Shown: piece by piece, positions 1 through 64,000 of the stretch | Numbering within the stretch: position 1 is the stretch's first letter | Layout: every line of letters begins with the position of its first letter | Source: Candidatus Eiseniibacteriota bacterium | GTDB lineage: Bacteria > Eisenbacteria > RBG-16-71-46 > CAIMUX01 > VGJL01 | NCBI GenBank assembly: GCA_041946735.1 | Contig: JBHGAY010000004.1 | Coordinates: 125,626 to 189,625 of the forward strand | Reading direction: 5' to 3' | Length of the DNA stretch: 64,000 nt | The notes under the pieces: generated by a model | What the model was told of the DNA's origin: nothing | Databases searched by the model: none | Seen by the model: only the letters and a program-made list of their open reading frames with translations | Position numbers and translations under genes: made by a program

Positions 1-78
1 TCGGGGACCGGCGAAGACGAGCGCAGCGGTGAGCGAAAGAGCGAGCAGCACGGCGAGAGAGACGGCCAGGGTGCGCAT
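1..78 (-). CDS. 5' end of a secreted protein (signal peptide only; runs off the window edge)
   Basis: ATG at 78 with a GAAGGAGGAG RBS; translates as MRTLAVSLAVLLALSLTAALVFAGPR..., a Sec-type signal peptide; extended -10 TGcTACAAT at 123-131 (-). Confidence 0.7.
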   Translation of the reverse strand, partial: MRTLAVSLAVLLALSLTAALVFAGPR

Positions 79-238
79 CGGAAGCTCCTCCTTCACGAGT
101 TGTGGGAATTCCCGGCGCAAGGATTGTAGCAGGCGGGGAACGAGCCGGCGAAGGGCACCCTTTGGCGATGCCCCTCAGCGAAGCGCCCTTCGGCGAAGCG
201 CCGGCTTGGACGCTGCGCCGCCGTACGGGACGGGACAG

Positions 239-1669
239 TCAGCGCAGGCGCAGCACCAGCAACTTCAGCTCGGTCATCTCCTCGATCGCCCAGCGGATCC
301 CTTCGCGGCCGAAGCCGGAGTGCTTCACGCCACCGTAGGGCATGTGGTCGACGCGCCAGGTCGGGACCTCGTTGATCGTCACGCCGCCGGCCTCGACGTC
401 GCGGTAGAAGCGGAAGGCTCGATCGAGATCGTGGGTGAACAATCCCGCCTGCAGTCCGAACTCCGAGTCGTTCACCTTCTCGATCGCCTGCTCGAGCGAC
501 TCGTGGGAGTCGACCACGGCGACCGGGCCGAACGCTTCCTGGCAGGAGATGCGGAGGCGCGGATCCACGTCCCTCAGGATCGTCGGCTCGACGACGTTCC
601 CGCTGCGGTGCCCGCCGCAGGCGATCTCCGCTCCGCGGTCGCGCGCCTCGGCGATCCAACCCATGAGGCGGTCCGCTTCTTCGCTGCGGATCAGCGGTCC
701 GACGACCGTCTCCTCGAGAGCGGGATCGCCGTGGGGGATCTGCTCCCGGGCGTAGGCGGCGAACGCGTCGACGAAAGCCCTCTCGTCCCGAGCAGGGACG
801 AGCACGCGCTGCACCGAGATGCAGCTCTGCCCCGCGTAGCCGAAGGCGGAGGCGGCGATCTTCGGGATCTCCCGGAGCGGGTCGTAGCCCTCGTCGAGGA
901 CGACCGCGGCGTTGCCGCCGAGCTCGAGCACGACCTTGCGGTGGGCGGCGCGGCTCTTGAGCGGCCAGCCGACGAGCGGGCTGCCGGTGAAGGTCACGAG
1001 CTTCACGCGCGGATCGACCACCATCGACTCGGCGAGCTGCACCGGGCTGGGCACCACGTTCAACAGTCCCGCCGGGAGCCTGGCCGCCTCCGCCGCTTCG
1101 GCGAGCAGGAGCGAGGTGAGCGGCGTCTGGGAGGCGGGACGGAGGACGATGGCGCATCCGGCCGCGATCGCCGGGCCGACCTTGTGGCAGACGAGATTCA
1201 GTGGGAAGTTGAACGGCGTGATCGCCAGCACGACGCCGACAGGGAAGCGGCGCGTGAAGCCGGTGTGCCCTCTGCCGACGTCGACCACGTCCAGGGGGAG
1301 CAGCTCGCCTCCGATCCGTTTCGACTCCTCTGCGGACCAGCGCAGCGTGTGGAGGCTCCGCTCCACCTCGGCGCGCGCGAGCCGGATCGGCTTGCCCGCC
1401 TCCGCGCAGATCGTCTGCGCGAACTCCTCCCGGCGCTCCTCGACGGCCGCCGCGATCCTTTCGAGCCAGCCGGCCCGGTCGACCGGCGCATCGTGGCGAT
1501 GCTCGCGGAAGGCGCGTTCGGCGGCTGCCAGGGCCGCCTCGATCTCGGCAGGGCCGGCGCGGTGGTGCCGTCCCACGATCGAGGAGTCGAACGGGGAGCG
1601 GACCTCGACGATCTCCGCCCCATCGATCCAGCGGCCGTCGACGTAGAGGTGGCACGTCTTGCGCTTCAT
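239..1669 (-). CDS. NAD(P)-dependent aldehyde dehydrogenase
   Basis: ITPFNFP, FTGS, LELGGN (catalytic Glu), AGQSCIS (catalytic Cys), EAFGPV, PYGGVKHSGFGREG; GGAGG RBS. Confidence 0.95.
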   Translation of the reverse strand: MKRKTCHLYVDGRWIDGAEIVEVRSPFDSSIVGRHHRAGPAEIEAALAAAERAFREHRHDAPVDRAGWLERIAAAVEERREEFAQTICAEAGKPIRLARAEVERSLHTLRWSAEESKRIGGELLPLDVVDVGRGHTGFTRRFPVGVVLAITPFNFPLNLVCHKVGPAIAAGCAIVLRPASQTPLTSLLLAEAAEAARLPAGLLNVVPSPVQLAESMVVDPRVKLVTFTGSPLVGWPLKSRAAHRKVVLELGGNAAVVLDEGYDPLREIPKIAASAFGYAGQSCISVQRVLVPARDERAFVDAFAAYAREQIPHGDPALEETVVGPLIRSEEADRLMGWIAEARDRGAEIACGGHRSGNVVEPTILRDVDPRLRISCQEAFGPVAVVDSHESLEQAIEKVNDSEFGLQAGLFTHDLDRAFRFYRDVEAGGVTINEVPTWRVDHMPYGGVKHSGFGREGIRWAIEEMTELKLLVLRLR

Positions 1670-1736
1670 CGGATCCTCCCAGGATCACGCGCGACGAACC
1701 GCCCCCGCGGTCCGCAAGCCGGACCCCGTCCTCCGG

Positions 1737-3101
1737 TCAGCTTCCCGAGACGGCGAGCTCCTTCACCCGGAAGCTCGGCGTCTTCAGCGGGCCATCCCAG
1801 ACGAGATCGTCGGCGATCGCTTCGATGCCCCGGAAGATCTCCGGGATCGAGCCGGCGACCGTGACGCGGGCGACCGGCCGCACCGGCTTTCCCTTCTCGA
1901 TCCAGAGGCCGAAGGCCGCGCTCGAGAAGTCCGAGTTCGACGGATCGAGGCCGATCCACCACCCGGAGAGCCCCCAGACCCAGAGGCCGCGGTCGATGCC
2001 GGCCACGATCTCCTCGAGCTTCTGCGTCCCCGGCGCGATCGAAATGTTCCCGCCTCCGATCTCCGGAAGCGATTCATATCCTCCGCGCCGCGAGCTGCCG
2101 GTCGATTGCGCCCCCAGCCGCTTCGCCGCGGCCAGGTCGCACATCCGCCCCGCGATCTTCCCCTGTTCGAGGAGAGTCAGGTCGCGTGTGTCGATCCCCT
2201 CGCCGTCGAACGGGACGGTCGCCGGCCCGCCCGGCATGCGCATCGCGTCGTGGACGGTGACGAGCGGGCTGGCGAGGAGCGGATCGGCGCGGTCCGCGAG
2301 CCATGAGCGGCCGCGCGCGATATGGTCGCCGCGGAGGGCGACGGTGAGATAGACGAGCGGAGCGAATCCCGCCTCGGGGGAGAAAAGGACCGGGTAGCGC
2401 CCGGTCGGGACCGGCCGGCCCCCGAGCAGCCGCAGAGCGCGCTCCGAAGCGCGGCGCGCGAGAGCGCCGGGATCGCCCAGCGCGTCCCAGCTGCCAACCT
2501 GGATTTCGGTCTCGCCCGGCTGCATCTCCCCCGCGTCCTCGGCGATCACCTGCAGCGAGGCGGACACGCCGCTCTTGCGGTAATGCCGGAACAGGCCGCG
2601 GGTATTGGCGAGCCAGGTGCCGGTGAGATTCTCGTCGTAGCTCGCACCCTCGGTCTTCTTGATCTTGGGATCGGCGCCGCGGCCGATCGCTTCCGCCGAG
2701 GTGATCCAATCCTGCTTCTCGCGGAGAGGGCGCTTCTCGAGCGAGGCGTCGTAGATGGCGAGAGCCGCCCCTTCGTCGCTGCCGTCCCCGGGTCCGGCCG
2801 GAGGGGCGAGGGCCAGGTCCTCCCGGGGCGTCGCGAAGCGCAGCACGTCGACCGCTTGCTTCGCCGCCTCGACGACCTTCTCCGGGTCGGCGGCGCTGGT
2901 GTGGACGAAGCCGAGCCGGCCCTCGCGGATCGCGCGGATGCCCACGCCCTGCACTTCGGCCCGCTGGATCTCTTCCAGACGCCCCTCGCGCACGTGGAGT
3001 CTCAGCGAGCGGCGGTGCTCGAAGAAGGCATCCCCTTCGGCGCCGGCCGCCTTCAGCACCTCGAGCACCCGCTCCAGGACGACTTTCTCTTCCACGTCCA
3101 T
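1737..3101 (-). CDS. pmbA: TldE/PmbA family protein (non-catalytic partner of TldD)
   Basis: GVGIRAI..GRLGF, PFDGEG, DFSSAAFGLWIEKGK, C-terminal TPSFRVKELAVSG; no HExxxH; no signal peptide. Confidence 0.9.
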   Translation of the reverse strand: MDVEEKVVLERVLEVLKAAGAEGDAFFEHRRSLRLHVREGRLEEIQRAEVQGVGIRAIREGRLGFVHTSAADPEKVVEAAKQAVDVLRFATPREDLALAPPAGPGDGSDEGAALAIYDASLEKRPLREKQDWITSAEAIGRGADPKIKKTEGASYDENLTGTWLANTRGLFRHYRKSGVSASLQVIAEDAGEMQPGETEIQVGSWDALGDPGALARRASERALRLLGGRPVPTGRYPVLFSPEAGFAPLVYLTVALRGDHIARGRSWLADRADPLLASPLVTVHDAMRMPGGPATVPFDGEGIDTRDLTLLEQGKIAGRMCDLAAAKRLGAQSTGSSRRGGYESLPEIGGGNISIAPGTQKLEEIVAGIDRGLWVWGLSGWWIGLDPSNSDFSSAAFGLWIEKGKPVRPVARVTVAGSIPEIFRGIEAIADDLVWDGPLKTPSFRVKELAVSGS

Positions 3102-3162
3102 CCCCTCCCCGGTCCCGCCGCTCGCCGATGCTTCGCTCGCCGGACTGCGGGCCGCTGCTCTA

Positions 3163-4794
3163 TCAGGCCTGGCCCGATCCTCCGACCGTCATCGACGAGA
3201 TGCGCAGCGTCGGGGCCCCGGTGGAGATCGGGACCCACTGTCCCTTGCCGCAGGTCCCGGGCCAGAACTTCAGATCGGGACCGACGCGGTCGATCCTCTT
3301 CAGGATCTCCGGTCCGTTGCCGACCAGGTTCGCGCCACGGACCGGGCGGCCGATCTTGCCGTCCTCGATGCGGTATCCCTCGAGGACTCCGAAGGTGAAG
3401 TTACCGGTCGTCGTGTCGACCTCGCCGCCGCCGAGGGTGCGCGCGTAGAGCCCGCTCTTCGTGTCGCGGATCATCGCGTCGACGTCATCCTCCCCTTGAT
3501 AGAGGAAGGTGTTCGTCATCCGCACGAGCGGCGGAAAGCGATACGACTGGCGCCGGCCGTTCCCCGTCCGGCTCGTGTCGAGACCCTGAGCGGAGATCCG
3601 ATCGGTCATGAATCCTTGAAGAACGCCCTTGGCGATCAGGATGTTCTGGCGCGGAACGGTCCCCTCGTCGTCGATGTCGAACGACCCGCGGAGGTCGGCG
3701 ATCCCGCCGTGATCCACGATCGACACGCGGTCCGAAGCGACCACCTCGCCGATCCGGCCGGAGTAGAAGGAAGTCCCGCGCATCGCGAAGTCCCCTTCGA
3801 GGCCGTGGCCGACCGCTTCGTGGAACAGGACTCCGCCGCCCGCCGCCAGGATCACCGGCATCTCGCCGGCCGGCGCCTCCTCGGCCTCGAGCATCGCCAC
3901 CGCGATCCGCGCCGCCTCCGCGCCCGATCGGGCCGGCGCCGCGTCGTCGAACTGCTCCGCTCCGAGGCGCTGACTGATCCGGTCGAGGCCGGTCACGCGG
4001 CGGCCGTCTTTCACGGCGACGGCGTTCACGCGGAAGTAGGCGAGCGGCATCGTGTCCTCGAGCCACTGCCCGTCGGAGTTGATGACGGCGAATCGCTGCA
4101 TCTCGTCGGTGTATTCGATCGTCACTTGCTGGACTGCCGGATGATACGCGCGGGCCGCCTCGTCCGCCTGCTGCAGCCAGCGCACGCGCTCGTCCTGCGG
4201 GACGGAGTCGAAGGGGCGGCGCCAGCGGATGCGGCGCACCGGGGTCTCGACGAGGAACGCGACGGGAGGGACGGTGGCAGGACCGGCCGAGGCGATCGCC
4301 GCGGCATTGCGAGCCGCCTCGAGGAGCGGTTCCGCTTCGAAGGAGTCCGCGTAGGCGTAGCCGACCCGGTCCCCCTCGATCGCGCGAACCCCTCCTCCTG
4401 CAAGGATGCCCTGCTCGATCGACTCGATCGCCCCCTCGGAGAGGGTGATCCGCGTCGTGACGCGCGTCTCGAGGTAGAGATCCGCGAAGCTCGCGCCGAG
4501 CGAGCGCGCTTCGGCGAGGATTTTCGACGCTGTCGCGCCATCGATAGGAAAGCCGGGCTTCTGGGCAAGAGCGAGCGAGTCGCGCAGCCCGAGGATTCCG
4601 TCGAGCGGCCCGGCAGCGGCGAGAGCCGCAGCGCCGCCGACGATCTTCAGAAATCCGCGGCGGCGGAGCGGTCGCTCGAGATCGCGCGCACGGGGCGGGC
4701 GGCCGAGATCGTGCGCGTCGTGCGGGCGGCCGAGATCGTGCGAGCGGCGTGGGCCATGGACGAAGTCGTCAAAGTCTTCACGGAAGCGGGTCAT
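3163..4794 (-). CDS. tldD: TldD family metalloprotease with Tat signal peptide
   Basis: LFHEAVGHGLEGD zinc motif, DDEG, TGNGRRQSY, RMTNT, GTCGKGQ..P...GAPTLR; N-terminal RRRGFLK plus hydrophobic stretch; start moved to ATG 4794, which follows a purine-rich RBS. Confidence 0.92.
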   Translation of the reverse strand: MTRFREDFDDFVHGPRRSHDLGRPHDAHDLGRPPRARDLERPLRRRGFLKIVGGAAALAAAGPLDGILGLRDSLALAQKPGFPIDGATASKILAEARSLGASFADLYLETRVTTRITLSEGAIESIEQGILAGGGVRAIEGDRVGYAYADSFEAEPLLEAARNAAAIASAGPATVPPVAFLVETPVRRIRWRRPFDSVPQDERVRWLQQADEAARAYHPAVQQVTIEYTDEMQRFAVINSDGQWLEDTMPLAYFRVNAVAVKDGRRVTGLDRISQRLGAEQFDDAAPARSGAEAARIAVAMLEAEEAPAGEMPVILAAGGGVLFHEAVGHGLEGDFAMRGTSFYSGRIGEVVASDRVSIVDHGGIADLRGSFDIDDEGTVPRQNILIAKGVLQGFMTDRISAQGLDTSRTGNGRRQSYRFPPLVRMTNTFLYQGEDDVDAMIRDTKSGLYARTLGGGEVDTTTGNFTFGVLEGYRIEDGKIGRPVRGANLVGNGPEILKRIDRVGPDLKFWPGTCGKGQWVPISTGAPTLRISSMTVGGSGQA

Positions 4795-5095
4795 CGTTCC
4801 GTCCCCCCCTCCCTTCCTCAGCGGCGGAGTCCGGACGCGAGGGTAGCAAAGGGGGACGGCGAAAGGGGAGGGAAAGGGATGGGCCGGACAGCCGCGAGCG
4901 GCCACCCGGCCCGACGTGAAAGGAGGGCACCCCTTGCACGCCACTCGGTCCTTCCCGGCGGCCGCGTGCCGGCCGCTCGCTCAGGCGCCCCGGCGCGGCG
5001 CCGCGCGGCGCGCCGCGGCAATGCCCGCCGAGATGACCGGATTCCTGCGACCCGACACCCAGACCGCCGGACCGGAGTAATCCGTCGGAGGCCTG

Positions 5096-7162
5096 CTACG
5101 CGACCTTGACGATCGGTGCCTCGTGCTCGCCCCGCGGCCGGCGCGCCGCCGGCTCGAGGCCGCATCGCCTCGCGAGGACGACGTCCTCGTACGGCACGAC
5201 CTTCAGTGCTTCTTCCAGCGTGATCGTCCCCTCGAGCGCCAGGCGCAGAGCGTCCTGCCCCACGCACGGGAATCCTCCGAGCGCCTGCTCGCGTAGCGCC
5301 TCGGCCGGCAGGCGCTGGCCGATCGCATAGCGGTCCTCGGCCGTCGGGATCCACAGCTCCGCGGCGATCGCACGTCCTGCGTGGCCGGTCCCTCCGCAGC
5401 GATCGCATCCCGATCCGCGCCGCCATTCCACGTCGGGAATCGAACCGCGGAACCACTCCTCCAGCACGCGCGCGGCCGGTCGGTACGGCACGCTGCACGA
5501 CGGGCAGTTCCTCCGGATCAACCGCTGTGCGAGGATGCCGGACAGCGACGCCGCGACCTGGTTGCGATCGACCCCCAGCTCCACCATCCTCCCGACGACC
5601 GCGGTCGAGTTCCCCGCATTGGTCGTCCCGAGGATCGTCGGCCCCTCGGGTCCGACCGAGAAGGCGATCTGCGCCGTCGCGCCGTCGTCGATCCGGTCGC
5701 ACAGGATCACGTCGGCGCCCTGATCGAGGAACGCGCGCAGATAGCGCGCGAAGGTATTCCCTAGCGAGGGATCGACCTGCGCCTGCGTCACGCCCCGGAT
5801 CACCGAGAAGATCGGATCCTCGGCGGAGAGGATCTTCACGTTGGGACCGCGCAGGAGCGGCACGGTCGCGCGCAGCGTGGTGCGCTTGCGGCTTCCGATC
5901 GGCCCGGTGACCAGCAGCACGCCGCGCCCCTCGCGCAGGAGCGGCTCGAACCGTGAACGCACGAAGGCGCTCAGTCCCGCCTCCTCGAGCGTCGGATCGC
6001 TGCGCTCCTCGCGCAGGATCTGCAGCACGGCGGTCTCGCCGGATGGTCCCGGCAGAATGCTGACGCGGAGCCGCACCGGCCGCGAAAAGTCCCCCTCCTC
6101 GGTCTTCAGGACGACGATCCCCTCCTGCGGCCGGCGCGTCTCGCCCGGCTCCAGGTGCGCCATCGCCTTCACCGCGCGGACGAGCGCGGGGATCTTGCCG
6201 GTCGCCGCCGCCGCCTCCTCCCATTCGCGTAGGCCGCCGTCGTCGCGGATGCGCACGCGCCCTCCTTCTTCGGCCGGCTCGAAATGGAGATCGTGCACGT
6301 GGGTCCGAAGAGCCTGAGTGATCAGGCGGCGCACGAGCGAGGGGATCTCGAGCCCTTCGCGAAGGTCGAGCGGCGGGAACATCCCGTCGTCGGCGATGCC
6401 GGTCGCTCCATCCCCGCCGGCGCGCGCGCCCCCGCCTGTCTCGTAGCCGGCGGCCGGCGTCGCCATGGCCCCGGCCGGGGCGGTCGCCGCCCCGTCCGAT
6501 GCCTCGGTCCCCTCCCGTTCCTCGTAGAGCCGGCGGAGGCACGCCTGCACCTCGCTGCGCGTCGATACGACGGGACGGACTTTCATCGCGATCGCCTGCT
6601 CGAGGTCGCGAACGACGTCGCGGCGAGTCGGATCGTGAATCGCGACGGTGAGCTGCCGGCCGATGCGCGCGACCGGGACGACGCCGTTGCGCCAAGCGAA
6701 GAGCGGGTTGATCAGCTCCGCCAGCTCGGGATGCGGGGTGATCACGCCGAGCGGGACATAGGGAAGGTCGAACTGCTCGGCAAGCGTCTCCGTCAGGGTC
6801 GGCTCATCGAGGAACCCCAGCTCGAGCAGGATCTCGCCGATGCGGAAGGCGCGCTCGCGCTGCGCGCGCAGCGCGACCTCGAGCTGCGCGAGACTGATCC
6901 GCCCGCGATGAACGAGCAGCTCGCCGAGGCGGAGCCGTTTTCCCCAGCGATCGAGCACCGACTCGAGCCGGTCGGGGGTGAGAAACCCCATCTCGACACA
7001 GATCCGCCCGATCGGCACGCGCTCGTCGGCCGGCATTCCGCGCTGAGCCTCGAGCGCCTTCGCGAGTTGATCGGGATGGACGTAACCGAGTTCGATGAGG
7101 AGCTGACCGAGAGGTCGGCTGGCCCCTTGGGCTTGGCACTGCCGCAGCGCTTCCGGATTCAT
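5096..7162 (-). CDS. GspE/PilB/MshE-family protein with tandem MshEN domains and degenerate ATPase motifs
   Basis: Four RLG-type MshEN motifs in about aa 15-125; DLHFEP, LAQRLIRRNCPSC...CDRC zinc site and TLEEAL C-terminus are retained; Walker A reads GPIGSRKRTT; AAGGAGG RBS. Confidence 0.88.
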   Translation of the reverse strand: MNPEALRQCQAQGASRPLGQLLIELGYVHPDQLAKALEAQRGMPADERVPIGRICVEMGFLTPDRLESVLDRWGKRLRLGELLVHRGRISLAQLEVALRAQRERAFRIGEILLELGFLDEPTLTETLAEQFDLPYVPLGVITPHPELAELINPLFAWRNGVVPVARIGRQLTVAIHDPTRRDVVRDLEQAIAMKVRPVVSTRSEVQACLRRLYEEREGTEASDGAATAPAGAMATPAAGYETGGGARAGGDGATGIADDGMFPPLDLREGLEIPSLVRRLITQALRTHVHDLHFEPAEEGGRVRIRDDGGLREWEEAAAATGKIPALVRAVKAMAHLEPGETRRPQEGIVVLKTEEGDFSRPVRLRVSILPGPSGETAVLQILREERSDPTLEEAGLSAFVRSRFEPLLREGRGVLLVTGPIGSRKRTTLRATVPLLRGPNVKILSAEDPIFSVIRGVTQAQVDPSLGNTFARYLRAFLDQGADVILCDRIDDGATAQIAFSVGPEGPTILGTTNAGNSTAVVGRMVELGVDRNQVAASLSGILAQRLIRRNCPSCSVPYRPAARVLEEWFRGSIPDVEWRRGSGCDRCGGTGHAGRAIAAELWIPTAEDRYAIGQRLPAEALREQALGGFPCVGQDALRLALEGTITLEEALKVVPYEDVVLARRCGLEPAARRPRGEHEAPIVKVA

Positions 7163-7196
7163 CGGGCGGGTCCCCTCCTTAGGTTCTCCCGTATGG

Positions 7197-7223
7197 ATAT
7201 CGGCTCTTCTTGCCCCCGCCTGA
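7197..7223 (-). promoter_or_regulatory. Putative sigma-28 (FliA-type) promoter
   Basis: TCAG-N15-GCCGATAT on the - strand, about 35 nt upstream of the ATG at 7162; the -10 box matches GCCGATAA at 7 of 8 positions. Confidence 0.55.
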
Positions 7224-7265
7224 ATTTCGCTGTGGCGGAAGTCCTCCGGAAAGAGCGGCGGGAAG

Positions 7266-7340
7266 GATTGGCGGGGCCGGCGCGATCGGCGCGGCTGGCG
7301 TGATCGGCGCGATTGGCGGGGCCGGCGCGATCGGCGCGCG
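7266..7340. repeat. Short direct repeats (ATTGGCGGGGCCGGCGCGATCGGCGCG x2 plus a partial copy)
   Basis: Read directly in the divergent intergenic region. Confidence 0.7.
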
Positions 7341-7376
7341 CTTGCCCCGCGCCGGGGCGCCTGCTACACCAAGCCG

Positions 7377-9371
7377 ATGACGGTCCCGCGAAAAGGTCTG
7401 CTCGCCGCCTACCTGGCGCTGGCCGCCCCGCTGGCGGCCGGCGTCTTTCTGGGGCGGGGAGGCGCCGGCGGCGCGGAGGGAGCCGGTTGGTCGTGGGGCT
7501 TCGATCACCTCGGGAGGGTGGGCCTCGCGTGGCCGGTCCTGCTCGGCGCGCTCGCGGTCGCTGCGCTCTTCGAGCCGGTGCAGCGGCGGACGGCGGAAGC
7601 GTTCGAGCTGGCGGGGGACGAGATGGAGCGGCGGCCGCTCAGCGTCCCGCTCCTGCTCGCGCTCTTCGCCCTGGCAGCTTTCGCCGCCTTTCCGATCGCG
7701 ACGCGCATCTACGGCGACAGCCGCTACATCCTCGACGACTATGCGCCTGGGAACCTCGCGGTGCACGCGCGCCGGATGCTCGGGCTCGGGCTCCAGGCGC
7801 GCGGCGCGCCTTCCTTCGTCCTGCACGAGATGCTCGCCCGCATCGCGGGCCTTGGCATCGAGCGCGCGTATCAGCTCGTCTCGGTCGCCTGCGGCGCGGT
7901 CTTCGTCCTCGCGCACGCCCGGCTGGCCGCCATGCTGCCGAAGACGGCGCGTTGGGCGCGCATCGCGATCCTCGCGATCGGGCTGACGGACGGCGCAAAC
8001 CAGCTCTTCTTCGGGCACGTCGAGAACTACACGGTCCCGCGGCTCTTCGCCTGCCTCTTCCTGATCGGCGTCGTGCGGTCGCTCGTCGATCGCGCGCACG
8101 CTCCCCGCCGCGGCTGGACAATCCTGTGGCTCGCGCTCGCGATCTTCTTCCACACGCAGCAAGCGGTGCTTCTGCCCGTCGCGCTCCTCTGGCTCGCGCC
8201 CGACCTGCGGCCGGCGGGCGGATCGGCGGGCGGATCGGCGAGCGAACCGGCGCGGGCCCGCCGCCGTCTCGCCGCCGGGATCGTGATCGCTCTGCCGCTC
8301 GCCGCCGCCGTCGCCTACGCCGCGGCCGGCTCGTTCTGCTACGACTACATCTATTCGGGAGGACGTCCCCATCCGCGGCAGATCTTCCTGCCGATCTCGA
8401 CCGCCTGCGTCTCGCCGGAGCAACCGTGGCTGCGCTACACGCTCTTCTCCGGGGCCCACGTGGCCGACTTCCTCGGCTCGCTCTGGTCGATCAACTCTCC
8501 GGCGATCCTGCTGGTCGTGGCCGTGCTGCTTCCGCTCGCGTTGCGCGAGCGGGACGACCGGCCGTGGGTGATGCTGCCCGCGATCGTCGCGGCCGCGCTC
8601 CACGACTTCCTGCTGAACAGCGCGATCGGCTATCCGTTCGACTGGGACCTGATGTGCGTCCTCTCGCCGCCACTGCTCTACACGGCGGTGCTGCTGCTCG
8701 CTCTGCACGGCGCGGCGCCCGGCGCGCGACGCATGGGTGCGCCACTGCTCGTCCTCGGGCTCGCGACCGTGACCCTCTTCGCCGTGAATGCGAGCCGCGA
8801 GCGGGTGCACCGGCGGGTCGAGGACATGGGGGTCTGGCTTCACCGGACGTACTACGGAGGCAGCCACTATCGTCTCTCCTCGAACCTGAGCACGATCGCC
8901 GATCGGGCGCGGCAAGCCGAGGAGCGAGCGCGCGTGCTGCGGCGTCTCCAGCCGCACGCCTATCGGGAGGATCGCGAGGTGGCCTTCCTCTGGGAGCGCC
9001 TCGCGGAGATGCGGATCTCGCTCGGGGACCCCGAGGGGGCGCTGGCGGCGTACCGTGCCGCGTTCGGGACGCAGCCGTCCGTCTGGGGACGGGAAAAGCC
9101 GCTCGGCTATCTCGAGATGCAGATCGGCGACGCGGCGCGCGGCATCTCGCTGATGCGGGACTATCTTGCGCACGCGCCGGAGGACGGCGAAGCCTGGCTG
9201 TTCCTCGGCGACGCCTACTCCTATGAGGGGGACGCGCCGGCGGCGCGCGCGGCCTGGGAACGGTTCCTCGCCCTCGACCCGCAGGCGCCCGAGGCGCCGC
9301 GGGTGCGAGAGGGGCTGCGCGCGCCGTCGCCGAGCGTCACGCCGAATCGAACCCCGTTGCCGGCCCCCTAG
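7377..9371 (+). CDS. Polytopic membrane protein with C-terminal TPR repeats (possible GT-C-fold glycosyltransferase)
   Basis: Roughly 11-13 hydrophobic segments; loop motifs IYGD and LFFGHVENY; C-terminal TPRs (EAWLFLGDAY...AWERFLALDP). Confidence 0.7.
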   Translation: MTVPRKGLLAAYLALAAPLAAGVFLGRGGAGGAEGAGWSWGFDHLGRVGLAWPVLLGALAVAALFEPVQRRTAEAFELAGDEMERRPLSVPLLLALFALAAFAAFPIATRIYGDSRYILDDYAPGNLAVHARRMLGLGLQARGAPSFVLHEMLARIAGLGIERAYQLVSVACGAVFVLAHARLAAMLPKTARWARIAILAIGLTDGANQLFFGHVENYTVPRLFACLFLIGVVRSLVDRAHAPRRGWTILWLALAIFFHTQQAVLLPVALLWLAPDLRPAGGSAGGSASEPARARRRLAAGIVIALPLAAAVAYAAAGSFCYDYIYSGGRPHPRQIFLPISTACVSPEQPWLRYTLFSGAHVADFLGSLWSINSPAILLVVAVLLPLALRERDDRPWVMLPAIVAAALHDFLLNSAIGYPFDWDLMCVLSPPLLYTAVLLLALHGAAPGARRMGAPLLVLGLATVTLFAVNASRERVHRRVEDMGVWLHRTYYGGSHYRLSSNLSTIADRARQAEERARVLRRLQPHAYREDREVAFLWERLAEMRISLGDPEGALAAYRAAFGTQPSVWGREKPLGYLEMQIGDAARGISLMRDYLAHAPEDGEAWLFLGDAYSYEGDAPAARAAWERFLALDPQAPEAPRVREGLRAPSPSVTPNRTPLPAP

Positions 9372-9462
9372 CTGCTAGGTGCTCGTTGCTGGCTGCTAGC
9401 TGCTAGCTACAGGCTGCTGGTAGCCAGCTGCTGGCTGCTAGTGGCTAGCTGCCGGATGCTAG
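9367..9462. repeat. Degenerate GCTGCTA(G)/GCTAG microrepeat tract between convergent TAG stops
   Basis: Repeated gctgctag, gctgctgg and gctagc units fill the whole gap. Confidence 0.75.
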
Positions 9463-10793
9463 TTGTCCCTCGCCCCTTGATCGATCCAGTCCGAGACGAC
9501 CAAGCGCTTCGTGTCGTCGAAGCAGTTCGACGAGCAGCCTTGCGGCATCCGGTCTCCGAACGGAGGGGTCGGGCTCAGTTTCTGCACGATGATGCTGCCC
9601 GATCCGTCGCGAGGCGTCACGACGGGACCGTGGACGCTATCGCCCCGGAGCAGCTCCGCCGCCGTGTCGAGGTAGAGGTTGTTCGTCCCGCCGTGGCAGG
9701 AAAGGCAGCCCGCCGTCGGCGAGGCGAACAGCGGACGCACGTCCTGCACGTAGGAGACGAGGCGCGGCGCGACGGAGAAGGAGACCTCGTTGCTGACCGA
9801 CTCGCCGCTATGCACGTGCACCGCTCCGTCGACCGCGCCTTCCGGAACGAGAACCAGGATCTCCGACTCGCTCCACCCCAGGACCTGGGCGGGACGCGGG
9901 CCGGAGGCGCCCGTGAACGTCACCTCGGAGCCTTCCGCGAATTCGCCGAAACCGCTGCCGGCGATTCGCACCGTATCGGCGACGACGGTGCGCGAAGGCC
10001 GCAGCCGGTCGATCCGGATCTCGAGCGGCGGCGGCCCGGTCACGACGCGGAACGTCGCGCCGTTGCTCTCCTGGCCGCCGGCAACGACCGTGACGGCGAC
10101 TTCGCCTTCCGTCGCTCCTTCCGGGACGCTCGCTTCGATTCGCGTGTCGGTCCAGAGGCTGGGCGCCGCCTCGATCACCCCGAACCGGACGATGCTGGTT
10201 CCCTGCGTGGCGCCGAATCGGACGCCATCGATACGGATCGTCTCACCGACCTGCCCGCTGTCGGGTGTGAGCGAGACGATCTGCGGCGGGAGAGGAGGAG
10301 GCGGCGGCGCGACGAGTCGAAACGCGACGCCGTTGCTCGTCAGCCCGTCGACGAGGACGGTCACCTCGCTGTCGTTCACCCCGTCGGGGACGACCGCATC
10401 GATCCGCGTGTCGGACCAGCTGCTGGTCGCGGCCCCCAGAGACCCGAAGCGCACGGCGCTCTGCCCCTTCGTCGCGCCGAAGCGAAGCCCCTCGATCCGG
10501 ATCGTCTCGCCCGCTCTTCCGCTGTCCGGCTGGATCGACGCGATCACGGGAGGCTGTGGCGCCGGCTCGAACGGCTCCTCCTTCTTCCCGCCGTCGCTGC
10601 ACGAGAGCGACAGGAGAGCCGCCAGGAGCGGAAGCAGGAACAGGAGCAGCGGCAGGGGCAGGGGCAGGGGCAGGGGCAGGGGCTGCGGCGGGACCAGCCG
10701 GCGCGCGGGCCGGGGCAAGGGCGGACGCGAGGGCTGACGCCAGGACCGGGGCACGAGCCGGTGCAGGATTGCGAGGGTCGGCAGGGACTTCAT
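9459..10793 (-). CDS. Lipoprotein with three IPT/TIG domains and a C-terminal c-type cytochrome domain
   Basis: GGAGGT RBS at ATG 10793; lipobox LLSLSC; three repeats of I.S..P.SG..GETIRI.G.RFG...WSDT.I...VP.GA; C-terminal CLSCH with a distal RMP and a WIDQGA end. Confidence 0.8.
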   Translation of the reverse strand: MKSLPTLAILHRLVPRSWRQPSRPPLPRPARRLVPPQPLPLPLPLPLPLLLFLLPLLAALLSLSCSDGGKKEEPFEPAPQPPVIASIQPDSGRAGETIRIEGLRFGATKGQSAVRFGSLGAATSSWSDTRIDAVVPDGVNDSEVTVLVDGLTSNGVAFRLVAPPPPPLPPQIVSLTPDSGQVGETIRIDGVRFGATQGTSIVRFGVIEAAPSLWTDTRIEASVPEGATEGEVAVTVVAGGQESNGATFRVVTGPPPLEIRIDRLRPSRTVVADTVRIAGSGFGEFAEGSEVTFTGASGPRPAQVLGWSESEILVLVPEGAVDGAVHVHSGESVSNEVSFSVAPRLVSYVQDVRPLFASPTAGCLSCHGGTNNLYLDTAAELLRGDSVHGPVVTPRDGSGSIIVQKLSPTPPFGDRMPQGCSSNCFDDTKRLVVSDWIDQGARDN

Positions 10794-11038
10794 ACGGCAA
10801 ACCTCCGAGGGGAGCCGGCTGCGCACGCGCACGGCTCGCGGCCGTTCGACCCAAACGGGACCGGCCGGATCGATCGTCCGGCCGGCCTCTCCTCCAACCT
10901 CGGTATGTCGGGCATTCGCGCCGCCTGATACCAGACGCCCCGAGGCGCGCTCTGCCTCACGCTCTGCCGGGCGGCCAGCGGCGCGTCGCTCGGCGGTGCC
11001 GCTGTCCCGGCCCGCGGCGATCCTGACCCTCCCTGCCG

Positions 11039-13675
11039 TCAGCGCAGGACGACCGCCGCCCGCGCCTCCGATCGGCCTCCCGCGTGCACGCGAAGCCAGT
11101 AGATGCCGGCCGGGACGTTGCGGCCCTCGTCGTCGTCCGCCTGCCAGGTGAGCCATTGCGCCCCCGCCGGGAGGGGGCCGGCGGATTCGATCCGGCGGAT
11201 CCGGCGGCCGGCCGCGTCGAACACCTCAAGAGCGGCGGGTCCGGCCGCGGCCGTCCGGAACAGCACGCGCGCGGACTGTCCCAGCGGATTCGGGGAAACC
11301 CGGAGATCGGTCAGGCCGCGAGGCGCCGCGCCTGGCAGAGACCCGTCGGCGACGTCCGCCGGTCGCAATGTCCCCTCGAACGAGAGGTCGTCGATGTACC
11401 AGCCGCGATCGCGAGTCCCCTCGTCCGATCCGAACCAGAAGCGCACCCGGATCGGCTGGCCGGCCCAGGCGCTGAGATCGACGATCGCCTCGGTCCAGGA
11501 CGTCCGCGTGCCGCTGTAGCCGGGCTGGCCCGCAAGTGGGTTGCAGCTTCCGCTCAGCGAGCTGGGATAGCCCCCGACGGGAGAGAGGACGGCCCAGGAA
11601 GCGCCGTCATCGGTCGACACCTGCACGTTTCCGCCGTCGTAGGCCGCCTCGGTCTTGTACCAGTGCCAGAAGTGCAGTCGGGCGGTCTGGTACTCGCGCA
11701 GGTCGAGCGGCGGGAGGTCCAGACGGTAGTCGGCGCAGTTGCCGTAGTTCGTTGAGAGCTTCGTTCCCCAGACTTTGGTGCCCGAATGAGCGCCGGTGAC
11801 GCCGTCGGTCCCCCATTCCCACCCGCTGTTGGCCGTCAGGCCGTCGTCGTTCTCCTCGAACGTCCAGATCGTCTCGAGGTCGAAGTCGATGTCGAACAGG
11901 TCCTGGCCGTTCGGCATGTCGAGCACGCGGACCCCCGGCATGCGGCCGTCGTAGTTGGCGTTCACGACGACCCTGCCCGGATAGACCGGCGAGAGATCGT
12001 AGTCCCCCGCCGCCCCGGCGAACGTCTCGGCGCTGCCATCGGTCACGAAGACCCGCGCCCCCGCCGCCGCTCCTCCGCCCGCGAGCATCACCGTCCCGTG
12101 GACGGCAGCGGCGACGAGCGGCTCGAGCGGCAGGTGAACGACGACGGCCTGCCCCTCGACCACCGTGACCGGCGCCTCGGCCGGTTCGTATCCTTCCGCG
12201 CTCGCGCGGATCGTGTATTCGCCCGGAAGCAGGTCGGCCAGGGAGAACGATCCGTCGGAGGCGGTCGCCACCGGCGAGTACCCGGTCCCCGCCACCTCGA
12301 TCTCGATTCCTCCGTCGTCGGGATCGTCGACACGGTCGGCCGTCCCTTCGACCGACCCAAAGCCGCTCGTCGCATTGGCGAGCTGCGCGGCCGCGACGAC
12401 GTTGGTCACGACCATGCTTCGAAACTGCTCGGGGCCGATGTTCGCGATCACATCGCACGTCTGGTGGTAGCAGGGATAGTTGTCCCAGTCGTAGTCGATC
12501 GCGAGGACCGCCGGAAAGCCGTGCGCGTTGAACGGCTCGTGATCGCTTCCCCATCCGTCGTAGGGATAGCGGTAGACGACGAGATCCGTGTAGGTCTCGG
12601 CGACCGATTCGAGCAGATTCATCAGCGAGACCGATCCTGGATTGGCCGGGAATCCCTCGATCCAGAGCGAGGAGCCGCCGGGGATGTCGTAGCCCACCAT
12701 GTCCATGTCGAGGACTCCGCGCAGATCCCAGTTCTCCTGGTCCGCGATCGAGGAGAGGTGCTCGCTCCCGATCAATCCTTGCTCCTCAGCGGTGAAGCAG
12801 ACGAAGTAGATCGTCGCGTCGGTCTGGAGCGGGGCGAGCAGCCGGGCCGCCTCGAGGACGCCGATCGATCCGCTGCCGTTGTCTTCGGCTCCCGGGGCCT
12901 GCGTCTGGGGCTGGGGCGAGGTCGAGTCGAGATGTCCGCAGACCATGTAGATCCGGTTCGGATAGAGCGAGCCGCGCTTCACGCCGATCACGTTGCGGAT
13001 CGACGCTCCGTTGTAGGTGAAGTCGTCGAAGCGGACCTCGTCGAGCCCCGAGGCGACGAACCGGTCGTATGCGTACTGGCTCGCCGCCTGCATTCCGGCC
13101 GTGTTGTAGTAACGCGTCGGGATGTCGACCGAGATGGCGGCGAGGGCCGACATCATCTCGTCGATCGAGACCGCGGCGGACAGGCTCTCGTAGAAGGTGA
13201 GGGAGCGCTCCGAGAACGGGGGAAGGATCGGACCGGCGCGAGGAGCGACCGGTTCTCCGGCGATTCGCTCGGGCCGGAGCCGCACGCCTTGGCCGGCGAG
13301 TCGTTCCGCCGTGGCTGGATCGAGCGAGACGAGGATGCGGTCCCGCTCGGCCCGTAGCACTTCCGCGGCGGCGGGAAGTCCCAGGACAGAGAGCCGCGGA
13401 TCGTCCCACCGGCCGGCTCGAGCCGCATCCCACGCCTCGGTCAGGGCGGGGTGCGAGCGGCGGTCCAGTTCGTAGGCGCGCGGCGCATCGGAAGATAGGG
13501 CAGTGCCGTCGGCCAGGCCGATCGCCGGGGTCACGAGCGGCAGGGCGAGCAGGAGCAGGAGCAAGGGCAAGAGGGGGGGGAGGAGCGTTTGGGCCGGTGA
13601 CTGGACGTGAGCTTGGCAGGCGCGTTGGCGGAGCGACGGGGATGGCCGCAGAAGCGCGAGGTGCCGAGAAGACAT
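11039..13675 (-). CDS. Secreted M28 aminopeptidase-family protein with carboxypeptidase-regulatory-like and adhesin-like domains and a FlgD-Ig/T9SS-like CTD
   Basis: GHLDS, GAEDNGSG, AEEQGLIGS, DMDM, SDHEPF; YDGGNV..S.D.G.SW...GWYIDD module; SPNP...PAGIYW CTD; GGAGG RBS at 13675; TATAAT at 13731-13736 (-). Confidence 0.9.
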   Translation of the reverse strand: MSSRHLALLRPSPSLRQRACQAHVQSPAQTLLPPLLPLLLLLLALPLVTPAIGLADGTALSSDAPRAYELDRRSHPALTEAWDAARAGRWDDPRLSVLGLPAAAEVLRAERDRILVSLDPATAERLAGQGVRLRPERIAGEPVAPRAGPILPPFSERSLTFYESLSAAVSIDEMMSALAAISVDIPTRYYNTAGMQAASQYAYDRFVASGLDEVRFDDFTYNGASIRNVIGVKRGSLYPNRIYMVCGHLDSTSPQPQTQAPGAEDNGSGSIGVLEAARLLAPLQTDATIYFVCFTAEEQGLIGSEHLSSIADQENWDLRGVLDMDMVGYDIPGGSSLWIEGFPANPGSVSLMNLLESVAETYTDLVVYRYPYDGWGSDHEPFNAHGFPAVLAIDYDWDNYPCYHQTCDVIANIGPEQFRSMVVTNVVAAAQLANATSGFGSVEGTADRVDDPDDGGIEIEVAGTGYSPVATASDGSFSLADLLPGEYTIRASAEGYEPAEAPVTVVEGQAVVVHLPLEPLVAAAVHGTVMLAGGGAAAGARVFVTDGSAETFAGAAGDYDLSPVYPGRVVVNANYDGRMPGVRVLDMPNGQDLFDIDFDLETIWTFEENDDGLTANSGWEWGTDGVTGAHSGTKVWGTKLSTNYGNCADYRLDLPPLDLREYQTARLHFWHWYKTEAAYDGGNVQVSTDDGASWAVLSPVGGYPSSLSGSCNPLAGQPGYSGTRTSWTEAIVDLSAWAGQPIRVRFWFGSDEGTRDRGWYIDDLSFEGTLRPADVADGSLPGAAPRGLTDLRVSPNPLGQSARVLFRTAAAGPAALEVFDAAGRRIRRIESAGPLPAGAQWLTWQADDDEGRNVPAGIYWLRVHAGGRSEARAAVVLR

Positions 13676-13864
13676 CAGGCCTCCGTGGGGGACGTGCGAT
13701 CGTGAACCAGGGGCGAACGGTTTCGAATACATTATAGCCCACTCCGAATCGGCTCGGCCGGCCATCCTGGCCAGGACCGCCGAAGGAGTGACCGCGTCCC
13801 CGGCTGCCCGGCTGCTCGCAAGATGGGGTAGGCTGCCCGGGCAGCGGGAGGGAGGAGCCAGAGC

Positions 13865-14917
13865 GTGCCGATCGTCGACTTGCCGAGGGACCTGCAGGCG
13901 CGGACCGGCGCCACGGCTGCGATCGAGGTGCCCGGCGTGACGCCGCGCGAGGCGCTCGACGCTCTGGCTGGCCGGCATCCGCCGCTCGGCGAGCTGTGGG
14001 CCGCGGGGGGCGAGCGGGCGCGCCTGCGCCTCTTTCGCGAGGGCCGGCTGCTTCGCCGTCCGGAGGATCTCGACGCGCCCCTCGGTCCCGCCGAGCGGAT
14101 CGTCCTCGTGACGGCCCCGCACTCGCTCGCCGGTCCCGCCTCGCCTCCCTTCTCCGATGACGAGCGGCAGCGGTATGCCCGCCATCTGGCGCTGCCGGAG
14201 GTCGGCGAGGAAGGGCAGCGGCGCCTGCGCGACTCTTCCGTGCTGATCGTCGGCGCGGGCGGCCTCGGTTCTCCTCTCGCCCTCTACCTCGCCGGCGCCG
14301 GGATCGGCCGGATCGGGATCGCCGACTTCGACGTCGTCGATCTCTCGAACCTGCAGCGCCAGATCCTTCACGGCACGGCGGATGTGGGACGAAGAAAGGT
14401 CGATTCCGCACGCGAGCGCATCGCCGGCCTGAACCCGCACGTCGATGTCGTCACCTACGCGGAGCCTCTCTCTCCGGAGAACGCGATCGAGATCATTCGG
14501 GAGCACGACATCGTCGCGGACGCGACGGACAACTATCCGGCCCGCTACCGGATCAACGACGCGTGCGTGTTGACCGGGAGGATGGACGTCTACGGCAGCG
14601 TCTTTCAGTTCGAGGGACAGGTGACCGTCTTCGGAGCCCCCGGCGGGCCGTGCTACCGGTGCCTGTTTCCCGAACCGCCTCCGCCCGGGCTCCTGCTCAC
14701 CAGCGCCGAAGGAGGGCTCCTGGGGATCGTCCCGGGAGTGATCGGCCTGCTTCAAGCGACCGAGGTGGTGAAGGCGCTTCTCGGTCTCCCGCACCTGCTC
14801 GCCGGACGGTTCGTTCTTTACGACGCAATGCGGATGCGCTTCGAGCACTTGCGCGTGCGTCCCGATCCGACCTGCCCCTGTTGCGGCGCCGAACCGGCCA
14901 TCGATCGGGTCGGCTGA
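13865..14917 (+). CDS. moeB: MoaD/ThiS-like domain fused to a MoeB/ThiF (E1-like) adenylyltransferase
   Basis: RYARHL, GAGGLGS, DFDVVDLSNLQRQ, DATDNY..RY, CYRC and CPCC zinc pairs; N-terminal beta-grasp-like region of about 85 aa; GGAGG RBS. Confidence 0.85.
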   Translation: MPIVDLPRDLQARTGATAAIEVPGVTPREALDALAGRHPPLGELWAAGGERARLRLFREGRLLRRPEDLDAPLGPAERIVLVTAPHSLAGPASPPFSDDERQRYARHLALPEVGEEGQRRLRDSSVLIVGAGGLGSPLALYLAGAGIGRIGIADFDVVDLSNLQRQILHGTADVGRRKVDSARERIAGLNPHVDVVTYAEPLSPENAIEIIREHDIVADATDNYPARYRINDACVLTGRMDVYGSVFQFEGQVTVFGAPGGPCYRCLFPEPPPPGLLLTSAEGGLLGIVPGVIGLLQATEVVKALLGLPHLLAGRFVLYDAMRMRFEHLRVRPDPTCPCCGAEPAIDRVG

Positions 14918-15042
14918 ACGGTCCCGCGAGTACGCCCGCGAGGCCGGAGCTGCCGATCGAAGGCGCGGCGGCCGAAGCTCCCGCCCCTGCCGCCACTCCT
15001 CCTCCCGCCGTCCGCTCTTCCTGCCGCCCGCGCACAGCCCGC

Positions 15043-15103
15043 TGGCCGGCCCGGTCCGCCCGGTCCGGTGCGCCCGGTCCGGTGCGCCCGGTCCGGTCCG
15101 TCC
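15043..15103. repeat. CCGGT-rich tandem repeats (GCGCCCGGTCCGGT units)
   Basis: Read directly in the convergent intergenic gap. Confidence 0.65.
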
Positions 15104-15126
15104 TGGCGGCGGGACGCGGCGACTTC

Positions 15127-16245
15127 CTACTTCAGCCGGTCGGGGTTCAGTCCTTTCAGCTCCTTCGGCACGAAAAGCCCGTCCTTGCGCAGCAGCTTGC
15201 CGTCGAAATGGATCTCCCCGCCCCCCTTCTCCGGCCGCTGGATATGGACGAGGTCCCAATGGATCTGCGAACGGTTGCCGTTGAAGCAGTCGTCATAGGC
15301 GTTGCCGAGCGCCATGTGAAGGCTGCCGGCGATCTTCTCGTCGAACAGGGCGTCGAGCATCGCTTCGGTCACGTAGGGATTGAAGCCGAGGGAAAACTCG
15401 CCGACGTAGCGCGCTCCCCGATCGCGATCGAGGATCGCGTTCAGCCGCCCCGTGTTCGCTCCAGCGTCGGCCTCGACAACCTTGCCGTTCTTGAAGCGGA
15501 GCTGGATCTCGTCGAAGACGACCCCTTCGAAGAGGGCCGGCGTGTTGAAGCAGATGGTCCCGTCGATCGAATCGCGGACGGGCGCAGTGTACAACTCCCC
15601 GTCCGGAATGTTCAACTTTCCGTCGCACTTGATGCTCGAGAGACCTCGGATCGAGAACTTCAGGTCGGTCTTCGGCCCCTTGATCTCCACCCGATCGGTC
15701 GCGTCCATCAGCGCCTTCAGCGGATCCATCGCCTTCGACATCTTCGCGTAGTCGAGCGTGCAGACGTCGAAATAGAAGTCCTCGAACACGTGGAGCGGCT
15801 TCTTGGCGTTCTGGGCCATGGCGTTGTTCGGATATCGCAAGACGACCCAGCGTGTCTTCGGCACCCGCGTCTTCATGTGAACCGGCTGGACGTAATGCTT
15901 CGACCACAGGCCGTTCTTCTCGGACGGCACGTCGGACATCTCCATCGTGTTCGCGCTCGCGCGGATCCCGATGAAGCAGTCCATCTCCTTCATCCGGTGG
16001 AGATCGTACTTGGCCTGGGCGCGGATCTGCTCTTCGCCGGCGTCGTGGAGGAAGCGGCGCGTGAGCGTGTCGCTGCGGAAGTTCGTGTAGACATGGGCCC
16101 CCAGCCGCGTCGCCTCGCTCACGATCTCGTGAACGAGGTCGAGCGCGTCGAAGCCGACCGACTCGACGAGGAGCTTCTCCCCCTTCTGGACGCCGCACGA
16201 ATACTGGACGAGGAGTTCCGCGAGCTTGCGATTCCGAGGATCCAT
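15127..16245 (-). CDS. M29 family aminopeptidase (AmpS/AmpT-like)
   Basis: NIPDGE, VGEFSLG, FDEKI, HMALG, IHWD metal ligands; starts MDPRNRKLA after a GGAGG RBS. Confidence 0.92.
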   Translation of the reverse strand: MDPRNRKLAELLVQYSCGVQKGEKLLVESVGFDALDLVHEIVSEATRLGAHVYTNFRSDTLTRRFLHDAGEEQIRAQAKYDLHRMKEMDCFIGIRASANTMEMSDVPSEKNGLWSKHYVQPVHMKTRVPKTRWVVLRYPNNAMAQNAKKPLHVFEDFYFDVCTLDYAKMSKAMDPLKALMDATDRVEIKGPKTDLKFSIRGLSSIKCDGKLNIPDGELYTAPVRDSIDGTICFNTPALFEGVVFDEIQLRFKNGKVVEADAGANTGRLNAILDRDRGARYVGEFSLGFNPYVTEAMLDALFDEKIAGSLHMALGNAYDDCFNGNRSQIHWDLVHIQRPEKGGGEIHFDGKLLRKDGLFVPKELKGLNPDRLK

Positions 16246-16370
16246 GACCGTCGCCTCCTTCCCGACCCCATGCCCATCCCCCGGCGGACGCCGGAACATG
16301 CTCCATGGAAACCGCGGCGAATTGTGCTACCGCGCGAGGGGACCGGTCAATCGGAGGCTCGTCAATCGGA

Positions 16371-16420
16371 CGCTCTAGGACGCTCTAGGGGGCTGTAGGG
16401 GGCTCTGGGAGGCTCTAGGA
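16371..16420. repeat. Five 10-nt tandem units (consensus (c/g)gctctagg(a/g)); the last holds the GT4 stop codon
   Basis: cgctctagga cgctctaggg ggctgtaggg ggctctggga ggctctagga. Confidence 0.8.
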
Positions 16421-17641
16421 GACCCGCGCCCCCGCCCGGGAGCGCAGCAGCTCCTCGTAGAGATCGGCGGTCTTCTCCCCTTGCCGGCGAAGATCGAACT
16501 CCGCCTCGACGTGGGCCCGGCCGGCGCGTCCCATCTCCAGCCAGCGCCCGGGATGGGCCAGCAGCTCGTCCAGACGCGCGGCGAGCGCGCCGGCGTCGCG
16601 CTCCGGGGCGAGGAGCGCGGACCGTCCCGGCAGGGTCGCCTCGGGGATGTCGCAATGCTCGGTCGCCAGCACGGGGAGCCCGACCGCCTGCGCCTCGAGG
16701 ATGCAGACCGGGGCGCCCCCTTCGCAGTCGCCGTCCGCCGCGGTCACGCTGGGGGAGAGGAAGAGGTGGGCGCGGGAGAGCTCCGCCAGGTAGTCGGGGA
16801 ACGGGCGGTAGCCGAGGAGTTCGACCTTCCCGGCAAGGTCGGGGCGGGAAGCGCGGGCGGCGATCTCGCCGCGCAGCGGACCGTCCCCGATGATCCGCAG
16901 ACGGAGGCGGGGATGGCGAGGCGCGACGCGCGCCAGCGCCTCGAGCGCGTAGACGATCCCTTTCTTCTCCCGGAAGCTCGCGGCCATCAGCGCGACGATC
17001 TCCCCCGCTCCGGCCGGGTCGGGTCGCCGCTCTCGGAACGGCAGGCGATCGAGGTCCACGCCCAGGTGCAGGATGCGGACACGATCCTCGGGCGCGCCGA
17101 TCGCGACCAGGCGACGCGCCATCGCGGATCCCTCCGCCAGAACCCGATCCGCCTCTCGAAAGAGGCGGCGATACAGGCGCCGCCAGTACGCCTTGCGGGG
17201 GAGCATCGAGGCGTCCTGCCCATAGAAGGAGACGACGAACGGGACTCCGAGGGCTTTGCGCAGCCCGATCGTCCGCGCTCCTTCCCACCCGAGATGGGCG
17301 TGGAGGAGTTGCACGCCCTCGCGTTGCGCGATCCTCACATACGGCGCGGGCGGAAACCGTCCCAGCAGGTACTTCTGAAACAGGAAGTCGATGCGGCCGG
17401 CCGGACCGCGGCTCTGCCCGCGCCCCTGCTCCTGCTCGCGCTCGCGCTCGCGCTCACGCGAGAGGTCGAAGACCGCATCGTGCGGGAACAGGGCGAGATT
17501 CTCCGTCGCCTGGGTCAGCACGATCGAGCGAAAGCGGGGCGAGGCGCCACGGATCTGGCTGTGGATCCAGGAGCCGGTCAGGAAGAGATACGGCGTCACG
17601 AGCTGCGCGACGACGGGACGATCGTCGCCGGCTGCGCTCAT
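16415..17641 (-). CDS. GT4 glycosyltransferase (WcaL-like)
   Basis: LHAHLG, SFYGQDA, FREKKG, PSVTAADGDCEGGAPVCILEAQA; ATGA overlap with the upstream GT. Confidence 0.9.
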   Translation of the reverse strand: MSAAGDDRPVVAQLVTPYLFLTGSWIHSQIRGASPRFRSIVLTQATENLALFPHDAVFDLSREREREREQEQGRGQSRGPAGRIDFLFQKYLLGRFPPAPYVRIAQREGVQLLHAHLGWEGARTIGLRKALGVPFVVSFYGQDASMLPRKAYWRRLYRRLFREADRVLAEGSAMARRLVAIGAPEDRVRILHLGVDLDRLPFRERRPDPAGAGEIVALMAASFREKKGIVYALEALARVAPRHPRLRLRIIGDGPLRGEIAARASRPDLAGKVELLGYRPFPDYLAELSRAHLFLSPSVTAADGDCEGGAPVCILEAQAVGLPVLATEHCDIPEATLPGRSALLAPERDAGALAARLDELLAHPGRWLEMGRAGRAHVEAEFDLRRQGEKTADLYEELLRSRAGARVS

Positions 17642-18879
17642 CCGCGCCTCGCTTCCTCGATCACTTCGAGCAGGATCCGCACCTCCTGCTCCATCCGGTC
17701 CTCCGGATCGAGCAGGATCGAGCGGACGTGGCGGCGCGCCGCCTTGCCAAGCCGCTCCCGCCTCCCGGGATCGGCGAGCAGGTCGGCCAGTACGTTGCCG
17801 AGGCGGGGCAGATCGCTCCTCTCGATCAGCACGCCAGTTTCCTCCGGGACGACCACCTCTCTCGTCGTCCCGGCGTCGAGCGCGACCACGCAGCGCTCGC
17901 ACGCCATCGCCTCGAAGACCGGATTGCTCGCATTCGTCCGATCGAGCAGCGACAGGACGATGGCGGCCGTGCGGTACCAGCCGACGAGATCGCGGTTCGG
18001 CACCGCGCCCGGCATCCGCACGGACCTCTCGATCCCCAGGCGCCGGACGTGCGCCTCGAGCCGCGCCCGCTCCGGGCCCTCCCCGACCAGCACCGCGACC
18101 GCGTCCGGCAACCGCCGGGCGAGCTCCGGGACGGCATCGATCACCCGCTCGAGCTTCTTCTCCTGATGCAGGCGGGTGGCCGTGAGAAGAATCGGAGCGC
18201 CTGGGGGCACTCCGAGCCTCTCTCGGACGGCCGGGTCTTCCGGCCCAGGGACGAAGTGGGTGAAGTCGAGCCCGTTGCGGAGATGGATGAACCGGTCGCA
18301 CGGAACGCCGAGCCGCCGCGCCACCCGCTCTCCGTCCGCCCCATCGTTGGTGAGGATCAGCCGCGCGCACGGCGTACGAAAGGCGCGAATCTCCGGGAAG
18401 TTCAGGCGGAAACGGATCGGATCGTCGAGGTTCATCGACAGCGCGCTGCCGAAGAGACGCACGACGTTCGGAACTCCGAGCCGCTGGGCGACGCGGCGCG
18501 CGACCGGCGCCTCGAACGTCCCATACGACAGGACGATGTCGGGCCGCAGCTCACGCGCGATCCTCATCGCCTCCCACGTCCCGATCCGCTGGAAGGCGGA
18601 CCAGGCGTAGACCCTCTCCACGAGCCGGATCGGCAGCGGCGCGTACGGCGTGGAGAAGCGCGTGCCGGTTGCGAACCGATGGAGATGCACGCCGTCTTTC
18701 GTCTCTAGGGAGGAAGGCTGGCCCGGAGGCGCAGGCAGGACGATGTGCACGTCGTGCCCGCGCGAAACCAGCGCGCTAGGGGTGCGGCTGAAGGAACCGG
18801 CCCCGATCCCCTCCCCCATGCTCCAGAAGGTCGGCTGCGCGTAGATGATCAGAAACTTGCGCCGGGCCGCGGCCGACAT
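17638..18879 (-). CDS. GT4 glycosyltransferase
   Basis: GHDVHIV, RNGLD, TRLHQEKK, NPVFEAMAC, ETGVL. Confidence 0.88.
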   Translation of the reverse strand: MSAAARRKFLIIYAQPTFWSMGEGIGAGSFSRTPSALVSRGHDVHIVLPAPPGQPSSLETKDGVHLHRFATGTRFSTPYAPLPIRLVERVYAWSAFQRIGTWEAMRIARELRPDIVLSYGTFEAPVARRVAQRLGVPNVVRLFGSALSMNLDDPIRFRLNFPEIRAFRTPCARLILTNDGADGERVARRLGVPCDRFIHLRNGLDFTHFVPGPEDPAVRERLGVPPGAPILLTATRLHQEKKLERVIDAVPELARRLPDAVAVLVGEGPERARLEAHVRRLGIERSVRMPGAVPNRDLVGWYRTAAIVLSLLDRTNASNPVFEAMACERCVVALDAGTTREVVVPEETGVLIERSDLPRLGNVLADLLADPGRRERLGKAARRHVRSILLDPEDRMEQEVRILLEVIEEARRG

Positions 18880-19209
18880 CTCCTCTGCTCTCCTCTTCTC
18901 TCCTCACCTCACCCCTTGCCTCCCCGCCTCCGTCGAGGAGGCCGGAGCGGCGCCGCCCGGGGCTGCATCGAGGCGGAGGATAGCTGTCGTGCCCGAAGAG
19001 GGGCAACCGCAGCCTCGGCCGGCGCCGCTCGAGCCTCGAGCGGCCGTGACGGCCCAGCCACGCGACGGACGGCCGATCCGCCCCTGGCACGCCTCCTCCT
19101 CCTCCGTTTCCACATCCCATGCTCCGGAATTGCGCCGAGCCGCGGGCAGGGGAACCCGCGGCTCGGATGAAGAAACGCATCAGGTGTCAGAACTGCATGC
19201 GTAGCGACT

Positions 19210-19956
19210 TCAGGCCCTCTTGCGGCGCCTGAGAAGTCCCACGGAGGCGAGGCCCAGACCAAACAGAGTCAGGGTTGCCGGCTCGGGGACCGGCCGCACT
19301 CCCGAGACCTCGACGACGAGATCGTTGTAGTCCTGATCGCCCGGGTTGAGATCCTCCCAGGCGACCACATAGTTGCCTGCCACGTTCTGTCGATCGACCC
19401 ACTGTCCATTCTGGTAGTCCTGCCCGACGCCGCCGAGAATCCGGAAGGTGACCATGTGGTCAAGGGACCCCGGATCGTTCTCCGCCTCGAGCGAGCCCCA
19501 GAAATGATCATCGGAGGGGTCATTCGGCGTGTTCACCTTGTCGAGAAGCCCGAACCGGAAGATGCTTCCCGAATCGTTCGAGGAGAACGACCCCTGGCCA
19601 CCGGCGAAGTAGCCATTGCCGGTGACGTCGAAGACCGAATGGAACGTGGTCGCGTCCTGTACACCTGCTGCGTCCTGGAAGAACCCGAAGGTATGCAGAT
19701 GCGCCGCAAAACGCGCCTCTGCTCGCGTGCTCGCGTCCCCCTGGTTGTACCAGACCTGATCGAGCCCGTCGTCGATCCGCTCGTAGTTGCCCACTCCGTA
19801 AAGCTGATCCATCACGCCCGAGAGAGCGTAGGGACCATTCGGCTTCACATAGGTGAAGTAGGCGTCGGCGTCACCGACGAACCCCAGGGACCCGATCAGG
19901 AGCGTGGCAGCCAGAAGAAAGAGCTTCGTTCGTCCATGCGTGAGCAATCGAATCAT
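19210..19956 (-). CDS. PEP-CTERM protein (DUF4114-like domain)
   Basis: Signal peptide; AWEDLNPGDQDYNDLVV motif; C-terminus VPEPATLTLFGLGLASVGLLRRRKRA. Confidence 0.92.
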   Translation of the reverse strand: MIRLLTHGRTKLFLLAATLLIGSLGFVGDADAYFTYVKPNGPYALSGVMDQLYGVGNYERIDDGLDQVWYNQGDASTRAEARFAAHLHTFGFFQDAAGVQDATTFHSVFDVTGNGYFAGGQGSFSSNDSGSIFRFGLLDKVNTPNDPSDDHFWGSLEAENDPGSLDHMVTFRILGGVGQDYQNGQWVDRQNVAGNYVVAWEDLNPGDQDYNDLVVEVSGVRPVPEPATLTLFGLGLASVGLLRRRKRA

Positions 19957-20623
19957 TCGCTTCGTCTCCTACTTAGGCACGACTCGTACGTGCGGTGTCA
20001 CAAGAGCGGTCCACTCTGGCGAAATGCTACGGGCCTTGGCATTTCCTGGTCAACGTTCCCGGTCGAACGATTTGATGAAATTGACTTTAACAGGACGCGG
20101 CCCGTCTTCGGACCGCAGGCGGTCGAGCGGTCAGCGTGGAGTCCTCGCGCGCCGCTCGAGTGGCCAATCTCCTGCCGGGGGCTTGCCGCGGCTGGGACCG
20201 GGCGGCTCGTCCTTCGCCGTTTCGTTCCCTTCATCATGGAACGATCCACATCGCATGCATTGCTCGCTCGCTCTTGCCCACACGCCTTCATGGGCTTCGC
20301 GGAGACGTCGTGCAAGTATCGAGCACAGCCGATCGTTCGCTTTGCGATCGACGACGCAGCCTGGCGACACACGGCAGCACCCCGCGCCGGCTTGCACGCC
20401 GCCCGCTCACCGGGGCTCCCATCGGGCCGGACCATCCGGCTCGACCGATCCGACCCGTTCGATCGGGCTTGAAAGGACTCCGGACATCCGGGATCATGCG
20501 GGAAGTCTGTCGTAACGACGCGAACCACGTCGCCCGCGGCTGGCCGATCTCTTTTCTTCTCACCCGATTCATCCCGGCGAAACCAGGATTCGGATCGCAG
20601 GAGCATCAGGGGTTCTCGGAGAC

Positions 20624-21319
20624 ATGACCGCCTTCTCCCGCAGCAAGCACGCACCGAAGCATCCGTGGCTCGCCACGCTCGCTTTCCTTCTCCTGTTCGT
20701 CGGACTGTCGGCCGCCGCGCCCGCGGAACCGGCCTCGGAGCAGCCGGACGAGTCCTCCGAGCAGAAGTTCCGCAACAAGGGATGGATCCTCGATCGGATC
20801 ACGATCGAGGGCGCGGAGCGACCGGGCGTGCGCCGCCTGCATGCGACCGGGAGGATCGCGCTCCCCGCCTTCGACGTCTGGCGGATCATCGCCTACAACG
20901 GCGGGGCGAAGGAGTGGCCCAGCGTGAAGGAGTCGATTGTCGAGAAGAGCGTCGGCGACACCCTGGTGAAGCGCTACACGGTCAGCGTTCCGGTCTTCAA
21001 GGACCGGAGATACCGCCTCCAGTCCATCGTGGACGACCAGAAGAGGCAGGTGCGCTTCGAGCTGGTGCCGGGGTATGGCAACGTGCGCGAGATCCGGGGT
21101 AGCTGGACGGTGCTCGAGATCTCCGACTCCCTGACGACCGTTCTGTACCAGCTCGATACGGACCCCGGCGTCAAGCTGATTCCCGGCTTCATCGTCAGCT
21201 GGGCCACGAAACACGCCGTGCCGCGGCTCTACGAGTTCATCCACGACCAGGGGATGGACGGCGCGGTCGCGCGCGCCGGCATGGAGCGCCGCCGGGACGG
21301 GGACGGCCGCGGGCGCTGA
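20624..21319 (+). CDS. Exported SRPBCC/START-like (polyketide cyclase-like) protein
   Basis: Signal peptide; VW.II..Y...EWPSVKES, IRGSWTV, DTDPG..IPGFIV.WA...AVP pattern typical of START/SRPBCC folds. Confidence 0.7.
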   Translation: MTAFSRSKHAPKHPWLATLAFLLLFVGLSAAAPAEPASEQPDESSEQKFRNKGWILDRITIEGAERPGVRRLHATGRIALPAFDVWRIIAYNGGAKEWPSVKESIVEKSVGDTLVKRYTVSVPVFKDRRYRLQSIVDDQKRQVRFELVPGYGNVREIRGSWTVLEISDSLTTVLYQLDTDPGVKLIPGFIVSWATKHAVPRLYEFIHDQGMDGAVARAGMERRRDGDGRGR

Positions 21320-21341
21320 CCGCCCGCGCGGCTGCGATCGC

Positions 21342-22208
21342 GTGGACCCGATCGGGTTCGATCCCCATGACGCCCTCCTGCTCCATGGCATCGGTCTCAA
21401 GGAGCGATTCCGGATCCGGGAAGGACGGGCCGAGTTCCTGACCGCACGTCTCCGCCGGCTCTTCCGCTCCGCCCAGGATCTCGGCCTGACGATCCCTCTT
21501 TCCTTCGAAACGGCGGCCGGCCGGGTGCGGGAGGCCGCCGCGCGTTTCGCCGACGGCGGCGACGGGCTTCTCGACGTGATCGTCACCGGCGCAACGGGCG
21601 GCCGCCAGGGTGACACGTTCGAGGACCACGGTCTCCATTCGGCGGCAAGGACCGTCGAGAACGGGCAGGGCGCACTGCTGTTACGACCTCATCCATTCCC
21701 CGGCTATCCCGCGCGAATGATGCAGGGCCTGGCCTGTGTCTCTTGCTCCTACCCTCGCCCGGATCGGTCCCCCCTCGACCGGCATCCGATCCTCCACGAC
21801 TGGCCCGCGTTGCTCGCCGCCTCGGAGGCGGGCCGGCGCGGCGCCGACCTCGGCCTCCTGCCGGATGACACCGGCGCGGGAGGGTTCTCCCGATCGACCG
21901 AAGGCACCCTGTTCGCGCGCGTGGACGGAGTCCTCCTCACGCCGTCGATCGACGAGGGAGCCCGCGACGAGATCGAACGCCGAGAGGTCCTTGCGGCCGC
22001 CTCAGCGCTGGGGATTTCCACCCGGGAGACGAGGGTGGGACGCGAGCAACTCCTGGCCTCCACCGAGGCGTTCGTCGCCGGGCCCCGCCTGGGGATCGCC
22101 GTCCTCGCCATGCTGGACGGCGAAGCGCTTCCGCTCCGCCCGGGCGATTCGCCGGCCGTCCCGCTGCTCCGGATCCGCCTCCGTGAGCGGGGCGAGGCGG
22201 ACTGCTGA
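21342..22208 (+). CDS. Class IV (D-amino acid/ADC lyase-type) aminotransferase-like protein, degenerate
   Basis: Fold-IV layout (LLHGIGL.E.F, RL.RLFRSA..LG, LLTP...G, EAFV, LDG); PLP Lys and other catalytic motifs not found. Confidence 0.65.
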   Translation: MDPIGFDPHDALLLHGIGLKERFRIREGRAEFLTARLRRLFRSAQDLGLTIPLSFETAAGRVREAAARFADGGDGLLDVIVTGATGGRQGDTFEDHGLHSAARTVENGQGALLLRPHPFPGYPARMMQGLACVSCSYPRPDRSPLDRHPILHDWPALLAASEAGRRGADLGLLPDDTGAGGFSRSTEGTLFARVDGVLLTPSIDEGARDEIERREVLAAASALGISTRETRVGREQLLASTEAFVAGPRLGIAVLAMLDGEALPLRPGDSPAVPLLRIRLRERGEADC

Positions 22209-22399
22209 CGAGGCCGCCATGCCGCCGGTCGAGGGCCCGATGGCTCCCGACCCGGCCCCACGGAACGCCGGGCGAGTTGCAGGAACCGCCCCTCCGGCCC
22301 GAACTTCGCGCCCGCTGCGGGGTTCTGAAGGTCGTGCCGCTGGAAAGGTCCGCCGGGAACGTATAGATTCACCCGCTGTTGGCTGCTCAGGAGGAAGAG

Positions 22400-23215
22400 T
22401 TGCACCGAATCGATCGAAGCCTGCCCGTCCTGTTCGGGATCCTCACGGGTCTCGCAGGTCTCTGCTCTCCGATGTTCGCCCCCCCCGCCTCCGCGTCCGC
22501 ATGGCTCGAGAATCCCAACGTCCTCGTCGAGGTCGGCGGAAAGCCGAGCGGCACGACGCACGTCTACGACAGCGAGGACTTCCAGCAGATGCTCCTCGTG
22601 GGGGACGGGCAACCGACGGCGCTCGTCATCGACCTGACGACGTCTAGCGTCTCGGAGATCCCGGCTGCCAGGGTCCAGGAAACGGCGGATGGAGCGAACA
22701 CTCCGGACGACTTCGCCGGGGAGCTGCTCGTCACGGACGTGGAGCAGCAAGACGGCACGATCCTCCTCTCGTGGGGGGATGCGCCCGTTGCGATCCGCCC
22801 GCTTCCGCCCCTCATCGGACCGACGACGCTCGAGCGGATCCTCGCCGTCAAGCCGGCCTACGGCGCCTCGGCCGCGGCGTACAAGCCGGACCCCGCGAAG
22901 GTCGCCGCCCTGAAGCAGGTGGGCGCCGACACGGAGATCCGCGTCTACTTCGGCACCTGGTGCCTGAACTGCAAGCATCTCGTGCCGCCACTCCTCAAGA
23001 CGGTCGAGGCGGCGGCCAATCCGAAGATCCATCTCTCCTTCCTTGGCGTGGACGAGGACCTCACGCAGCCGGCCAAGGAGCTGGACCGCGATCACGTCTC
23101 CCGGACTCCGACCGTCCTCGTGCTCCAGGGCGGGCGCGAGCTGGGCCGCATCGAGGAGAAGGCCGAGACCACGGTGGAAGGGGACCTCGCCGCGATCCTT
23201 GGCGGATCCCGCTGA
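22400..23215 (+). CDS. Exported thioredoxin-family protein
   Basis: TTG start after an AGGAGG RBS; signal peptide; YFGTWCLNC active site; cis-Pro loop RTPT; ELGRIEE. Confidence 0.8.
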   Translation: MHRIDRSLPVLFGILTGLAGLCSPMFAPPASASAWLENPNVLVEVGGKPSGTTHVYDSEDFQQMLLVGDGQPTALVIDLTTSSVSEIPAARVQETADGANTPDDFAGELLVTDVEQQDGTILLSWGDAPVAIRPLPPLIGPTTLERILAVKPAYGASAAAYKPDPAKVAALKQVGADTEIRVYFGTWCLNCKHLVPPLLKTVEAAANPKIHLSFLGVDEDLTQPAKELDRDHVSRTPTVLVLQGGRELGRIEEKAETTVEGDLAAILGGSR

Positions 23216-23224
23216 CAGGACGGA

Positions 23225-24130
23225 GTGAAGGCGAAGACACGGATCACGCTCGGGTGGCTGCTGGGACTCGTCCCGGCAGCCATCCTTTTGTATGCGGCTC
23301 TGCTGAAGGGGCTCGACCCGCGCCTCTTCGCCGATCAGATCACGGCGCATCGCGTCACCCCCGCGGCATGGTCGGCGTTCCTCGCCCCGGTGGTCGTGTT
23401 CCTCGAGATCGCGATCGGACTGGCGCTCGCCCTCCGACTGTGGCCGCGCTTCACCCACTTCGCATTCCTCGCGATGATGATCGGGTTCATCGCGATCACA
23501 GCCTATGCGTGGTCGCAAGGCAACGCGAAGGAGTGCGGCTGCTTCGGGCGGGCGGTCGGGCGCGGGCCGACGGCCGTCCTGGTTCAGGACTCCTTGCTGA
23601 TCGTCGTCTCGTTGGTCGCAATGCGTCTGGAGCGCGGGGCGCGGACGTCTGCGCGCCTGGTGGCGGCGGGCGCGGTGCTGCTCCTGCCGTCGCTCGCATT
23701 CTCGATTTTCGGCGGCAAGATGCCCGCGCAATCGCTCGTGACCGGGATCCGCTCCGGCTCCTCGCTCGCGGATCTCCCGATCGAGGATCTGAGGCGGCCG
23801 CATACGGAGGGCTGGGCGCTCCTGCTTCTGGTCGGTCCCGATTGTCCCGCCTGCCGGGAAGGGTTGCCGGATCTCAGTGCGCTCGCGCGGAACAGGAAGG
23901 ACGTCGCGGTCGCCGCGGTCTATTCCGGCCCACGGCAGGAAGCAATGGCGTGGCGGTTGGAGAACCTCCCCGCCTTCCCGGTGGCGCACGCATCGGCACG
24001 CGCGCTTCGCGCCTACTATCGCGAGCTGCCGACGGCGTTCCTGTCGAAAGACGGCGCGTTGGTGCAGGCCTGGTGGGGACGCCTGCCGCACGGGGCGGAG
24101 GTCGAGGCGAAGCTGCCTCCGGCGTCCTGA
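23225..24130 (+). CDS. MauE/DoxX-family membrane protein fused to a thioredoxin-like domain
   Basis: N-terminal TM helices with CGCFG; C-terminal GPDCPAC and ELPT. Confidence 0.8.
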   Translation: MKAKTRITLGWLLGLVPAAILLYAALLKGLDPRLFADQITAHRVTPAAWSAFLAPVVVFLEIAIGLALALRLWPRFTHFAFLAMMIGFIAITAYAWSQGNAKECGCFGRAVGRGPTAVLVQDSLLIVVSLVAMRLERGARTSARLVAAGAVLLLPSLAFSIFGGKMPAQSLVTGIRSGSSLADLPIEDLRRPHTEGWALLLLVGPDCPACREGLPDLSALARNRKDVAVAAVYSGPRQEAMAWRLENLPAFPVAHASARALRAYYRELPTAFLSKDGALVQAWWGRLPHGAEVEAKLPPAS

Positions 24131-24138
24131 TTCGCCTT

Positions 24139-24212
24139 CCTACCCGCGCGCGAACCTGCGCCCCTACCCCCGTCCGGACCTGCGCTTCCTACCCCCGCGC
24201 AAATCTGCGCCC
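24139..24212. repeat. Three ~24-25-nt tandem copies of the RND gene 3' end including its stop codon
   Basis: CCTACCC...(A)CCTGCGC units, with CTA at 24140, 24164 and 24189. Confidence 0.75.
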
Positions 24213-27200
24213 CGCCCGGCGGCTCTCCTCCTCCTCCTCCCGCTCCCGTCGCTGCCGCTCCTCCTTCGTCAGGGCGAGCCGGATCTTGTTCCCGAAGTCG
24301 TCGAAGAGCGTGTAGACGACCGGGACGACGACCAGCGTCAGCAGCGTGCTCGTGATCAAGCCGCCGATCACGGCGCGCGCCATCGGCGCGCGGAACTCCG
24401 CTCCCGCTCCGATCGCGAACGCGAGCGGCATCATCCCGAAGATCATGGCGAGCGTCGTCATCACGATCGGACGCAAACGGATCTCGCCGGCGTCGATCAG
24501 CGCGTCGCGCCTCGAGAGGCCGCGTTCTCGCCCTTGGTTGGTGAAGTCGATCAGAAGGATCGCGTTCTTCGTGACGAGGCCCATCAGCAGGATGAGGCCG
24601 ATCATGCTCATGATGTTGAATGTGGTCCCGGTCAGAAGCAGCGCGATCAGCACGCCGACCATCGACAGCGGCACGGAAAGCATGATCGCGAGCGGCTGCA
24701 GGAACGATCCAAACTCGCTCGCGAGCACGAGGTAGATGAAGATGATCGCGAGGATCATACTCTCCACGATGTTCCGGACCGTCTCGCCGAACATCTCCGT
24801 CTCGCCTCCCATCGAGACGCTGTAGCCGGTCGGCATCGCGAGCTGGGAGACGCCCTTCATGATGTCCCCGCTGACGGCGGTCAGGGTGCGCCCGTAGAAG
24901 TTCGCGCGGATGATGACGACCCGCTGCATCTCACGCCGGTCGATCTCCTGGGGGCTCGCGCTCTTCGCGATGGCGGCGATCTGCCCGAGCGGGACGGTCC
25001 GCGGAGCGCCGGTGACCGGATCGATCCCGCCGGTCGGGATCGGCAGCTTCGCGAGCTGGTCGACCGATTCGCGCGCGGAGCCCGGCAGCCGGACGATCAC
25101 GTCGTGCTGCTCGCCGTTCGGATCCTCCCATCTCGAAACCGCCTCTCCCGCGAACGCCGGCCGGAGGGTCTGCGCGATCGACCCGATCCCGACGCCCATC
25201 TCGCTCGCCAGGTCGCGATTCAAGTCGACGCGCACCTCGGGGCGCTCTTCCTCGAGGCTCGACTCCGCTTCGATCGCCCCGGGAGTGTTGCGGACGACCG
25301 CGAGCACTTCGTTCGAGACGCGGCGAAGCTCCTCGATGTTCGCCCCGCTGACGAAGATCTCCAGCGGCTTCTGCGATCCGCCGAAGCCCGCCGCCTCCAG
25401 CACGGCGATCTCGACCCCGGGGAGGTCTTCCAGCTCACTGCGCAGCACGACCGACAGATCCTGCTGGGAGAGATCGCGATCCCCCTTGGGGGTCAGCTTC
25501 ACGTAGATCTCCCCCTCGTTCACCTGCGCGTTGAACCCGCCCGCGATCGTTTCGTAGGTGTAGGCGACTTCGGGCCGCTGGCGGACGAGCGCGGAGACCT
25601 CGCGCACCCGGTCGGTCGTGTACGAGAGCGTCGACCCGACCGGGGCTGTGACCACGACGGCCAGTTCCTCGTTGTCGGAGTTCGGCATGAAGGTGCCGCC
25701 GATGAGCGGAAAAAGAGCCATCGCTGCGACGAAGGAGAGCACGGCAATTCCCAGGGTGACGAAGCGGTGGGTGAGCGCCCATCCGATGACCCCCCTGTAG
25801 CGCTTCCCGAGTCGGACGAACGAATGATTGAACCGTTCGAGGAGCTTGCCGATCGGGCCCCGCGCAGCGTGACCCTCGGCGACCGGGTCGTACCAGACGG
25901 AAGACAGCATCGGATCGAGCGTGAAGGAGACGAAGAGCGAGACGGCGACCGCGCAGGCGACGGTGACTCCGAACTCGCGGAAGAAGCGCCCGACGATCCC
26001 GCCCATGAACGCGACCGGGACGAAGACGCAGAGGGTCGACATCGTCGTCGCGAGGACGGCCAGACCGATCTCGCTCGTTCCCTTACGGGCGGCCTCCCGG
26101 TGGTCCTGCCCCATTCCGACGTGCCGGACGATGTTCTCCCGGACGACGATCGCATCGTCGATGAGGATCCCGATCGCCAGGGAGAGCGCCATCAGGGTCA
26201 TCATGTTCAGGGTGAAGCCGAACGCGTAGATCGCGAGGAAGCTCGCGATCACCGAGACTGGGAGCGTGAGCCCCGTGATCACGGTGGACCGCCAGGAGTT
26301 CAGGAACGTGAAGACGACGAGGACCGTCAGGAGCCCCCCGAGAAGGATCGTGGTCTTGACGTCCTCGACCGATTGCTCGATCCAGACGGAGTTGTCGCGG
26401 ACGATCGACAGCTGCATCCCTTCGGGGAGGGCCGCGCGCGTCCGCTCGACCTCCTCCTTGACCCCGTCGGCGACCTCGACGGTGTTCGCGCCCGAGACCT
26501 TCCGGAGATCGATGCCGATGGCCGGCTTGCCGTTGACGAGCGCGGCCGTCCGCGCTTCCTCCGCAGAGTCGACGACGCGCGCGACGTCGCCGAGGCGCAC
26601 GGGGACGCCGTCCCGCACCGCGACGACGAGCTGTTCGAAGTCCCCGGGCTTCTTCAGGCGCCCGGCCACCCGCACCAGCTTCTCCCCGGGGCCCTGCTCC
26701 AGCCGGCCCGCCGGAACCTCCATGTTCTCCGACCGCAGCGTCTGCATCACCTGCGGGACGGTGATCGATCGCGCCGCCAGCCGGTCCGGATCGACCTCGA
26801 CGAGAATCGCGCGGGCTTCGCCTCCGAGAAGCGTAACCTGGCCGACTCCCTCCACCGCCTCGAGGTTCTGCCGGAGCGTCTCGTCCGCGAAGTCGCGCAT
26901 CTCGCGCATCGAGCGAGTTTCGGAGGACAAGGCGAGCGAGACGATCGGGATCTCCTGAGGATCGAACCGGAGCACGAGCGGCGTCTCGATGTCCTCCGGA
27001 AGCTCTTCCCGGATCTGATCGATCTTCGAGCGCACGTCCTGCTGCGCGTCCATCGCGTTCGTCCCGAGATCGAACTCGATGAACACGGTCGAGAGCCCCT
27101 CGAGGGAACTGGACGTCAGCTCCTTGACTCCCTGGATCGGGTTCACCGTCTCCTCGATCTTGCGCGTCACGTCGCGCTCGACGGTCTCGGGAGAGGCGCC

Positions 27201-27356
27201 CGGATACGGGGTCTGGACGACGACGAACGGGAAGGTGATGTCGGGCCACTGATCGATCGCCAGACGCGAATAGGAGAAGGCGCCGAGCGTCAGCAGCGCC
27301 CCCATCAGCATCGTGGCGAAGACCGGCCGTTTGATCGAGACGTCGGAAAGGAACAT
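24189..27356 (-). CDS. RND efflux permease (AcrB/AcrD/AcrF family)
   Basis: SIKRPVF, YPGASPE.VE, GILIDDAIVVRENI, GLVTKNAILLIDF, RLRPIVMTT; 1055 aa. Confidence 0.96.
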   Translation of the reverse strand: MFLSDVSIKRPVFATMLMGALLTLGAFSYSRLAIDQWPDITFPFVVVQTPYPGASPETVERDVTRKIEETVNPIQGVKELTSSSLEGLSTVFIEFDLGTNAMDAQQDVRSKIDQIREELPEDIETPLVLRFDPQEIPIVSLALSSETRSMREMRDFADETLRQNLEAVEGVGQVTLLGGEARAILVEVDPDRLAARSITVPQVMQTLRSENMEVPAGRLEQGPGEKLVRVAGRLKKPGDFEQLVVAVRDGVPVRLGDVARVVDSAEEARTAALVNGKPAIGIDLRKVSGANTVEVADGVKEEVERTRAALPEGMQLSIVRDNSVWIEQSVEDVKTTILLGGLLTVLVVFTFLNSWRSTVITGLTLPVSVIASFLAIYAFGFTLNMMTLMALSLAIGILIDDAIVVRENIVRHVGMGQDHREAARKGTSEIGLAVLATTMSTLCVFVPVAFMGGIVGRFFREFGVTVACAVAVSLFVSFTLDPMLSSVWYDPVAEGHAARGPIGKLLERFNHSFVRLGKRYRGVIGWALTHRFVTLGIAVLSFVAAMALFPLIGGTFMPNSDNEELAVVVTAPVGSTLSYTTDRVREVSALVRQRPEVAYTYETIAGGFNAQVNEGEIYVKLTPKGDRDLSQQDLSVVLRSELEDLPGVEIAVLEAAGFGGSQKPLEIFVSGANIEELRRVSNEVLAVVRNTPGAIEAESSLEEERPEVRVDLNRDLASEMGVGIGSIAQTLRPAFAGEAVSRWEDPNGEQHDVIVRLPGSARESVDQLAKLPIPTGGIDPVTGAPRTVPLGQIAAIAKSASPQEIDRREMQRVVIIRANFYGRTLTAVSGDIMKGVSQLAMPTGYSVSMGGETEMFGETVRNIVESMILAIIFIYLVLASEFGSFLQPLAIMLSVPLSMVGVLIALLLTGTTFNIMSMIGLILLMGLVTKNAILLIDFTNQGRERGLSRRDALIDAGEIRLRPIVMTTLAMIFGMMPLAFAIGAGAEFRAPMARAVIGGLITSTLLTLVVVPVVYTLFDDFGNKIRLALTKEERQRREREEEEESRRAGRRFARG

Positions 27357-27383
27357 CTCACTCCTCTCGTTGCGCGAAGCCGA

Positions 27384-28610
27384 TCACCGCGCGCCGCCGG
27401 CGTCGCCTGCTCTGCTCCCGCCGCTCGCGCCGCTTTGCGAGGGCGAGGCCGTTCCCGCCGCCTCGGGTCCCTGCCGGATCACCTCGATCGGTGAGCCGTC
27501 CCGGAGTCCGGGAGCGATCCCGGCCAGAAGCGAGTCGCCCGCCTGCAGATTCCCGCGCAGCTCGATGAGGGCCGCTTTCTCGTCGACGATTCCCGTTTCG
27601 ACCGGGATCCTCCGCGCCGTGCCGTTCTCGATCGCATAGACGACTTGTCTCTCCCCCTCCGTGCGCAAGACGGCGAGCGGAGCCGCGACCGCGCTTTCTC
27701 TCACCGTATCGATCACACGGCCCGTCGCGAAGAGGCCACCGACGAGGCGCCCTTCCGGATTCGGAATGCGCGTGTAGATGCGCACCTGGCGGGTTCCGGG
27801 CTCGGTCGTCGGGCCGATCCGGTCGATCTTCCCTTCGAACTCTTCGTTCGGAAATGCGTCGACCGTGAACCGGATGGGGGATCCAACGTCGATCCGGCCG
27901 AGTGACTCCGACGGGATCGTCGCGGACAGCTCGAGAACGGAGTTGTCGACGATCGTGAAGAGGCGGTCCCCGGTCGCCGTCCGGTCGCCGCTGTGCACGA
28001 ACACCTTGCTCACGGTCCCGTTGATCGGGCTGGGGACGTCGAGACGCTCCGCGTTCTCCTTCGCGTGGTTGCGGGCCGCCTCGGCCGCGCGCACCCGCGC
28101 CTCGGCGGCGGCCGTCTGCGCTTGGGCCGCCTCGAGATCGCGCGGAGCCGCCGCTCCGGCATCGAGGAGCTTCTGCGCCCGGCGCTCCGCGTTCTGCGCG
28201 GCGAGGAGCGCTGCGTGCGCGGCGGAAAGCTCCGCCTCGCTCGCGACCAGGGCGTCGTGCACGTCCGAGGGACGGTAGCTTGCCAGCTCCTCTCCCCGGG
28301 AGACCGCCTGGCCTTCCTTCGCTCGCACCGTGGCAAGATCCCCGTCGAAGCGGGCGATCACCTCGACCACCTCCACCGGCCCCAGCTCGCCCGTAAACGG
28401 AACTCCCGACTCCAGCGTCCGGGAGGAGGCGACGACGACGTCCGTCGCGCTCACCAGGACCTTCGGGTTCACGGCGGCCTTCGACTCCGGCGCCTTCCGC
28501 CCGCATCCCGCCGCAACCAGCGCGGACGCCACGGCGGTGAGCAGCATCGCTCGCGTCGCCATCCGGTACCTCACGATCGCACCTCCACCCCGGCCTACCG
28601 CCGGCATCAC
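27384..28610 (-). CDS. RND membrane fusion (periplasmic adaptor) subunit
   Basis: Lipobox-like VAAGC; V..KEGQ.V..GE.LA, SPINGTV, F.GKIDRI.P; the true start may be 28574 or 28562. Confidence 0.9.
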   Translation of the reverse strand: MMPAVGRGGGAIVRYRMATRAMLLTAVASALVAAGCGRKAPESKAAVNPKVLVSATDVVVASSRTLESGVPFTGELGPVEVVEVIARFDGDLATVRAKEGQAVSRGEELASYRPSDVHDALVASEAELSAAHAALLAAQNAERRAQKLLDAGAAAPRDLEAAQAQTAAAEARVRAAEAARNHAKENAERLDVPSPINGTVSKVFVHSGDRTATGDRLFTIVDNSVLELSATIPSESLGRIDVGSPIRFTVDAFPNEEFEGKIDRIGPTTEPGTRQVRIYTRIPNPEGRLVGGLFATGRVIDTVRESAVAAPLAVLRTEGERQVVYAIENGTARRIPVETGIVDEKAALIELRGNLQAGDSLLAGIAPGLRDGSPIEVIRQGPEAAGTASPSQSGASGGSRAGDAGGAR

Positions 28611-30208
28611 CGCGTTCCCTCGATCGTGGAGACGAGCGAGGCGAAGAGCGGCCTTCCGCTGTATCGCTCCAAGCGCGCGAGAGCCACGAAGAAGTCGTGC
28701 CTCGCCTGGGCTTCGTTCGTTTGCGCGATCTCCAGGGAGATTCGCGCGTCGTTCAGCTCGATCATGCTCGACGCCCCCTCCTCGAAGCGCAGCCGGGCCA
28801 GCTCGTGCGCCCGTTCCGCGACCCGCACCGTCGCGGTCCGCGCGCGCAGATCGGAGGCCGCCCGGTCCAGCTCCCCGCGGCTCTGCACGATCGCCTCGCG
28901 CACCTGCTCGCGCGCCTGCTGCAGGTTGAGCTGGGCCGCGATCCTTCGGGCCTTCGACTCCTGGATCGCCCCTTTCGTGCGGAAGCCATCGAAGAGCGCC
29001 CAGTTCACGCGCACGCCCGCGTTGACGTCATTCAGCCACTCGTCACTGGCCGTAGGGAAGACATCGGAGGGGAACGCCTGTTTCGAGTAGTTCGCGAACA
29101 GGTTCAGCTCGGGCCACTTGTCACTCGCCGCAACGGTCACCGCGTGCCGCCGCGCCTCGACCTGCTCCTGAAGCGCGCGAACCGAAGCGGACCGAAGCGC
29201 GTCATCGACGAGGCCGGTCGTGTCGACCGTCGCCGCGGCGTCCAGCACCCGTTCCGAAGCGAGCACCGTGCTCGTCAGCACCATCGGTTGCGACGGGGGA
29301 ATGTTCGCCAGACGGCGCAGCTCGAGGTAGGCGATCACTCGAAACGACTCGGCCCGCTTGATCACCGGGATCTGGTTCTCGCTCTGCAGCTGCGCTTGCA
29401 GCAGGTCGAACTCGGAGGCCTCGCCGGTCCCTTGCCGCAGCTCGACTCTCTGGCGCTCCGTCTCCGCCTGCTCGTAGGTGAGCCGCGCGATCGTGACGGA
29501 GCGATCCGCGAGGAGTGCGCCGAGGTACGCCTGGCGCGTACGCAGGACCACCTCCTGCTCCTGGTCGGTCCGCATGTCGCGCGCGGCCTCCATCGCGTGC
29601 TTCGCCGCCTGGATGGACGACCAGATCGATCCTCCCTGGAACACCTTCTGCGTCAAGCCGGCCGAGGCGATCCAGCTGTTCTCGCTCCCGAAGGAGGTCG
29701 AGCTGAAGAGCGTAGAGAGCCCCGTCAGGCCCGAGTACGGAAGCGCCTTCTCGATGTCGCGCACCCGCTGCTCCAGAGGAGCGGTCGTGTCGGGATCGAA
29801 CGCCTCCACTTTGGGACCCTCCGCCATCTGGAAGACGCTCTCGATCTGCCGGGTGTAGGTGCCGGACAGATTGAGCTGCGGGAAGGCGGTCGACCGCGCC
29901 TGGAGATAGGCGGCGCGCGCCAGCGACATGTCGGTCTCCGCCAGCCGGATCTCCTCCCCGTTCGCCAGGGCGCGCGAGACCGCGCTGTCGAGATCGAGGC
30001 GAAGCGTGTCGGACGCAGCCGGCGCGGCCTGGGCCCACGCGAGTTGCGGCAGAGCGGCGAGCGTCAATGCCGCGACCGTCAGCACGGCGAGCGTCAGCGC
30101 CGCGATCCGCAAGGCGGCGAGCGTCAGCGCCGCGCCCGCCAGGGCGGCAAGCGACGGCAGCGCGAATCGCGGCGCCGGCAAACCCGGGGCCGTGAGAATC
30201 GATTTCAT
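28607..30208 (-). CDS. TolC-family outer membrane efflux protein
   Basis: LDLDSAV..AL..., FPQLNL, WPELNL, RFEEG.SS..EL.DA; repeated A(A/V)LTLA units in the signal region. Confidence 0.92.
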   Translation of the reverse strand: MKSILTAPGLPAPRFALPSLAALAGAALTLAALRIAALTLAVLTVAALTLAALPQLAWAQAAPAASDTLRLDLDSAVSRALANGEEIRLAETDMSLARAAYLQARSTAFPQLNLSGTYTRQIESVFQMAEGPKVEAFDPDTTAPLEQRVRDIEKALPYSGLTGLSTLFSSTSFGSENSWIASAGLTQKVFQGGSIWSSIQAAKHAMEAARDMRTDQEQEVVLRTRQAYLGALLADRSVTIARLTYEQAETERQRVELRQGTGEASEFDLLQAQLQSENQIPVIKRAESFRVIAYLELRRLANIPPSQPMVLTSTVLASERVLDAAATVDTTGLVDDALRSASVRALQEQVEARRHAVTVAASDKWPELNLFANYSKQAFPSDVFPTASDEWLNDVNAGVRVNWALFDGFRTKGAIQESKARRIAAQLNLQQAREQVREAIVQSRGELDRAASDLRARTATVRVAERAHELARLRFEEGASSMIELNDARISLEIAQTNEAQARHDFFVALARLERYSGRPLFASLVSTIEGTR

Positions 30209-30831
30209 GCCTTGGACACCTCCAGACCGCGCATGAGCAGGTCGTAGAGCGACTCCTCCAGGTCTTGCGGGATGTCTTCGCGGGCGCCCGACAGGACGTC
30301 GGCGACGTAGATCTCGAGGGCCGCGAGGGCGGTGAGAACGAAGAGGTCCGGATCGATCGGACGGAACATGCCGGCCGCTTGCCCTTCACGCACGACCGAG
30401 CGGAACGGATCGAGCAGCTTCTGGCCTTCGCCGCGGTAGTCGAACCCCAGTGGGAGAAGCCGCGGCATCGTGAGGGTCGCGTGAACGAAGCTGTAGATTT
30501 CCGGTTCCCGGCGCGCGAGATCGACTTGGGTCGAAAGCAGGTCGCGAAGCCGTTCGCGCGGATCGCCCGCCTGGCCCGCGGCCCAAAGCCGCGCGTGGCA
30601 TTCGTCGATCGCGGAAAGGAGGAGGCCGCCGAACAGGGCCTCCTTCGATTCGAAGTGGTAGTAGACGAGAGGCTTGGTCACGCCGGCCGCCTCGGCGATC
30701 TCGCGCATCGAGGTTCCATCGAACCCCCGGATGGCGTACAGCCGCGCCGCGGACCGTTCGATTCGCTCCCGCGCCGGCTCATCCGGGAAGGATTCCCCCC
30801 ACCCGCGTTCTCTGCTCCCCACACCCTTCAT
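30205..30831 (-). CDS. TetR/AcrR family transcriptional regulator
   Basis: HTH GFDGTSMREIAEAAGVTKPLVYYHFESKEAL; heads the efflux operon. Confidence 0.93.
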   Translation of the reverse strand: MKGVGSRERGWGESFPDEPARERIERSAARLYAIRGFDGTSMREIAEAAGVTKPLVYYHFESKEALFGGLLLSAIDECHARLWAAGQAGDPRERLRDLLSTQVDLARREPEIYSFVHATLTMPRLLPLGFDYRGEGQKLLDPFRSVVREGQAAGMFRPIDPDLFVLTALAALEIYVADVLSGAREDIPQDLEESLYDLLMRGLEVSKA

Positions 30832-30839
30832 GAATGAAT

Positions 30840-30883
30840 CCTGACCTCTCGGTCAGGGTAGGCGCCGGCGGCACGATCGTCAA
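30840..30883 (-). promoter_or_regulatory. Sigma-70 promoter with an overlapping palindromic TetR operator
   Basis: TTGACG (30878-30883)-17 nt-TACCCT (30855-30860); inverted repeat CCTGACC-N4-GGTCAGG at 30840-30857. Confidence 0.7.
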
Positions 30884-31040
30884 GCCCCCAGCCATCGACC
30901 CGGCCACCCTCGCAACCATCGCCCCATCCATTGCCGCATCGATCCCCCGGCAACCATCGCCCCAGCCACTGCCGCAACCGTCGTCGCATCCGATGGCGGA
31001 TTCCCCTACCGGTTTCCGCCCGGCACGCAGCCGGCCAGGG

Positions 31041-32231
31041 TCAGTACGGGAAGTTCTTCTCCTCGCCGTCGCGCTGGATCGCGGGAGCCGGCCGGATTTT
31101 CGACCGGCCGTAGCGATCCTGCAGGCGGTCGATCGCGTCGGCGAGCTTGCGGTGGCGAGCCTCGCGATCGGAGTCGCCGAAGAGGTCCACCTCGATGCCC
31201 TCGGGCTCGATGCCGCTCACCCCCACGCCGAGCAGGCGGACCGGCCGCCCGTCCCAATTCTCGCGCAGCAGGCGACGCGCCTCCTCGTAGATGGGAGCGG
31301 CGAGGGCGACCGCGTGCGCGAGCCGGTGCTGCCGGGTGATGGTGCGAAAGGCGCCGTCGCGGAGCTTGATCGACACGATCCGGCCCGCGACCCCCGCCTG
31401 CCGGAGCCGGCGCGCCACACGGTCCGCCTGATCGAGCAGGACCGACTCGAGGAACTCGAGGTCGGAGCGGTCGTGCGGGAACGTTTCCTCGTGGCTGTAC
31501 GACTTCGCCTCCCAGTCGGGCGTCACCTCGCGCTCGTCCTCTCCCCGGGCGAGCGCGAGAAGCTGCTCCCCCCAGGCGCCGAAGCGACGACAGATCTCCT
31601 CCGACGGCCTCCTCGCCAGATCGCCGATCGTCGCAATCCCGATCGATTGCAGGACGGCGAGCGTCTTCGGCCCGACGCCCCACAGGCGCGAGATCGGCAA
31701 CGGAGCAAGAAACGAGGAGACATCCTCAGGCCGGACGACGACGAGTCCGTCGGGCTTGCGAAGATCGCTCGCGATCTTCGCGAGGAACTTGCGCGGCGCG
31801 ATCCCCACCGAGGCGGTGAGCGAGGTCGCTTCCCGGATCTCGCGCTTGATGCGGCCGGCTGCGTCCTCGGGCGGGCCGAAGAGCTTCTCCGTCCCGGTGA
31901 GATCGAGGAACGCCTCGTCGAGGGAGAGGGGCTCGACCAAGGGCGAGAAGCGATGCAGGACCTCCATGATCCGCTCGGATTCCCCGGCATACTTCGCGAT
32001 GTTGCCGGCGACGCGGACGAGGTGCGGGCAGAGACCGATCGCCTTCGCCATCGGCATGGCGGAGTGGATGCCGTAGCGGCGGGCTTCATAGGACGCGGCG
32101 GCCACGACGCCACGATGGGTCGCCGAGCCTCCGACGACGACCGGCTTGCCGGCGAGCGAAGGATCATCGCGGATCTCGATCGACGCGTAGAACGCGTCCA
32201 TGTCGACGTGCGCGATCCAGCGGTCCGTCAT
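31041..32231 (-). CDS. dinB: DNA polymerase IV (Y family)
   Basis: HVDMDAFYASIE, AASYEARRYGIHSAMP, SLDEAFLD, AKIASDLRKPDG, LWGVG, KSYSHEETF. Confidence 0.95.
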   Translation of the reverse strand: MTDRWIAHVDMDAFYASIEIRDDPSLAGKPVVVGGSATHRGVVAAASYEARRYGIHSAMPMAKAIGLCPHLVRVAGNIAKYAGESERIMEVLHRFSPLVEPLSLDEAFLDLTGTEKLFGPPEDAAGRIKREIREATSLTASVGIAPRKFLAKIASDLRKPDGLVVVRPEDVSSFLAPLPISRLWGVGPKTLAVLQSIGIATIGDLARRPSEEICRRFGAWGEQLLALARGEDEREVTPDWEAKSYSHEETFPHDRSDLEFLESVLLDQADRVARRLRQAGVAGRIVSIKLRDGAFRTITRQHRLAHAVALAAPIYEEARRLLRENWDGRPVRLLGVGVSGIEPEGIEVDLFGDSDREARHRKLADAIDRLQDRYGRSKIRPAPAIQRDGEEKNFPY

Positions 32232-32266
32232 CGCTTCCTCGCTGCTCGCGCGACCGGCCGGCCGGG

Positions 32267-33025
32267 TCAGAGGCCTCGCGGACGACCGGACGCAGGCGAT
32301 TCGCCGGATGCCGGCGATTCGAACGGGGAGATGGCGTAGCGCTTCCAGTAGTACAGCAGCTTCGCCGTCTCGGTGAAGACCGACATCATCTCCCCTTCCC
32401 GATCCCACCACCGCTCCGCCCGTTCCTCGCTCTGCCCGGGCGGGAGCGTCTCCAGGCTGATGGAGACCGGAGTGTCCCGGAAGAGGGCCCGGAATGTGGC
32501 GCGGGCGCGTCGCGCATGCATCGGAGAGGTCACGATGATCGCGCGGGTGACGCCGCGCGCGAGCAGCTCCCGCCGGCTCGCGACCGCCTCTTCATACGTG
32601 CTCGTCGGCCCGAGAAGGAGCCAGACGTTCTCCGGCTGCATGCCACGGCGTATCGCGATCCGTCGCTTCACCTCCCCCTGCGAGAGCGAATCCTGGCCGC
32701 CCGTGTAGACCGGAAGAAGCGCCTTGTCCGGCCCGGTGATCAGCAGCGCCGGAACGCGGCCCTCCCGCCAGATGCGCAGGGCGGCGCCGAGACGCTCCCC
32801 TTCGCCGCCGCCGAGGACGATGGCGACTTCGGCGTTTCGATGCGGGTCGGACACCATGAGCCATCGCGCATACGAGGTCAGAAGCCCGGGAAGCGAGAGG
32901 ACGACCGCCGCGGCGAGGAGGACCAGGACGAGGAGGATCCGCGCCGGCCGGATCCGGACGTTCCAGACCGGATCCCAGCGGGGCGCCCGCGAGGGCTCGC
33001 CCCTGCCCGCCGGCGCGGCGCTCAT
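32267..33025 (-). CDS. YdcF/ElyC (DUF218) family protein
   Basis: N-terminal TM, AIVLGGG, ITG, STYEEA, IVTSPMHARRA. Confidence 0.85.
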   Translation of the reverse strand: MSAAPAGRGEPSRAPRWDPVWNVRIRPARILLVLVLLAAAVVLSLPGLLTSYARWLMVSDPHRNAEVAIVLGGGEGERLGAALRIWREGRVPALLITGPDKALLPVYTGGQDSLSQGEVKRRIAIRRGMQPENVWLLLGPTSTYEEAVASRRELLARGVTRAIIVTSPMHARRARATFRALFRDTPVSISLETLPPGQSEERAERWWDREGEMMSVFTETAKLLYYWKRYAISPFESPASGESPASGRPRGL

Positions 33026-33103
33026 CGACCGGCGCCTCCGCGATCGCTCATCGGTCCGGGTCTCCGCGCTCTCTCATCGACCGGCGCTTCCGCCGGGGAT
33101 CAT
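33022..33103 (-). repeat. Three 26-nt tandem units forming ATGA-linked 9-codon mini-ORFs
   Basis: TCAT (ATGA on the - strand) at 33022, 33048, 33074 and 33100; peptides MIPGGSAGR, MRERGDPDR, MSDRGGAGR. Confidence 0.85.
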
Positions 33104-33675
33104 CGCTCCCGGCTCGGTCGCAGGGCGCCGTTCTGCTCCACGTACGAGAGGCCGCACGAGCAGGCCAAGGTCGACCGGTCGAGCCGGCGGCCGCACTTGC
33201 AGGCCCATCCGATCGGCCGCGCCGGATTGCCTGCAACCATTGCGAAGTCCGGGACGTCGCGCGTGACGACCGCCCCGGCCGCGACGAACGACCAGGTTCC
33301 GAGCGTCACCCCGCAGACGATCGTCGCGTTCGCCCCGATCGTCGCCCCATAGCGGACCCGGATCGGCTCCCATCCGGCGGGGCCGGTCCGGAAATCGGGA
33401 TGGCTGCGCGGAATCCGGTCGTTGGTGAACACCGCATTGGGTCCGACGAAGACATGGTCCTCGATCGTCACGCGATCCCAGATCGAGACCCCGTTTTTCA
33501 CCGTCACGTGATCGCCGAGCACGGCGCCGCTCTCGATGAACGACCCCTCGCCGATGTTGCACCCCTTGCCGACGCGCGCCCCTCGCATCACGTGCGCGAA
33601 CGCCCAGATCCTCGTCCCTTCCCCCACCTCGTCCGATTCGTTGATCCCCGAGGGATGCACGAACACGTCTGCCAT
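33100..33675 (-). CDS. Hexapeptide-repeat sugar N-acetyltransferase (WbpD/WlbB-like)
   Basis: FVHPS, IWAFAHV, CNIG, VFTND..PRS, GANATIVCGVTLG, GNPARPIGW, C-terminal CKCG...CSCG zinc ribbon. Confidence 0.9.
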   Translation of the reverse strand: MADVFVHPSGINESDEVGEGTRIWAFAHVMRGARVGKGCNIGEGSFIESGAVLGDHVTVKNGVSIWDRVTIEDHVFVGPNAVFTNDRIPRSHPDFRTGPAGWEPIRVRYGATIGANATIVCGVTLGTWSFVAAGAVVTRDVPDFAMVAGNPARPIGWACKCGRRLDRSTLACSCGLSYVEQNGALRPSRER

Positions 33676-33766
33676 CCGCTGCGCTCCTTCCGCTATCGTC
33701 ATCCGCGATGCGCGGCCTCGACCGAGAATCCCACGGGGCCTCGGGGGGGACAAGGGGCGCAGGGCG

Positions 33767-34843
33767 TTGACCGCTTCGCGGGCCCTTCCTTCCTGTGACC
33801 TCCTCGTCCTCGCCGACCCGGTCTGGGAGACGACCTGGCGGGTGGAAGCGATTCCGGAGGATCGTGATCGCTTCGACCCGGAACGTCAGGCCCTGGACGA
33901 GGTCGAGGATGGCGGCGGAAGCGCTCTCAACGTCGCCTGCGCCCTGGCGGCCGCCGGCTGGCGAGTCGTCACTGCCGGGATGGTGGGGGCCGACGAGGCG
34001 GGACGCGCGGCGATCGAAGCCCTCCGGCGCCACGGGGTCGACGCGCGGATCGAGCGGGCCGCGGGCCGCCGGACGAAGCAGGTCGAGGTCTTCGTCGAGC
34101 GGCGGAGCGGGGCGAACGCGTTTCGCGCGGTGATCCCCGATCACGCCGCCCCTCCATGGGACGGCTCCTGCCCGGAGATCGGCGGAGCGCGTTGGCTCCT
34201 GCTCGATCGGCCGGGAGCCCGGGGGATCGAGCGGCTGCGCGGGAGGAGGAGCGACGGCGTCCGAAGTCCGGGAAGCGGGCGGGAGAACGCTCTTCTCCTG
34301 AACGGTCCGATCCACCGCCCCCAGGCGGAGGAGCGGTGGAGGACCGCGTTGCCGCTTCTTTCCTACTTGCAGATTCCGGAGACGGACCAGCGAGACGGTC
34401 CGCTTTCCGACGAACCGGAGGGAAGCGCAGGCCGCGTCGGCGGCGGTGGCGCGGGGGCCGGAACCGGCGCCAGCGCCGGCGCCAGCGCCATGCTCGGTCC
34501 GGCTACCATCCACCGTCCGTCCGCATGGCCACCCCTCGGCGAGCGGGAGATCGAAGAGATTCTCTCCTCCGGCCTGGCGATCCTGGCCCGCACGCGAGGC
34601 GCGCGCGGGGCGATCGTCCACCAGGCCGGAACGCGCGCGGCGATCGAGGTGCCGTCCCGGCTCGGCAAGGGCGAGCTGGTCGATCCCACCGGCGCGGGCG
34701 ACGCGTTCGCCGCCGGATTCCTCGACGTCCGTCTCCGTGGAGGGCCGGTCGAGCAGGCGGCGGCCACGGCATCCGACTGGGCGGCGCGCGCGTGCCGGCA
34801 CCTCGGAGCGCGCGCATGGCTGCAAGGCGAGCCGCCCCGATGA
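33767..34843 (+). CDS. PfkB/ribokinase-family carbohydrate kinase
   Basis: GGSALNVACALA, GMVGAD..G, TRGARGA, VDPTGAGDAFAAGF; start uncertain (TTG 33767); Gly/Ala-rich insertion. Confidence 0.85.
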   Translation: MTASRALPSCDLLVLADPVWETTWRVEAIPEDRDRFDPERQALDEVEDGGGSALNVACALAAAGWRVVTAGMVGADEAGRAAIEALRRHGVDARIERAAGRRTKQVEVFVERRSGANAFRAVIPDHAAPPWDGSCPEIGGARWLLLDRPGARGIERLRGRRSDGVRSPGSGRENALLLNGPIHRPQAEERWRTALPLLSYLQIPETDQRDGPLSDEPEGSAGRVGGGGAGAGTGASAGASAMLGPATIHRPSAWPPLGEREIEEILSSGLAILARTRGARGAIVHQAGTRAAIEVPSRLGKGELVDPTGAGDAFAAGFLDVRLRGGPVEQAAATASDWAARACRHLGARAWLQGEPPR

Positions 34844-37665
34844 CACCCAAGCTCCGCGCGCGCATCCTCGGGCTCGGGCTCGCGCTCACCCTCACTCTCA
34901 CTCTCACTCTTGCGCTCGCGCTTGCACCCGTCGGGGAGCCCGCTGCCCGCGAGACCGGAGCCGAATCCCCCGACTTCCTCGCCTTCCGGCGAGCGGTCGC
35001 GCTCGGCCTCGAGCCCGCGCTCGTCCACGTCTTCGCCGACGATTCCGTTCTCGCCCTCGTCGACGGGGGAGCGCAGCTCCGCATCGACAGCGACGGCGAC
35101 GGCCGGATCGACATGCTCGCCTGGCGCGAAGGAGAGGCGCGCGTCGTCGCGATCGACGAGGACGGCGACCTCGCGCCCGGCGCCGCCCGCCCCGACACCG
35201 ACAGCGACACCTACGTCGCGGACGCCCGCGGCGCGGGCGCGCCGGACCGGATGGTCGCCTACACGGACCTCGACGGCGACGGCGACGCGGACCGGCAGGA
35301 GATCTACGAGATCTCCGGAGGAACGCTCTCTTCGAAGGGAATCGGCGTGACGATCGTCTTCGACCTCGACGACGACGATCGCTTCTTTCAGCTGAGCGGC
35401 TATGGCTATCACGCGAACCGCGACCAGTGGGGCAGCGACTTCGACGGGGACGGAATGTTCGTCGCTGGATGGCGCGACGACGCGACCGGAGTCTGGACCT
35501 CCGCCTGGGAGAATCCGTTCTGCTTCTACGACGCCGACGGCGACGGCGCGACCGACGAAGCGCTGCGCTTCGAGGGAGAGAATCTCGACATCGCCTCGAT
35601 CCGCTGGAGCGTCGACGCCGATGGAGACGCCTCGCCCTCCTCCCCGCGCGACTACGACTTCTCGGTGACCGCGCTCGGCCCCGTCCTCCTTCCGGCGGCG
35701 TTCGCCGACAGCGTGCGCCTACGCGACGGTGGGACGATCCGGTTCGTCTCCTGGGCCCGCGCCCGCGAAGCGATGCGGTGGGGCCTCTGGCGCTCCGCGC
35801 TCCTCGTCTGGGACGAGGACGACGCGAACGTCGCGCCGTACTCCGAGGATCCGGCGCGCGAGCGCTGGGAGGGAGTGATCGCCGAAGCCTTCCGCGGCTT
35901 TCCCGCCGTTGGGGGACCGGGGACAGGGCACATCCACAAGCGCTACGAGATCGACCGCGACGGTTCCGGGCGGCTCGGCCTGTACTGGAGCGGGATCGAC
36001 GACCGCATCCATCTGCTCGGAGCGGAGGAAGGCGAGACCAGCGTCGCGATTCCTTCCACGCCGCCCATCGAGAGGACGATCCGCGCCTACGACGACGACG
36101 GCAACGGCTTCTTCGATCACTGGGCGTTCGCGCTCGGCGGCCGTTCCGATGCTCCGGCGCGCGACGTCCGGCCGCCCGGCGAGGCGGCGCGGCCGCTTCC
36201 GCCCGGACTGCGGGAGGTCCAGCGGTTCTACGGCCCGGCGCTGCGCGCGGCGCGCGATCGCGCTGTCGCCGAGACACGGCAGCTCGCCGGCTCGCTCGCC
36301 CAGCGCCGGCCCGATCCGGTGCGACGGTGGTGGCTCGAGGCGAGGGATCGCAACGACCCGCTCGCCGTCCGCGCGGAGAGGAGCCTCGAGACGGAACGCT
36401 ACCTGGACGACCTCGTCCTGCTGGAGATGGGCGGCGGGTTCCTCGCGAGCGAGGCGCGGCCGGCGCGACCGGCGTCGGCGTTCGACGTCGAGATCGCAGC
36501 GCCGGCCGCCGCGGAGGACAGCCCGGAGACCGCCATGACGATCGCGATCGCGGACGTCCCCGGCGCGGCTCGCGCGATCCTCGATCCGTGGAGCCGCATC
36601 GAGGCGATCCCGGTTGCGGACCGCGGCGATCGGATCGTCGGCCACGATCGAACCCACCGCCGAGACGATCGAACCCACCGCCGCGACGACCCGATCCCCG
36701 GCGATCAGGACCGGATCGCCGGCCAGCCCGAGGACTACGACGGCGATGGCCAGGTCGACCTTCTCTACTTCCCTCATGTGGTGCCACCGGACGACGCGGA
36801 GCCGCCCGGCCGGCTACGCATCGAGATCGATCCGGCGCGTCCCCTTCCTCTCCCCGAAGGAACGCGCGTCGATCCGTTCCTCGGCCGGTCGATCGCGATC
36901 GAGTCGGCGGCGGCTGCGTTTCGCACCTACGACGGCAAGGTCGACCTCCTCGCGAAGCGCGCCCCGCGCCTGATCCTCAAGGGGGATCTGGGGAACGTTC
37001 ACGAAATGCGGAGCTGGGGCATCGACCCCCTCGACATCGGCGACGGCCCGGGCATCGGCGGCCCTTACGTCCGGACCTTCCGGGCGCAGGACGCGCATGC
37101 GCAGGAATGGATTCCTATGTTCGGAAGCGACGCCGTCCTCGGCGCCCGCGTGCTCGTGGCTGGCCCGCTGCGCTCGGTCGTCGAGGTCCAGCTGGCTCGC
37201 GGGCAGACGCGCGCCCGCCGCCGCCTCGAGATGCGATCCGGGTCGCCCGTCCTACGCGAGGAGTTCGTCCTCGAGGCGCCCGACTCGATTCTCGTCGCCT
37301 TCGCGCTGCCGCCCCTCGAAGTCCACGGGACGATGGAAGCGTCCGGCGATGGCCAGCCCGGCGCCATCTGGAGCTTCGGCGTCTCCGCGCCGGGCGCCGG
37401 GGCGCTCGGGCTCGCGGGAGCAGGAGGACGCGACCTCTCGCCGGCACGCGCGGAGGAGCCGGACGGAGCGCGCAGCGCCGGCGCCTCGCCGGAGCCTGCA
37501 TTGAAGCGCGTCGCGCGTCGCGGAGAACCGATCCGCCTGCTATGGGTCGCGGGCGGCGAGATATCCGGGGACTCGAGCGCGGCCGCATGGACGACGCGAG
37601 CGACCGCGCTCCTGCGGGATCCCGGGCTTGCCGGATCCGAATCCGCAAGTCCCCCTCGGCCCTGA
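34840..37665 (+). CDS. Large secreted protein with many DxDGDG motifs and a DUF4861-like C-terminal domain
   Basis: ATGA overlap with the kinase; signal peptide; DSDGDG, DLDGDG, DFDGDG, DADGDG, DDDGNG, DYDGDG; C-terminal AIES...FRTY.GKVD..AKR...GIDPLDIG.GPGIGG, GPLRSVV. Confidence 0.7.
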   Translation: MTPKLRARILGLGLALTLTLTLTLALALAPVGEPAARETGAESPDFLAFRRAVALGLEPALVHVFADDSVLALVDGGAQLRIDSDGDGRIDMLAWREGEARVVAIDEDGDLAPGAARPDTDSDTYVADARGAGAPDRMVAYTDLDGDGDADRQEIYEISGGTLSSKGIGVTIVFDLDDDDRFFQLSGYGYHANRDQWGSDFDGDGMFVAGWRDDATGVWTSAWENPFCFYDADGDGATDEALRFEGENLDIASIRWSVDADGDASPSSPRDYDFSVTALGPVLLPAAFADSVRLRDGGTIRFVSWARAREAMRWGLWRSALLVWDEDDANVAPYSEDPARERWEGVIAEAFRGFPAVGGPGTGHIHKRYEIDRDGSGRLGLYWSGIDDRIHLLGAEEGETSVAIPSTPPIERTIRAYDDDGNGFFDHWAFALGGRSDAPARDVRPPGEAARPLPPGLREVQRFYGPALRAARDRAVAETRQLAGSLAQRRPDPVRRWWLEARDRNDPLAVRAERSLETERYLDDLVLLEMGGGFLASEARPARPASAFDVEIAAPAAAEDSPETAMTIAIADVPGAARAILDPWSRIEAIPVADRGDRIVGHDRTHRRDDRTHRRDDPIPGDQDRIAGQPEDYDGDGQVDLLYFPHVVPPDDAEPPGRLRIEIDPARPLPLPEGTRVDPFLGRSIAIESAAAAFRTYDGKVDLLAKRAPRLILKGDLGNVHEMRSWGIDPLDIGDGPGIGGPYVRTFRAQDAHAQEWIPMFGSDAVLGARVLVAGPLRSVVEVQLARGQTRARRRLEMRSGSPVLREEFVLEAPDSILVAFALPPLEVHGTMEASGDGQPGAIWSFGVSAPGAGALGLAGAGGRDLSPARAEEPDGARSAGASPEPALKRVARRGEPIRLLWVAGGEISGDSSAAAWTTRATALLRDPGLAGSESASPPRP

Positions 37666-37749
37666 CGATCAGGCCACCCTTCAAAGGGAATGCGGTAGCA
37701 TCAGCGGACCGCCGGGCAACCGAGACGCCCCGGAGGGGCGTCAAACCCG

Positions 37750-37779
37750 TTGACACCGAAGCGTGCCCGTCCCTAGGCT
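37750..37779 (+). promoter_or_regulatory. Sigma-70 promoter of the SPT-like gene
   Basis: TTGACA-18 nt-TAGGCT, preceded by the hairpin GACGCCCC-GGA-GGGGCGTC. Confidence 0.6.
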
Positions 37780-37850
37780 CGCTTGGAGTTTTTGACCCTG
37801 TGCTTCGTGGAGGCAGCAGCCTGCGCGACGACCTGAGGAGAGGAAGCCAA

Positions 37851-39065
37851 ATGGCGGAGGCGATGGAGCGGCTGGAGTCGGTCGATCTTTTCGAACGGTG
37901 TCGAGCCTTCACCCGGGCGAAAGAGGCGCAAGCGGCCGGCCTCTATCCCTACTTCGTTCCCATCGCGGGGTCCGAAGGGACCGAGGTCACCATCAAGGGC
38001 CACCGCCTGATCATGCTCGGCTCCAACAATTATCTGGGACTCACCCACGATCCTCGCGTGCTCGACGCGGCGGAGAAGGCGGCCCGGCAGTACGGCAGCG
38101 GCTGCACGGGCAGCCGGTTCCTGAACGGCAACCTCGACCTCCACGAGGACCTCGAGCGCGAGCTGGCTCGCCTGGTCGGCAAGGACGCGGCGCTCGTCTT
38201 CTCGACCGGCTTCCACGTCAACCTCGGCGTGATCTCGAGCCTGATCGGACGCGAAGACGTCGTCGTGATCGACAAGCTCGATCACGCGAGCATCGTCGAC
38301 GGCGCGCTTCTCGCCCACGGTTCGACTCTCCGCTTCCGTCACAACGACATCGCCGATCTGGAGAAGGCGCTCCGCAAGGCGAAGGGCCACGGCGGCGGCA
38401 TCTTGGTCGTGGTCGACGGAGTGTTCAGCATGGAGGGGGATCTCGCCGATCTTCCCGGCATCGTCCCGATGTGCCAGAAGTACGGGGCCCGGCTGATGGT
38501 CGACGAGGCGCATTCCATCGGCGTGATGGGGGCGACCGGCGCGGGGACGCACGAGCATTTCGACGTGACCGACAAGGTCGACATCCTCATGGGGACCTTC
38601 AGCAAGTCGTTCGCGTCGATCGGTGGGTTCGCGGCGGGGGACGAGACGGTCATCCACTACATCAAGCATCACGCCCGGTCGTTGATCTTCAGCGCCAGCC
38701 TTCCTCCGTATGCCGTGGCGACCGTCCACAAGTGCGTCGAGATCATGCAGAAGGAGCCGGAGCGCCGCGAGCGCCTCTGGGCGAACGCGCACCGCTTGCG
38801 CGACGGTCTGGTCGCCTCGGGCTTCGACATCGGAACCTGCTGCACGCCGATCGTTCCGATTCTCGTCGGCAACACGAACAAGACCTTCCTCTTCTGGAAG
38901 CTGCTCTTCGAGGGGGGAGTGTTCACCAATCCGGTGATCGCCCCCGCCGTACCTGAGAAGAGCTCGCGGATCCGGACGAGCCTGATGGCGACACACACCC
39001 CGGAGCAGGTCGACCGCGCCCTGGAGATCATCCGCAAGGCAGGAAAGAAGGCGGGCGTCATCTGA
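37851..39065 (+). CDS. Alpha-oxoamine synthase family PLP enzyme, most like serine palmitoyltransferase
   Basis: GLYPYF, GSNNYLGL, GCTGSRFLNG, DHASI, VFSMEGD, VDEAH, GTFSKSF (PLP Lys), LIFSAS. Confidence 0.85.
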   Translation: MAEAMERLESVDLFERCRAFTRAKEAQAAGLYPYFVPIAGSEGTEVTIKGHRLIMLGSNNYLGLTHDPRVLDAAEKAARQYGSGCTGSRFLNGNLDLHEDLERELARLVGKDAALVFSTGFHVNLGVISSLIGREDVVVIDKLDHASIVDGALLAHGSTLRFRHNDIADLEKALRKAKGHGGGILVVVDGVFSMEGDLADLPGIVPMCQKYGARLMVDEAHSIGVMGATGAGTHEHFDVTDKVDILMGTFSKSFASIGGFAAGDETVIHYIKHHARSLIFSASLPPYAVATVHKCVEIMQKEPERRERLWANAHRLRDGLVASGFDIGTCCTPIVPILVGNTNKTFLFWKLLFEGGVFTNPVIAPAVPEKSSRIRTSLMATHTPEQVDRALEIIRKAGKKAGVI

Positions 39066-39117
39066 TCCTGATCGTGGCCCTCCAACGTCCGCTCCGTCCT
39101 TCGGGGGCCCGGCAGGC

Positions 39118-39774
39118 TCAGGGGAAGTAGGGAAGGAGCAGCCGCAGGTCGGCTCCACGCACGACGACGTCCGCCTCGGCCACCAGCTCTTCGCACTTCG
39201 GGTTCAGCGCGACCGCAAATCCCGCTTCGCGAGCGACCGCGACGTCGTTGAAGGAATCCCCGACGAACGCGCATCGCGCGAGCGGGATGTGCTCCCGTTC
39301 CGCGATCTCGCGCAAGGCCCGCGCCTTCCCCTCGACGTCGTACGGCGTCGCCTCGCATCCCGTCAGCCGGCCGCCCTCGTCGAACTGCAATCGGTTCAGG
39401 TAGACGTCGTCGAAGGGATGTTCCGGGAGGAGCCGGTCGAGGACGATGTCGAGCGTGCCGGAGATGATGGCGAGCTTGTAGCCCCGGCGCTTCAGCTCGG
39501 CGAGCGTCTCGTGCGTCCCCTCGATCAGTCGCAGCCCGTCCATCGCGGCAAGGATCTGCTCGCGCGTCGCGCCGGCGCGCAGCCAATCGCCGACGTCCAG
39601 GGCGACCCACTCCGCATAGCGGATCCTTCCCTGCGAGTAGTCGAGGAAGCGCGTCCGGTCGACCGCGTCGTCTCCACGGAAGCGGCGGTTCAGGATCTCC
39701 CAGACGATCTTCTCCTCGTCGTGCACGACGAGGGTGCCGTCGACGTCGAAGCAGATCAGATCGTAGGGACGCAC
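39118..39774 (-). CDS. HAD-IB phosphatase (phosphoserine phosphatase-like)
   Basis: FDVDGTL, ISG, GKA, VGDSFND; GTG start after GGAGG. Confidence 0.85.
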   Translation of the reverse strand: MRPYDLICFDVDGTLVVHDEEKIVWEILNRRFRGDDAVDRTRFLDYSQGRIRYAEWVALDVGDWLRAGATREQILAAMDGLRLIEGTHETLAELKRRGYKLAIISGTLDIVLDRLLPEHPFDDVYLNRLQFDEGGRLTGCEATPYDVEGKARALREIAEREHIPLARCAFVGDSFNDVAVAREAGFAVALNPKCEELVAEADVVVRGADLRLLLPYFP

Positions 39775-39946
39775 CGGCGTTCCTCCTTCCCTGGAGAGCA
39801 TACGCAAAGAAGAGCCTCGGGGAACGCGCCGGGGTACCGAAGCGAAGGAGGCGGCCCCGCGATGGAGCCGCCTCCCGGAAGGAGATGCCGCGCTCGCCGT
39901 GCGCGCGCGCCCACAAAGGGCGAGCGGCGGCTCGCGCCTCAGCGCG

Positions 39947-42900
39947 TCACTTCAGCATCACGAGACGGCTCGAGCTCGACCGTCCCGACTGCTCGAGCCG
40001 CGCCCAGTAGACACCGCTCGGGAGCGGCCGTCCCCCATCGTCCCGGCCGTCCCAGACGACGGACCGCTCGCCCGCCTCACACCGCTCCTCGAGCAGCGTG
40101 CGGACGATCCGGCCCGAAGCGTCGACGACCTGCAGCCGCGCCGTCCCCGGCTCCGGCAACAGGAAGGAGAGGAGCGTCCGCGGATTGAACGGGTTCGGCT
40201 GCGCGGGAGCGAGATGGAGGGTCTGCAAGCCGACCGCGAACTCGGGAGCCGCCACCGTCGCGTCGACCCCGCGAACCTCGATGTCGTCGATCATCCAGCC
40301 GGCGCCCGTACCGAGCGAATCGGACCCGAACCGGAAGCGGATCTGCACGAGCCCGGGGAATTCGGAGAGATCGACCTCCGTGCGCGTCCAGTCGAAATGA
40401 CCGGAGAAGCATGCCGTCTGCTCCGCGAACGGTCCGCCGCGCTCGTGGATCACGTGCGTGTAGCCGCTGTCGGGAACGAGCGGAACGAACTCGCCGCCGT
40501 TGTGCGAGATCTCCAGCACCCCGCCGTCGTACGCGATCGCCGGATCCACGCTATCAGCCTCCGCATCCATGCAATGCCAGAACGCGAGACGCGCCCCGGC
40601 GCCGAGGTTCAGAGGCGGAAGCATGAGCCGCGCGTCCTCGAGCGGCGCATAGCCGGTCGAGTCGCCGCCGCACTTCCACGCATGGGAGCCGCCCGGCGTC
40701 ACGTTCCCGTCATCCGAGACGTGCCACTCGTCCGCGAAGCCTTCCGGCGCTTCGTGCGAGCAGCGAGGCGTCCCGTGGTCGACCGTCTCGAGGAAGCCGC
40801 CTGCGGGCAGGGAGATGTTGAGAATCTGGACGCGGCCGGTGGAGAGCGCGAGCCGGAGGCTGAAATTGAGCTCGGAGCCGGCGAACTCCGGCGCGATCTC
40901 GAACCGGTAGGGCGCGGTCAGGTAGGCCGACTGCCCCGGCTCGAGAGTCGCCAGCTGCGCGAATCCGTTCGTGACGTGGATCATCGGATCGAGGCTCATC
41001 AGGCTCGCGTTGATCCCGTTCGCCGTCGCCGAACCGTAGTTGGTCAGGCTCAACGTCGCCGCGATCGCCTCTCCGGCGTCAGCCCGTCCGTCCCAGTCCC
41101 CCGTGCTGTCGTCGATGATCGCGTCACGGTAGGCGAGGTTCGGGGCGGAGATCCGAACGAGGACCGTGTCCCACCACGTCTGGAACTCGGTCGACGTGAT
41201 CTTCACCTTGAGCGGAAGGTCGGACCCGTCGGCGGCGTTGCGGTCCGGCTTGAAGCTGAAGCCGTCGAGGCCCCACACCATCTGGTCCGGCGCGATGTCG
41301 CCGAAGGTGGCCGTCGAATCGTAGATGCTCGCGCCTCCCATCGACCGCAGCTTCGCCGTCACCCCATGGGCGGGGTCGGTCCCCGTGTTGTGCAGCTGCA
41401 TCGTCAGATCGTTCAGAACCCCCGCGATGGCGACGCCGCCGGTGAGACCCACTTCCTCGACATGCACCATGGCGTTGCTCGGAGAGGTGACATTGACCGT
41501 TCCGAGATAGGTCTGCGCGTTGTACGCGGTGACGGTGAGGGTCAGCGAGGTCCCGACGGCGGGAAGAGGATCGACCGGAATCGTAGCGAGGCCCGAGCCG
41601 TCCGTGTAGGCGGAACCGTAGAGGACGTTGTTCGCGTAGAGCGCCACGCGCGCCCCCGCCACGCCCGTCACCTGCACCGGGAACGTCGCCTGGCCGTAGA
41701 GGAGGAGCGGCTCATGAACGACCGCGAGCGCGGCGGGGTTCGTGGTCCGCATCATGACGGTGCAGTCGCCGAAGAGGTTGTACTGCTCGACCAGCTTGAT
41801 CCCTTCGTACCCCGGCCAGAGGTCCAGTCCCTTGCATGCGCCGTTGAAGCTCAGGCCTCCGAGGGTGTTGCGCTCCTCGTCGCAGAGCAGGCGCACCACC
41901 TCGGTCTGCATGTCGCACGGAGGCACCCACGAGGCGAGAGTCGACGCCGCGTAGATGCCGATCGCTCCCTTCGGAGCCGCAGCGGTCCCCGCGCGCAGCC
42001 ACGCCTCGGCGAAGCACTCACCGTAGGTGAAGTCGCCGTTCGAGCAGGCAACGCTGCAGATGTAAGGGTTCTTGAAGCCGTTCGTGAGGGCGTAGACGTC
42101 GTTCACGTTGAAGCCGGTCGTCGACCAGGCGGTCGTCGATCCGTGGCCGATGTAGTTGACCAGGCTGCGCCCCTCGTTGATGGCATTGAAGATCTGCTGC
42201 TTCGTGGCGGTCGGATCGTAGATCTGGTCGACTTGCGTGTAGTTGTAGCCGAGCAGCACGTCGCGCAGCCAGTTGGCGCGCTGCCAGTCGTAGGCGCCGC
42301 CCCCGTACGCGTTGCTCGCGATGCCTGTCGCCAGGTGGTACCAGTCCCCCGCCGTCCCGATGTCCGGGGTCTTCTCATAGCGAATCGAACGGGACACCTG
42401 GGTCTCGACGTGAGTGGCGTTCTGCGCGGAGATGCGGGAGATCATCGCATCCGGGTAGTGGTCGTTGCCGCTGAGCATCACGTACATCGGGTCGGAGGGC
42501 GCGCCTTCCGCCGTTCCGGTCAGGTAGGGCATGCTCCCCGAATCGCCGACGAGGATGACGTAGGTGAGCGTCTGCGGCTCGTCGTAGAGGCTCTGGATGT
42601 ACGCCTTCACCTGGCTGCCGGTCGATCCGACCTCGGAGAGTCTCTTCAGGATCGTCGGGATCCCCTTCTGCAGCTCCCACTGATAGAGGGGCAGGATCTG
42701 GTTGTAGTACGAGTCGGCCGTGAGGATCAGGCAACGCCCGGGCTCCGGGATCGGCGTGTAGCGAAGCCCGCCGCCTTCCCGCCAGTTCAGGAAGAGGTTG
42801 CCGTAGATCGAGGTGAACTCGGGATCGATCGAGGTCAGCTCCCGCGACCGCGCTAGCGGATTCTTCGCGGGCCCGGGGATCGGGGCGAGCTCGATCGTCA

Positions 42901-43462
42901 TCCGCCGCGCGACCTCCAGCTTCTGCAGAACCGGGTTGTAGCGCACAGGCCGGATCTCGACGACGACTCCGCGGAAGTCGCGGACGACGAACGGGTCGTA
43001 CATCACCGCTTCCTGCGCCGGGAAGTACGCGTTCTTCGCATACGTCGCGCCGAACTGAAACGGCACGGCGGCGGGATTGACGTTCCGCGTGAGGTGTCCC
43101 TTCGAGGGGACGATCGGGGCATCCAGAGGAAGCTCCTCGTAGGTGGCATCCAGGACGCGGAGGGCGACGTTTGCGCGATCGCCGATCAGGATCGATTGTC
43201 GAAGGACCGGAAGCTCGGGCGCTCCGGCTTCCATCAACGCGGGCGCGTCCTCGAGCACGGGAAGGAGGCATGCCCTTCCGTCCGCGTCGATCGGGATTTG
43301 CTGTAGATCGCCCAGCTCCATCTCGATCACCACGTGATCGGGTTCGGAGGAGAGGACGCGGAACTCCGTCTGCGAAGCTCCGAACGCGGCGCCGCAGGCG
43401 AGAACGACGATAAGCAGAGCGACGAAGATGCAAATGCTGCGAGAAGGTCCGAGCTTCGACAT
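39947..43462 (-). CDS. C25 (gingipain-family) cysteine peptidase with propeptide and FlgD-Ig/T9SS-like CTD
   Basis: Propeptide (GAPELP, PSKG); YVILVGD, SDPMY, NYIGHG (His), SVACSNG (Cys), CFAEAW, YNLFGD; QPNPFNP...WDGRD...SGVY CTD. Confidence 0.92.
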   Translation of the reverse strand: MSKLGPSRSICIFVALLIVVLACGAAFGASQTEFRVLSSEPDHVVIEMELGDLQQIPIDADGRACLLPVLEDAPALMEAGAPELPVLRQSILIGDRANVALRVLDATYEELPLDAPIVPSKGHLTRNVNPAAVPFQFGATYAKNAYFPAQEAVMYDPFVVRDFRGVVVEIRPVRYNPVLQKLEVARRMTIELAPIPGPAKNPLARSRELTSIDPEFTSIYGNLFLNWREGGGLRYTPIPEPGRCLILTADSYYNQILPLYQWELQKGIPTILKRLSEVGSTGSQVKAYIQSLYDEPQTLTYVILVGDSGSMPYLTGTAEGAPSDPMYVMLSGNDHYPDAMISRISAQNATHVETQVSRSIRYEKTPDIGTAGDWYHLATGIASNAYGGGAYDWQRANWLRDVLLGYNYTQVDQIYDPTATKQQIFNAINEGRSLVNYIGHGSTTAWSTTGFNVNDVYALTNGFKNPYICSVACSNGDFTYGECFAEAWLRAGTAAAPKGAIGIYAASTLASWVPPCDMQTEVVRLLCDEERNTLGGLSFNGACKGLDLWPGYEGIKLVEQYNLFGDCTVMMRTTNPAALAVVHEPLLLYGQATFPVQVTGVAGARVALYANNVLYGSAYTDGSGLATIPVDPLPAVGTSLTLTVTAYNAQTYLGTVNVTSPSNAMVHVEEVGLTGGVAIAGVLNDLTMQLHNTGTDPAHGVTAKLRSMGGASIYDSTATFGDIAPDQMVWGLDGFSFKPDRNAADGSDLPLKVKITSTEFQTWWDTVLVRISAPNLAYRDAIIDDSTGDWDGRADAGEAIAATLSLTNYGSATANGINASLMSLDPMIHVTNGFAQLATLEPGQSAYLTAPYRFEIAPEFAGSELNFSLRLALSTGRVQILNISLPAGGFLETVDHGTPRCSHEAPEGFADEWHVSDDGNVTPGGSHAWKCGGDSTGYAPLEDARLMLPPLNLGAGARLAFWHCMDAEADSVDPAIAYDGGVLEISHNGGEFVPLVPDSGYTHVIHERGGPFAEQTACFSGHFDWTRTEVDLSEFPGLVQIRFRFGSDSLGTGAGWMIDDIEVRGVDATVAAPEFAVGLQTLHLAPAQPNPFNPRTLLSFLLPEPGTARLQVVDASGRIVRTLLEERCEAGERSVVWDGRDDGGRPLPSGVYWARLEQSGRSSSSRLVMLK

Positions 43463-43717
43463 GCACTGACTCCTTCGGCGGTGGAACCGCGGGAATGAGG
43501 CCCCTCGAGGGCAGGTCGAATCGAATGCGCTAATTGTAGCAGAAAGTCGCTCGTTTCGCTCCCTCGTCCTGCCGGAAAGTGCGCCGCGGCTCGATCCCTT
43601 GATCGATTCGATCCGCTGCTGGAGGACGATCCCGCCGTTTTGATAGACTTATGCCCGTTGCCTTGAGGCGCGGGGATTTCTCCCGCCGGTCGCTTTCCAT
43701 CCGGAGGCAAAGCATCC

Positions 43718-46366
43718 ATGGCTTTCCGCTCGATCTGGCTTTTCCCGCTCGTCTTTGCCGTTCTTTCGATCGTCCAGTCTCCCCTCGGGCCGCAGCCCGC
43801 GCAATCTGCCTCCCTCCCGGGGGACCTTCCCCTGTGGTCGGCCGGCGATCCGGACCCCACCTACCCGTTTTCCGACCGCTTCCCCGTTGCCGTCGTGGTC
43901 TCCAGCGAGGAGGAGGCCCGTTCGGTCGTCGCAACCGGGATCGAGGTGGAGTCGGTCCGTCCCTTCGCGGACGGCTGGATCATCGAGGCGAACGTCAACG
44001 AGGAGGGGAGCCGGCAGCTCCGTGGCGCGGGTTATGACGTTCACAAGCTGCGCAATCTCGCCCTCGAGGAGTTCCGCCTGCATCCGCCGGGAACAGGGGG
44101 ACTGCGCGACTGGCCGACGTACGACCAGCTGATCAGCGAGCTGCAGGGCGTTGCCTCCGCGAATCCTTCGATCTGCCGGATGATCCCGATCGGGACGTCC
44201 GTGCAGGGACGGACGATCTGGATGATGAAGATCAGCGACAACCCCGACACGGAGGAGAACGAGCCGGAGTTCAAGTTCACTTCGAGCATCCATGGGGACG
44301 AGGTGACCGGGATGGAGCTGTGCCGCCGGCTGATCCACTACCTGGTCGACAACTACGGCACCGATCCGACTGTCACCTCGTACGTCAACGGGATCGAAAT
44401 CTGGATCTGCCCGATGCACAACCCGGACGGATTCGTGAACGGAACCCGCTACAACGCGCACGGCGTCGATCTCAACCGCGAGTTCCCCGACCCGATCACC
44501 GATCCGATCGACACTCCGGACGGCCGCGAGCCCGAGAACCAGGCATTCATGTACCTCGGCTACGACCACCGCTTCGTCCTCTCGGCGAACTATCACGGAG
44601 GCGCGCTGGTCGTGAACTATCCCTGGGACAGCCACGTCGCCTATACGCCGGACGACGAGATGATCGAGACCTTCTCGCTCGGCTACTCGTACCGGAATCC
44701 ACCGATGTGGAACTCGTCGCAGTTCTATCACGGCGTCACCATCGGCTGGGACTGGTACATCGTCAACGGCGGCATGCAGGACTGGTGCTACGAGTGGCGG
44801 TCGGACATCGACGTGACGATCGAGGTGTCGACCACGAAGTGGCCGCCTTACAGCGCCATGGACACGTTCTGGTCGCAGAACCGGGACGCGATGCTCTACT
44901 ACATGAGCCGGACGCTCACGGGCGTTGGCGGGATCGTGACCGACGCGAACACCGGCCTGCCGCTCGACGCGACAGTCGACGTGGTGGAGATCGGCAAGAC
45001 GATCCGCACCGATCCGGACGCCGGCGACTACCACCGGCTGCTGCTCCCGGGTACCTACACATTGCAGGTGGAGGCCGCGGGATACCTGCCGCAGACGATC
45101 CCGGGGATCGTGGTCCTCGACGGCCCGGCGACCGTTCGCGACGTGGCTCTGCTGCCGCTTCCGACCTACGAGGTGAGCGGACACGTGACGGAGCAGGGGA
45201 CCGGGCTGCCCCTGCCCGCGACCGTGCGCGCGTACCGGCACTCCAATCAGGAGCTGGTCGCGCAGGCTTCGACGGAGCCCGCCACCGGCGCCTACTCGAT
45301 CGGACTGCAGGCCGACACCTACGACCTCCGCGTCTCCGCGGCCGGCCACGTGGGAGAGGAACGGCAGATCGAGGTGACGGGGGACCGGGTGGAGGACTTC
45401 GCGCTCCGCAGCATGGCCGAGGTGGTTCTCGTCGTGCAGGACGGAGCGCAAACGAGGATCGCCACCGATTTGGCGGCGATTGGCCTCCCATATCACGTGG
45501 AGACGGCGGCGGCGACCGATCCGGCGGCCTGGTCGGAGTACCGGTGCCTGGTCTGGTCGGCAGGGCCCAACGGCGATCCGGTCGCCGACGCCTCAAAGCG
45601 GGCCGCTCTCGAGGCGTACGCCGGGGCGGGCGGGCGGCTCCTGATCGAGGGGGGGCAGATCGGCTACGACACGTTCCAGAATCCCGGATACCCGAGCTTC
45701 GGCGCGCACGTGCTCCACGGATCCGGTTGGCACACGAACAACGCCGGAGATCTGATTCTCTCCGAGGCGGATCACCCGGTGGCCACGACGCCGAACCTGC
45801 TCTCCAGCACGATCGACATCCAGTACGTGACGACTGGAGACGAGGACTCGGTCACGCCGCTCGCCGGCGCGACGTTGATCTACCGCACGACGAGCTACGC
45901 CGGGGACGCGGGCATCCTCGCGTTCGACGACGATCCGGATAGTCCCGCGACAGGGCAGATCCTCTACTACGCGTTCTCCTACGACCGGCTCGCGGACACC
46001 GCGAACGCGCGGAGGCTCCTCGAGAACTCGATCGCCTGGCTGCGTCGCACCGATCCGGCCGCCGTGCCGGACGTCGAAGGCGGCTCACGCTTCGCGCTCG
46101 GCGCAGCGTTCCCGAATCCGGCGAGCGGCACGGTGCGCTTCCGGCTCGAGTCGGGGAGCGGCGCCGCGGTCTTCGAAGGCGCGATCTTCGACGTGCGCGG
46201 TCGCCGCGTCGCAGCCACGACGAGCGGTTCGCTGCGGATCGGCGGCGGATTGCTCGAGTGGGACGGCCGGCTGCCCTCCGGCGAAGAGGCTCCCGCCGGG
46301 GTTTACTGGCTCCGTGCCCGGGTCGACGGACGGGACGAAACGAGGAGCTTCCTCCGCATCCGGTAG
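43718..46366 (+). CDS. Secreted M14 zinc carboxypeptidase with regulatory-like domains and FlgD-Ig/T9SS-like CTD
   Basis: SIHGDE, NPDG, DLNREF, ANYHGG, YPWD, GGMQDW, TIEVS; FPNP...WDGR...AGVYW CTD. Confidence 0.93.
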   Translation: MAFRSIWLFPLVFAVLSIVQSPLGPQPAQSASLPGDLPLWSAGDPDPTYPFSDRFPVAVVVSSEEEARSVVATGIEVESVRPFADGWIIEANVNEEGSRQLRGAGYDVHKLRNLALEEFRLHPPGTGGLRDWPTYDQLISELQGVASANPSICRMIPIGTSVQGRTIWMMKISDNPDTEENEPEFKFTSSIHGDEVTGMELCRRLIHYLVDNYGTDPTVTSYVNGIEIWICPMHNPDGFVNGTRYNAHGVDLNREFPDPITDPIDTPDGREPENQAFMYLGYDHRFVLSANYHGGALVVNYPWDSHVAYTPDDEMIETFSLGYSYRNPPMWNSSQFYHGVTIGWDWYIVNGGMQDWCYEWRSDIDVTIEVSTTKWPPYSAMDTFWSQNRDAMLYYMSRTLTGVGGIVTDANTGLPLDATVDVVEIGKTIRTDPDAGDYHRLLLPGTYTLQVEAAGYLPQTIPGIVVLDGPATVRDVALLPLPTYEVSGHVTEQGTGLPLPATVRAYRHSNQELVAQASTEPATGAYSIGLQADTYDLRVSAAGHVGEERQIEVTGDRVEDFALRSMAEVVLVVQDGAQTRIATDLAAIGLPYHVETAAATDPAAWSEYRCLVWSAGPNGDPVADASKRAALEAYAGAGGRLLIEGGQIGYDTFQNPGYPSFGAHVLHGSGWHTNNAGDLILSEADHPVATTPNLLSSTIDIQYVTTGDEDSVTPLAGATLIYRTTSYAGDAGILAFDDDPDSPATGQILYYAFSYDRLADTANARRLLENSIAWLRRTDPAAVPDVEGGSRFALGAAFPNPASGTVRFRLESGSGAAVFEGAIFDVRGRRVAATTSGSLRIGGGLLEWDGRLPSGEEAPAGVYWLRARVDGRDETRSFLRIR

Positions 46367-46424
46367 CGAAGCCGAGGGACAAACGCGGGCCAAGCTGGCG
46401 CAAAAACGAACCCATATCTGATTT

Positions 46425-46460
46425 GGCGCCCCTGTCTGCACCGCCAGGGGCGCCTTCTTC
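46425..46460 (+). terminator. Hairpin, probable intrinsic terminator
   Basis: GGCGCCCCTG-10 nt loop-CAGGGGCGCC followed by TTCTTC, downstream of the M14 gene. Confidence 0.5.
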
Positions 46461-46574
46461 GCTTTCCCGCAAGACCGCATCCTTGTACAATCGGTCATCG
46501 CCGGACGAGATCGTTCCGAAGAGCAGAGCGATCCTCGCGCGGCAGGTTCCATCGATATCTCGTGGAGGTCCTGC

Positions 46575-47153
46575 ATGAAGCACATTGCTCTCGTCTGTCT
46601 TCTCTGTCTGATCGCGACCGCCGCGTTCGCCGAGGGGCCTCGCGTTTCCTACGGCCCTCCGGGCGACCCCGTCAACCTCCCCGACCGGGAGGACGTCTGT
46701 CAGTACGGCTACGTCGACATGCAGCCGGGGCAAGGCTGGAGCCTTTACGCAGGCCAGCAGCTCGGCATTCTCTGCTTTGCGCCGGGGAGCATTTCGGCGG
46801 TCGGCTTCTACGTGGAGTTCGTCTCTGTTCCCGGCAATCTGGATATCGTGATCTACGACGGTGGAACGGAGGTGAGCCGCACCTCCGTGACTCCGACGAC
46901 CGGGGACAACGAGTTCGACATCGACGACGTCGCCATCGCCGGAGACGCCTGCATCATGCTCTGTCCGACGAGCTTCGACGGCGTCACCGGAGAGGACATC
47001 AACAGCGCTCCGTACGGCAACTGCTTCTGGAGCGCTTCCTGTCAGTGCTCCAATCCCTTCACCGACAACAACCTCACGATCTGGGCGGTCACCGGGGCAC
47101 CGGTCGCGACCGAGCAGCAATCGTGGGGCGCGCTCCGGATGCTCTATCGCTGA
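46575..47153 (+). CDS. Small secreted Cys-containing protein with a C-terminal SWGxxxxxYR motif
   Basis: GGAGG RBS; signal peptide; ends PVATEQQSWGALRMLYR; TACAAT upstream at 46486. Confidence 0.85.
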   Translation: MKHIALVCLLCLIATAAFAEGPRVSYGPPGDPVNLPDREDVCQYGYVDMQPGQGWSLYAGQQLGILCFAPGSISAVGFYVEFVSVPGNLDIVIYDGGTEVSRTSVTPTTGDNEFDIDDVAIAGDACIMLCPTSFDGVTGEDINSAPYGNCFWSASCQCSNPFTDNNLTIWAVTGAPVATEQQSWGALRMLYR

Positions 47154-47254
47154 TCGCTCGGCGGTAGCGCTCGCGGAGTCCTCATCGGGTCGCCGGGGTC
47201 CGTCCCGGCGACCCTCGCTTTTGGGCCCGCCGGTGGATCCTCGACACGGCCCCC

Positions 47255-48679
47255 TCATTCGTGGCGCGCGCTTCTTGCCGAGACCCGCTCCTCTCGCTCG
47301 TTCCTTCTCCAGGACGTGAGCATCCCGAGGATCGCGATCGCCATCGACACGCGGAACGCGATCGCGGTCGTCCGGTAGAGCGCGCTTCCTTCCGTCGTCT
47401 CGTGAGGGCCGAGCACGGTCGTGAAGATCGCGCCGCCCACACCGATGCCGAGGACCATGCCAACATTGCGAGCGGTGGCGAGGATCGCAGAGGCGATGCC
47501 TTGCCGGTGGCGCGGCGCCGATCCCATGAGGGCGCTGTTGTTCGGCGAGATGAAGAGGCCGGTGCCAAGACCTACCACCGCGAGGGAGCCGACGATCGAA
47601 GAGACACCGGCGTCGGGGCCGAGCCGGGAGAGCAGGTAGAGGCCTGTCGCGAGAACGGCCATCCCGAAGGTGGCGGGACCGCGAGTGCCGATGCGGTCGG
47701 AGAGGGTGCCGGACAGCGGAGCGGCAATCGCCATGACGAGAGGCTGCGCGGTCAGGATCAAGCCCGCCCGGGCCGGTTGCATCCCCCGGCCTTCGACGAG
47801 ATAGAACGGCAAGAGGAAGGTGACCGTGAAGAGGCAGACGTAGTTCAAAAGGGCGCTCACCGTGGACAAAGTGAAGACCGGAACGCGGAAGAGGCTCAAG
47901 TCGAGCATCGGCTCGCTCGTGCGCGTCTCGTGGCGGAAGAAGGCGGCGAGCAACCCGGCCGAGCCGGCGAGCGCCGCGAGCGAAACTGCCGACGCCCACC
48001 CCCACGCGTGCCCCTGGTTGAGCGCCAACAGCAGGAGGACGAGACCGCCGAGGAACAGCGCAGCGCCGAGCAAGTCGAAACGCTCGCGCCGCGACGCCGG
48101 TTGATCGTCGGGAAGGAACCGCAAGCTCATGACGAGCGCCAGCACGCCGACCGGGACGTTGATGGCGAAGACCGACCGCCATCCGAGGTGCTGCGCGAGC
48201 CATCCTCCGAGCGAGGGGCCGATCGTCAATCCCAAGTAAGTCATCGTCGCCAGCGAGCCGAGCGCCTGACCCCGCTGCCGCGGATCGGAGCTGCCGGTCA
48301 GGATCGCGGGCGCATTGGCGAACAGCATCGCGGCGCCGAGAGCCTGGAAGCCGCGGGAACCGATCAGGAAGCGTTCGCCGGGCGCGAGCGCGCAGAGGAT
48401 CGAGCCGAGGACGAAGATCGAGAATCCGAATACGTAGACGCGGCGGTGGCCGTGCAGGTCGCCCAGGCGCCCGAACGTGAGGAGGAGGCCGCTGACGACC
48501 AGGAGATAGATCGTCACGACCCATTCGATCGTCTCCACCTGCGTGCCCATCACGCGCCGGAGGATCGGAAGGATCGTGTTGACGACGCTCCCGTCGAGCG
48601 CCGACATGAACGTCCCGATCCCGAGCGTGAAGAGGATGCTCCAGGGGGTGCGGGGCCGGCCGGGATCGGTTCTCGCCAT
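47255..48679 (-). CDS. MFS drug:H+ antiporter (DHA2, 14-TM)
   Basis: FMSALDGSVVN, GRLGDLHG.RR, GP.LGG.L...GWRSVF.INVPVG, PMLDLSLF. Confidence 0.93.
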   Translation of the reverse strand: MARTDPGRPRTPWSILFTLGIGTFMSALDGSVVNTILPILRRVMGTQVETIEWVVTIYLLVVSGLLLTFGRLGDLHGHRRVYVFGFSIFVLGSILCALAPGERFLIGSRGFQALGAAMLFANAPAILTGSSDPRQRGQALGSLATMTYLGLTIGPSLGGWLAQHLGWRSVFAINVPVGVLALVMSLRFLPDDQPASRRERFDLLGAALFLGGLVLLLLALNQGHAWGWASAVSLAALAGSAGLLAAFFRHETRTSEPMLDLSLFRVPVFTLSTVSALLNYVCLFTVTFLLPFYLVEGRGMQPARAGLILTAQPLVMAIAAPLSGTLSDRIGTRGPATFGMAVLATGLYLLSRLGPDAGVSSIVGSLAVVGLGTGLFISPNNSALMGSAPRHRQGIASAILATARNVGMVLGIGVGGAIFTTVLGPHETTEGSALYRTTAIAFRVSMAIAILGMLTSWRRNEREERVSARSARHE

Positions 48680-48710
48680 GGGTCGATCCTAACCGCTCCC
48701 CGCGCGGCGC

Positions 48711-48767
48711 CGTCACCCGCGGATGCGCACCATCCGCGGCGTCACTCCCGGATGCGCACCATCCGCG
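48711..48767. repeat. 29-nt tandem duplication of the S8 gene 3' end; the distal copy forms a 9-bp hairpin
   Basis: CGTCAC(CCG/TCC)CGGATGCGCACCATCCGCG x2; CCGCGGATG-CGCAC-CATCCGCGG at 48717-48739. Confidence 0.8.
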
Positions 48768-50334
48768 CCGTGCTCCGGCCCGCGTCGCTCTCCACACGGA
48801 CGAAGTAGACGCCGGGGGCGACGCGCGATCCTCGCTCGTCGCGGCCGTCCCATGAGAAGCCGCCACGCGCGTCGCGATCGAGATGCGCCCTTACCTTTCG
48901 TCCCGCCAGATCGAACACAATCGCGGTGGCATTCGCCGGCTCGCCCGCCAGCCAGTCGATGCGGGCCGTTTCTCCCGCCCTTGCCGGGTTGGGCTCGACG
49001 CGAAGAGCGGCGCCGCCCCACGCGAAGGGCGAGTCGCCGACGCCGGCGGCGAAGGGCGTGTTCTCGAGCGTCGAGAGCGCGTCGAAGCGTCCCGTGCCGA
49101 GCAGTCCGAGGAACGGATCGTTTTCGGGAATGCCGTAGATGTCGACGATCCCTTCTCTCGAGGCGCGATAGACCGCCTCGACCGGCATGTCCGGGCTCAT
49201 CCCGCGGATCAGAGCGCACTGCCCGCTGACGAAGGGTGCGGCGAAGGAGGTGCCCGCGCCGATCGCATAGCCGCCGTCGTAGTAGGCGGAGAGGATACCG
49301 ACGCCTGGGGCGGAGACGTCGACCGCCTCATTGAAGTTCGAGAAGGAGGCTTTCACGTCGGAGGAGTCGAGCGCCGCGACCGACAGGCATTCGGGATTGC
49401 TCGCGGGATAGTAGTACGGGCGGTCGACGCCGTCGTTGCCGGCCGCTCCAATCAGCGCAACGCCGAGACTTTCGGCGCGCTCGACCTCGTGACGCAGGAT
49501 GGAGCAGTCGACGGGAAGCCCGAGGCTCAGGTTGATGACCCGGGCGCCGTGGTCGACGGCATAGCGGACCCCCTTCGCGACCGTGAACGTCTGGCCGACT
49601 CCCTCGTCGTTCAGCACGCGGATCGGCAGGATCTTCGCGCCCGGCGCCACCAGGTGCAGGATTCCCGCAACCATGGTGCCGTGCCCCGCCCCTTCGTCCA
49701 CGGTTCCGTCGCCGTCGTCGTCGATGCCGTTCGCTTCGTCGTACGGCTCGTCGTCCCCGTCGACGAAGTCGGTCCCGCCGGGCTCGATCGCCCCGTCGAG
49801 CGCCTCATGGTCCATTCGGACACCGCCGTCGACGAGGGCCACGATGACGCCGTCGCCCCGCGCGTGCTCATGGATCTCGTCGAGGTGGAGCCGGACGGCC
49901 ACGTTCTGATCGAGGTACCCCTCGATCGTCTCGCCTACCGCCGCGACCACCATCTGGTGGCTTCCCTCGGGCGCCTCCCCCTCCCAGACGTACTCGACCT
50001 CTACGATCCGCGGGTCGTTGCGCATGAGCAGGAGGTACTCGTCCTCCGTCCCTCCATCCGGAAGATCGAGCCGGTAGAGAGGGGGAAGGGAATCGATCAC
50101 GGTCGTTTCGTAATCGGCGTTGATGGCGTCGATCGGGACGCCGGAGGCCAGCTCGATCTGGATCTCCCCCGCAAGCCAGCCTGCCGCGGCGGCGGGTGCG
50201 GGGGTGCCGGCGATGGCGGCGATGGCCGCAATGGCGGCGAGAAGCACGATGGCCGGGATCGGGAGGGTCCGGAAGATCCGCCGTCGATCCCGCGCGGAGC
50301 GATCGGCCAGACCGGCACGCGGCTGCTGCGTCAT
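48742..50334 (-). CDS. Secreted S8 (subtilisin-family) serine peptidase with FlgD-Ig/T9SS-like CTD
   Basis: ALVDGG (Asp), GHGTMVAG (His), AAGN, GTSFAAP (Ser); signal peptide; EPNP...WDGRD...GVY CTD. Confidence 0.93.
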   Translation of the reverse strand: MTQQPRAGLADRSARDRRRIFRTLPIPAIVLLAAIAAIAAIAGTPAPAAAAGWLAGEIQIELASGVPIDAINADYETTVIDSLPPLYRLDLPDGGTEDEYLLLMRNDPRIVEVEYVWEGEAPEGSHQMVVAAVGETIEGYLDQNVAVRLHLDEIHEHARGDGVIVALVDGGVRMDHEALDGAIEPGGTDFVDGDDEPYDEANGIDDDGDGTVDEGAGHGTMVAGILHLVAPGAKILPIRVLNDEGVGQTFTVAKGVRYAVDHGARVINLSLGLPVDCSILRHEVERAESLGVALIGAAGNDGVDRPYYYPASNPECLSVAALDSSDVKASFSNFNEAVDVSAPGVGILSAYYDGGYAIGAGTSFAAPFVSGQCALIRGMSPDMPVEAVYRASREGIVDIYGIPENDPFLGLLGTGRFDALSTLENTPFAAGVGDSPFAWGGAALRVEPNPARAGETARIDWLAGEPANATAIVFDLAGRKVRAHLDRDARGGFSWDGRDERGSRVAPGVYFVRVESDAGRSTARMVRIRE

Positions 50335-50378
50335 GGCTCTATTCCCTCCATACCTTCTTATCTTCGAAGCGATCGCGG

Positions 50379-50408
50379 ATTATAGATCGAACCGACCGCC
50401 CGGGTCAA
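50379..50408 (-). promoter_or_regulatory. Sigma-70 promoter for the S8 gene, overlapping the CHAT gene stop
   Basis: TTGACC (50403-50408)-18 nt-TATAAT (50379-50384). Confidence 0.65.
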
Positions 50409-53401
50409 ACTCCGCCCAGCGCCGCGAATGACGCCCAGTGCCATGGATGCGGCCTAAGTCTCATCGTTTCACGCATTGCGAGACCAAGCGCGGCCGGAAC
50501 CGGGTGGCCGGACCGATGAGCGACATGGAACAGCTCGATAAGCTCAAGCGTCGGTTCATCTTCGATCGGCCATAGGCTGGCCACGACCGAGGCCGCGCCC
50601 GCCTGGAGAAAGCCCCGGGCGAGGCCGATCCACTCGTCGCCGGCCGGGGCCGCTCCGCGGCCGGAGGAGCAGGCGGTCAGCACGACGACCGAGGACGGGA
50701 AGCGAAAGCCAGCGAGGTCGTGGACGAACAGAGGCCCATCGGCCAGCTCGATGAACGAGTAGGCCGGGTTGTCGCTGCGCAGCGACCCGTGAGCGGCAAG
50801 GTGAACGAGCGCCGATTCCGCGCCGTTCGCGCGCAGCGACTCTCGTGTCGGAGCGAGATCGGCGTGGACCGTCCATCCGGAGAGAACCGATCCTACCCGC
50901 TCGACCTCACGCTCCACGCCGGGTAGCTGGGACGAAGGGACGCCAGCGACCCACGCACGCCTCTCCGCGTCTGCCGCCGGCGTCCGGGCACCCGGCAGGC
51001 GCAGCCAGACACGCGCGCTCGGGACGAGGCACAGATCGGTCGACTCGGCGAGGTACCGGCCGTCGGGCCGCATCGCGTGGATCGGCACGCGGTGGATCGG
51101 CCCGTGCGGCGAGACGACCCAGCGGCGCGAGGAGTCGACCCCGATCGCGGCGAGCGGCTGCCAGAGGAGGCGGCCGATCTCCTCGAGGATCGCATCGGTC
51201 GAGGCGTGTAGACGGCCGGCGTCCGGGCGACCCGAGGGGGGCAGGAGCGCAGCACCCCCCGCCAGCGCCGTGGAGGGCGACTCCCGAGGGCCGGGAGCCG
51301 GCCGCGTGGCACCGGCTTGGCGCACATGCGTCATTGCGGCCGCTCCCCACTGGAAGTCCAGGCGATCGGCGAGGGCGGCGAGCCGCCTGCGCAGATCGGG
51401 ACGGAGAAGCGTCCAGCGCACCGTCCGGTCGGTCAGCGCGAGCGCGATCGAGAAGCGCGGTCCGACGTGGAAGCTCAGGAAGCCCCATCCTTCCGGGAGC
51501 CTCGAGCGAACCTCATCCAAGGACGGGGCAGCCGACGGCCGGATGCCGAGCGCGTCGATCGTGCGGCGCGACTCCGCCTCCTGTCGCTCCCGCAAGGCCT
51601 GGCTCCACGCGCGCTCCGCCGCGGCGAGCCGCTCGCGGATCTCGGGAATGTGCGCCCGCTCTTCGGGAGAGCCAAGCTCGATGCGCCCGAGACGCGCATG
51701 GAGCCAGGCGAGCTGGCGCCGCAGCCCCGGCTCGCGTTCACGCGCTCCCCGCCGATCATCGTCGCGGGTCGCATGCGTCGCGCCTGCGCCGGCGGCGGAC
51801 TCAGCTGGATCCGCTGCCGGGACCCGAAGCCGATCCCAAAGGCTTTGCGCGCGAGAGCGCTCCATCCACTCGAACAGACGCGCCGCCGAGGGCCTGACGG
51901 CCTGTAGCTCGAGCGAAAGCAGCCGGTCGTAGAGATGCGCCTTGTCGCTCAGAAACGCGATCTTCGAGTCCTCGGTCGGCACCCGGGCGCGCAGGCTCTC
52001 GAGCTGCTCGACCGCGCGGCGATAGGCGGTCGAGGCGGCGCGCGCGCGTCCCGCCTCCTCTTCGGCCGGACCGAGCGCCTCGAGCACGCGGTAGGCGGTC
52101 GCGGGATACACCGGCGCCGGCACGCGGCGCAGGAGGGCGCGCAGCCGGGCGGCGCGCTCCCCGGGCGGCCGCCGCTTTCTTTCGAGGCGCTCGAGGAGGA
52201 CGACCGCGTTCGCCTCCCAGCGCACGAGACCCATTTCGCGGAAGGTGGAGAGCGCGGCGCCGGCACGGACGAGCGAAGCCTTTCTGCGTCCCGCCTGCGC
52301 GAGCCCCTCCGCCCACAGCAGCTCCATGAAGGCGGCGCGCGGCCGGTTCTTCTCCAGCAGGAAGAGCCGGCGGGCTTCGCGCCCACGCTCGATCGCGCGC
52401 GCCGGCTCCCGGCGGACGAGCGAGGCGAGCGCTCCCTGGGAAAGCGCGAGCGCCGCGAAGTAGCGCAGCCCGAGCCCGAGGAAGTGACGCGCAGCCTGCT
52501 CGCTCAGATCCAGGGCTTCCGCCGCGAGATTCAGCTTGTTGTAGATCTCCGCGCGTGTGAGGAGGCAGGAGGCGAGGAACGAGAGATGCCCGGTTTCCTC
52601 GAAGTAGGGGGCGGCCCGGGCGAGGTCGCGCAACGCGAGATCGTAGTCCCCACGATTCGCGTGGACGAAGGCGGCGTTCATCCGCACCTGCGCGAGGAGC
52701 AGGTCGTAGCCGCGAGCGGCGCACTCCTGCTCGAGCCGCGAGAAGAGGTCGAGCGCCTCGACGTCCCGGTCGAGCTGCGAGAGCGCGACGCCCCGGTTGA
52801 CATCGAGCCCGATGACGGTCTCGTCGCGCAGCCCGAGACGATGGAAGGCCTGGCCGGCCCGCTCGTATTCGAGGAGCGCCGGCCCGTAGTGATCGCGATG
52901 GAACTGGATGTTGCCGAAGTTCATCGCGAGCTTCGCCAGGTAGGTGTCGTCCCCTTCGGCGGTCAGATGCTGCCGGGCCTCCTCGGCCGTCGCCTCGGCG
53001 TCGGCGTAGCGGCCCAGCATGGCGAGCACGTGGATCCTTCCGACGAGAAGCTGGCCGAGCAGCGAGCGCGCGCCCGCGGCGCGCCAGAAGCGCGCGGCCG
53101 TCTCGTAGGAGGCTTCGGCTTCTTTCATCCTGCCGGAGAAGAGCCAGGCTTCGGCCATCGACCGGTGCGCCCATCCGCTGGACAGAGGATCGCCGAGGAT
53201 TCCGGCGATCTCGATCGCGCGCGATGCGATCGCGCGAGAGGTCGCGACATCGCTCTGGAAGAAGCGGCCGGCTTCGTCGCGGATCGAGCGGAGGAGCGAG
53301 GCGGGATCGTCGAGCGAGGCGGCGGCGATCGCCTCGCGGAGGCGCTCGCGCGGCAGATCGATCCAGTCTCGGAGGGAAGCGGGCGCGAGAGAGGGGTTCA
53401 C
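50405..53401 (-). CDS. TPR-repeat CHAT-domain (caspase-like, clan CD) protease
   Basis: About 600 aa of TPR-like helices, then PHGPIHRVPIHA, LPGVEREV, VHLAAHG (His), VVLTACSSG (Cys), GLARGFLQAGA, SLWPIED, HPWHWASF; GTG start overlaps the upstream stop. Confidence 0.92.
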   Translation of the reverse strand: MNPSLAPASLRDWIDLPRERLREAIAAASLDDPASLLRSIRDEAGRFFQSDVATSRAIASRAIEIAGILGDPLSSGWAHRSMAEAWLFSGRMKEAEASYETAARFWRAAGARSLLGQLLVGRIHVLAMLGRYADAEATAEEARQHLTAEGDDTYLAKLAMNFGNIQFHRDHYGPALLEYERAGQAFHRLGLRDETVIGLDVNRGVALSQLDRDVEALDLFSRLEQECAARGYDLLLAQVRMNAAFVHANRGDYDLALRDLARAAPYFEETGHLSFLASCLLTRAEIYNKLNLAAEALDLSEQAARHFLGLGLRYFAALALSQGALASLVRREPARAIERGREARRLFLLEKNRPRAAFMELLWAEGLAQAGRRKASLVRAGAALSTFREMGLVRWEANAVVLLERLERKRRPPGERAARLRALLRRVPAPVYPATAYRVLEALGPAEEEAGRARAASTAYRRAVEQLESLRARVPTEDSKIAFLSDKAHLYDRLLSLELQAVRPSAARLFEWMERSRAQSLWDRLRVPAADPAESAAGAGATHATRDDDRRGAREREPGLRRQLAWLHARLGRIELGSPEERAHIPEIRERLAAAERAWSQALRERQEAESRRTIDALGIRPSAAPSLDEVRSRLPEGWGFLSFHVGPRFSIALALTDRTVRWTLLRPDLRRRLAALADRLDFQWGAAAMTHVRQAGATRPAPGPRESPSTALAGGAALLPPSGRPDAGRLHASTDAILEEIGRLLWQPLAAIGVDSSRRWVVSPHGPIHRVPIHAMRPDGRYLAESTDLCLVPSARVWLRLPGARTPAADAERRAWVAGVPSSQLPGVEREVERVGSVLSGWTVHADLAPTRESLRANGAESALVHLAAHGSLRSDNPAYSFIELADGPLFVHDLAGFRFPSSVVVLTACSSGRGAAPAGDEWIGLARGFLQAGAASVVASLWPIEDEPTLELIELFHVAHRSGHPVPAALGLAMRETMRLRPHPWHWASFAALGGV

Positions 53402-54174
53402 CGTCCCGGACCGGCCGAGAGATCGAGCGGTCCGAGGCTCAGCACGAGATCGTTCCAGCCGATCTTGATCCGAACCTCGCTCGGCTTGACCGCGCGGAAC
53501 TGGAACTCCCCGTGCGGCGTCAGCTTCCGAGTCGTCTCGCGCCCGTCGCTCTCGAGAGTGACCGTGCCGGAGATCGGCTCGGCGGGTGTGACGTTCGCGG
53601 GGAGGAACTGGCCGAAGATCTGGAGCTTCTTCGACGCCTCGGGCTCGATGCGGAGGTGGAGGTTGCCGGCCTCCGACTCGAACAGGAGCTGGCGGGGCTG
53701 CAGCGCGGTCGTGCCTCGAATGCCGGGAAGCGCCGCAGCGAGACGGCTGTCGAGGGCGAGGCCCATGCGGATCTCTTCGACGATCCGGCGCACGGCTCCG
53801 CCTCTTCGGGAGCGATCGGCGGCCCGTGCAGCCCTGGCGATCCGGCCCGCCCGGGCGTCTCCCGGCTCGGTCGCCGCCGCCGCAGCAGCCGCAGCAGCCG
53901 CCGCGGCCGCCGCAGCAGCAGCGGCCGCCGCATCGGCGGACACGGCCGTGTGGTTCGCCTCCAGCGCCCGCACGCGCTCGATCGCCTTCTGCATCCAGAC
54001 GTCCGGAACGGCGGGAAGCGCCGGCGACTTCAGCGAGGCCAGGATCGCCTCGAGCTGTCGCAGCCGCGTGCGGCACGTCTCGCACCCGCCGTCGATATGG
54101 GCGCGGACGGTGGCGAGCTGCTCCGCGTCTCCCTCGATCGCGGCGATTAGGATCGTATCGCTCGGATGCTTCAT
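53398..54174 (-). CDS. Putative zinc-finger (ZAS-like) anti-sigma factor with poly-Ala linker and C-terminal beta domain
   Basis: MKHPSD...AHIDGGCETC; LDSR...GIRG...RQLLF; TPHGEFQF; no TM segment seen; lies downstream of the ECF sigma gene. Confidence 0.7.
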   Translation of the reverse strand: MKHPSDTILIAAIEGDAEQLATVRAHIDGGCETCRTRLRQLEAILASLKSPALPAVPDVWMQKAIERVRALEANHTAVSADAAAAAAAAAAAAAAAAAAAATEPGDARAGRIARAARAADRSRRGGAVRRIVEEIRMGLALDSRLAAALPGIRGTTALQPRQLLFESEAGNLHLRIEPEASKKLQIFGQFLPANVTPAEPISGTVTLESDGRETTRKLTPHGEFQFRAVKPSEVRIKIGWNDLVLSLGPLDLSAGPGR

Positions 54175-54320
54175 CCGCTGCCTCTCCCCGGGGAGGGATC
54201 GCCCCCCTTGCTGCGGTCCTCGTCGAGCCCTTCGCTGGAGAGGTCGGAGGAGAAGGCGGGATGATACAGGCAGTGGCGCACGCAGCCGCCTCGCGGCTCC
54301 GCCACCCCGGCCATGTTGGC

Positions 54321-54410
54321 CTGCCGGCCTGCGATCTGCTCCATCCCGGCCTGCCGGCCTGCGATCTCCTCCATCCCGGCCTGCCGGACCGCTATCCGCT
54401 CCATCCCCGC
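54321..54410. repeat. Three 30-nt tandem units; the proximal one holds the ECF sigma stop codon
   Basis: CTGCCGGCCTGCGATCT(G/C)CTCCATCCCGGC x2 plus CTGCCGGACCGCTATCCGCTCCATCCCCGC. Confidence 0.85.
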
Positions 54411-55045
54411 TCCTCGTACACCTTACGCATCCGCTCGAGACACCGGGCGCGCGTCGGCCCGATGCTGCCGATCGGCATTCCCTGCCGGCGGGCGATTTCG
54501 GCGTAGTCGAGCGGAGGCTCCTCGAAGAAGAGCAGGCGCAAAAGCTCCCGGCAGCGTTCGGAGATCGCGTCGAGCGCCTCGGCGATCTGCTGGCGATGCT
54601 CGAGATCGGCGCGAATCTCGTCGGCGAGGGGGCGAGGATCGTTCGGCTCGGCCGACCGTCCATCACCGCGCTCCTCGATCTCGTCGATCGAGGTCTCGCG
54701 CGACCGCATCTTTCCCCGGATCCGGTTCACCGCCTGGCGATAGGCGATCCCGATCAACCAGGACGGCAGCCGTCCCGGGTCGCGAAGCTTCGGCAGATCG
54801 GTGTAAAGGACCGTGATGGTGGACTGAAATGCGTCCTCGCGGTCTTCCGGCGTCAGCCCGACTTTGAGAATCACCGCATGGATCAGGTTCGCGTAGCGGC
54901 GGATCATTTCCTCCCACGCTCCCGGCTCGTGGGCGATACACAGGCGAATCAGCTCCTCGGCGGGGATTCCGGGAAGCTCCTGCGCATTCGGCGCCGCTCG
55001 GACCGTGGCGCGCGGGCGCTCGCGCCAGGTGCCTTCCTCTGGCAT
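54392..55045 (-). CDS. ECF (sigma-70 group 4) RNA polymerase sigma factor
   Basis: Region 2 AWEEMIRRY...DREDAFQ...LPSWL; region 4 SERCRELL...YAEIA...GMPIGSIGPTRARCLERMR. Confidence 0.93.
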   Translation of the reverse strand: MPEEGTWRERPRATVRAAPNAQELPGIPAEELIRLCIAHEPGAWEEMIRRYANLIHAVILKVGLTPEDREDAFQSTITVLYTDLPKLRDPGRLPSWLIGIAYRQAVNRIRGKMRSRETSIDEIEERGDGRSAEPNDPRPLADEIRADLEHRQQIAEALDAISERCRELLRLLFFEEPPLDYAEIARRQGMPIGSIGPTRARCLERMRKVYEERGWSG

Positions 55046-55454
55046 CGATCGATCCTACATTCGGAGCAGGAGCCGCGATTCTTCGGGACGGACCATGCCG
55101 GCAACACTAGCACAGCTCCAAGCCCGGCCCGCCTGCTCCCGCAAGTATCAGGGCGCGAGCCAGCGCGACAACCGGAGTTCGCCGTTCCCCTCGCCGCCCG
55201 GAATCCTGGCTGGGGTCGAACCAAGCATCGAACTTCCAGTAGGGAAGGGATCATGGATCCGGGCTGGCCCACGAGCGAAGCAGAACCGCCCGTAGGTAGC
55301 CACTCCCGCGGTCTGGGTCACCGTGCGGCCGGCCCGGCGCCCTCCTCCTCCGGTCGGGCCCGTGCGCCGCTCAGCCGCCTCCGCGGCATGGTGCGCCTCG
55401 CATTCCATGCGCCTCGCGTTCCCCTCCGGCCCGCGATCGGCGACAATCCCCGCG

Positions 55455-57728
<2,274 letters not shown>

Positions 57729-57789
57729 CGTGGCGGCCGCGCGCGGCGGGAGCCGCGCGCCGCGTCGCTCCTCCCCTCGCTCGGCCGGC

Positions 57790-58152
57790 CTACTTCCAGA
57801 GCAGATAGCGCAGGGAGACCAGGAACAGGAACCCTCCGAACACCTTCTTCAGCGTGGGCCCGGGAAGGGAAAGCGCGATCTTCGCGCCGAAGTAGGAGCC
57901 GACGACGAAGCCGATGGCGAGGAGCATCGCGATCCGGACGTCGACGTCCCCTCTCTTCCAGTACTGATAGGCGGAAACGATCATGAGCGGAGGGATCAGG
58001 AACGCGAGGGTGGTTCCTTGCGCCTTGTGCTGCGACATCCCGAAGAGAAGGACCAGCGTCGGGACGATCACCACTCCGCCGCCCACGCCGGCCAGTCCCG
58101 ACAGGGTGCCGGCTACGACACCGAGAATCATCATGCCGATCGTCTGCGTCAT
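57790..58152 (-). CDS. TauE/SafE (sulfite exporter, TSUP) family protein, half-size
   Basis: GTLSGLAGVGGGVVIVP, HKAQGTTLA; 120 aa; GGAGG RBS. Confidence 0.88.
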   Translation of the reverse strand: MTQTIGMMILGVVAGTLSGLAGVGGGVVIVPTLVLLFGMSQHKAQGTTLAFLIPPLMIVSAYQYWKRGDVDVRIAMLLAIGFVVGSYFGAKIALSLPGPTLKKVFGGFLFLVSLRYLLWK

Positions 58153-58225
58153 CCCCACCTCCGCCTCTGTAGATTCCTGCCGCAGATTCCTGCCTCGCCG
58201 CGGCGGCGCGGAACGCGCCGGGGCC

Positions 58226-58235
58226 ATGGTACAGT
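58226..58235. promoter_or_regulatory. Overlapping divergent -10 elements (possible bidirectional promoter)
   Basis: TGgTACAGT on + (58227-58235) and TACCAT on - (58226-58231), between the divergent TauE and aconitase-family genes. Confidence 0.35.
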
Positions 58236-58379
58236 GTCGGGTTCCCGATTGCTGCGGGGTTCCCGGCCACGCGCAGTTCCGGATCGCCGCGGAGTTCCGA
58301 TCACCGCGGAGTTCCGGAAGGCCGCCCGCCCGATCGCGCCGCTTCGGGATCGCAAGGCCGCCGCCGAGGAGGATTTCGA

Positions 58380-60398
58380 ATGCTCGAATCGCTTCGCGAC
58401 CGACCGATCGCCCGGCTGCCCGACCGCCTCCGCTTCGACGGCAGGATCCTCCTTCTCGTCGACGACGCCGACGCGATGCGACGACAGCTGGCGGGCGAGG
58501 ATCTTCCCGGCGATCCCGCCCTCTATCCCCTGCGCGACGACATCTCGACCGACGAGATCACCCCCGGCTGGGTCTGCTTCCACTACGACGAGAAGCTCGG
58601 CGACTTTCCCTACGTCGGCCTGCGCGCCGGCGGCGAGTTCCCCATCACCCCGGGATCGGTCCGCGCCGCCCGCTTCGTCGCGAGCGTTAGCGGCAAGCGC
58701 CGCGGAAAAGGATCGAGCCGCGAACAGTCTCCCTTCGCAGAAAAGGCGGCCGGAATCCGTCTCGTCATCGCCGAGAACATCGAGAGGATCTACCGGCAGA
58801 ACTGCCAGAACCTGGGTCTCCTCACTTCGACCGACTTCGGCCTCGTGGAACGGATCCGGCGCGGTGAAGAGATTCCGCTCGAGGAGTTCCTGCAGGGAGA
58901 AGATCCGATCACGCGCGAGATTCTCCGGCACGGCGGTCTCTTCGCCTTCAACGTCGCCCGCCTGCAGGGCGCGATCCGGGTGCCCGAGATCGAGACGCCC
59001 GCGCGTCCGATGAGCCTCGCGGAAAAGATCCTCGCCCGGCACATGAGAAGCGGATCGGGACGGACCGGAGTAAAGGCGGTGCGCCCCGGCGACGCGGGAT
59101 TCGTCGAGTGCGACCTCCGCTTCAGCCACGAGTACGTGACTCCCATGGCCTCCTCCTTCTTCGAGGAGGCGCTCGGCGCGGAGGGGCGGATCGCCGACCC
59201 GCAGTCCGTCCTCTTCTTTCGGGACCACCTCACGTTCCTCCATCAGGTGATCTCTCCGGAGAAGAAGGCGCAAGGCCTGCTCGATCTCGCCGACCGCCTG
59301 CGCGCCCGCCAGGAGGAGTTTGCGCGGCGGCAGGGAGTGCGGTTGCACGGGGAGATCCCGGGCGGAAACGGATCGGAGGGGATCTGCCATTCCCTCGTCC
59401 TTCAGAACTACGCGCTCCCGGGGCAGGTGATCGCGGGGACCGACTCTCACACGCCACACTCGGGCGCGGTGGGCGCCCTCGCCTTCGGCGTCGGCTCGAC
59501 CGACATCTTCAACGCCTGGATCACGCGCGACGTGCGCGTCCGCGTGCCGCAGGGAGTGCTCGTCCGCGTGCGCGGGCGCCGTCCGGAGAACGTGACCGCG
59601 AAGGACTTCATGCTCGCGCTTCTCGCGCATCCGTTCGTCCGCGAGGGGAAGGCGATCGGCCGGATCGTCGAGTACACCGGCGAGGCGGTCGAGCAGCTCT
59701 CGGTCGACGAGCGCGCGACGATGACGAACATGGCGGCGGAGGTCGGCGCTTTCACCGGGATCGTGGCACCGGATGCGCGGACGGCGAGGTTTCTCGCGAG
59801 CGAGCGCGAGGGCCTCGGTGTGGAGGAAGCGACCCGCCTCTGCGAAGGATGGGCGAGCGATCCGGACTGCGAGTGGGAGAAGGTGATCGAGATCGACGCC
59901 GAGGCGCTGCGGCCGATGGTCGCGCTCCCGGGAGATCCGGGCAACGGACGGCCGATCGAGGAGGTCGAGAGCGAGGCGGGCGGGCCGGTCCGGATCGAGA
60001 TCGCCTACGGTGGCTCCTGCACGGCGGGCAAGCGGGAGGACATGGACATGTATGCCCGGGTCCTCCGCGATGGCTTGCGGTCGGGCCGGCGCGTCGCTCC
60101 CGGCGTCTCCTTCTTCATTCAGTTCGGCTCTCAAGAGGTCAAGGCGTACTGCCGGGATCAGGGGTATCTGCGGATCTTCGAGGACGCGGGCGTGCGCTTG
60201 ATCGAGCCTTCCTGCGGCGCCTGCATCAATGCGGGGCCGGGCGTGTCGCAGACGAAGGAGACCGTGACGGTCAGCGCGATCAACCGGAACTTCCCGGGAC
60301 GGAGCGGGCCCGGGCAAATGTACCTGGCGAGCCCGCTGACCGTCGCCGCCTCGGCCCTGGCGGGCCGGATCGTCGCCTACGAGCCGCGCAAGGCCTGA
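58380..60398 (+). CDS. Aconitase/isopropylmalate isomerase-family enzyme with N-terminal swivel (LeuD-like) domain fused to LeuC-like domains
   Basis: DDISTDEI, GKGSSRE, RIYRQNCQNLG; then MSLAEKIL, DH, GICH, GTDSHT, GGSCT, CGAC, NRNFPGR, YLASP. Confidence 0.9.
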   Translation: MLESLRDRPIARLPDRLRFDGRILLLVDDADAMRRQLAGEDLPGDPALYPLRDDISTDEITPGWVCFHYDEKLGDFPYVGLRAGGEFPITPGSVRAARFVASVSGKRRGKGSSREQSPFAEKAAGIRLVIAENIERIYRQNCQNLGLLTSTDFGLVERIRRGEEIPLEEFLQGEDPITREILRHGGLFAFNVARLQGAIRVPEIETPARPMSLAEKILARHMRSGSGRTGVKAVRPGDAGFVECDLRFSHEYVTPMASSFFEEALGAEGRIADPQSVLFFRDHLTFLHQVISPEKKAQGLLDLADRLRARQEEFARRQGVRLHGEIPGGNGSEGICHSLVLQNYALPGQVIAGTDSHTPHSGAVGALAFGVGSTDIFNAWITRDVRVRVPQGVLVRVRGRRPENVTAKDFMLALLAHPFVREGKAIGRIVEYTGEAVEQLSVDERATMTNMAAEVGAFTGIVAPDARTARFLASEREGLGVEEATRLCEGWASDPDCEWEKVIEIDAEALRPMVALPGDPGNGRPIEEVESEAGGPVRIEIAYGGSCTAGKREDMDMYARVLRDGLRSGRRVAPGVSFFIQFGSQEVKAYCRDQGYLRIFEDAGVRLIEPSCGACINAGPGVSQTKETVTVSAINRNFPGRSGPGQMYLASPLTVAASALAGRIVAYEPRKA

Positions 60399-60455
60399 GG
60401 AGGGCGCGAGAAGGGAGAGGGACGGAGCGCGATCAGGGGGAAGAACGGAGCGCGA

Positions 60456-61136
60456 TCAGGGGCGATGGTCAGGGTCGGAGGTGAGAGCCGCTTGCGAATC
60501 GGGCGGCGCGCCGCCCGCATCGCTCGCGCCATCCGCGCCGCCGGCGCCCCTAGCGTCCCAGCCCCCCGCACCGACCGGAGGAGCTTCTGGCCTCATCGGG
60601 TGGTCGAGCAGGATTCCTTCCCCTCCGAACGCTTCCGGAACCTTGCCGTTGATCATGATCTCGACCCCCTTCACGTCGGGGAACTGCGTCGCCGTCCGGA
60701 GGATCTGCCGCAGCCGGGTCTGCATGCTCAGCGTCCCGCCTCCGGTTTCGACCCGGTCGTTGAAGTTCAGCCAGGCGATTCCGTCTTCCTCACGCACCCC
60801 GAGCAGGCTCGTCGCCGGAGGAATCTCGCTCCGGAGCCCGCTCTGCCACTCCTCCTTCGTCGGTCCCTCCAGGAGGCCGAGGATGCTCCCCGGAAGAGGA
60901 CGAGCTCCGAGCGGGAGGCGGCGCGGCACGCCGACCAGCACCGGCTCTCCCGTCTCGTCATCGATCCGCGCGAAGAAGACCTGGACGAGGGTGCCGGTGA
61001 CCGCCGTGTCGGGCGAAGCGGTTCGGGGAGGGAGCGCGCCGCGCGGCCCCCGGGGCCTGCTCCAGAAGTAGCCGACCGCGAGGCCCAGGAGCAGCGCGAG
61101 CAGAACGGCCGGGATCAGGTACCGTTTGTGGGACAT
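60456..61136 (-). CDS. GerMN-domain membrane-anchored protein
   Basis: N-terminal TM; LLEGPT.EE..SGL.SEIP..T.LL, GGG...M..RL.QI..TATQF..V..V.I.ING. Confidence 0.88.
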   Translation of the reverse strand: MSHKRYLIPAVLLALLLGLAVGYFWSRPRGPRGALPPRTASPDTAVTGTLVQVFFARIDDETGEPVLVGVPRRLPLGARPLPGSILGLLEGPTKEEWQSGLRSEIPPATSLLGVREEDGIAWLNFNDRVETGGGTLSMQTRLRQILRTATQFPDVKGVEIMINGKVPEAFGGEGILLDHPMRPEAPPVGAGGWDARGAGGADGASDAGGAPPDSQAALTSDPDHRP

Positions 61137-64000
61137 CGAGACGACTGTAAGGCGTAAGCGGCGGGCGCGCACTGGTCCTCGCGGCCGCGCGCCGACGGGC
61201 TCTCACGGGGCCCCACCGATGGCAGTTGCTCGCGAAGCACCCGCAGCTTCCCGACCCAGACCCCGGCCGGCCCCTCGGCCCGAATCAGGTAGGTCCCCTT
61301 GAGCAGCCGCCGCCCGCTCGCGTCGACCAGCTCGATCTCGATCGACTGTCTGCCGGCGCTCCTTTCCGCCTCCAGGATCGTCCGGACCTTGCGACCGCAG
61401 ATCTCGAACATCTCGATCCGGACCATCCCGCCCTTCGGAAGGTCGAAGATGAGCGAGGTGCGCTCTTCCGCCGGGTTGGGATAGAAAGTCGGACGAAACG
61501 CCGGGACGGACGGATCGACAGCGTTCCCACCGGCGCCCGCGCCGCCGCCTCCGTCGACATCGGCGAGGCGGGGATCGCCGACCGAGTAGTCCCAGATGCC
61601 GCGGCCCGCCGTCGTGAAACGGACGACTCCGATGTCGGGAACGGCTTCGACGCTGCGGAATCCGGCGAGGGGCCCTTCGGTCCTCAGGATCGAATCCCAG
61701 CGGCCTCCCCCGAGCGCAACGGCGCCCGCTCCGCCGGCCCTCGCATCGATACCGCTCGCATCATCCCCTTCGCCTCCGCTTGCGCTCCCACTCACCCCTC
61801 CGCTCGCCCCTCCGCCTGCCCCAAGGACGCTCGTCTCCCCGCAGAGGTCGAGGCGGAAGGCCCCCGCTTCGGCGGCCGCGAAGAGGGAGCGATCCTCCGG
61901 CCCGCAGAAGGCGAGGCCGAGGACGGCCGTGGGAGGCAGCCCATCGCCTCGCGGCGTCCAGGTGACTCCGCCGTCCGCCGTGGCGTAGACCGCCGGGCCT
62001 CCGTAGCCGCTGCCGCCGAGGAACGCGATCCGCGCGTCTCGCTCGGCGACCGCGATGGCGGCCGGGCGGAAGGCGCGGGCGCGCGGCCCCTCGGCGCTCG
62101 ACCGCGTCCACGTTCGTCCCTCGTCGTGCGAATACCAGATCGATCCGTCCTCTTCGGCGGCATAGCGGAAGGAGGGATCGGCCGCGGCGATCGCAAAGAC
62201 GGCGAGCCGCCCGGGCGCGCGGATGCGCCGGTCGGGGGTCCACGACCACAGTCCGGCCGCCTCGCGCCGGCAACTCCATAGGCCGTTCGCGCAGAGATGG
62301 ACCGTCGACCGGTCGGTCGGATCGATGGCGAGGAACGCTCCCGCGCGTGCATCGGAGCCGGCCGGGAAGGGGACGGAGCGGCGGGAGGACGGACCCGCGT
62401 GCGGATCCTCCAGGACGAGCAGATGCTCGCGCGCCAGCGCCCAGACCGGCGAGCTGTCCGGATCGGCGGAGACGATCTGCAGGAAACGGCCGGCGACGAG
62501 CGGCTCGAAGTCGAGCATCCCCGCGAAGGATGCCGGCCCCATCCCGTCGGTGGTCTCGGTCATCGACTTCGATCGGAGCCGCGACTTCGAGCGCTGCATC
62601 CCCTGGCCCTCCGAAGCCGCCAGGATCAGGTACGGGTCGCCCGGGCTCGTCAGCGTCGCGTAGTACGTGCCCGCGCACAGTCCCTTGCCGGCGAGATCCT
62701 GGAAGGTGCTCGCCGCGTCGACCGACGCGAAGCTTCCGCCTTCGGTGTGCAGGAGGATCACCTCGCGCCCGGCGATCCAGAAGCAATCGATTCCGTGCAC
62801 CGTCCCTTGCGGAAGGCCGGCTCCGCCGGTTCGATCCGCCGCCTCGGTCTCGAGCGGAAGGAACGTGCGGCCGCCGTCCACCGAGCGCAAGCACCTTCCT
62901 CCACCGAGGAGGAGGAGATCCGGATCGCGGATCGAGGCGCACAGCGTCGCGGAGAACCGAGGCAGCGCGGCGCGTGGCTCCCAGCTCCGGCCGCCATCGA
63001 TCGAGCGATGGAGCATCCAGCGGCCTCCGCGCGAGAGCGACGCGTAGAGGGTCGGCGCGCCCGCCTCCGATCCTGTCAGGGCCACGCCTTCGATCGCCTC
63101 CCCTTGGCCGGAGCCTGCCCCCGCGATCCGGCCCACCTCGGTGAAGTCGGCCCCGGCCCGCATCGAGCGCTTCAGCGACTCTCCGCAGAGGAGGAAGAGC
63201 GGCGCTGCGCCCGTGCGCCCCGTCCAGATGTCGCAAGGAGGCCAGTCGGGCTCGGAGTGGACGACGGCGAAGGTCGTGCCGCCGTCCCGGGAGCAGCAGA
63301 GGTGATAACCGGTCGGAAGCTGGTTTCCGGTCCAGATGCGCCCGCGCACGAGAAGCCAGACCACGCTCGCGTCGGAGGGATCGGGGAGCAAGCGCACGCA
63401 GCCGAGAATCTGGTCGGGCAGGCCGCCGGGCATGAACCAGGTGGAGCCGCCATCGGTTGTCGCCTGGACGCGGCCCTCGCGCGTGATCGACACGATGGAG
63501 AGAGGATCGGCGTTCGTTGCGACCAGCGCGTGCGCGCCGTGGCCGAGGCCGCTTCCCACGCAGCGCCACGTCTCCGACCCGCGCAGGGCACCGAGCCAGA
63601 TGCCGCCCAGGCCGCAGGCGAGAGCGACGTCCTCCTGGCCCGGAACGATCGAGGCGGCCATCGTCGGCGACGCGAGGTTCGTGCTGCCGATCGGCCTCCA
63701 TCTCTCCCCGGCGGCCGATCGGACTCCACGGGACATCCTCTCGAGAACGAGCGCCTCGCGATTCTGCGTTTCGAGGGCACGGGGGTGCACCCCGGGAGGA
63801 GCCGCATCGAGGCAAGCGAGGAAGGAATCGCCGGATTCACCGTCCGGCTCGACAGCCGGCCGCCCGCCGCTCTCCACCTGTTCGGAACTCCGCGCGCCGT
63901 TCTCCGCGTCACTCTCCGCGGCCGATCGCTGCCAGAGACGGTGAAGGGAATACAGGCCCGCGGCGGTGGATAGGAGCACCCACGCCGCGACGACCAGGAC
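61115..64000 (-). CDS. BNR/Asp-box beta-propeller protein with T9SS-like CTD (5' end outside the window)
   Basis: Asp boxes TTDGGSTW, SRDGGTTF, SIDGGRSW, SVDGGRTF, SHDEGRTW, TADGGVTW; GRGIW; YPNP...GTYLIR CTD; reading frame open to the window edge. Confidence 0.82.
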   Translation of the reverse strand, partial: VLVVAAWVLLSTAAGLYSLHRLWQRSAAESDAENGARSSEQVESGGRPAVEPDGESGDSFLACLDAAPPGVHPRALETQNREALVLERMSRGVRSAAGERWRPIGSTNLASPTMAASIVPGQEDVALACGLGGIWLGALRGSETWRCVGSGLGHGAHALVATNADPLSIVSITREGRVQATTDGGSTWFMPGGLPDQILGCVRLLPDPSDASVVWLLVRGRIWTGNQLPTGYHLCCSRDGGTTFAVVHSEPDWPPCDIWTGRTGAAPLFLLCGESLKRSMRAGADFTEVGRIAGAGSGQGEAIEGVALTGSEAGAPTLYASLSRGGRWMLHRSIDGGRSWEPRAALPRFSATLCASIRDPDLLLLGGGRCLRSVDGGRTFLPLETEAADRTGGAGLPQGTVHGIDCFWIAGREVILLHTEGGSFASVDAASTFQDLAGKGLCAGTYYATLTSPGDPYLILAASEGQGMQRSKSRLRSKSMTETTDGMGPASFAGMLDFEPLVAGRFLQIVSADPDSSPVWALAREHLLVLEDPHAGPSSRRSVPFPAGSDARAGAFLAIDPTDRSTVHLCANGLWSCRREAAGLWSWTPDRRIRAPGRLAVFAIAAADPSFRYAAEEDGSIWYSHDEGRTWTRSSAEGPRARAFRPAAIAVAERDARIAFLGGSGYGGPAVYATADGGVTWTPRGDGLPPTAVLGLAFCGPEDRSLFAAAEAGAFRLDLCGETSVLGAGGGASGGVSGSASGGEGDDASGIDARAGGAGAVALGGGRWDSILRTEGPLAGFRSVEAVPDIGVVRFTTAGRGIWDYSVGDPRLADVDGGGGAGAGGNAVDPSVPAFRPTFYPNPAEERTSLIFDLPKGGMVRIEMFEICGRKVRTILEAERSAGRQSIEIELVDASGRRLLKGTYLIRAEGPAGVWVGKLRVLREQLPSVGPRESPSARGREDQCAPAAYALQSSRCPTNGT

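Follow-up and report, generated by a model that had tools for sequence, protein, structure and literature searches.

An ECF54-like sigma/anti-sigma/TPR-CHAT unit of Candidatus Eisenbacteria read as a proteolytic switch without CRISPR

Described systems and how the locus compares

The ECF54 group of ECF sigma factors was reportedly described by Huang et al. in 2015. In the part of Casas-Pastor et al. 2021 (PMC7826278) available to us, genes for CarboxypepD_reg-like, subtilase and TPR-CHAT proteins surround the ECF54 sigma, the group is given as having "no anti-sigma", and its predicted promoter carries GTATCAG at -35 and CTCC at -10; the same part describes no member as experimentally studied. 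The unit analysed here lies in a 64,000-nucleotide stretch of DNA (the window) from Candidatus Eisenbacteria. It shares with that description the promoter motif, a CarboxypepD_reg-like protein encoded right after the sigma factor, a subtilase and a CHAT protein with TPRs. The sequence-only reading had mentioned similar sigma-CHAT-S8 neighbourhoods in other bacteria, correctly, as they are the published ECF54 context. In contrast, ECF54 as described there is 100% actinobacterial and devoid of an anti-sigma, whereas the +1 protein here is read as a soluble ZAS-type anti-sigma with a beta-sandwich that matches CarboxypepD_reg weakly. The gene order also differs, the CHAT gene being at +2 and the S8 gene at +3 or -1.

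In the type III-E craspase (Cas7-11, Csx29, Csx30 and CASP-sigma), Csx29 cuts Csx30, the inhibitor of CASP-sigma (PMC10028731, available portion). Both systems have a cytoplasmic TPR-CHAT of equal fold and an ECF-type sigma. Both also have a soluble inhibitor of the sigma built from two domains, the N-terminal one for binding the sigma and the C-terminal one for contact with the protease; in our case this division of labour is predicted. As differences, the anti-sigma here shows no sequence likeness to solved chains except ZAS domains, and the proposed P1 residue is Arg. Furthermore, the TPR-CHAT scores 31 bits with the NCBIfam model of Csx29 against a cut-off of 300, none of the window's 36 tandem-repeat rows is a CRISPR-like array, and RAMP (PF03787) has no match in the 94.8%-complete genome. 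Hence the designation of the module as CRISPR-free holds and, with no Cas7-11, array or RAMP match, its activation cannot be RNA-guided.

DdvA of Myxococcus xanthus fuses a ZAS domain to TPR-CHAT (PMC11506125). The DdvS-DdvA pair likewise ties a zinc-binding three-helix anti-sigma domain functionally to TPR-CHAT and has a peptidase gene in its operon, of the C25 type there and S8 here. However, DdvA is a single membrane-spanning, RseP-dependent chain with a periplasmic, dimeric TPR-CHAT, whereas we find two separate soluble cytoplasmic proteins; besides, the regulon of DdvS is a CBASS/CRISPR island. In CalpL-CalpT-CalpS of type III CRISPR, a soluble protease also cuts a soluble anti-sigma-like protein held on an ECF-type sigma, but that protease is a Lon-SAVED fusion activated by cyclic oligoadenylate, different in protease fold and input (bioRxiv 10.1101/2023.06.23.546230, available portion). 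Separase-securin shares the TPR-like helical array joined to a caspase-fold domain, with a partner chain in the active site; it differs in its eukaryotic cell-cycle role, securin being a pseudosubstrate inhibitor and no sigma regulator. Separase cuts after Arg.

A conserved four-gene unit and its promoters

All four genes lie co-oriented on the minus strand, where the sequence-only reading had placed them. The first encodes an ECF54-like ECF sigma factor of 217 aa (54392..55045; Sigma70_r2 2.5e-8, TIGR02937 sigma70-ECF 2.8e-20), whose region 4 matches (r4 3.3e-4, r4_2 5.6e-4) are both below the Pfam cut-off and whose closest solved relative is SigK (4nqw, 7.6e-6). Upstream of it, a putative extended -10-like element, TGTGCTAGTGT (55104..55114, minus strand), was picked out by eye; such an element appears, again by eye, 7-9 nt 5′ of the sigma ATG in most homologous loci, in the leaderless manner. 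Here the leaderless ATG position opens a 13-codon ORF (55055..55096, minus strand) that ends 9 nt before the sigma start and is identical in sequence in contig X2 from an independent sample.

In tblastn searches with the four proteins against 20 loci of relatives, sigma, CHAT and S8 were co-located in 19. Across the phylum, 20 further loci all had the anti-sigma flanked by sigma and CHAT; S8 was a direct neighbour in 15 of them and lay no more than 6 kb away in 17. The genes are therefore linked in other genomes, both in the close loci (20/21, window counted) and in the distant ones (20/20 with sigma and CHAT). No more than 25 nt separates the anti-sigma gene from the CHAT gene in 14 of the 19 loci in which both were called (window included), and in six of those 14 the two overlap by 4-8 nt; in the window, where translational coupling had already been remarked, the GTG start of the CHAT gene overlaps the stop of the anti-sigma gene (GTGA). 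Gene order is retained down to about 30% sequence identity. In one locus (L023), anti-sigma and CHAT genes occur with neither sigma nor S8 nearby. The unit spans families and genera of the phylum with several paralogues per genome, and the anti-sigma family occurs in 85 of 206 genomes and 52 of 83 genera, at up to 5 copies per genome. Thus, the four-gene unit is conserved across Candidatus Eisenbacteria. Around it in the window are genes for an MFS transporter, a RecD2-like helicase and secreted peptidases; a C25 peptidase gene lies 7 kb away. Among RNA runs, none was found to contain the locus.

The fourth gene (48742..50334, minus strand; Peptidase_S8 9.6e-40) encodes the secreted S8 subtilase of 530 aa with a FlgD_ig/T9SS-type C-terminal tail (FlgD_ig 1.9e-5, Por_Secre_tail 1.1e-4). 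Its intact triad was rightly recognised at the outset: D169, H218, N300 and S363 are invariant in 12/12 sequences, and an RRxF followed by a hydrophobic stretch is seen by eye as signal peptide. Also real, as a pattern, is the claimed sigma-70-like promoter TTGACC-18-TATAAT (50379..50408, minus strand; 11/12 match), found once against a mean of 0.2 in shuffles. TAnnAT-like elements are visible by eye 5′ of S8 in several other loci. This promoter had raised doubt as to whether S8 belongs to the module. Despite it, S8 is part of the module, since it is linked in 20/21 close and 17/20 distant loci, placed either 3′ of CHAT or in divergent orientation to sigma, and often lies a few bases from the CHAT gene or overlaps it. 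Since the sigma gene and S8 each have a sigma-70-like promoter of their own, however, S8 may be expressed independently of the sigma. The same promoter-like elements would suit the idea that nothing but descent keeps the four genes together, with no functional coupling. We give this hardly any credence, considering the order kept to about 30% identity, the S8 linkage that persists in two different arrangements, the overlap of the anti-sigma and CHAT genes, and a complex model that passes its controls (see below).

The spacer between the sigma and anti-sigma genes contains a candidate ECF-dependent promoter, GTATCA-N15-CGACCTCTCC (54237..54267, minus strand), proposed from its conservation and its match, at the level of sequence, to the published ECF54 promoter motif. 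GTATCA-N15/16-CGACnnCT stands on the coding strand 5′ of the anti-sigma gene in 17 of 21 loci, the exact pattern not being found in the other 4. A second, weaker copy, GTATCA-N15-CGAC (55145..55169, plus strand; 19.6 bits), is oriented divergently to the sigma gene and precedes the ORF of the RecD2-like helicase by 153 nt; its place in the regulon is uncertain. Scanning the genome with the element gave 15 matches at or above 16 bits, compared with 3 when the genome was reversed. Eight non-self matches have an ORF on the same strand no further than about 200 nt away, and four of these precede signal-peptide proteins with FlgD_ig tails; the second-best match, on contig C3, has no obvious downstream gene. 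In addition, a small secreted CarboxypepD_reg protein adjoining the module bears the element in 5 of 20 loci. The candidate regulon would thus consist of secreted proteins.

This bears on the stress or defence response with which the sequence-only reading had credited the module. As a CRISPR-independent, craspase-like antiphage sensor, the TPR-CHAT would detect a phage protein and the sigma would induce defence or cell-death genes. The protease resembles Csx29 by fold and by profile (1.2e-13 and 2.3e-10), DdvA-DdvS governs a defence island (PMC11506125, available portion), and PADLOC returns weak matches to BovA (9.7e-6) and "subtilase" (2.8e-21). These PADLOC matches, however, are to generic domains; the sigma and anti-sigma match nothing, and no system match was obtained for the unit. 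Moreover, the neighbours listed above are no defence genes, the wide spread with paralogues is the pattern of a signalling family, and the candidate regulon is secreted. We therefore consider an antiphage role very improbable, and the defence part of the earlier proposal finds no support.

The anti-sigma and its predicted grip by CHAT

Gene 2 (53398..54174, minus strand) encodes a protein of 258 aa that, by profile matches, structure model and conservation, resembles a soluble ZAS-type anti-sigma. The model (pLDDT 85.5) comprises a helical bundle with H3, H26, C31 and C34, linker helices, a loop at 143-160 and a beta-sandwich at 161-251. The claimed H-x4-C-x2-C motif (H26, C31, C34), solubility and C-terminal beta domain are all borne out; the H3-H26 spacing of 23 presumably fits the ZAS pattern. 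The gene 2 protein reaches no Pfam family at cut-off, anti-sigma families included, and zf-HC2 matched one of 18 homologues (E 0.057). A profile built from 18 homologues, in turn, finds RsiW at 2.5e-4, ChrR at 0.014-0.016 and RslA at 0.64, a likeness to ZAS domains that supports the anti-sigma identity proposed earlier. The beta-sandwich matches CarboxypepD_reg weakly in 4/18 homologues (best 3.1e-4). We take the protein to be soluble because no 19-residue stretch exceeds Kyte-Doolittle 1.8 and none of the 135 library representatives has a membrane-helix-like stretch.

The four putative zinc ligands are kept in 36/38 homologues and 122-127/135 library representatives. Oxidation of this HHCC site might release the sigma, as in RsrA, with CHAT clearing or resetting the anti-sigma or acting on the secretory output. 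Many ZAS proteins are no redox sensors, and the two homologues without any Cys or zinc ligands retain the whole module and Arg153 (see below). The ligand conservation, the likeness to RsiW and ChrR, and the existence of oxidant-responsive ZAS proteins (PMC11506125, available portion) speak for such a switch, but it accounts neither for the tight gene coupling nor for the way the beta domain is predicted to dock on CHAT, and we deem it quite unlikely.

The TPR-CHAT protease (50405..53401, minus strand; 998 aa; CHAT 2.6e-46; model pTM 0.80) consists of TPRs at about 52-470, a helical region at 477-620 and CHAT at 628-998. The TPR_12 match is weak (2.3e-6, below cut-off); the structure model has about 11 TPR-like helix pairs. 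By eye, its N-terminus shows no signal peptide. Its best fold matches include Csx29 (1.2e-13), DdvA (1.2e-11) and separase (1.7e-11); by sequence profile Csx29 is reached at 2.3e-10 and DdvA is not reached at E 0.001. The His/Cys dyad reported as intact is indeed so: His871 (50789-50791) and Cys911 (50669-50671) are, with Gly872, invariant in 19/19 homologues, and residue 948 (Asp here) is Asp or Glu in all 19.

Structure prediction for TPR-CHAT residues 151-998 with anti-sigma residues 109-258 supports the pairing, with ipSAE of 0.73, 0.74 and 0.73 in three runs against 0.00 for the best of three controls; at least 79% of contacts were common to the runs, and partner pLDDT was at least 75. 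The pass mark is met by 58/80 solved complexes and 2/110 mismatched pairs, counts that hold only roughly here because we used our own alignments, and the score may partly reflect Csx29-Csx30 or separase-securin structures already known to the model. In the predicted interface, anti-sigma residues 149-155 contact CHAT residues 869-873, 909-911 and 945-948, including Asp948, so that CHAT is predicted to grip the anti-sigma with the Arg153 loop on His871/Cys911.

Where would CHAT cut? The earlier proposal was a long poly-Ala linker. Twenty consecutive Ala codons (residues 82-101; 53872..53931, minus strand) do exist, as an insertion in a variable linker, but are no family feature, occurring in 0/17 other aligned and 0/20 distant homologues. 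Cleavage there is unsupported because the stretch is specific to the window, and we rejected it as the conserved cut site. The run is bridged only by assembly X1, the likely source assembly. The model instead lays on the dyad a P-G-I-R-G loop beside the beta domain, a conserved exposed element whose Arg153 (53716..53718, minus strand) is the predicted P1, as judged from conservation and interface. Arg153 is present in 38/38 homologues and 134/135 library representatives, the following residue is small in most homologues, and the loop has lower model confidence between two folded parts.

A loop lying in the active site would be expected of a pseudosubstrate inhibitor no less than of a substrate. 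Securin in separase likewise lies on the active site, and separase is among the best fold matches. Gene 2 could accordingly encode a pseudosubstrate that shuts CHAT while holding the sigma. The real substrates would then be elsewhere, for instance other cell proteins or, as has been suggested for ECF54, the sigma factor, and once the inhibitor is lost both protease and sigma would be free. For ECF54, control of the sigma by direct proteolysis, with no anti-sigma involved, has been proposed (PMC8999054, available portion). Yet the invariant Arg with its mostly small successor, facing the acidic Asp/Glu948, looks like a true P1, the two characterised relatives, Csx30 and DdvA, undergo cleavage (in DdvA as a proposal) and do more than inhibit, and the unit holds no other conserved substrate candidate. 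We regard this possibility as unlikely.

A proposed proteolytic switch

Of the original proposal, the stand-alone sigma/anti-sigma/TPR-CHAT proteolytic switch without CRISPR stands as the best reading, while the poly-Ala cut and the defence role do not. It is fairly probable, in our estimate, that a cytoplasmic CHAT cuts the anti-sigma and so frees the sigma to drive secreted proteins. The next gene's product, a soluble anti-sigma of the zinc-binding ZAS type (class I), would keep the sigma inactive, and family likeness suggests that it would bind the sigma through its N-terminal bundle. The beta-sandwich is predicted to dock on the CHAT domain of the co-translated protease, putting the Arg153 loop in the His871/Cys911 active site. 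A cytoplasmic cue, presumably sensed through the TPR array, would activate the protease, and CHAT would cleave after Arg153. Such a cut spares the sigma-binding domain, and therefore sigma release needs a further step: the clipped anti-sigma would then be lost, probably because it is degraded further, the fate suggested for Csx30 and RseA.

The free sigma would read GTATCA-N15/16-CGACnnCT promoters. As one of these lies between the sigma and anti-sigma genes, activation would re-make anti-sigma and protease, a negative feedback, and would raise S8 where it is co-oriented. Other copies precede genes for secreted proteins, and the output is therefore probably a changed secreted or surface proteome, not immunity. 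The module is best explained as ECF54-like, from gene context and promoter, with three cytoplasmic proteins and one secreted protease. Its gene neighbourhood had already been catalogued and never explained; a switch that works by cutting a protein is the explanation we offer.

Gene order and linkage of the unit

The feature consists of four genes on the minus strand (48742-55045). Since the window is about 70% G+C, its open reading frames were ranked by third-position G+C. Gene 1 (54392-55045, -) encodes a 217-aa protein made up only of sigma-70 regions 2 and 4, i.e., an ECF (group IV) sigma factor. It exceeds the cut-off of Sigma70_r2 (2.5e-8), lies slightly under those of r4 and r4_2, and scores 72.6 bits against TIGR02937 (2.8e-20; cut-off 42.9). 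Gene 2 (53398-54174, -) encodes a 258-aa putative ZAS-type anti-sigma that stays below every Pfam cut-off. The GTG start of gene 3 (50405-53401, -), which encodes a TPR-CHAT protein of 998 aa (CHAT 2.6e-46), overlaps the gene 2 stop. Gene 4 (48742-50334, -) encodes a 530-aa S8 subtilase (9.6e-40) with a FlgD_ig/T9SS-like tail. At all checkable points, these four genes are as the sequence-only reading had described them.

The unit is flanked by genes for an MFS transporter and a RecD2-like helicase, with secreted C25 and M14 peptidases farther away. The latter two (39947-46366), the C25 enzyme being of gingipain type, lie directly past the MFS gene and both carry a FlgD_ig tail. A 192-aa open reading frame (46575-47153, +) is coding-like in composition and matches nothing in Pfam or PADLOC. 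No Rfam family was found in the window.

A CHAT alignment of nine rows, scanned over one genome per species, returned 16 loci, ten of them titled Candidatus Eisenbacteria and six 'uncultured bacterium' or 'bacterium', and among 41 related genomes, 28 hold relatives of the gene 2 protein. In a first sample, 20 loci of gene 2 relatives were fetched with about 9 kb per side and searched with the four window proteins by tblastn; sigma, CHAT and S8 occurred together in 19 of them. The exception, L023 (G005:C13), holds the anti-sigma, the CHAT gene and the promoter element described below, with no sigma or S8 within 9 kb. One of the 20 loci belongs to the genome of the window itself, where contig C45 carries a second copy of the module. 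Furthermore, a gene 2 family profile detected members in 85 of the phylum's 206 genomes (84 of 205 when the unpublished genome G072 is excluded), in 54 of the 121 high-quality genomes and in 52 of 83 genera, with at most five copies per genome. At 20 more distant places forming a second sample, the anti-sigma gene was flanked by sigma and CHAT genes in every case. Thus, the neighborhood survey proposed at the outset found the genes linked in other genomes of the phylum in both samples.

The S8 gene was directly adjacent at 15 of the 20 places of the second sample, within 6 kb at 17, and absent from the fetched stretch at three. It lies either 3′ of the CHAT gene, often a few bases from it or overlapping it by automatic start calls, or divergent from the sigma gene. 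Because linkage survives this rearrangement, the S8 gene belongs to the unit, and the earlier suspicion that it might stand outside the module does not hold. The unit is real, ancient within the phylum and functionally coherent. A third CHAT protein of the same genome (contig C17; 7804-10782, -, of the fetched locus L055), 992 aa long with a signal-peptide-like start, was considered as a relative of the module and set aside, as no sigma, anti-sigma or S8 gene adjoins it.

A putative soluble anti-sigma and its predicted protease

ZAS domains carry an H-x3-C-x2-C motif, with a further His or Cys about 23 to 26 residues upstream, on a three- or four-helix bundle. The gene 2 product reads H3-x22-H26-x4-C31-x2-C34, with x3 in many homologues, and so fits this pattern; its structure model places helices at 6-13, 17-28 and 32-49. 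PF13490 (zf-HC2) did not match the window's gene 2 product and matched one of 18 homologues (E 0.057). Against solved chains, a profile of these 18 homologues reached RsiW at 2.5e-4, ChrR at 0.014 to 0.016 and RslA at 0.64. The full model (pLDDT 85.5) comprises three short helices, a pair of long linker helices and one short strand, followed by a loop (143-160) and a β-sandwich (161-251). Foldseek against the PDB gave nothing for this C-terminal sandwich at E ≤0.001, and a wide fold search returned only generic Ig/FN3-like matches (best Z 8.2, rmsd 2.4, 83 aligned residues), from which no function could be read. CarboxypepD_reg was weakly matched by the sandwich in four of the 18 homologues.

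Across the phylum, 36 of 38 homologues retain H3, H26, C31 and C34; Asp142 is present in 36 and Gly188 in 37, and no homologue lacks Arg153 or Phe224. The best 150 matches in a library of 1.84 billion representatives include 135 full-length proteins; of these, 134 keep Arg153, all 135 keep Gly188 and 122 keep the H..C..C motif, and none has a membrane-helix-like stretch. The family is large, with 1,618 library clusters at E ≤1e-10, and it is unnamed. Look-alike clusters in a protein atlas (score 0.96), to be taken as leads only, have known members mostly from Acidobacteriota, Chloroflexota or Armatimonadota, and in some of them zf-HC2 is annotated in 23 to 27% of members. By its sequence features, the gene 2 product is a soluble ZAS-type anti-sigma with a β-sandwich, and its binding to the sigma factor is putative. 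In three loci of one genus (L024, L026 and L027), the homologues lack every zinc ligand and keep Arg153, the β domain and the gene order.

The CHAT domain scores 158.8 bits against PF12770 and has the caspase fold (clan CD). The gene 3 product was modeled (pTM 0.80) with about 11 helix pairs of TPR type, then a helical region, then CHAT at 628-998. Its best fold matches are Csx29 (1.2e-13), DdvA (1.2e-11) and separase (1.7e-11), and its sequence profile reaches only Csx29-type chains (2.3e-10). The catalytic dyad residues His871 and Cys911, together with Gly872, are unchanged in 19 of 19 homologues. Inspection of the N-terminus by eye revealed no signal peptide and no membrane helix; therefore, the protease should be cytoplasmic, like the sigma and the anti-sigma. 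The S8 protein is likewise intact, with the triad and oxyanion Asn (D169, H218, N300, S363) unchanged in 12 of 12 sequences.

Where would the protease cut? The sequence-only reading had placed the cleavage in the exposed poly-Ala linker of the anti-sigma. This run of 20 Ala codons (53872-53931, -) occurs only in the window's copy and in a linker of variable length, so it is not a conserved target and that placement falls. A membrane anchor at the run was also rejected, as no homologue has a hydrophobic helix there. The exact length of the run rests on one assembly, since only the likely source assembly bridges it and short-read assemblies of other samples break there.

Instead, the complex prediction points to the invariant Arg153. 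CHAT residues 151-998 and anti-sigma residues 109-258, both with alignments, scored 0.73, 0.74 and 0.73 across three runs, with none of three controls above 0.00; at least 79% of contacts were shared between runs, and the partner pLDDT was at least 75. The pass mark admits 58 of 80 solved complexes and 2 of 110 mismatched pairs, a calibration that is approximate here because our own alignments were used. In the model, the sandwich docks onto CHAT helices 679-694 and 726-737, and the P-G-I-R-G loop (149-155) of the anti-sigma meets CHAT 869-873, 909-911 and 945-948, the first two of which contain both catalytic residues. Residue 948 of CHAT is Asp in 17 and Glu in two of 19 homologues, and such an acidic residue would suit a pocket for a basic P1 residue. 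Separase cleaves after Arg. Cleavage after Arg or Lys is described for metacaspases in a preprint (bioRxiv 10.1101/2023.06.23.546230).

Thus, the model supports binding between CHAT and the anti-sigma. Part of the score may reflect memory, since solved Csx29-Csx30 and separase-securin complexes exist. Furthermore, the Arg153 loop could be a pseudosubstrate, for which the complex model would look identical. With these points weighed, we judge a switch in which CHAT cuts the anti-sigma to be probable, by a modest margin.

Promoter elements and a candidate regulon

Between the sigma and anti-sigma genes, little of the spacer is conserved apart from GTATCA-N15/16-CGACnnCT on the coding strand, present in 17 of 21 loci (54237-54267, -, in the window); four first-sample loci, the most distant ones, lack the exact pattern there. 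In L028 and L032, where the S8 gene is divergent, a copy of this candidate promoter lies 5′ of S8. By eye, most loci have TGTGCTAnnnT 7 to 9 bases 5′ of the sigma ATG, a position that suggests a leaderless sigma-70-type transcript of the sigma gene. The S8 promoter pattern reads TTGACC-18-TATAAT in the window, and -10 boxes in other loci appear alike by eye. In the wiring that we propose, basal promoters would drive the sigma and S8 genes, and the sigma's own promoter would drive the anti-sigma and the protease, resulting in negative feedback; a co-oriented S8 gene would receive additional read-through.

The window has peculiarities of its own here. Its TGTGCTAnnnT lies at 55104-55114 (-) and is followed by a 13-codon open reading frame, the two spanning 55055-55114, and then, 9 nt further, by the sigma start; this frame echoes the first sigma-gene codons (P-E-E) and looks like a small 5′ duplication. 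A 30-bp unit repeated three times (54318-54407, 90% matches) runs from the last sigma codons into the spacer and accounts for the spacer's 217 nt, most relatives having about 90 to 160 nt. X2, a contig of an independent sample, is identical to the window over 53984-55250; therefore, the sigma gene, the repeat and the short upstream frame are not artifacts of a single assembly. The organism is present in samples of soil and waste, and a search for RNA runs covering the locus returned none.

The genome was scanned with a two-block weight matrix at a threshold of 16 bits, with the reversed genome as control, yielding 15 and 3 matches, respectively. Two of the 15 are the module's own copies, and eight of the remaining 13 have a same-strand open reading frame within about 200 nt. 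In four cases this encodes a signal-peptide protein with a FlgD_ig tail (a Reg_prop propeller, a CHRD protein, an SBBP propeller and an unnamed one); the other four are an IPT/TIG protein, a piece of a hybrid kinase, a RecD2-like helicase and a 71-aa frame. The copies 5′ of the FlgD_ig-tailed genes lie 100 to 180 nt upstream, on contigs C16 (26772-26796), C5 (46745-46769), C32 (14819-14843) and C49 (6447-6472) of the window's genome, and these four proteins, signal-peptide-like at their N-termini by eye, are candidate regulon members. The 4.9-Mb genome holds at least 150 FlgD_ig matches (249 candidates), and the tail was C-terminal on all eight proteins examined, suggesting that tail-tagged secreted proteins are very numerous. 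As the FlgD_ig share of genes is roughly 3 to 6%, estimated from the at least 150 matches, four of eight is an excess, on small numbers.

Other loci extend this picture. A small secreted CarboxypepD_reg protein (about 125 to 135 aa) adjoins the module in five of 20 loci, with the element 5′ of each gene (L014 3714-4085, L015 3739-4239, L016 7933-8328, L019 4520-4924 and L022 about 14924-15286); it is absent beside the window's module. In two loci, a GT28-like glycosyltransferase gene is divergent from the sigma gene with the element upstream, i.e., at the second module of the window's genome (L013 11070-12437) and in one other genome (L025 7280-8581). Elsewhere, the element also precedes genes for two proteins with signal-peptide-like N-termini by eye, one matching FlgD_ig very weakly (E 0.006), the other cytochrome-c-type families weakly. 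The output of the regulon looks like secreted or surface proteins.

Relation to ECF54 and to known CHAT systems

ECF54 was reportedly defined by Huang et al. in 2015. Casas-Pastor et al. 2021 (PMC7826278) give its hosts as 100% Actinobacteria (Supplementary file 1 part 14), with a CarboxypepD_reg-like protein invariably at +1, a subtilase in position +2 or -1, and CHAT and TPR proteins in the surroundings. They describe the group with 'Lack of putative AS factor' and predict its promoter to have GTATCAG in the -35 and CTCC in the -10 element. In a review (PMC8999054), the heading 'regulated by proteolysis' includes ECF54, offered there as no more than a proposal. The window and related loci share the subtilase and TPR-CHAT context. 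The window's +1 protein has a β-sandwich, with PF13620 weak in 4 of 18 homologues and absent in the window's copy. The window reads GTATCA...CGACCTCTCC, in agreement with the published promoter, our motif having been derived before the comparison. Context and promoter thus agree, and the unit is an ECF54-like module, so the neighborhood itself was already known. Two differences, in descriptive traits and not formal criteria, are that the related loci here are Candidatus Eisenbacteria MAGs, not Actinobacteria, and that a ZAS-like protein stands at +1, whereas ECF54 is described as lacking an anti-sigma. In our reading, the '+1 CarboxypepD_reg-like' gene of ECF54, compared here by its published description, would be the counterpart of gene 2, its zinc-finger domain having been overlooked.

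The module was called CRISPR-free from sequence, and this was confirmed, as neither a CRISPR array in the window nor a RAMP match in the 94.8%-complete genome was found. In contrast to a type III-E craspase, gene 3 scores 31.2 bits against the Csx29 model NF041237 (cut-off 300). DdvA is a single chain that crosses the membrane with one helix and carries a ZAS domain as well as a periplasmic TPR-CHAT, whereas here two separate genes encode the parts, with a hydrophobic helix in neither and no CHAT signal peptide by eye. The ddvS-ddvA operon of M. xanthus also contains a C25-type peptidase, according to a figure legend (Fig. 1, PMC11506125). By analogy, the unit would work like Csx29-Csx30-CASP-sigma and the proposed DdvA mechanism, being a member of neither.

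A stress or defence response had also been envisioned. PADLOC matched CHAT to BovA (9.7e-6) and S8 to 'subtilase' (2.8e-21), leaving sigma and anti-sigma without a match. These matches are generic, the neighbors are not defence genes, and the distribution is that of a paralogous signaling family; the defence part of that expectation was not upheld, and we regard such a role as very improbable.

No mechanism for a stand-alone sigma/anti-sigma/TPR-CHAT unit was found in the literature, most subscription journals being outside the scope of the search. Relative to print, the following appear to be new: the reading of gene 2 as a soluble ZAS anti-sigma, the prediction that its invariant-Arg loop docks in the active site of CHAT, the candidate sigma-dependent promoter inside the unit, and the occurrence beyond Actinobacteria. 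Besides, we tentatively propose, at somewhat less than an even chance, a free-standing, CRISPR-independent caspase-type cascade, in which TPR-CHAT would sense an intracellular protein cue and cut the zinc-finger anti-sigma after the invariant Arg, thereby switching on a tail-tagged secretome that includes S8. If true, this cascade would be an un-armed form of the type III-E Csx29-Csx30-sigma circuit and would identify the regulator that has been missing for ECF54, an orphan group that has been listed since 2015 without an anti-sigma and with its mode of control unknown. The locus suggests that the gene right after the sigma encodes the anti-sigma, with TPR-CHAT as the protease acting on it. 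The hypothesis is directly testable, since it singles out Arg153 of the anti-sigma and Cys911 of the protease and supplies a promoter that a reporter could use. As a tool, a sigma that is gated by a protease and reads a compact promoter could serve as an orthogonal switch. As a CRISPR-free relative of the craspase circuit, the unit bears on how RNA-guided proteolysis was assembled from ordinary signaling parts. For the Eisenbacteria, an uncultured phylum whose genomes are rich in secreted tail-tagged proteins, it also offers a first point of entry into regulation.
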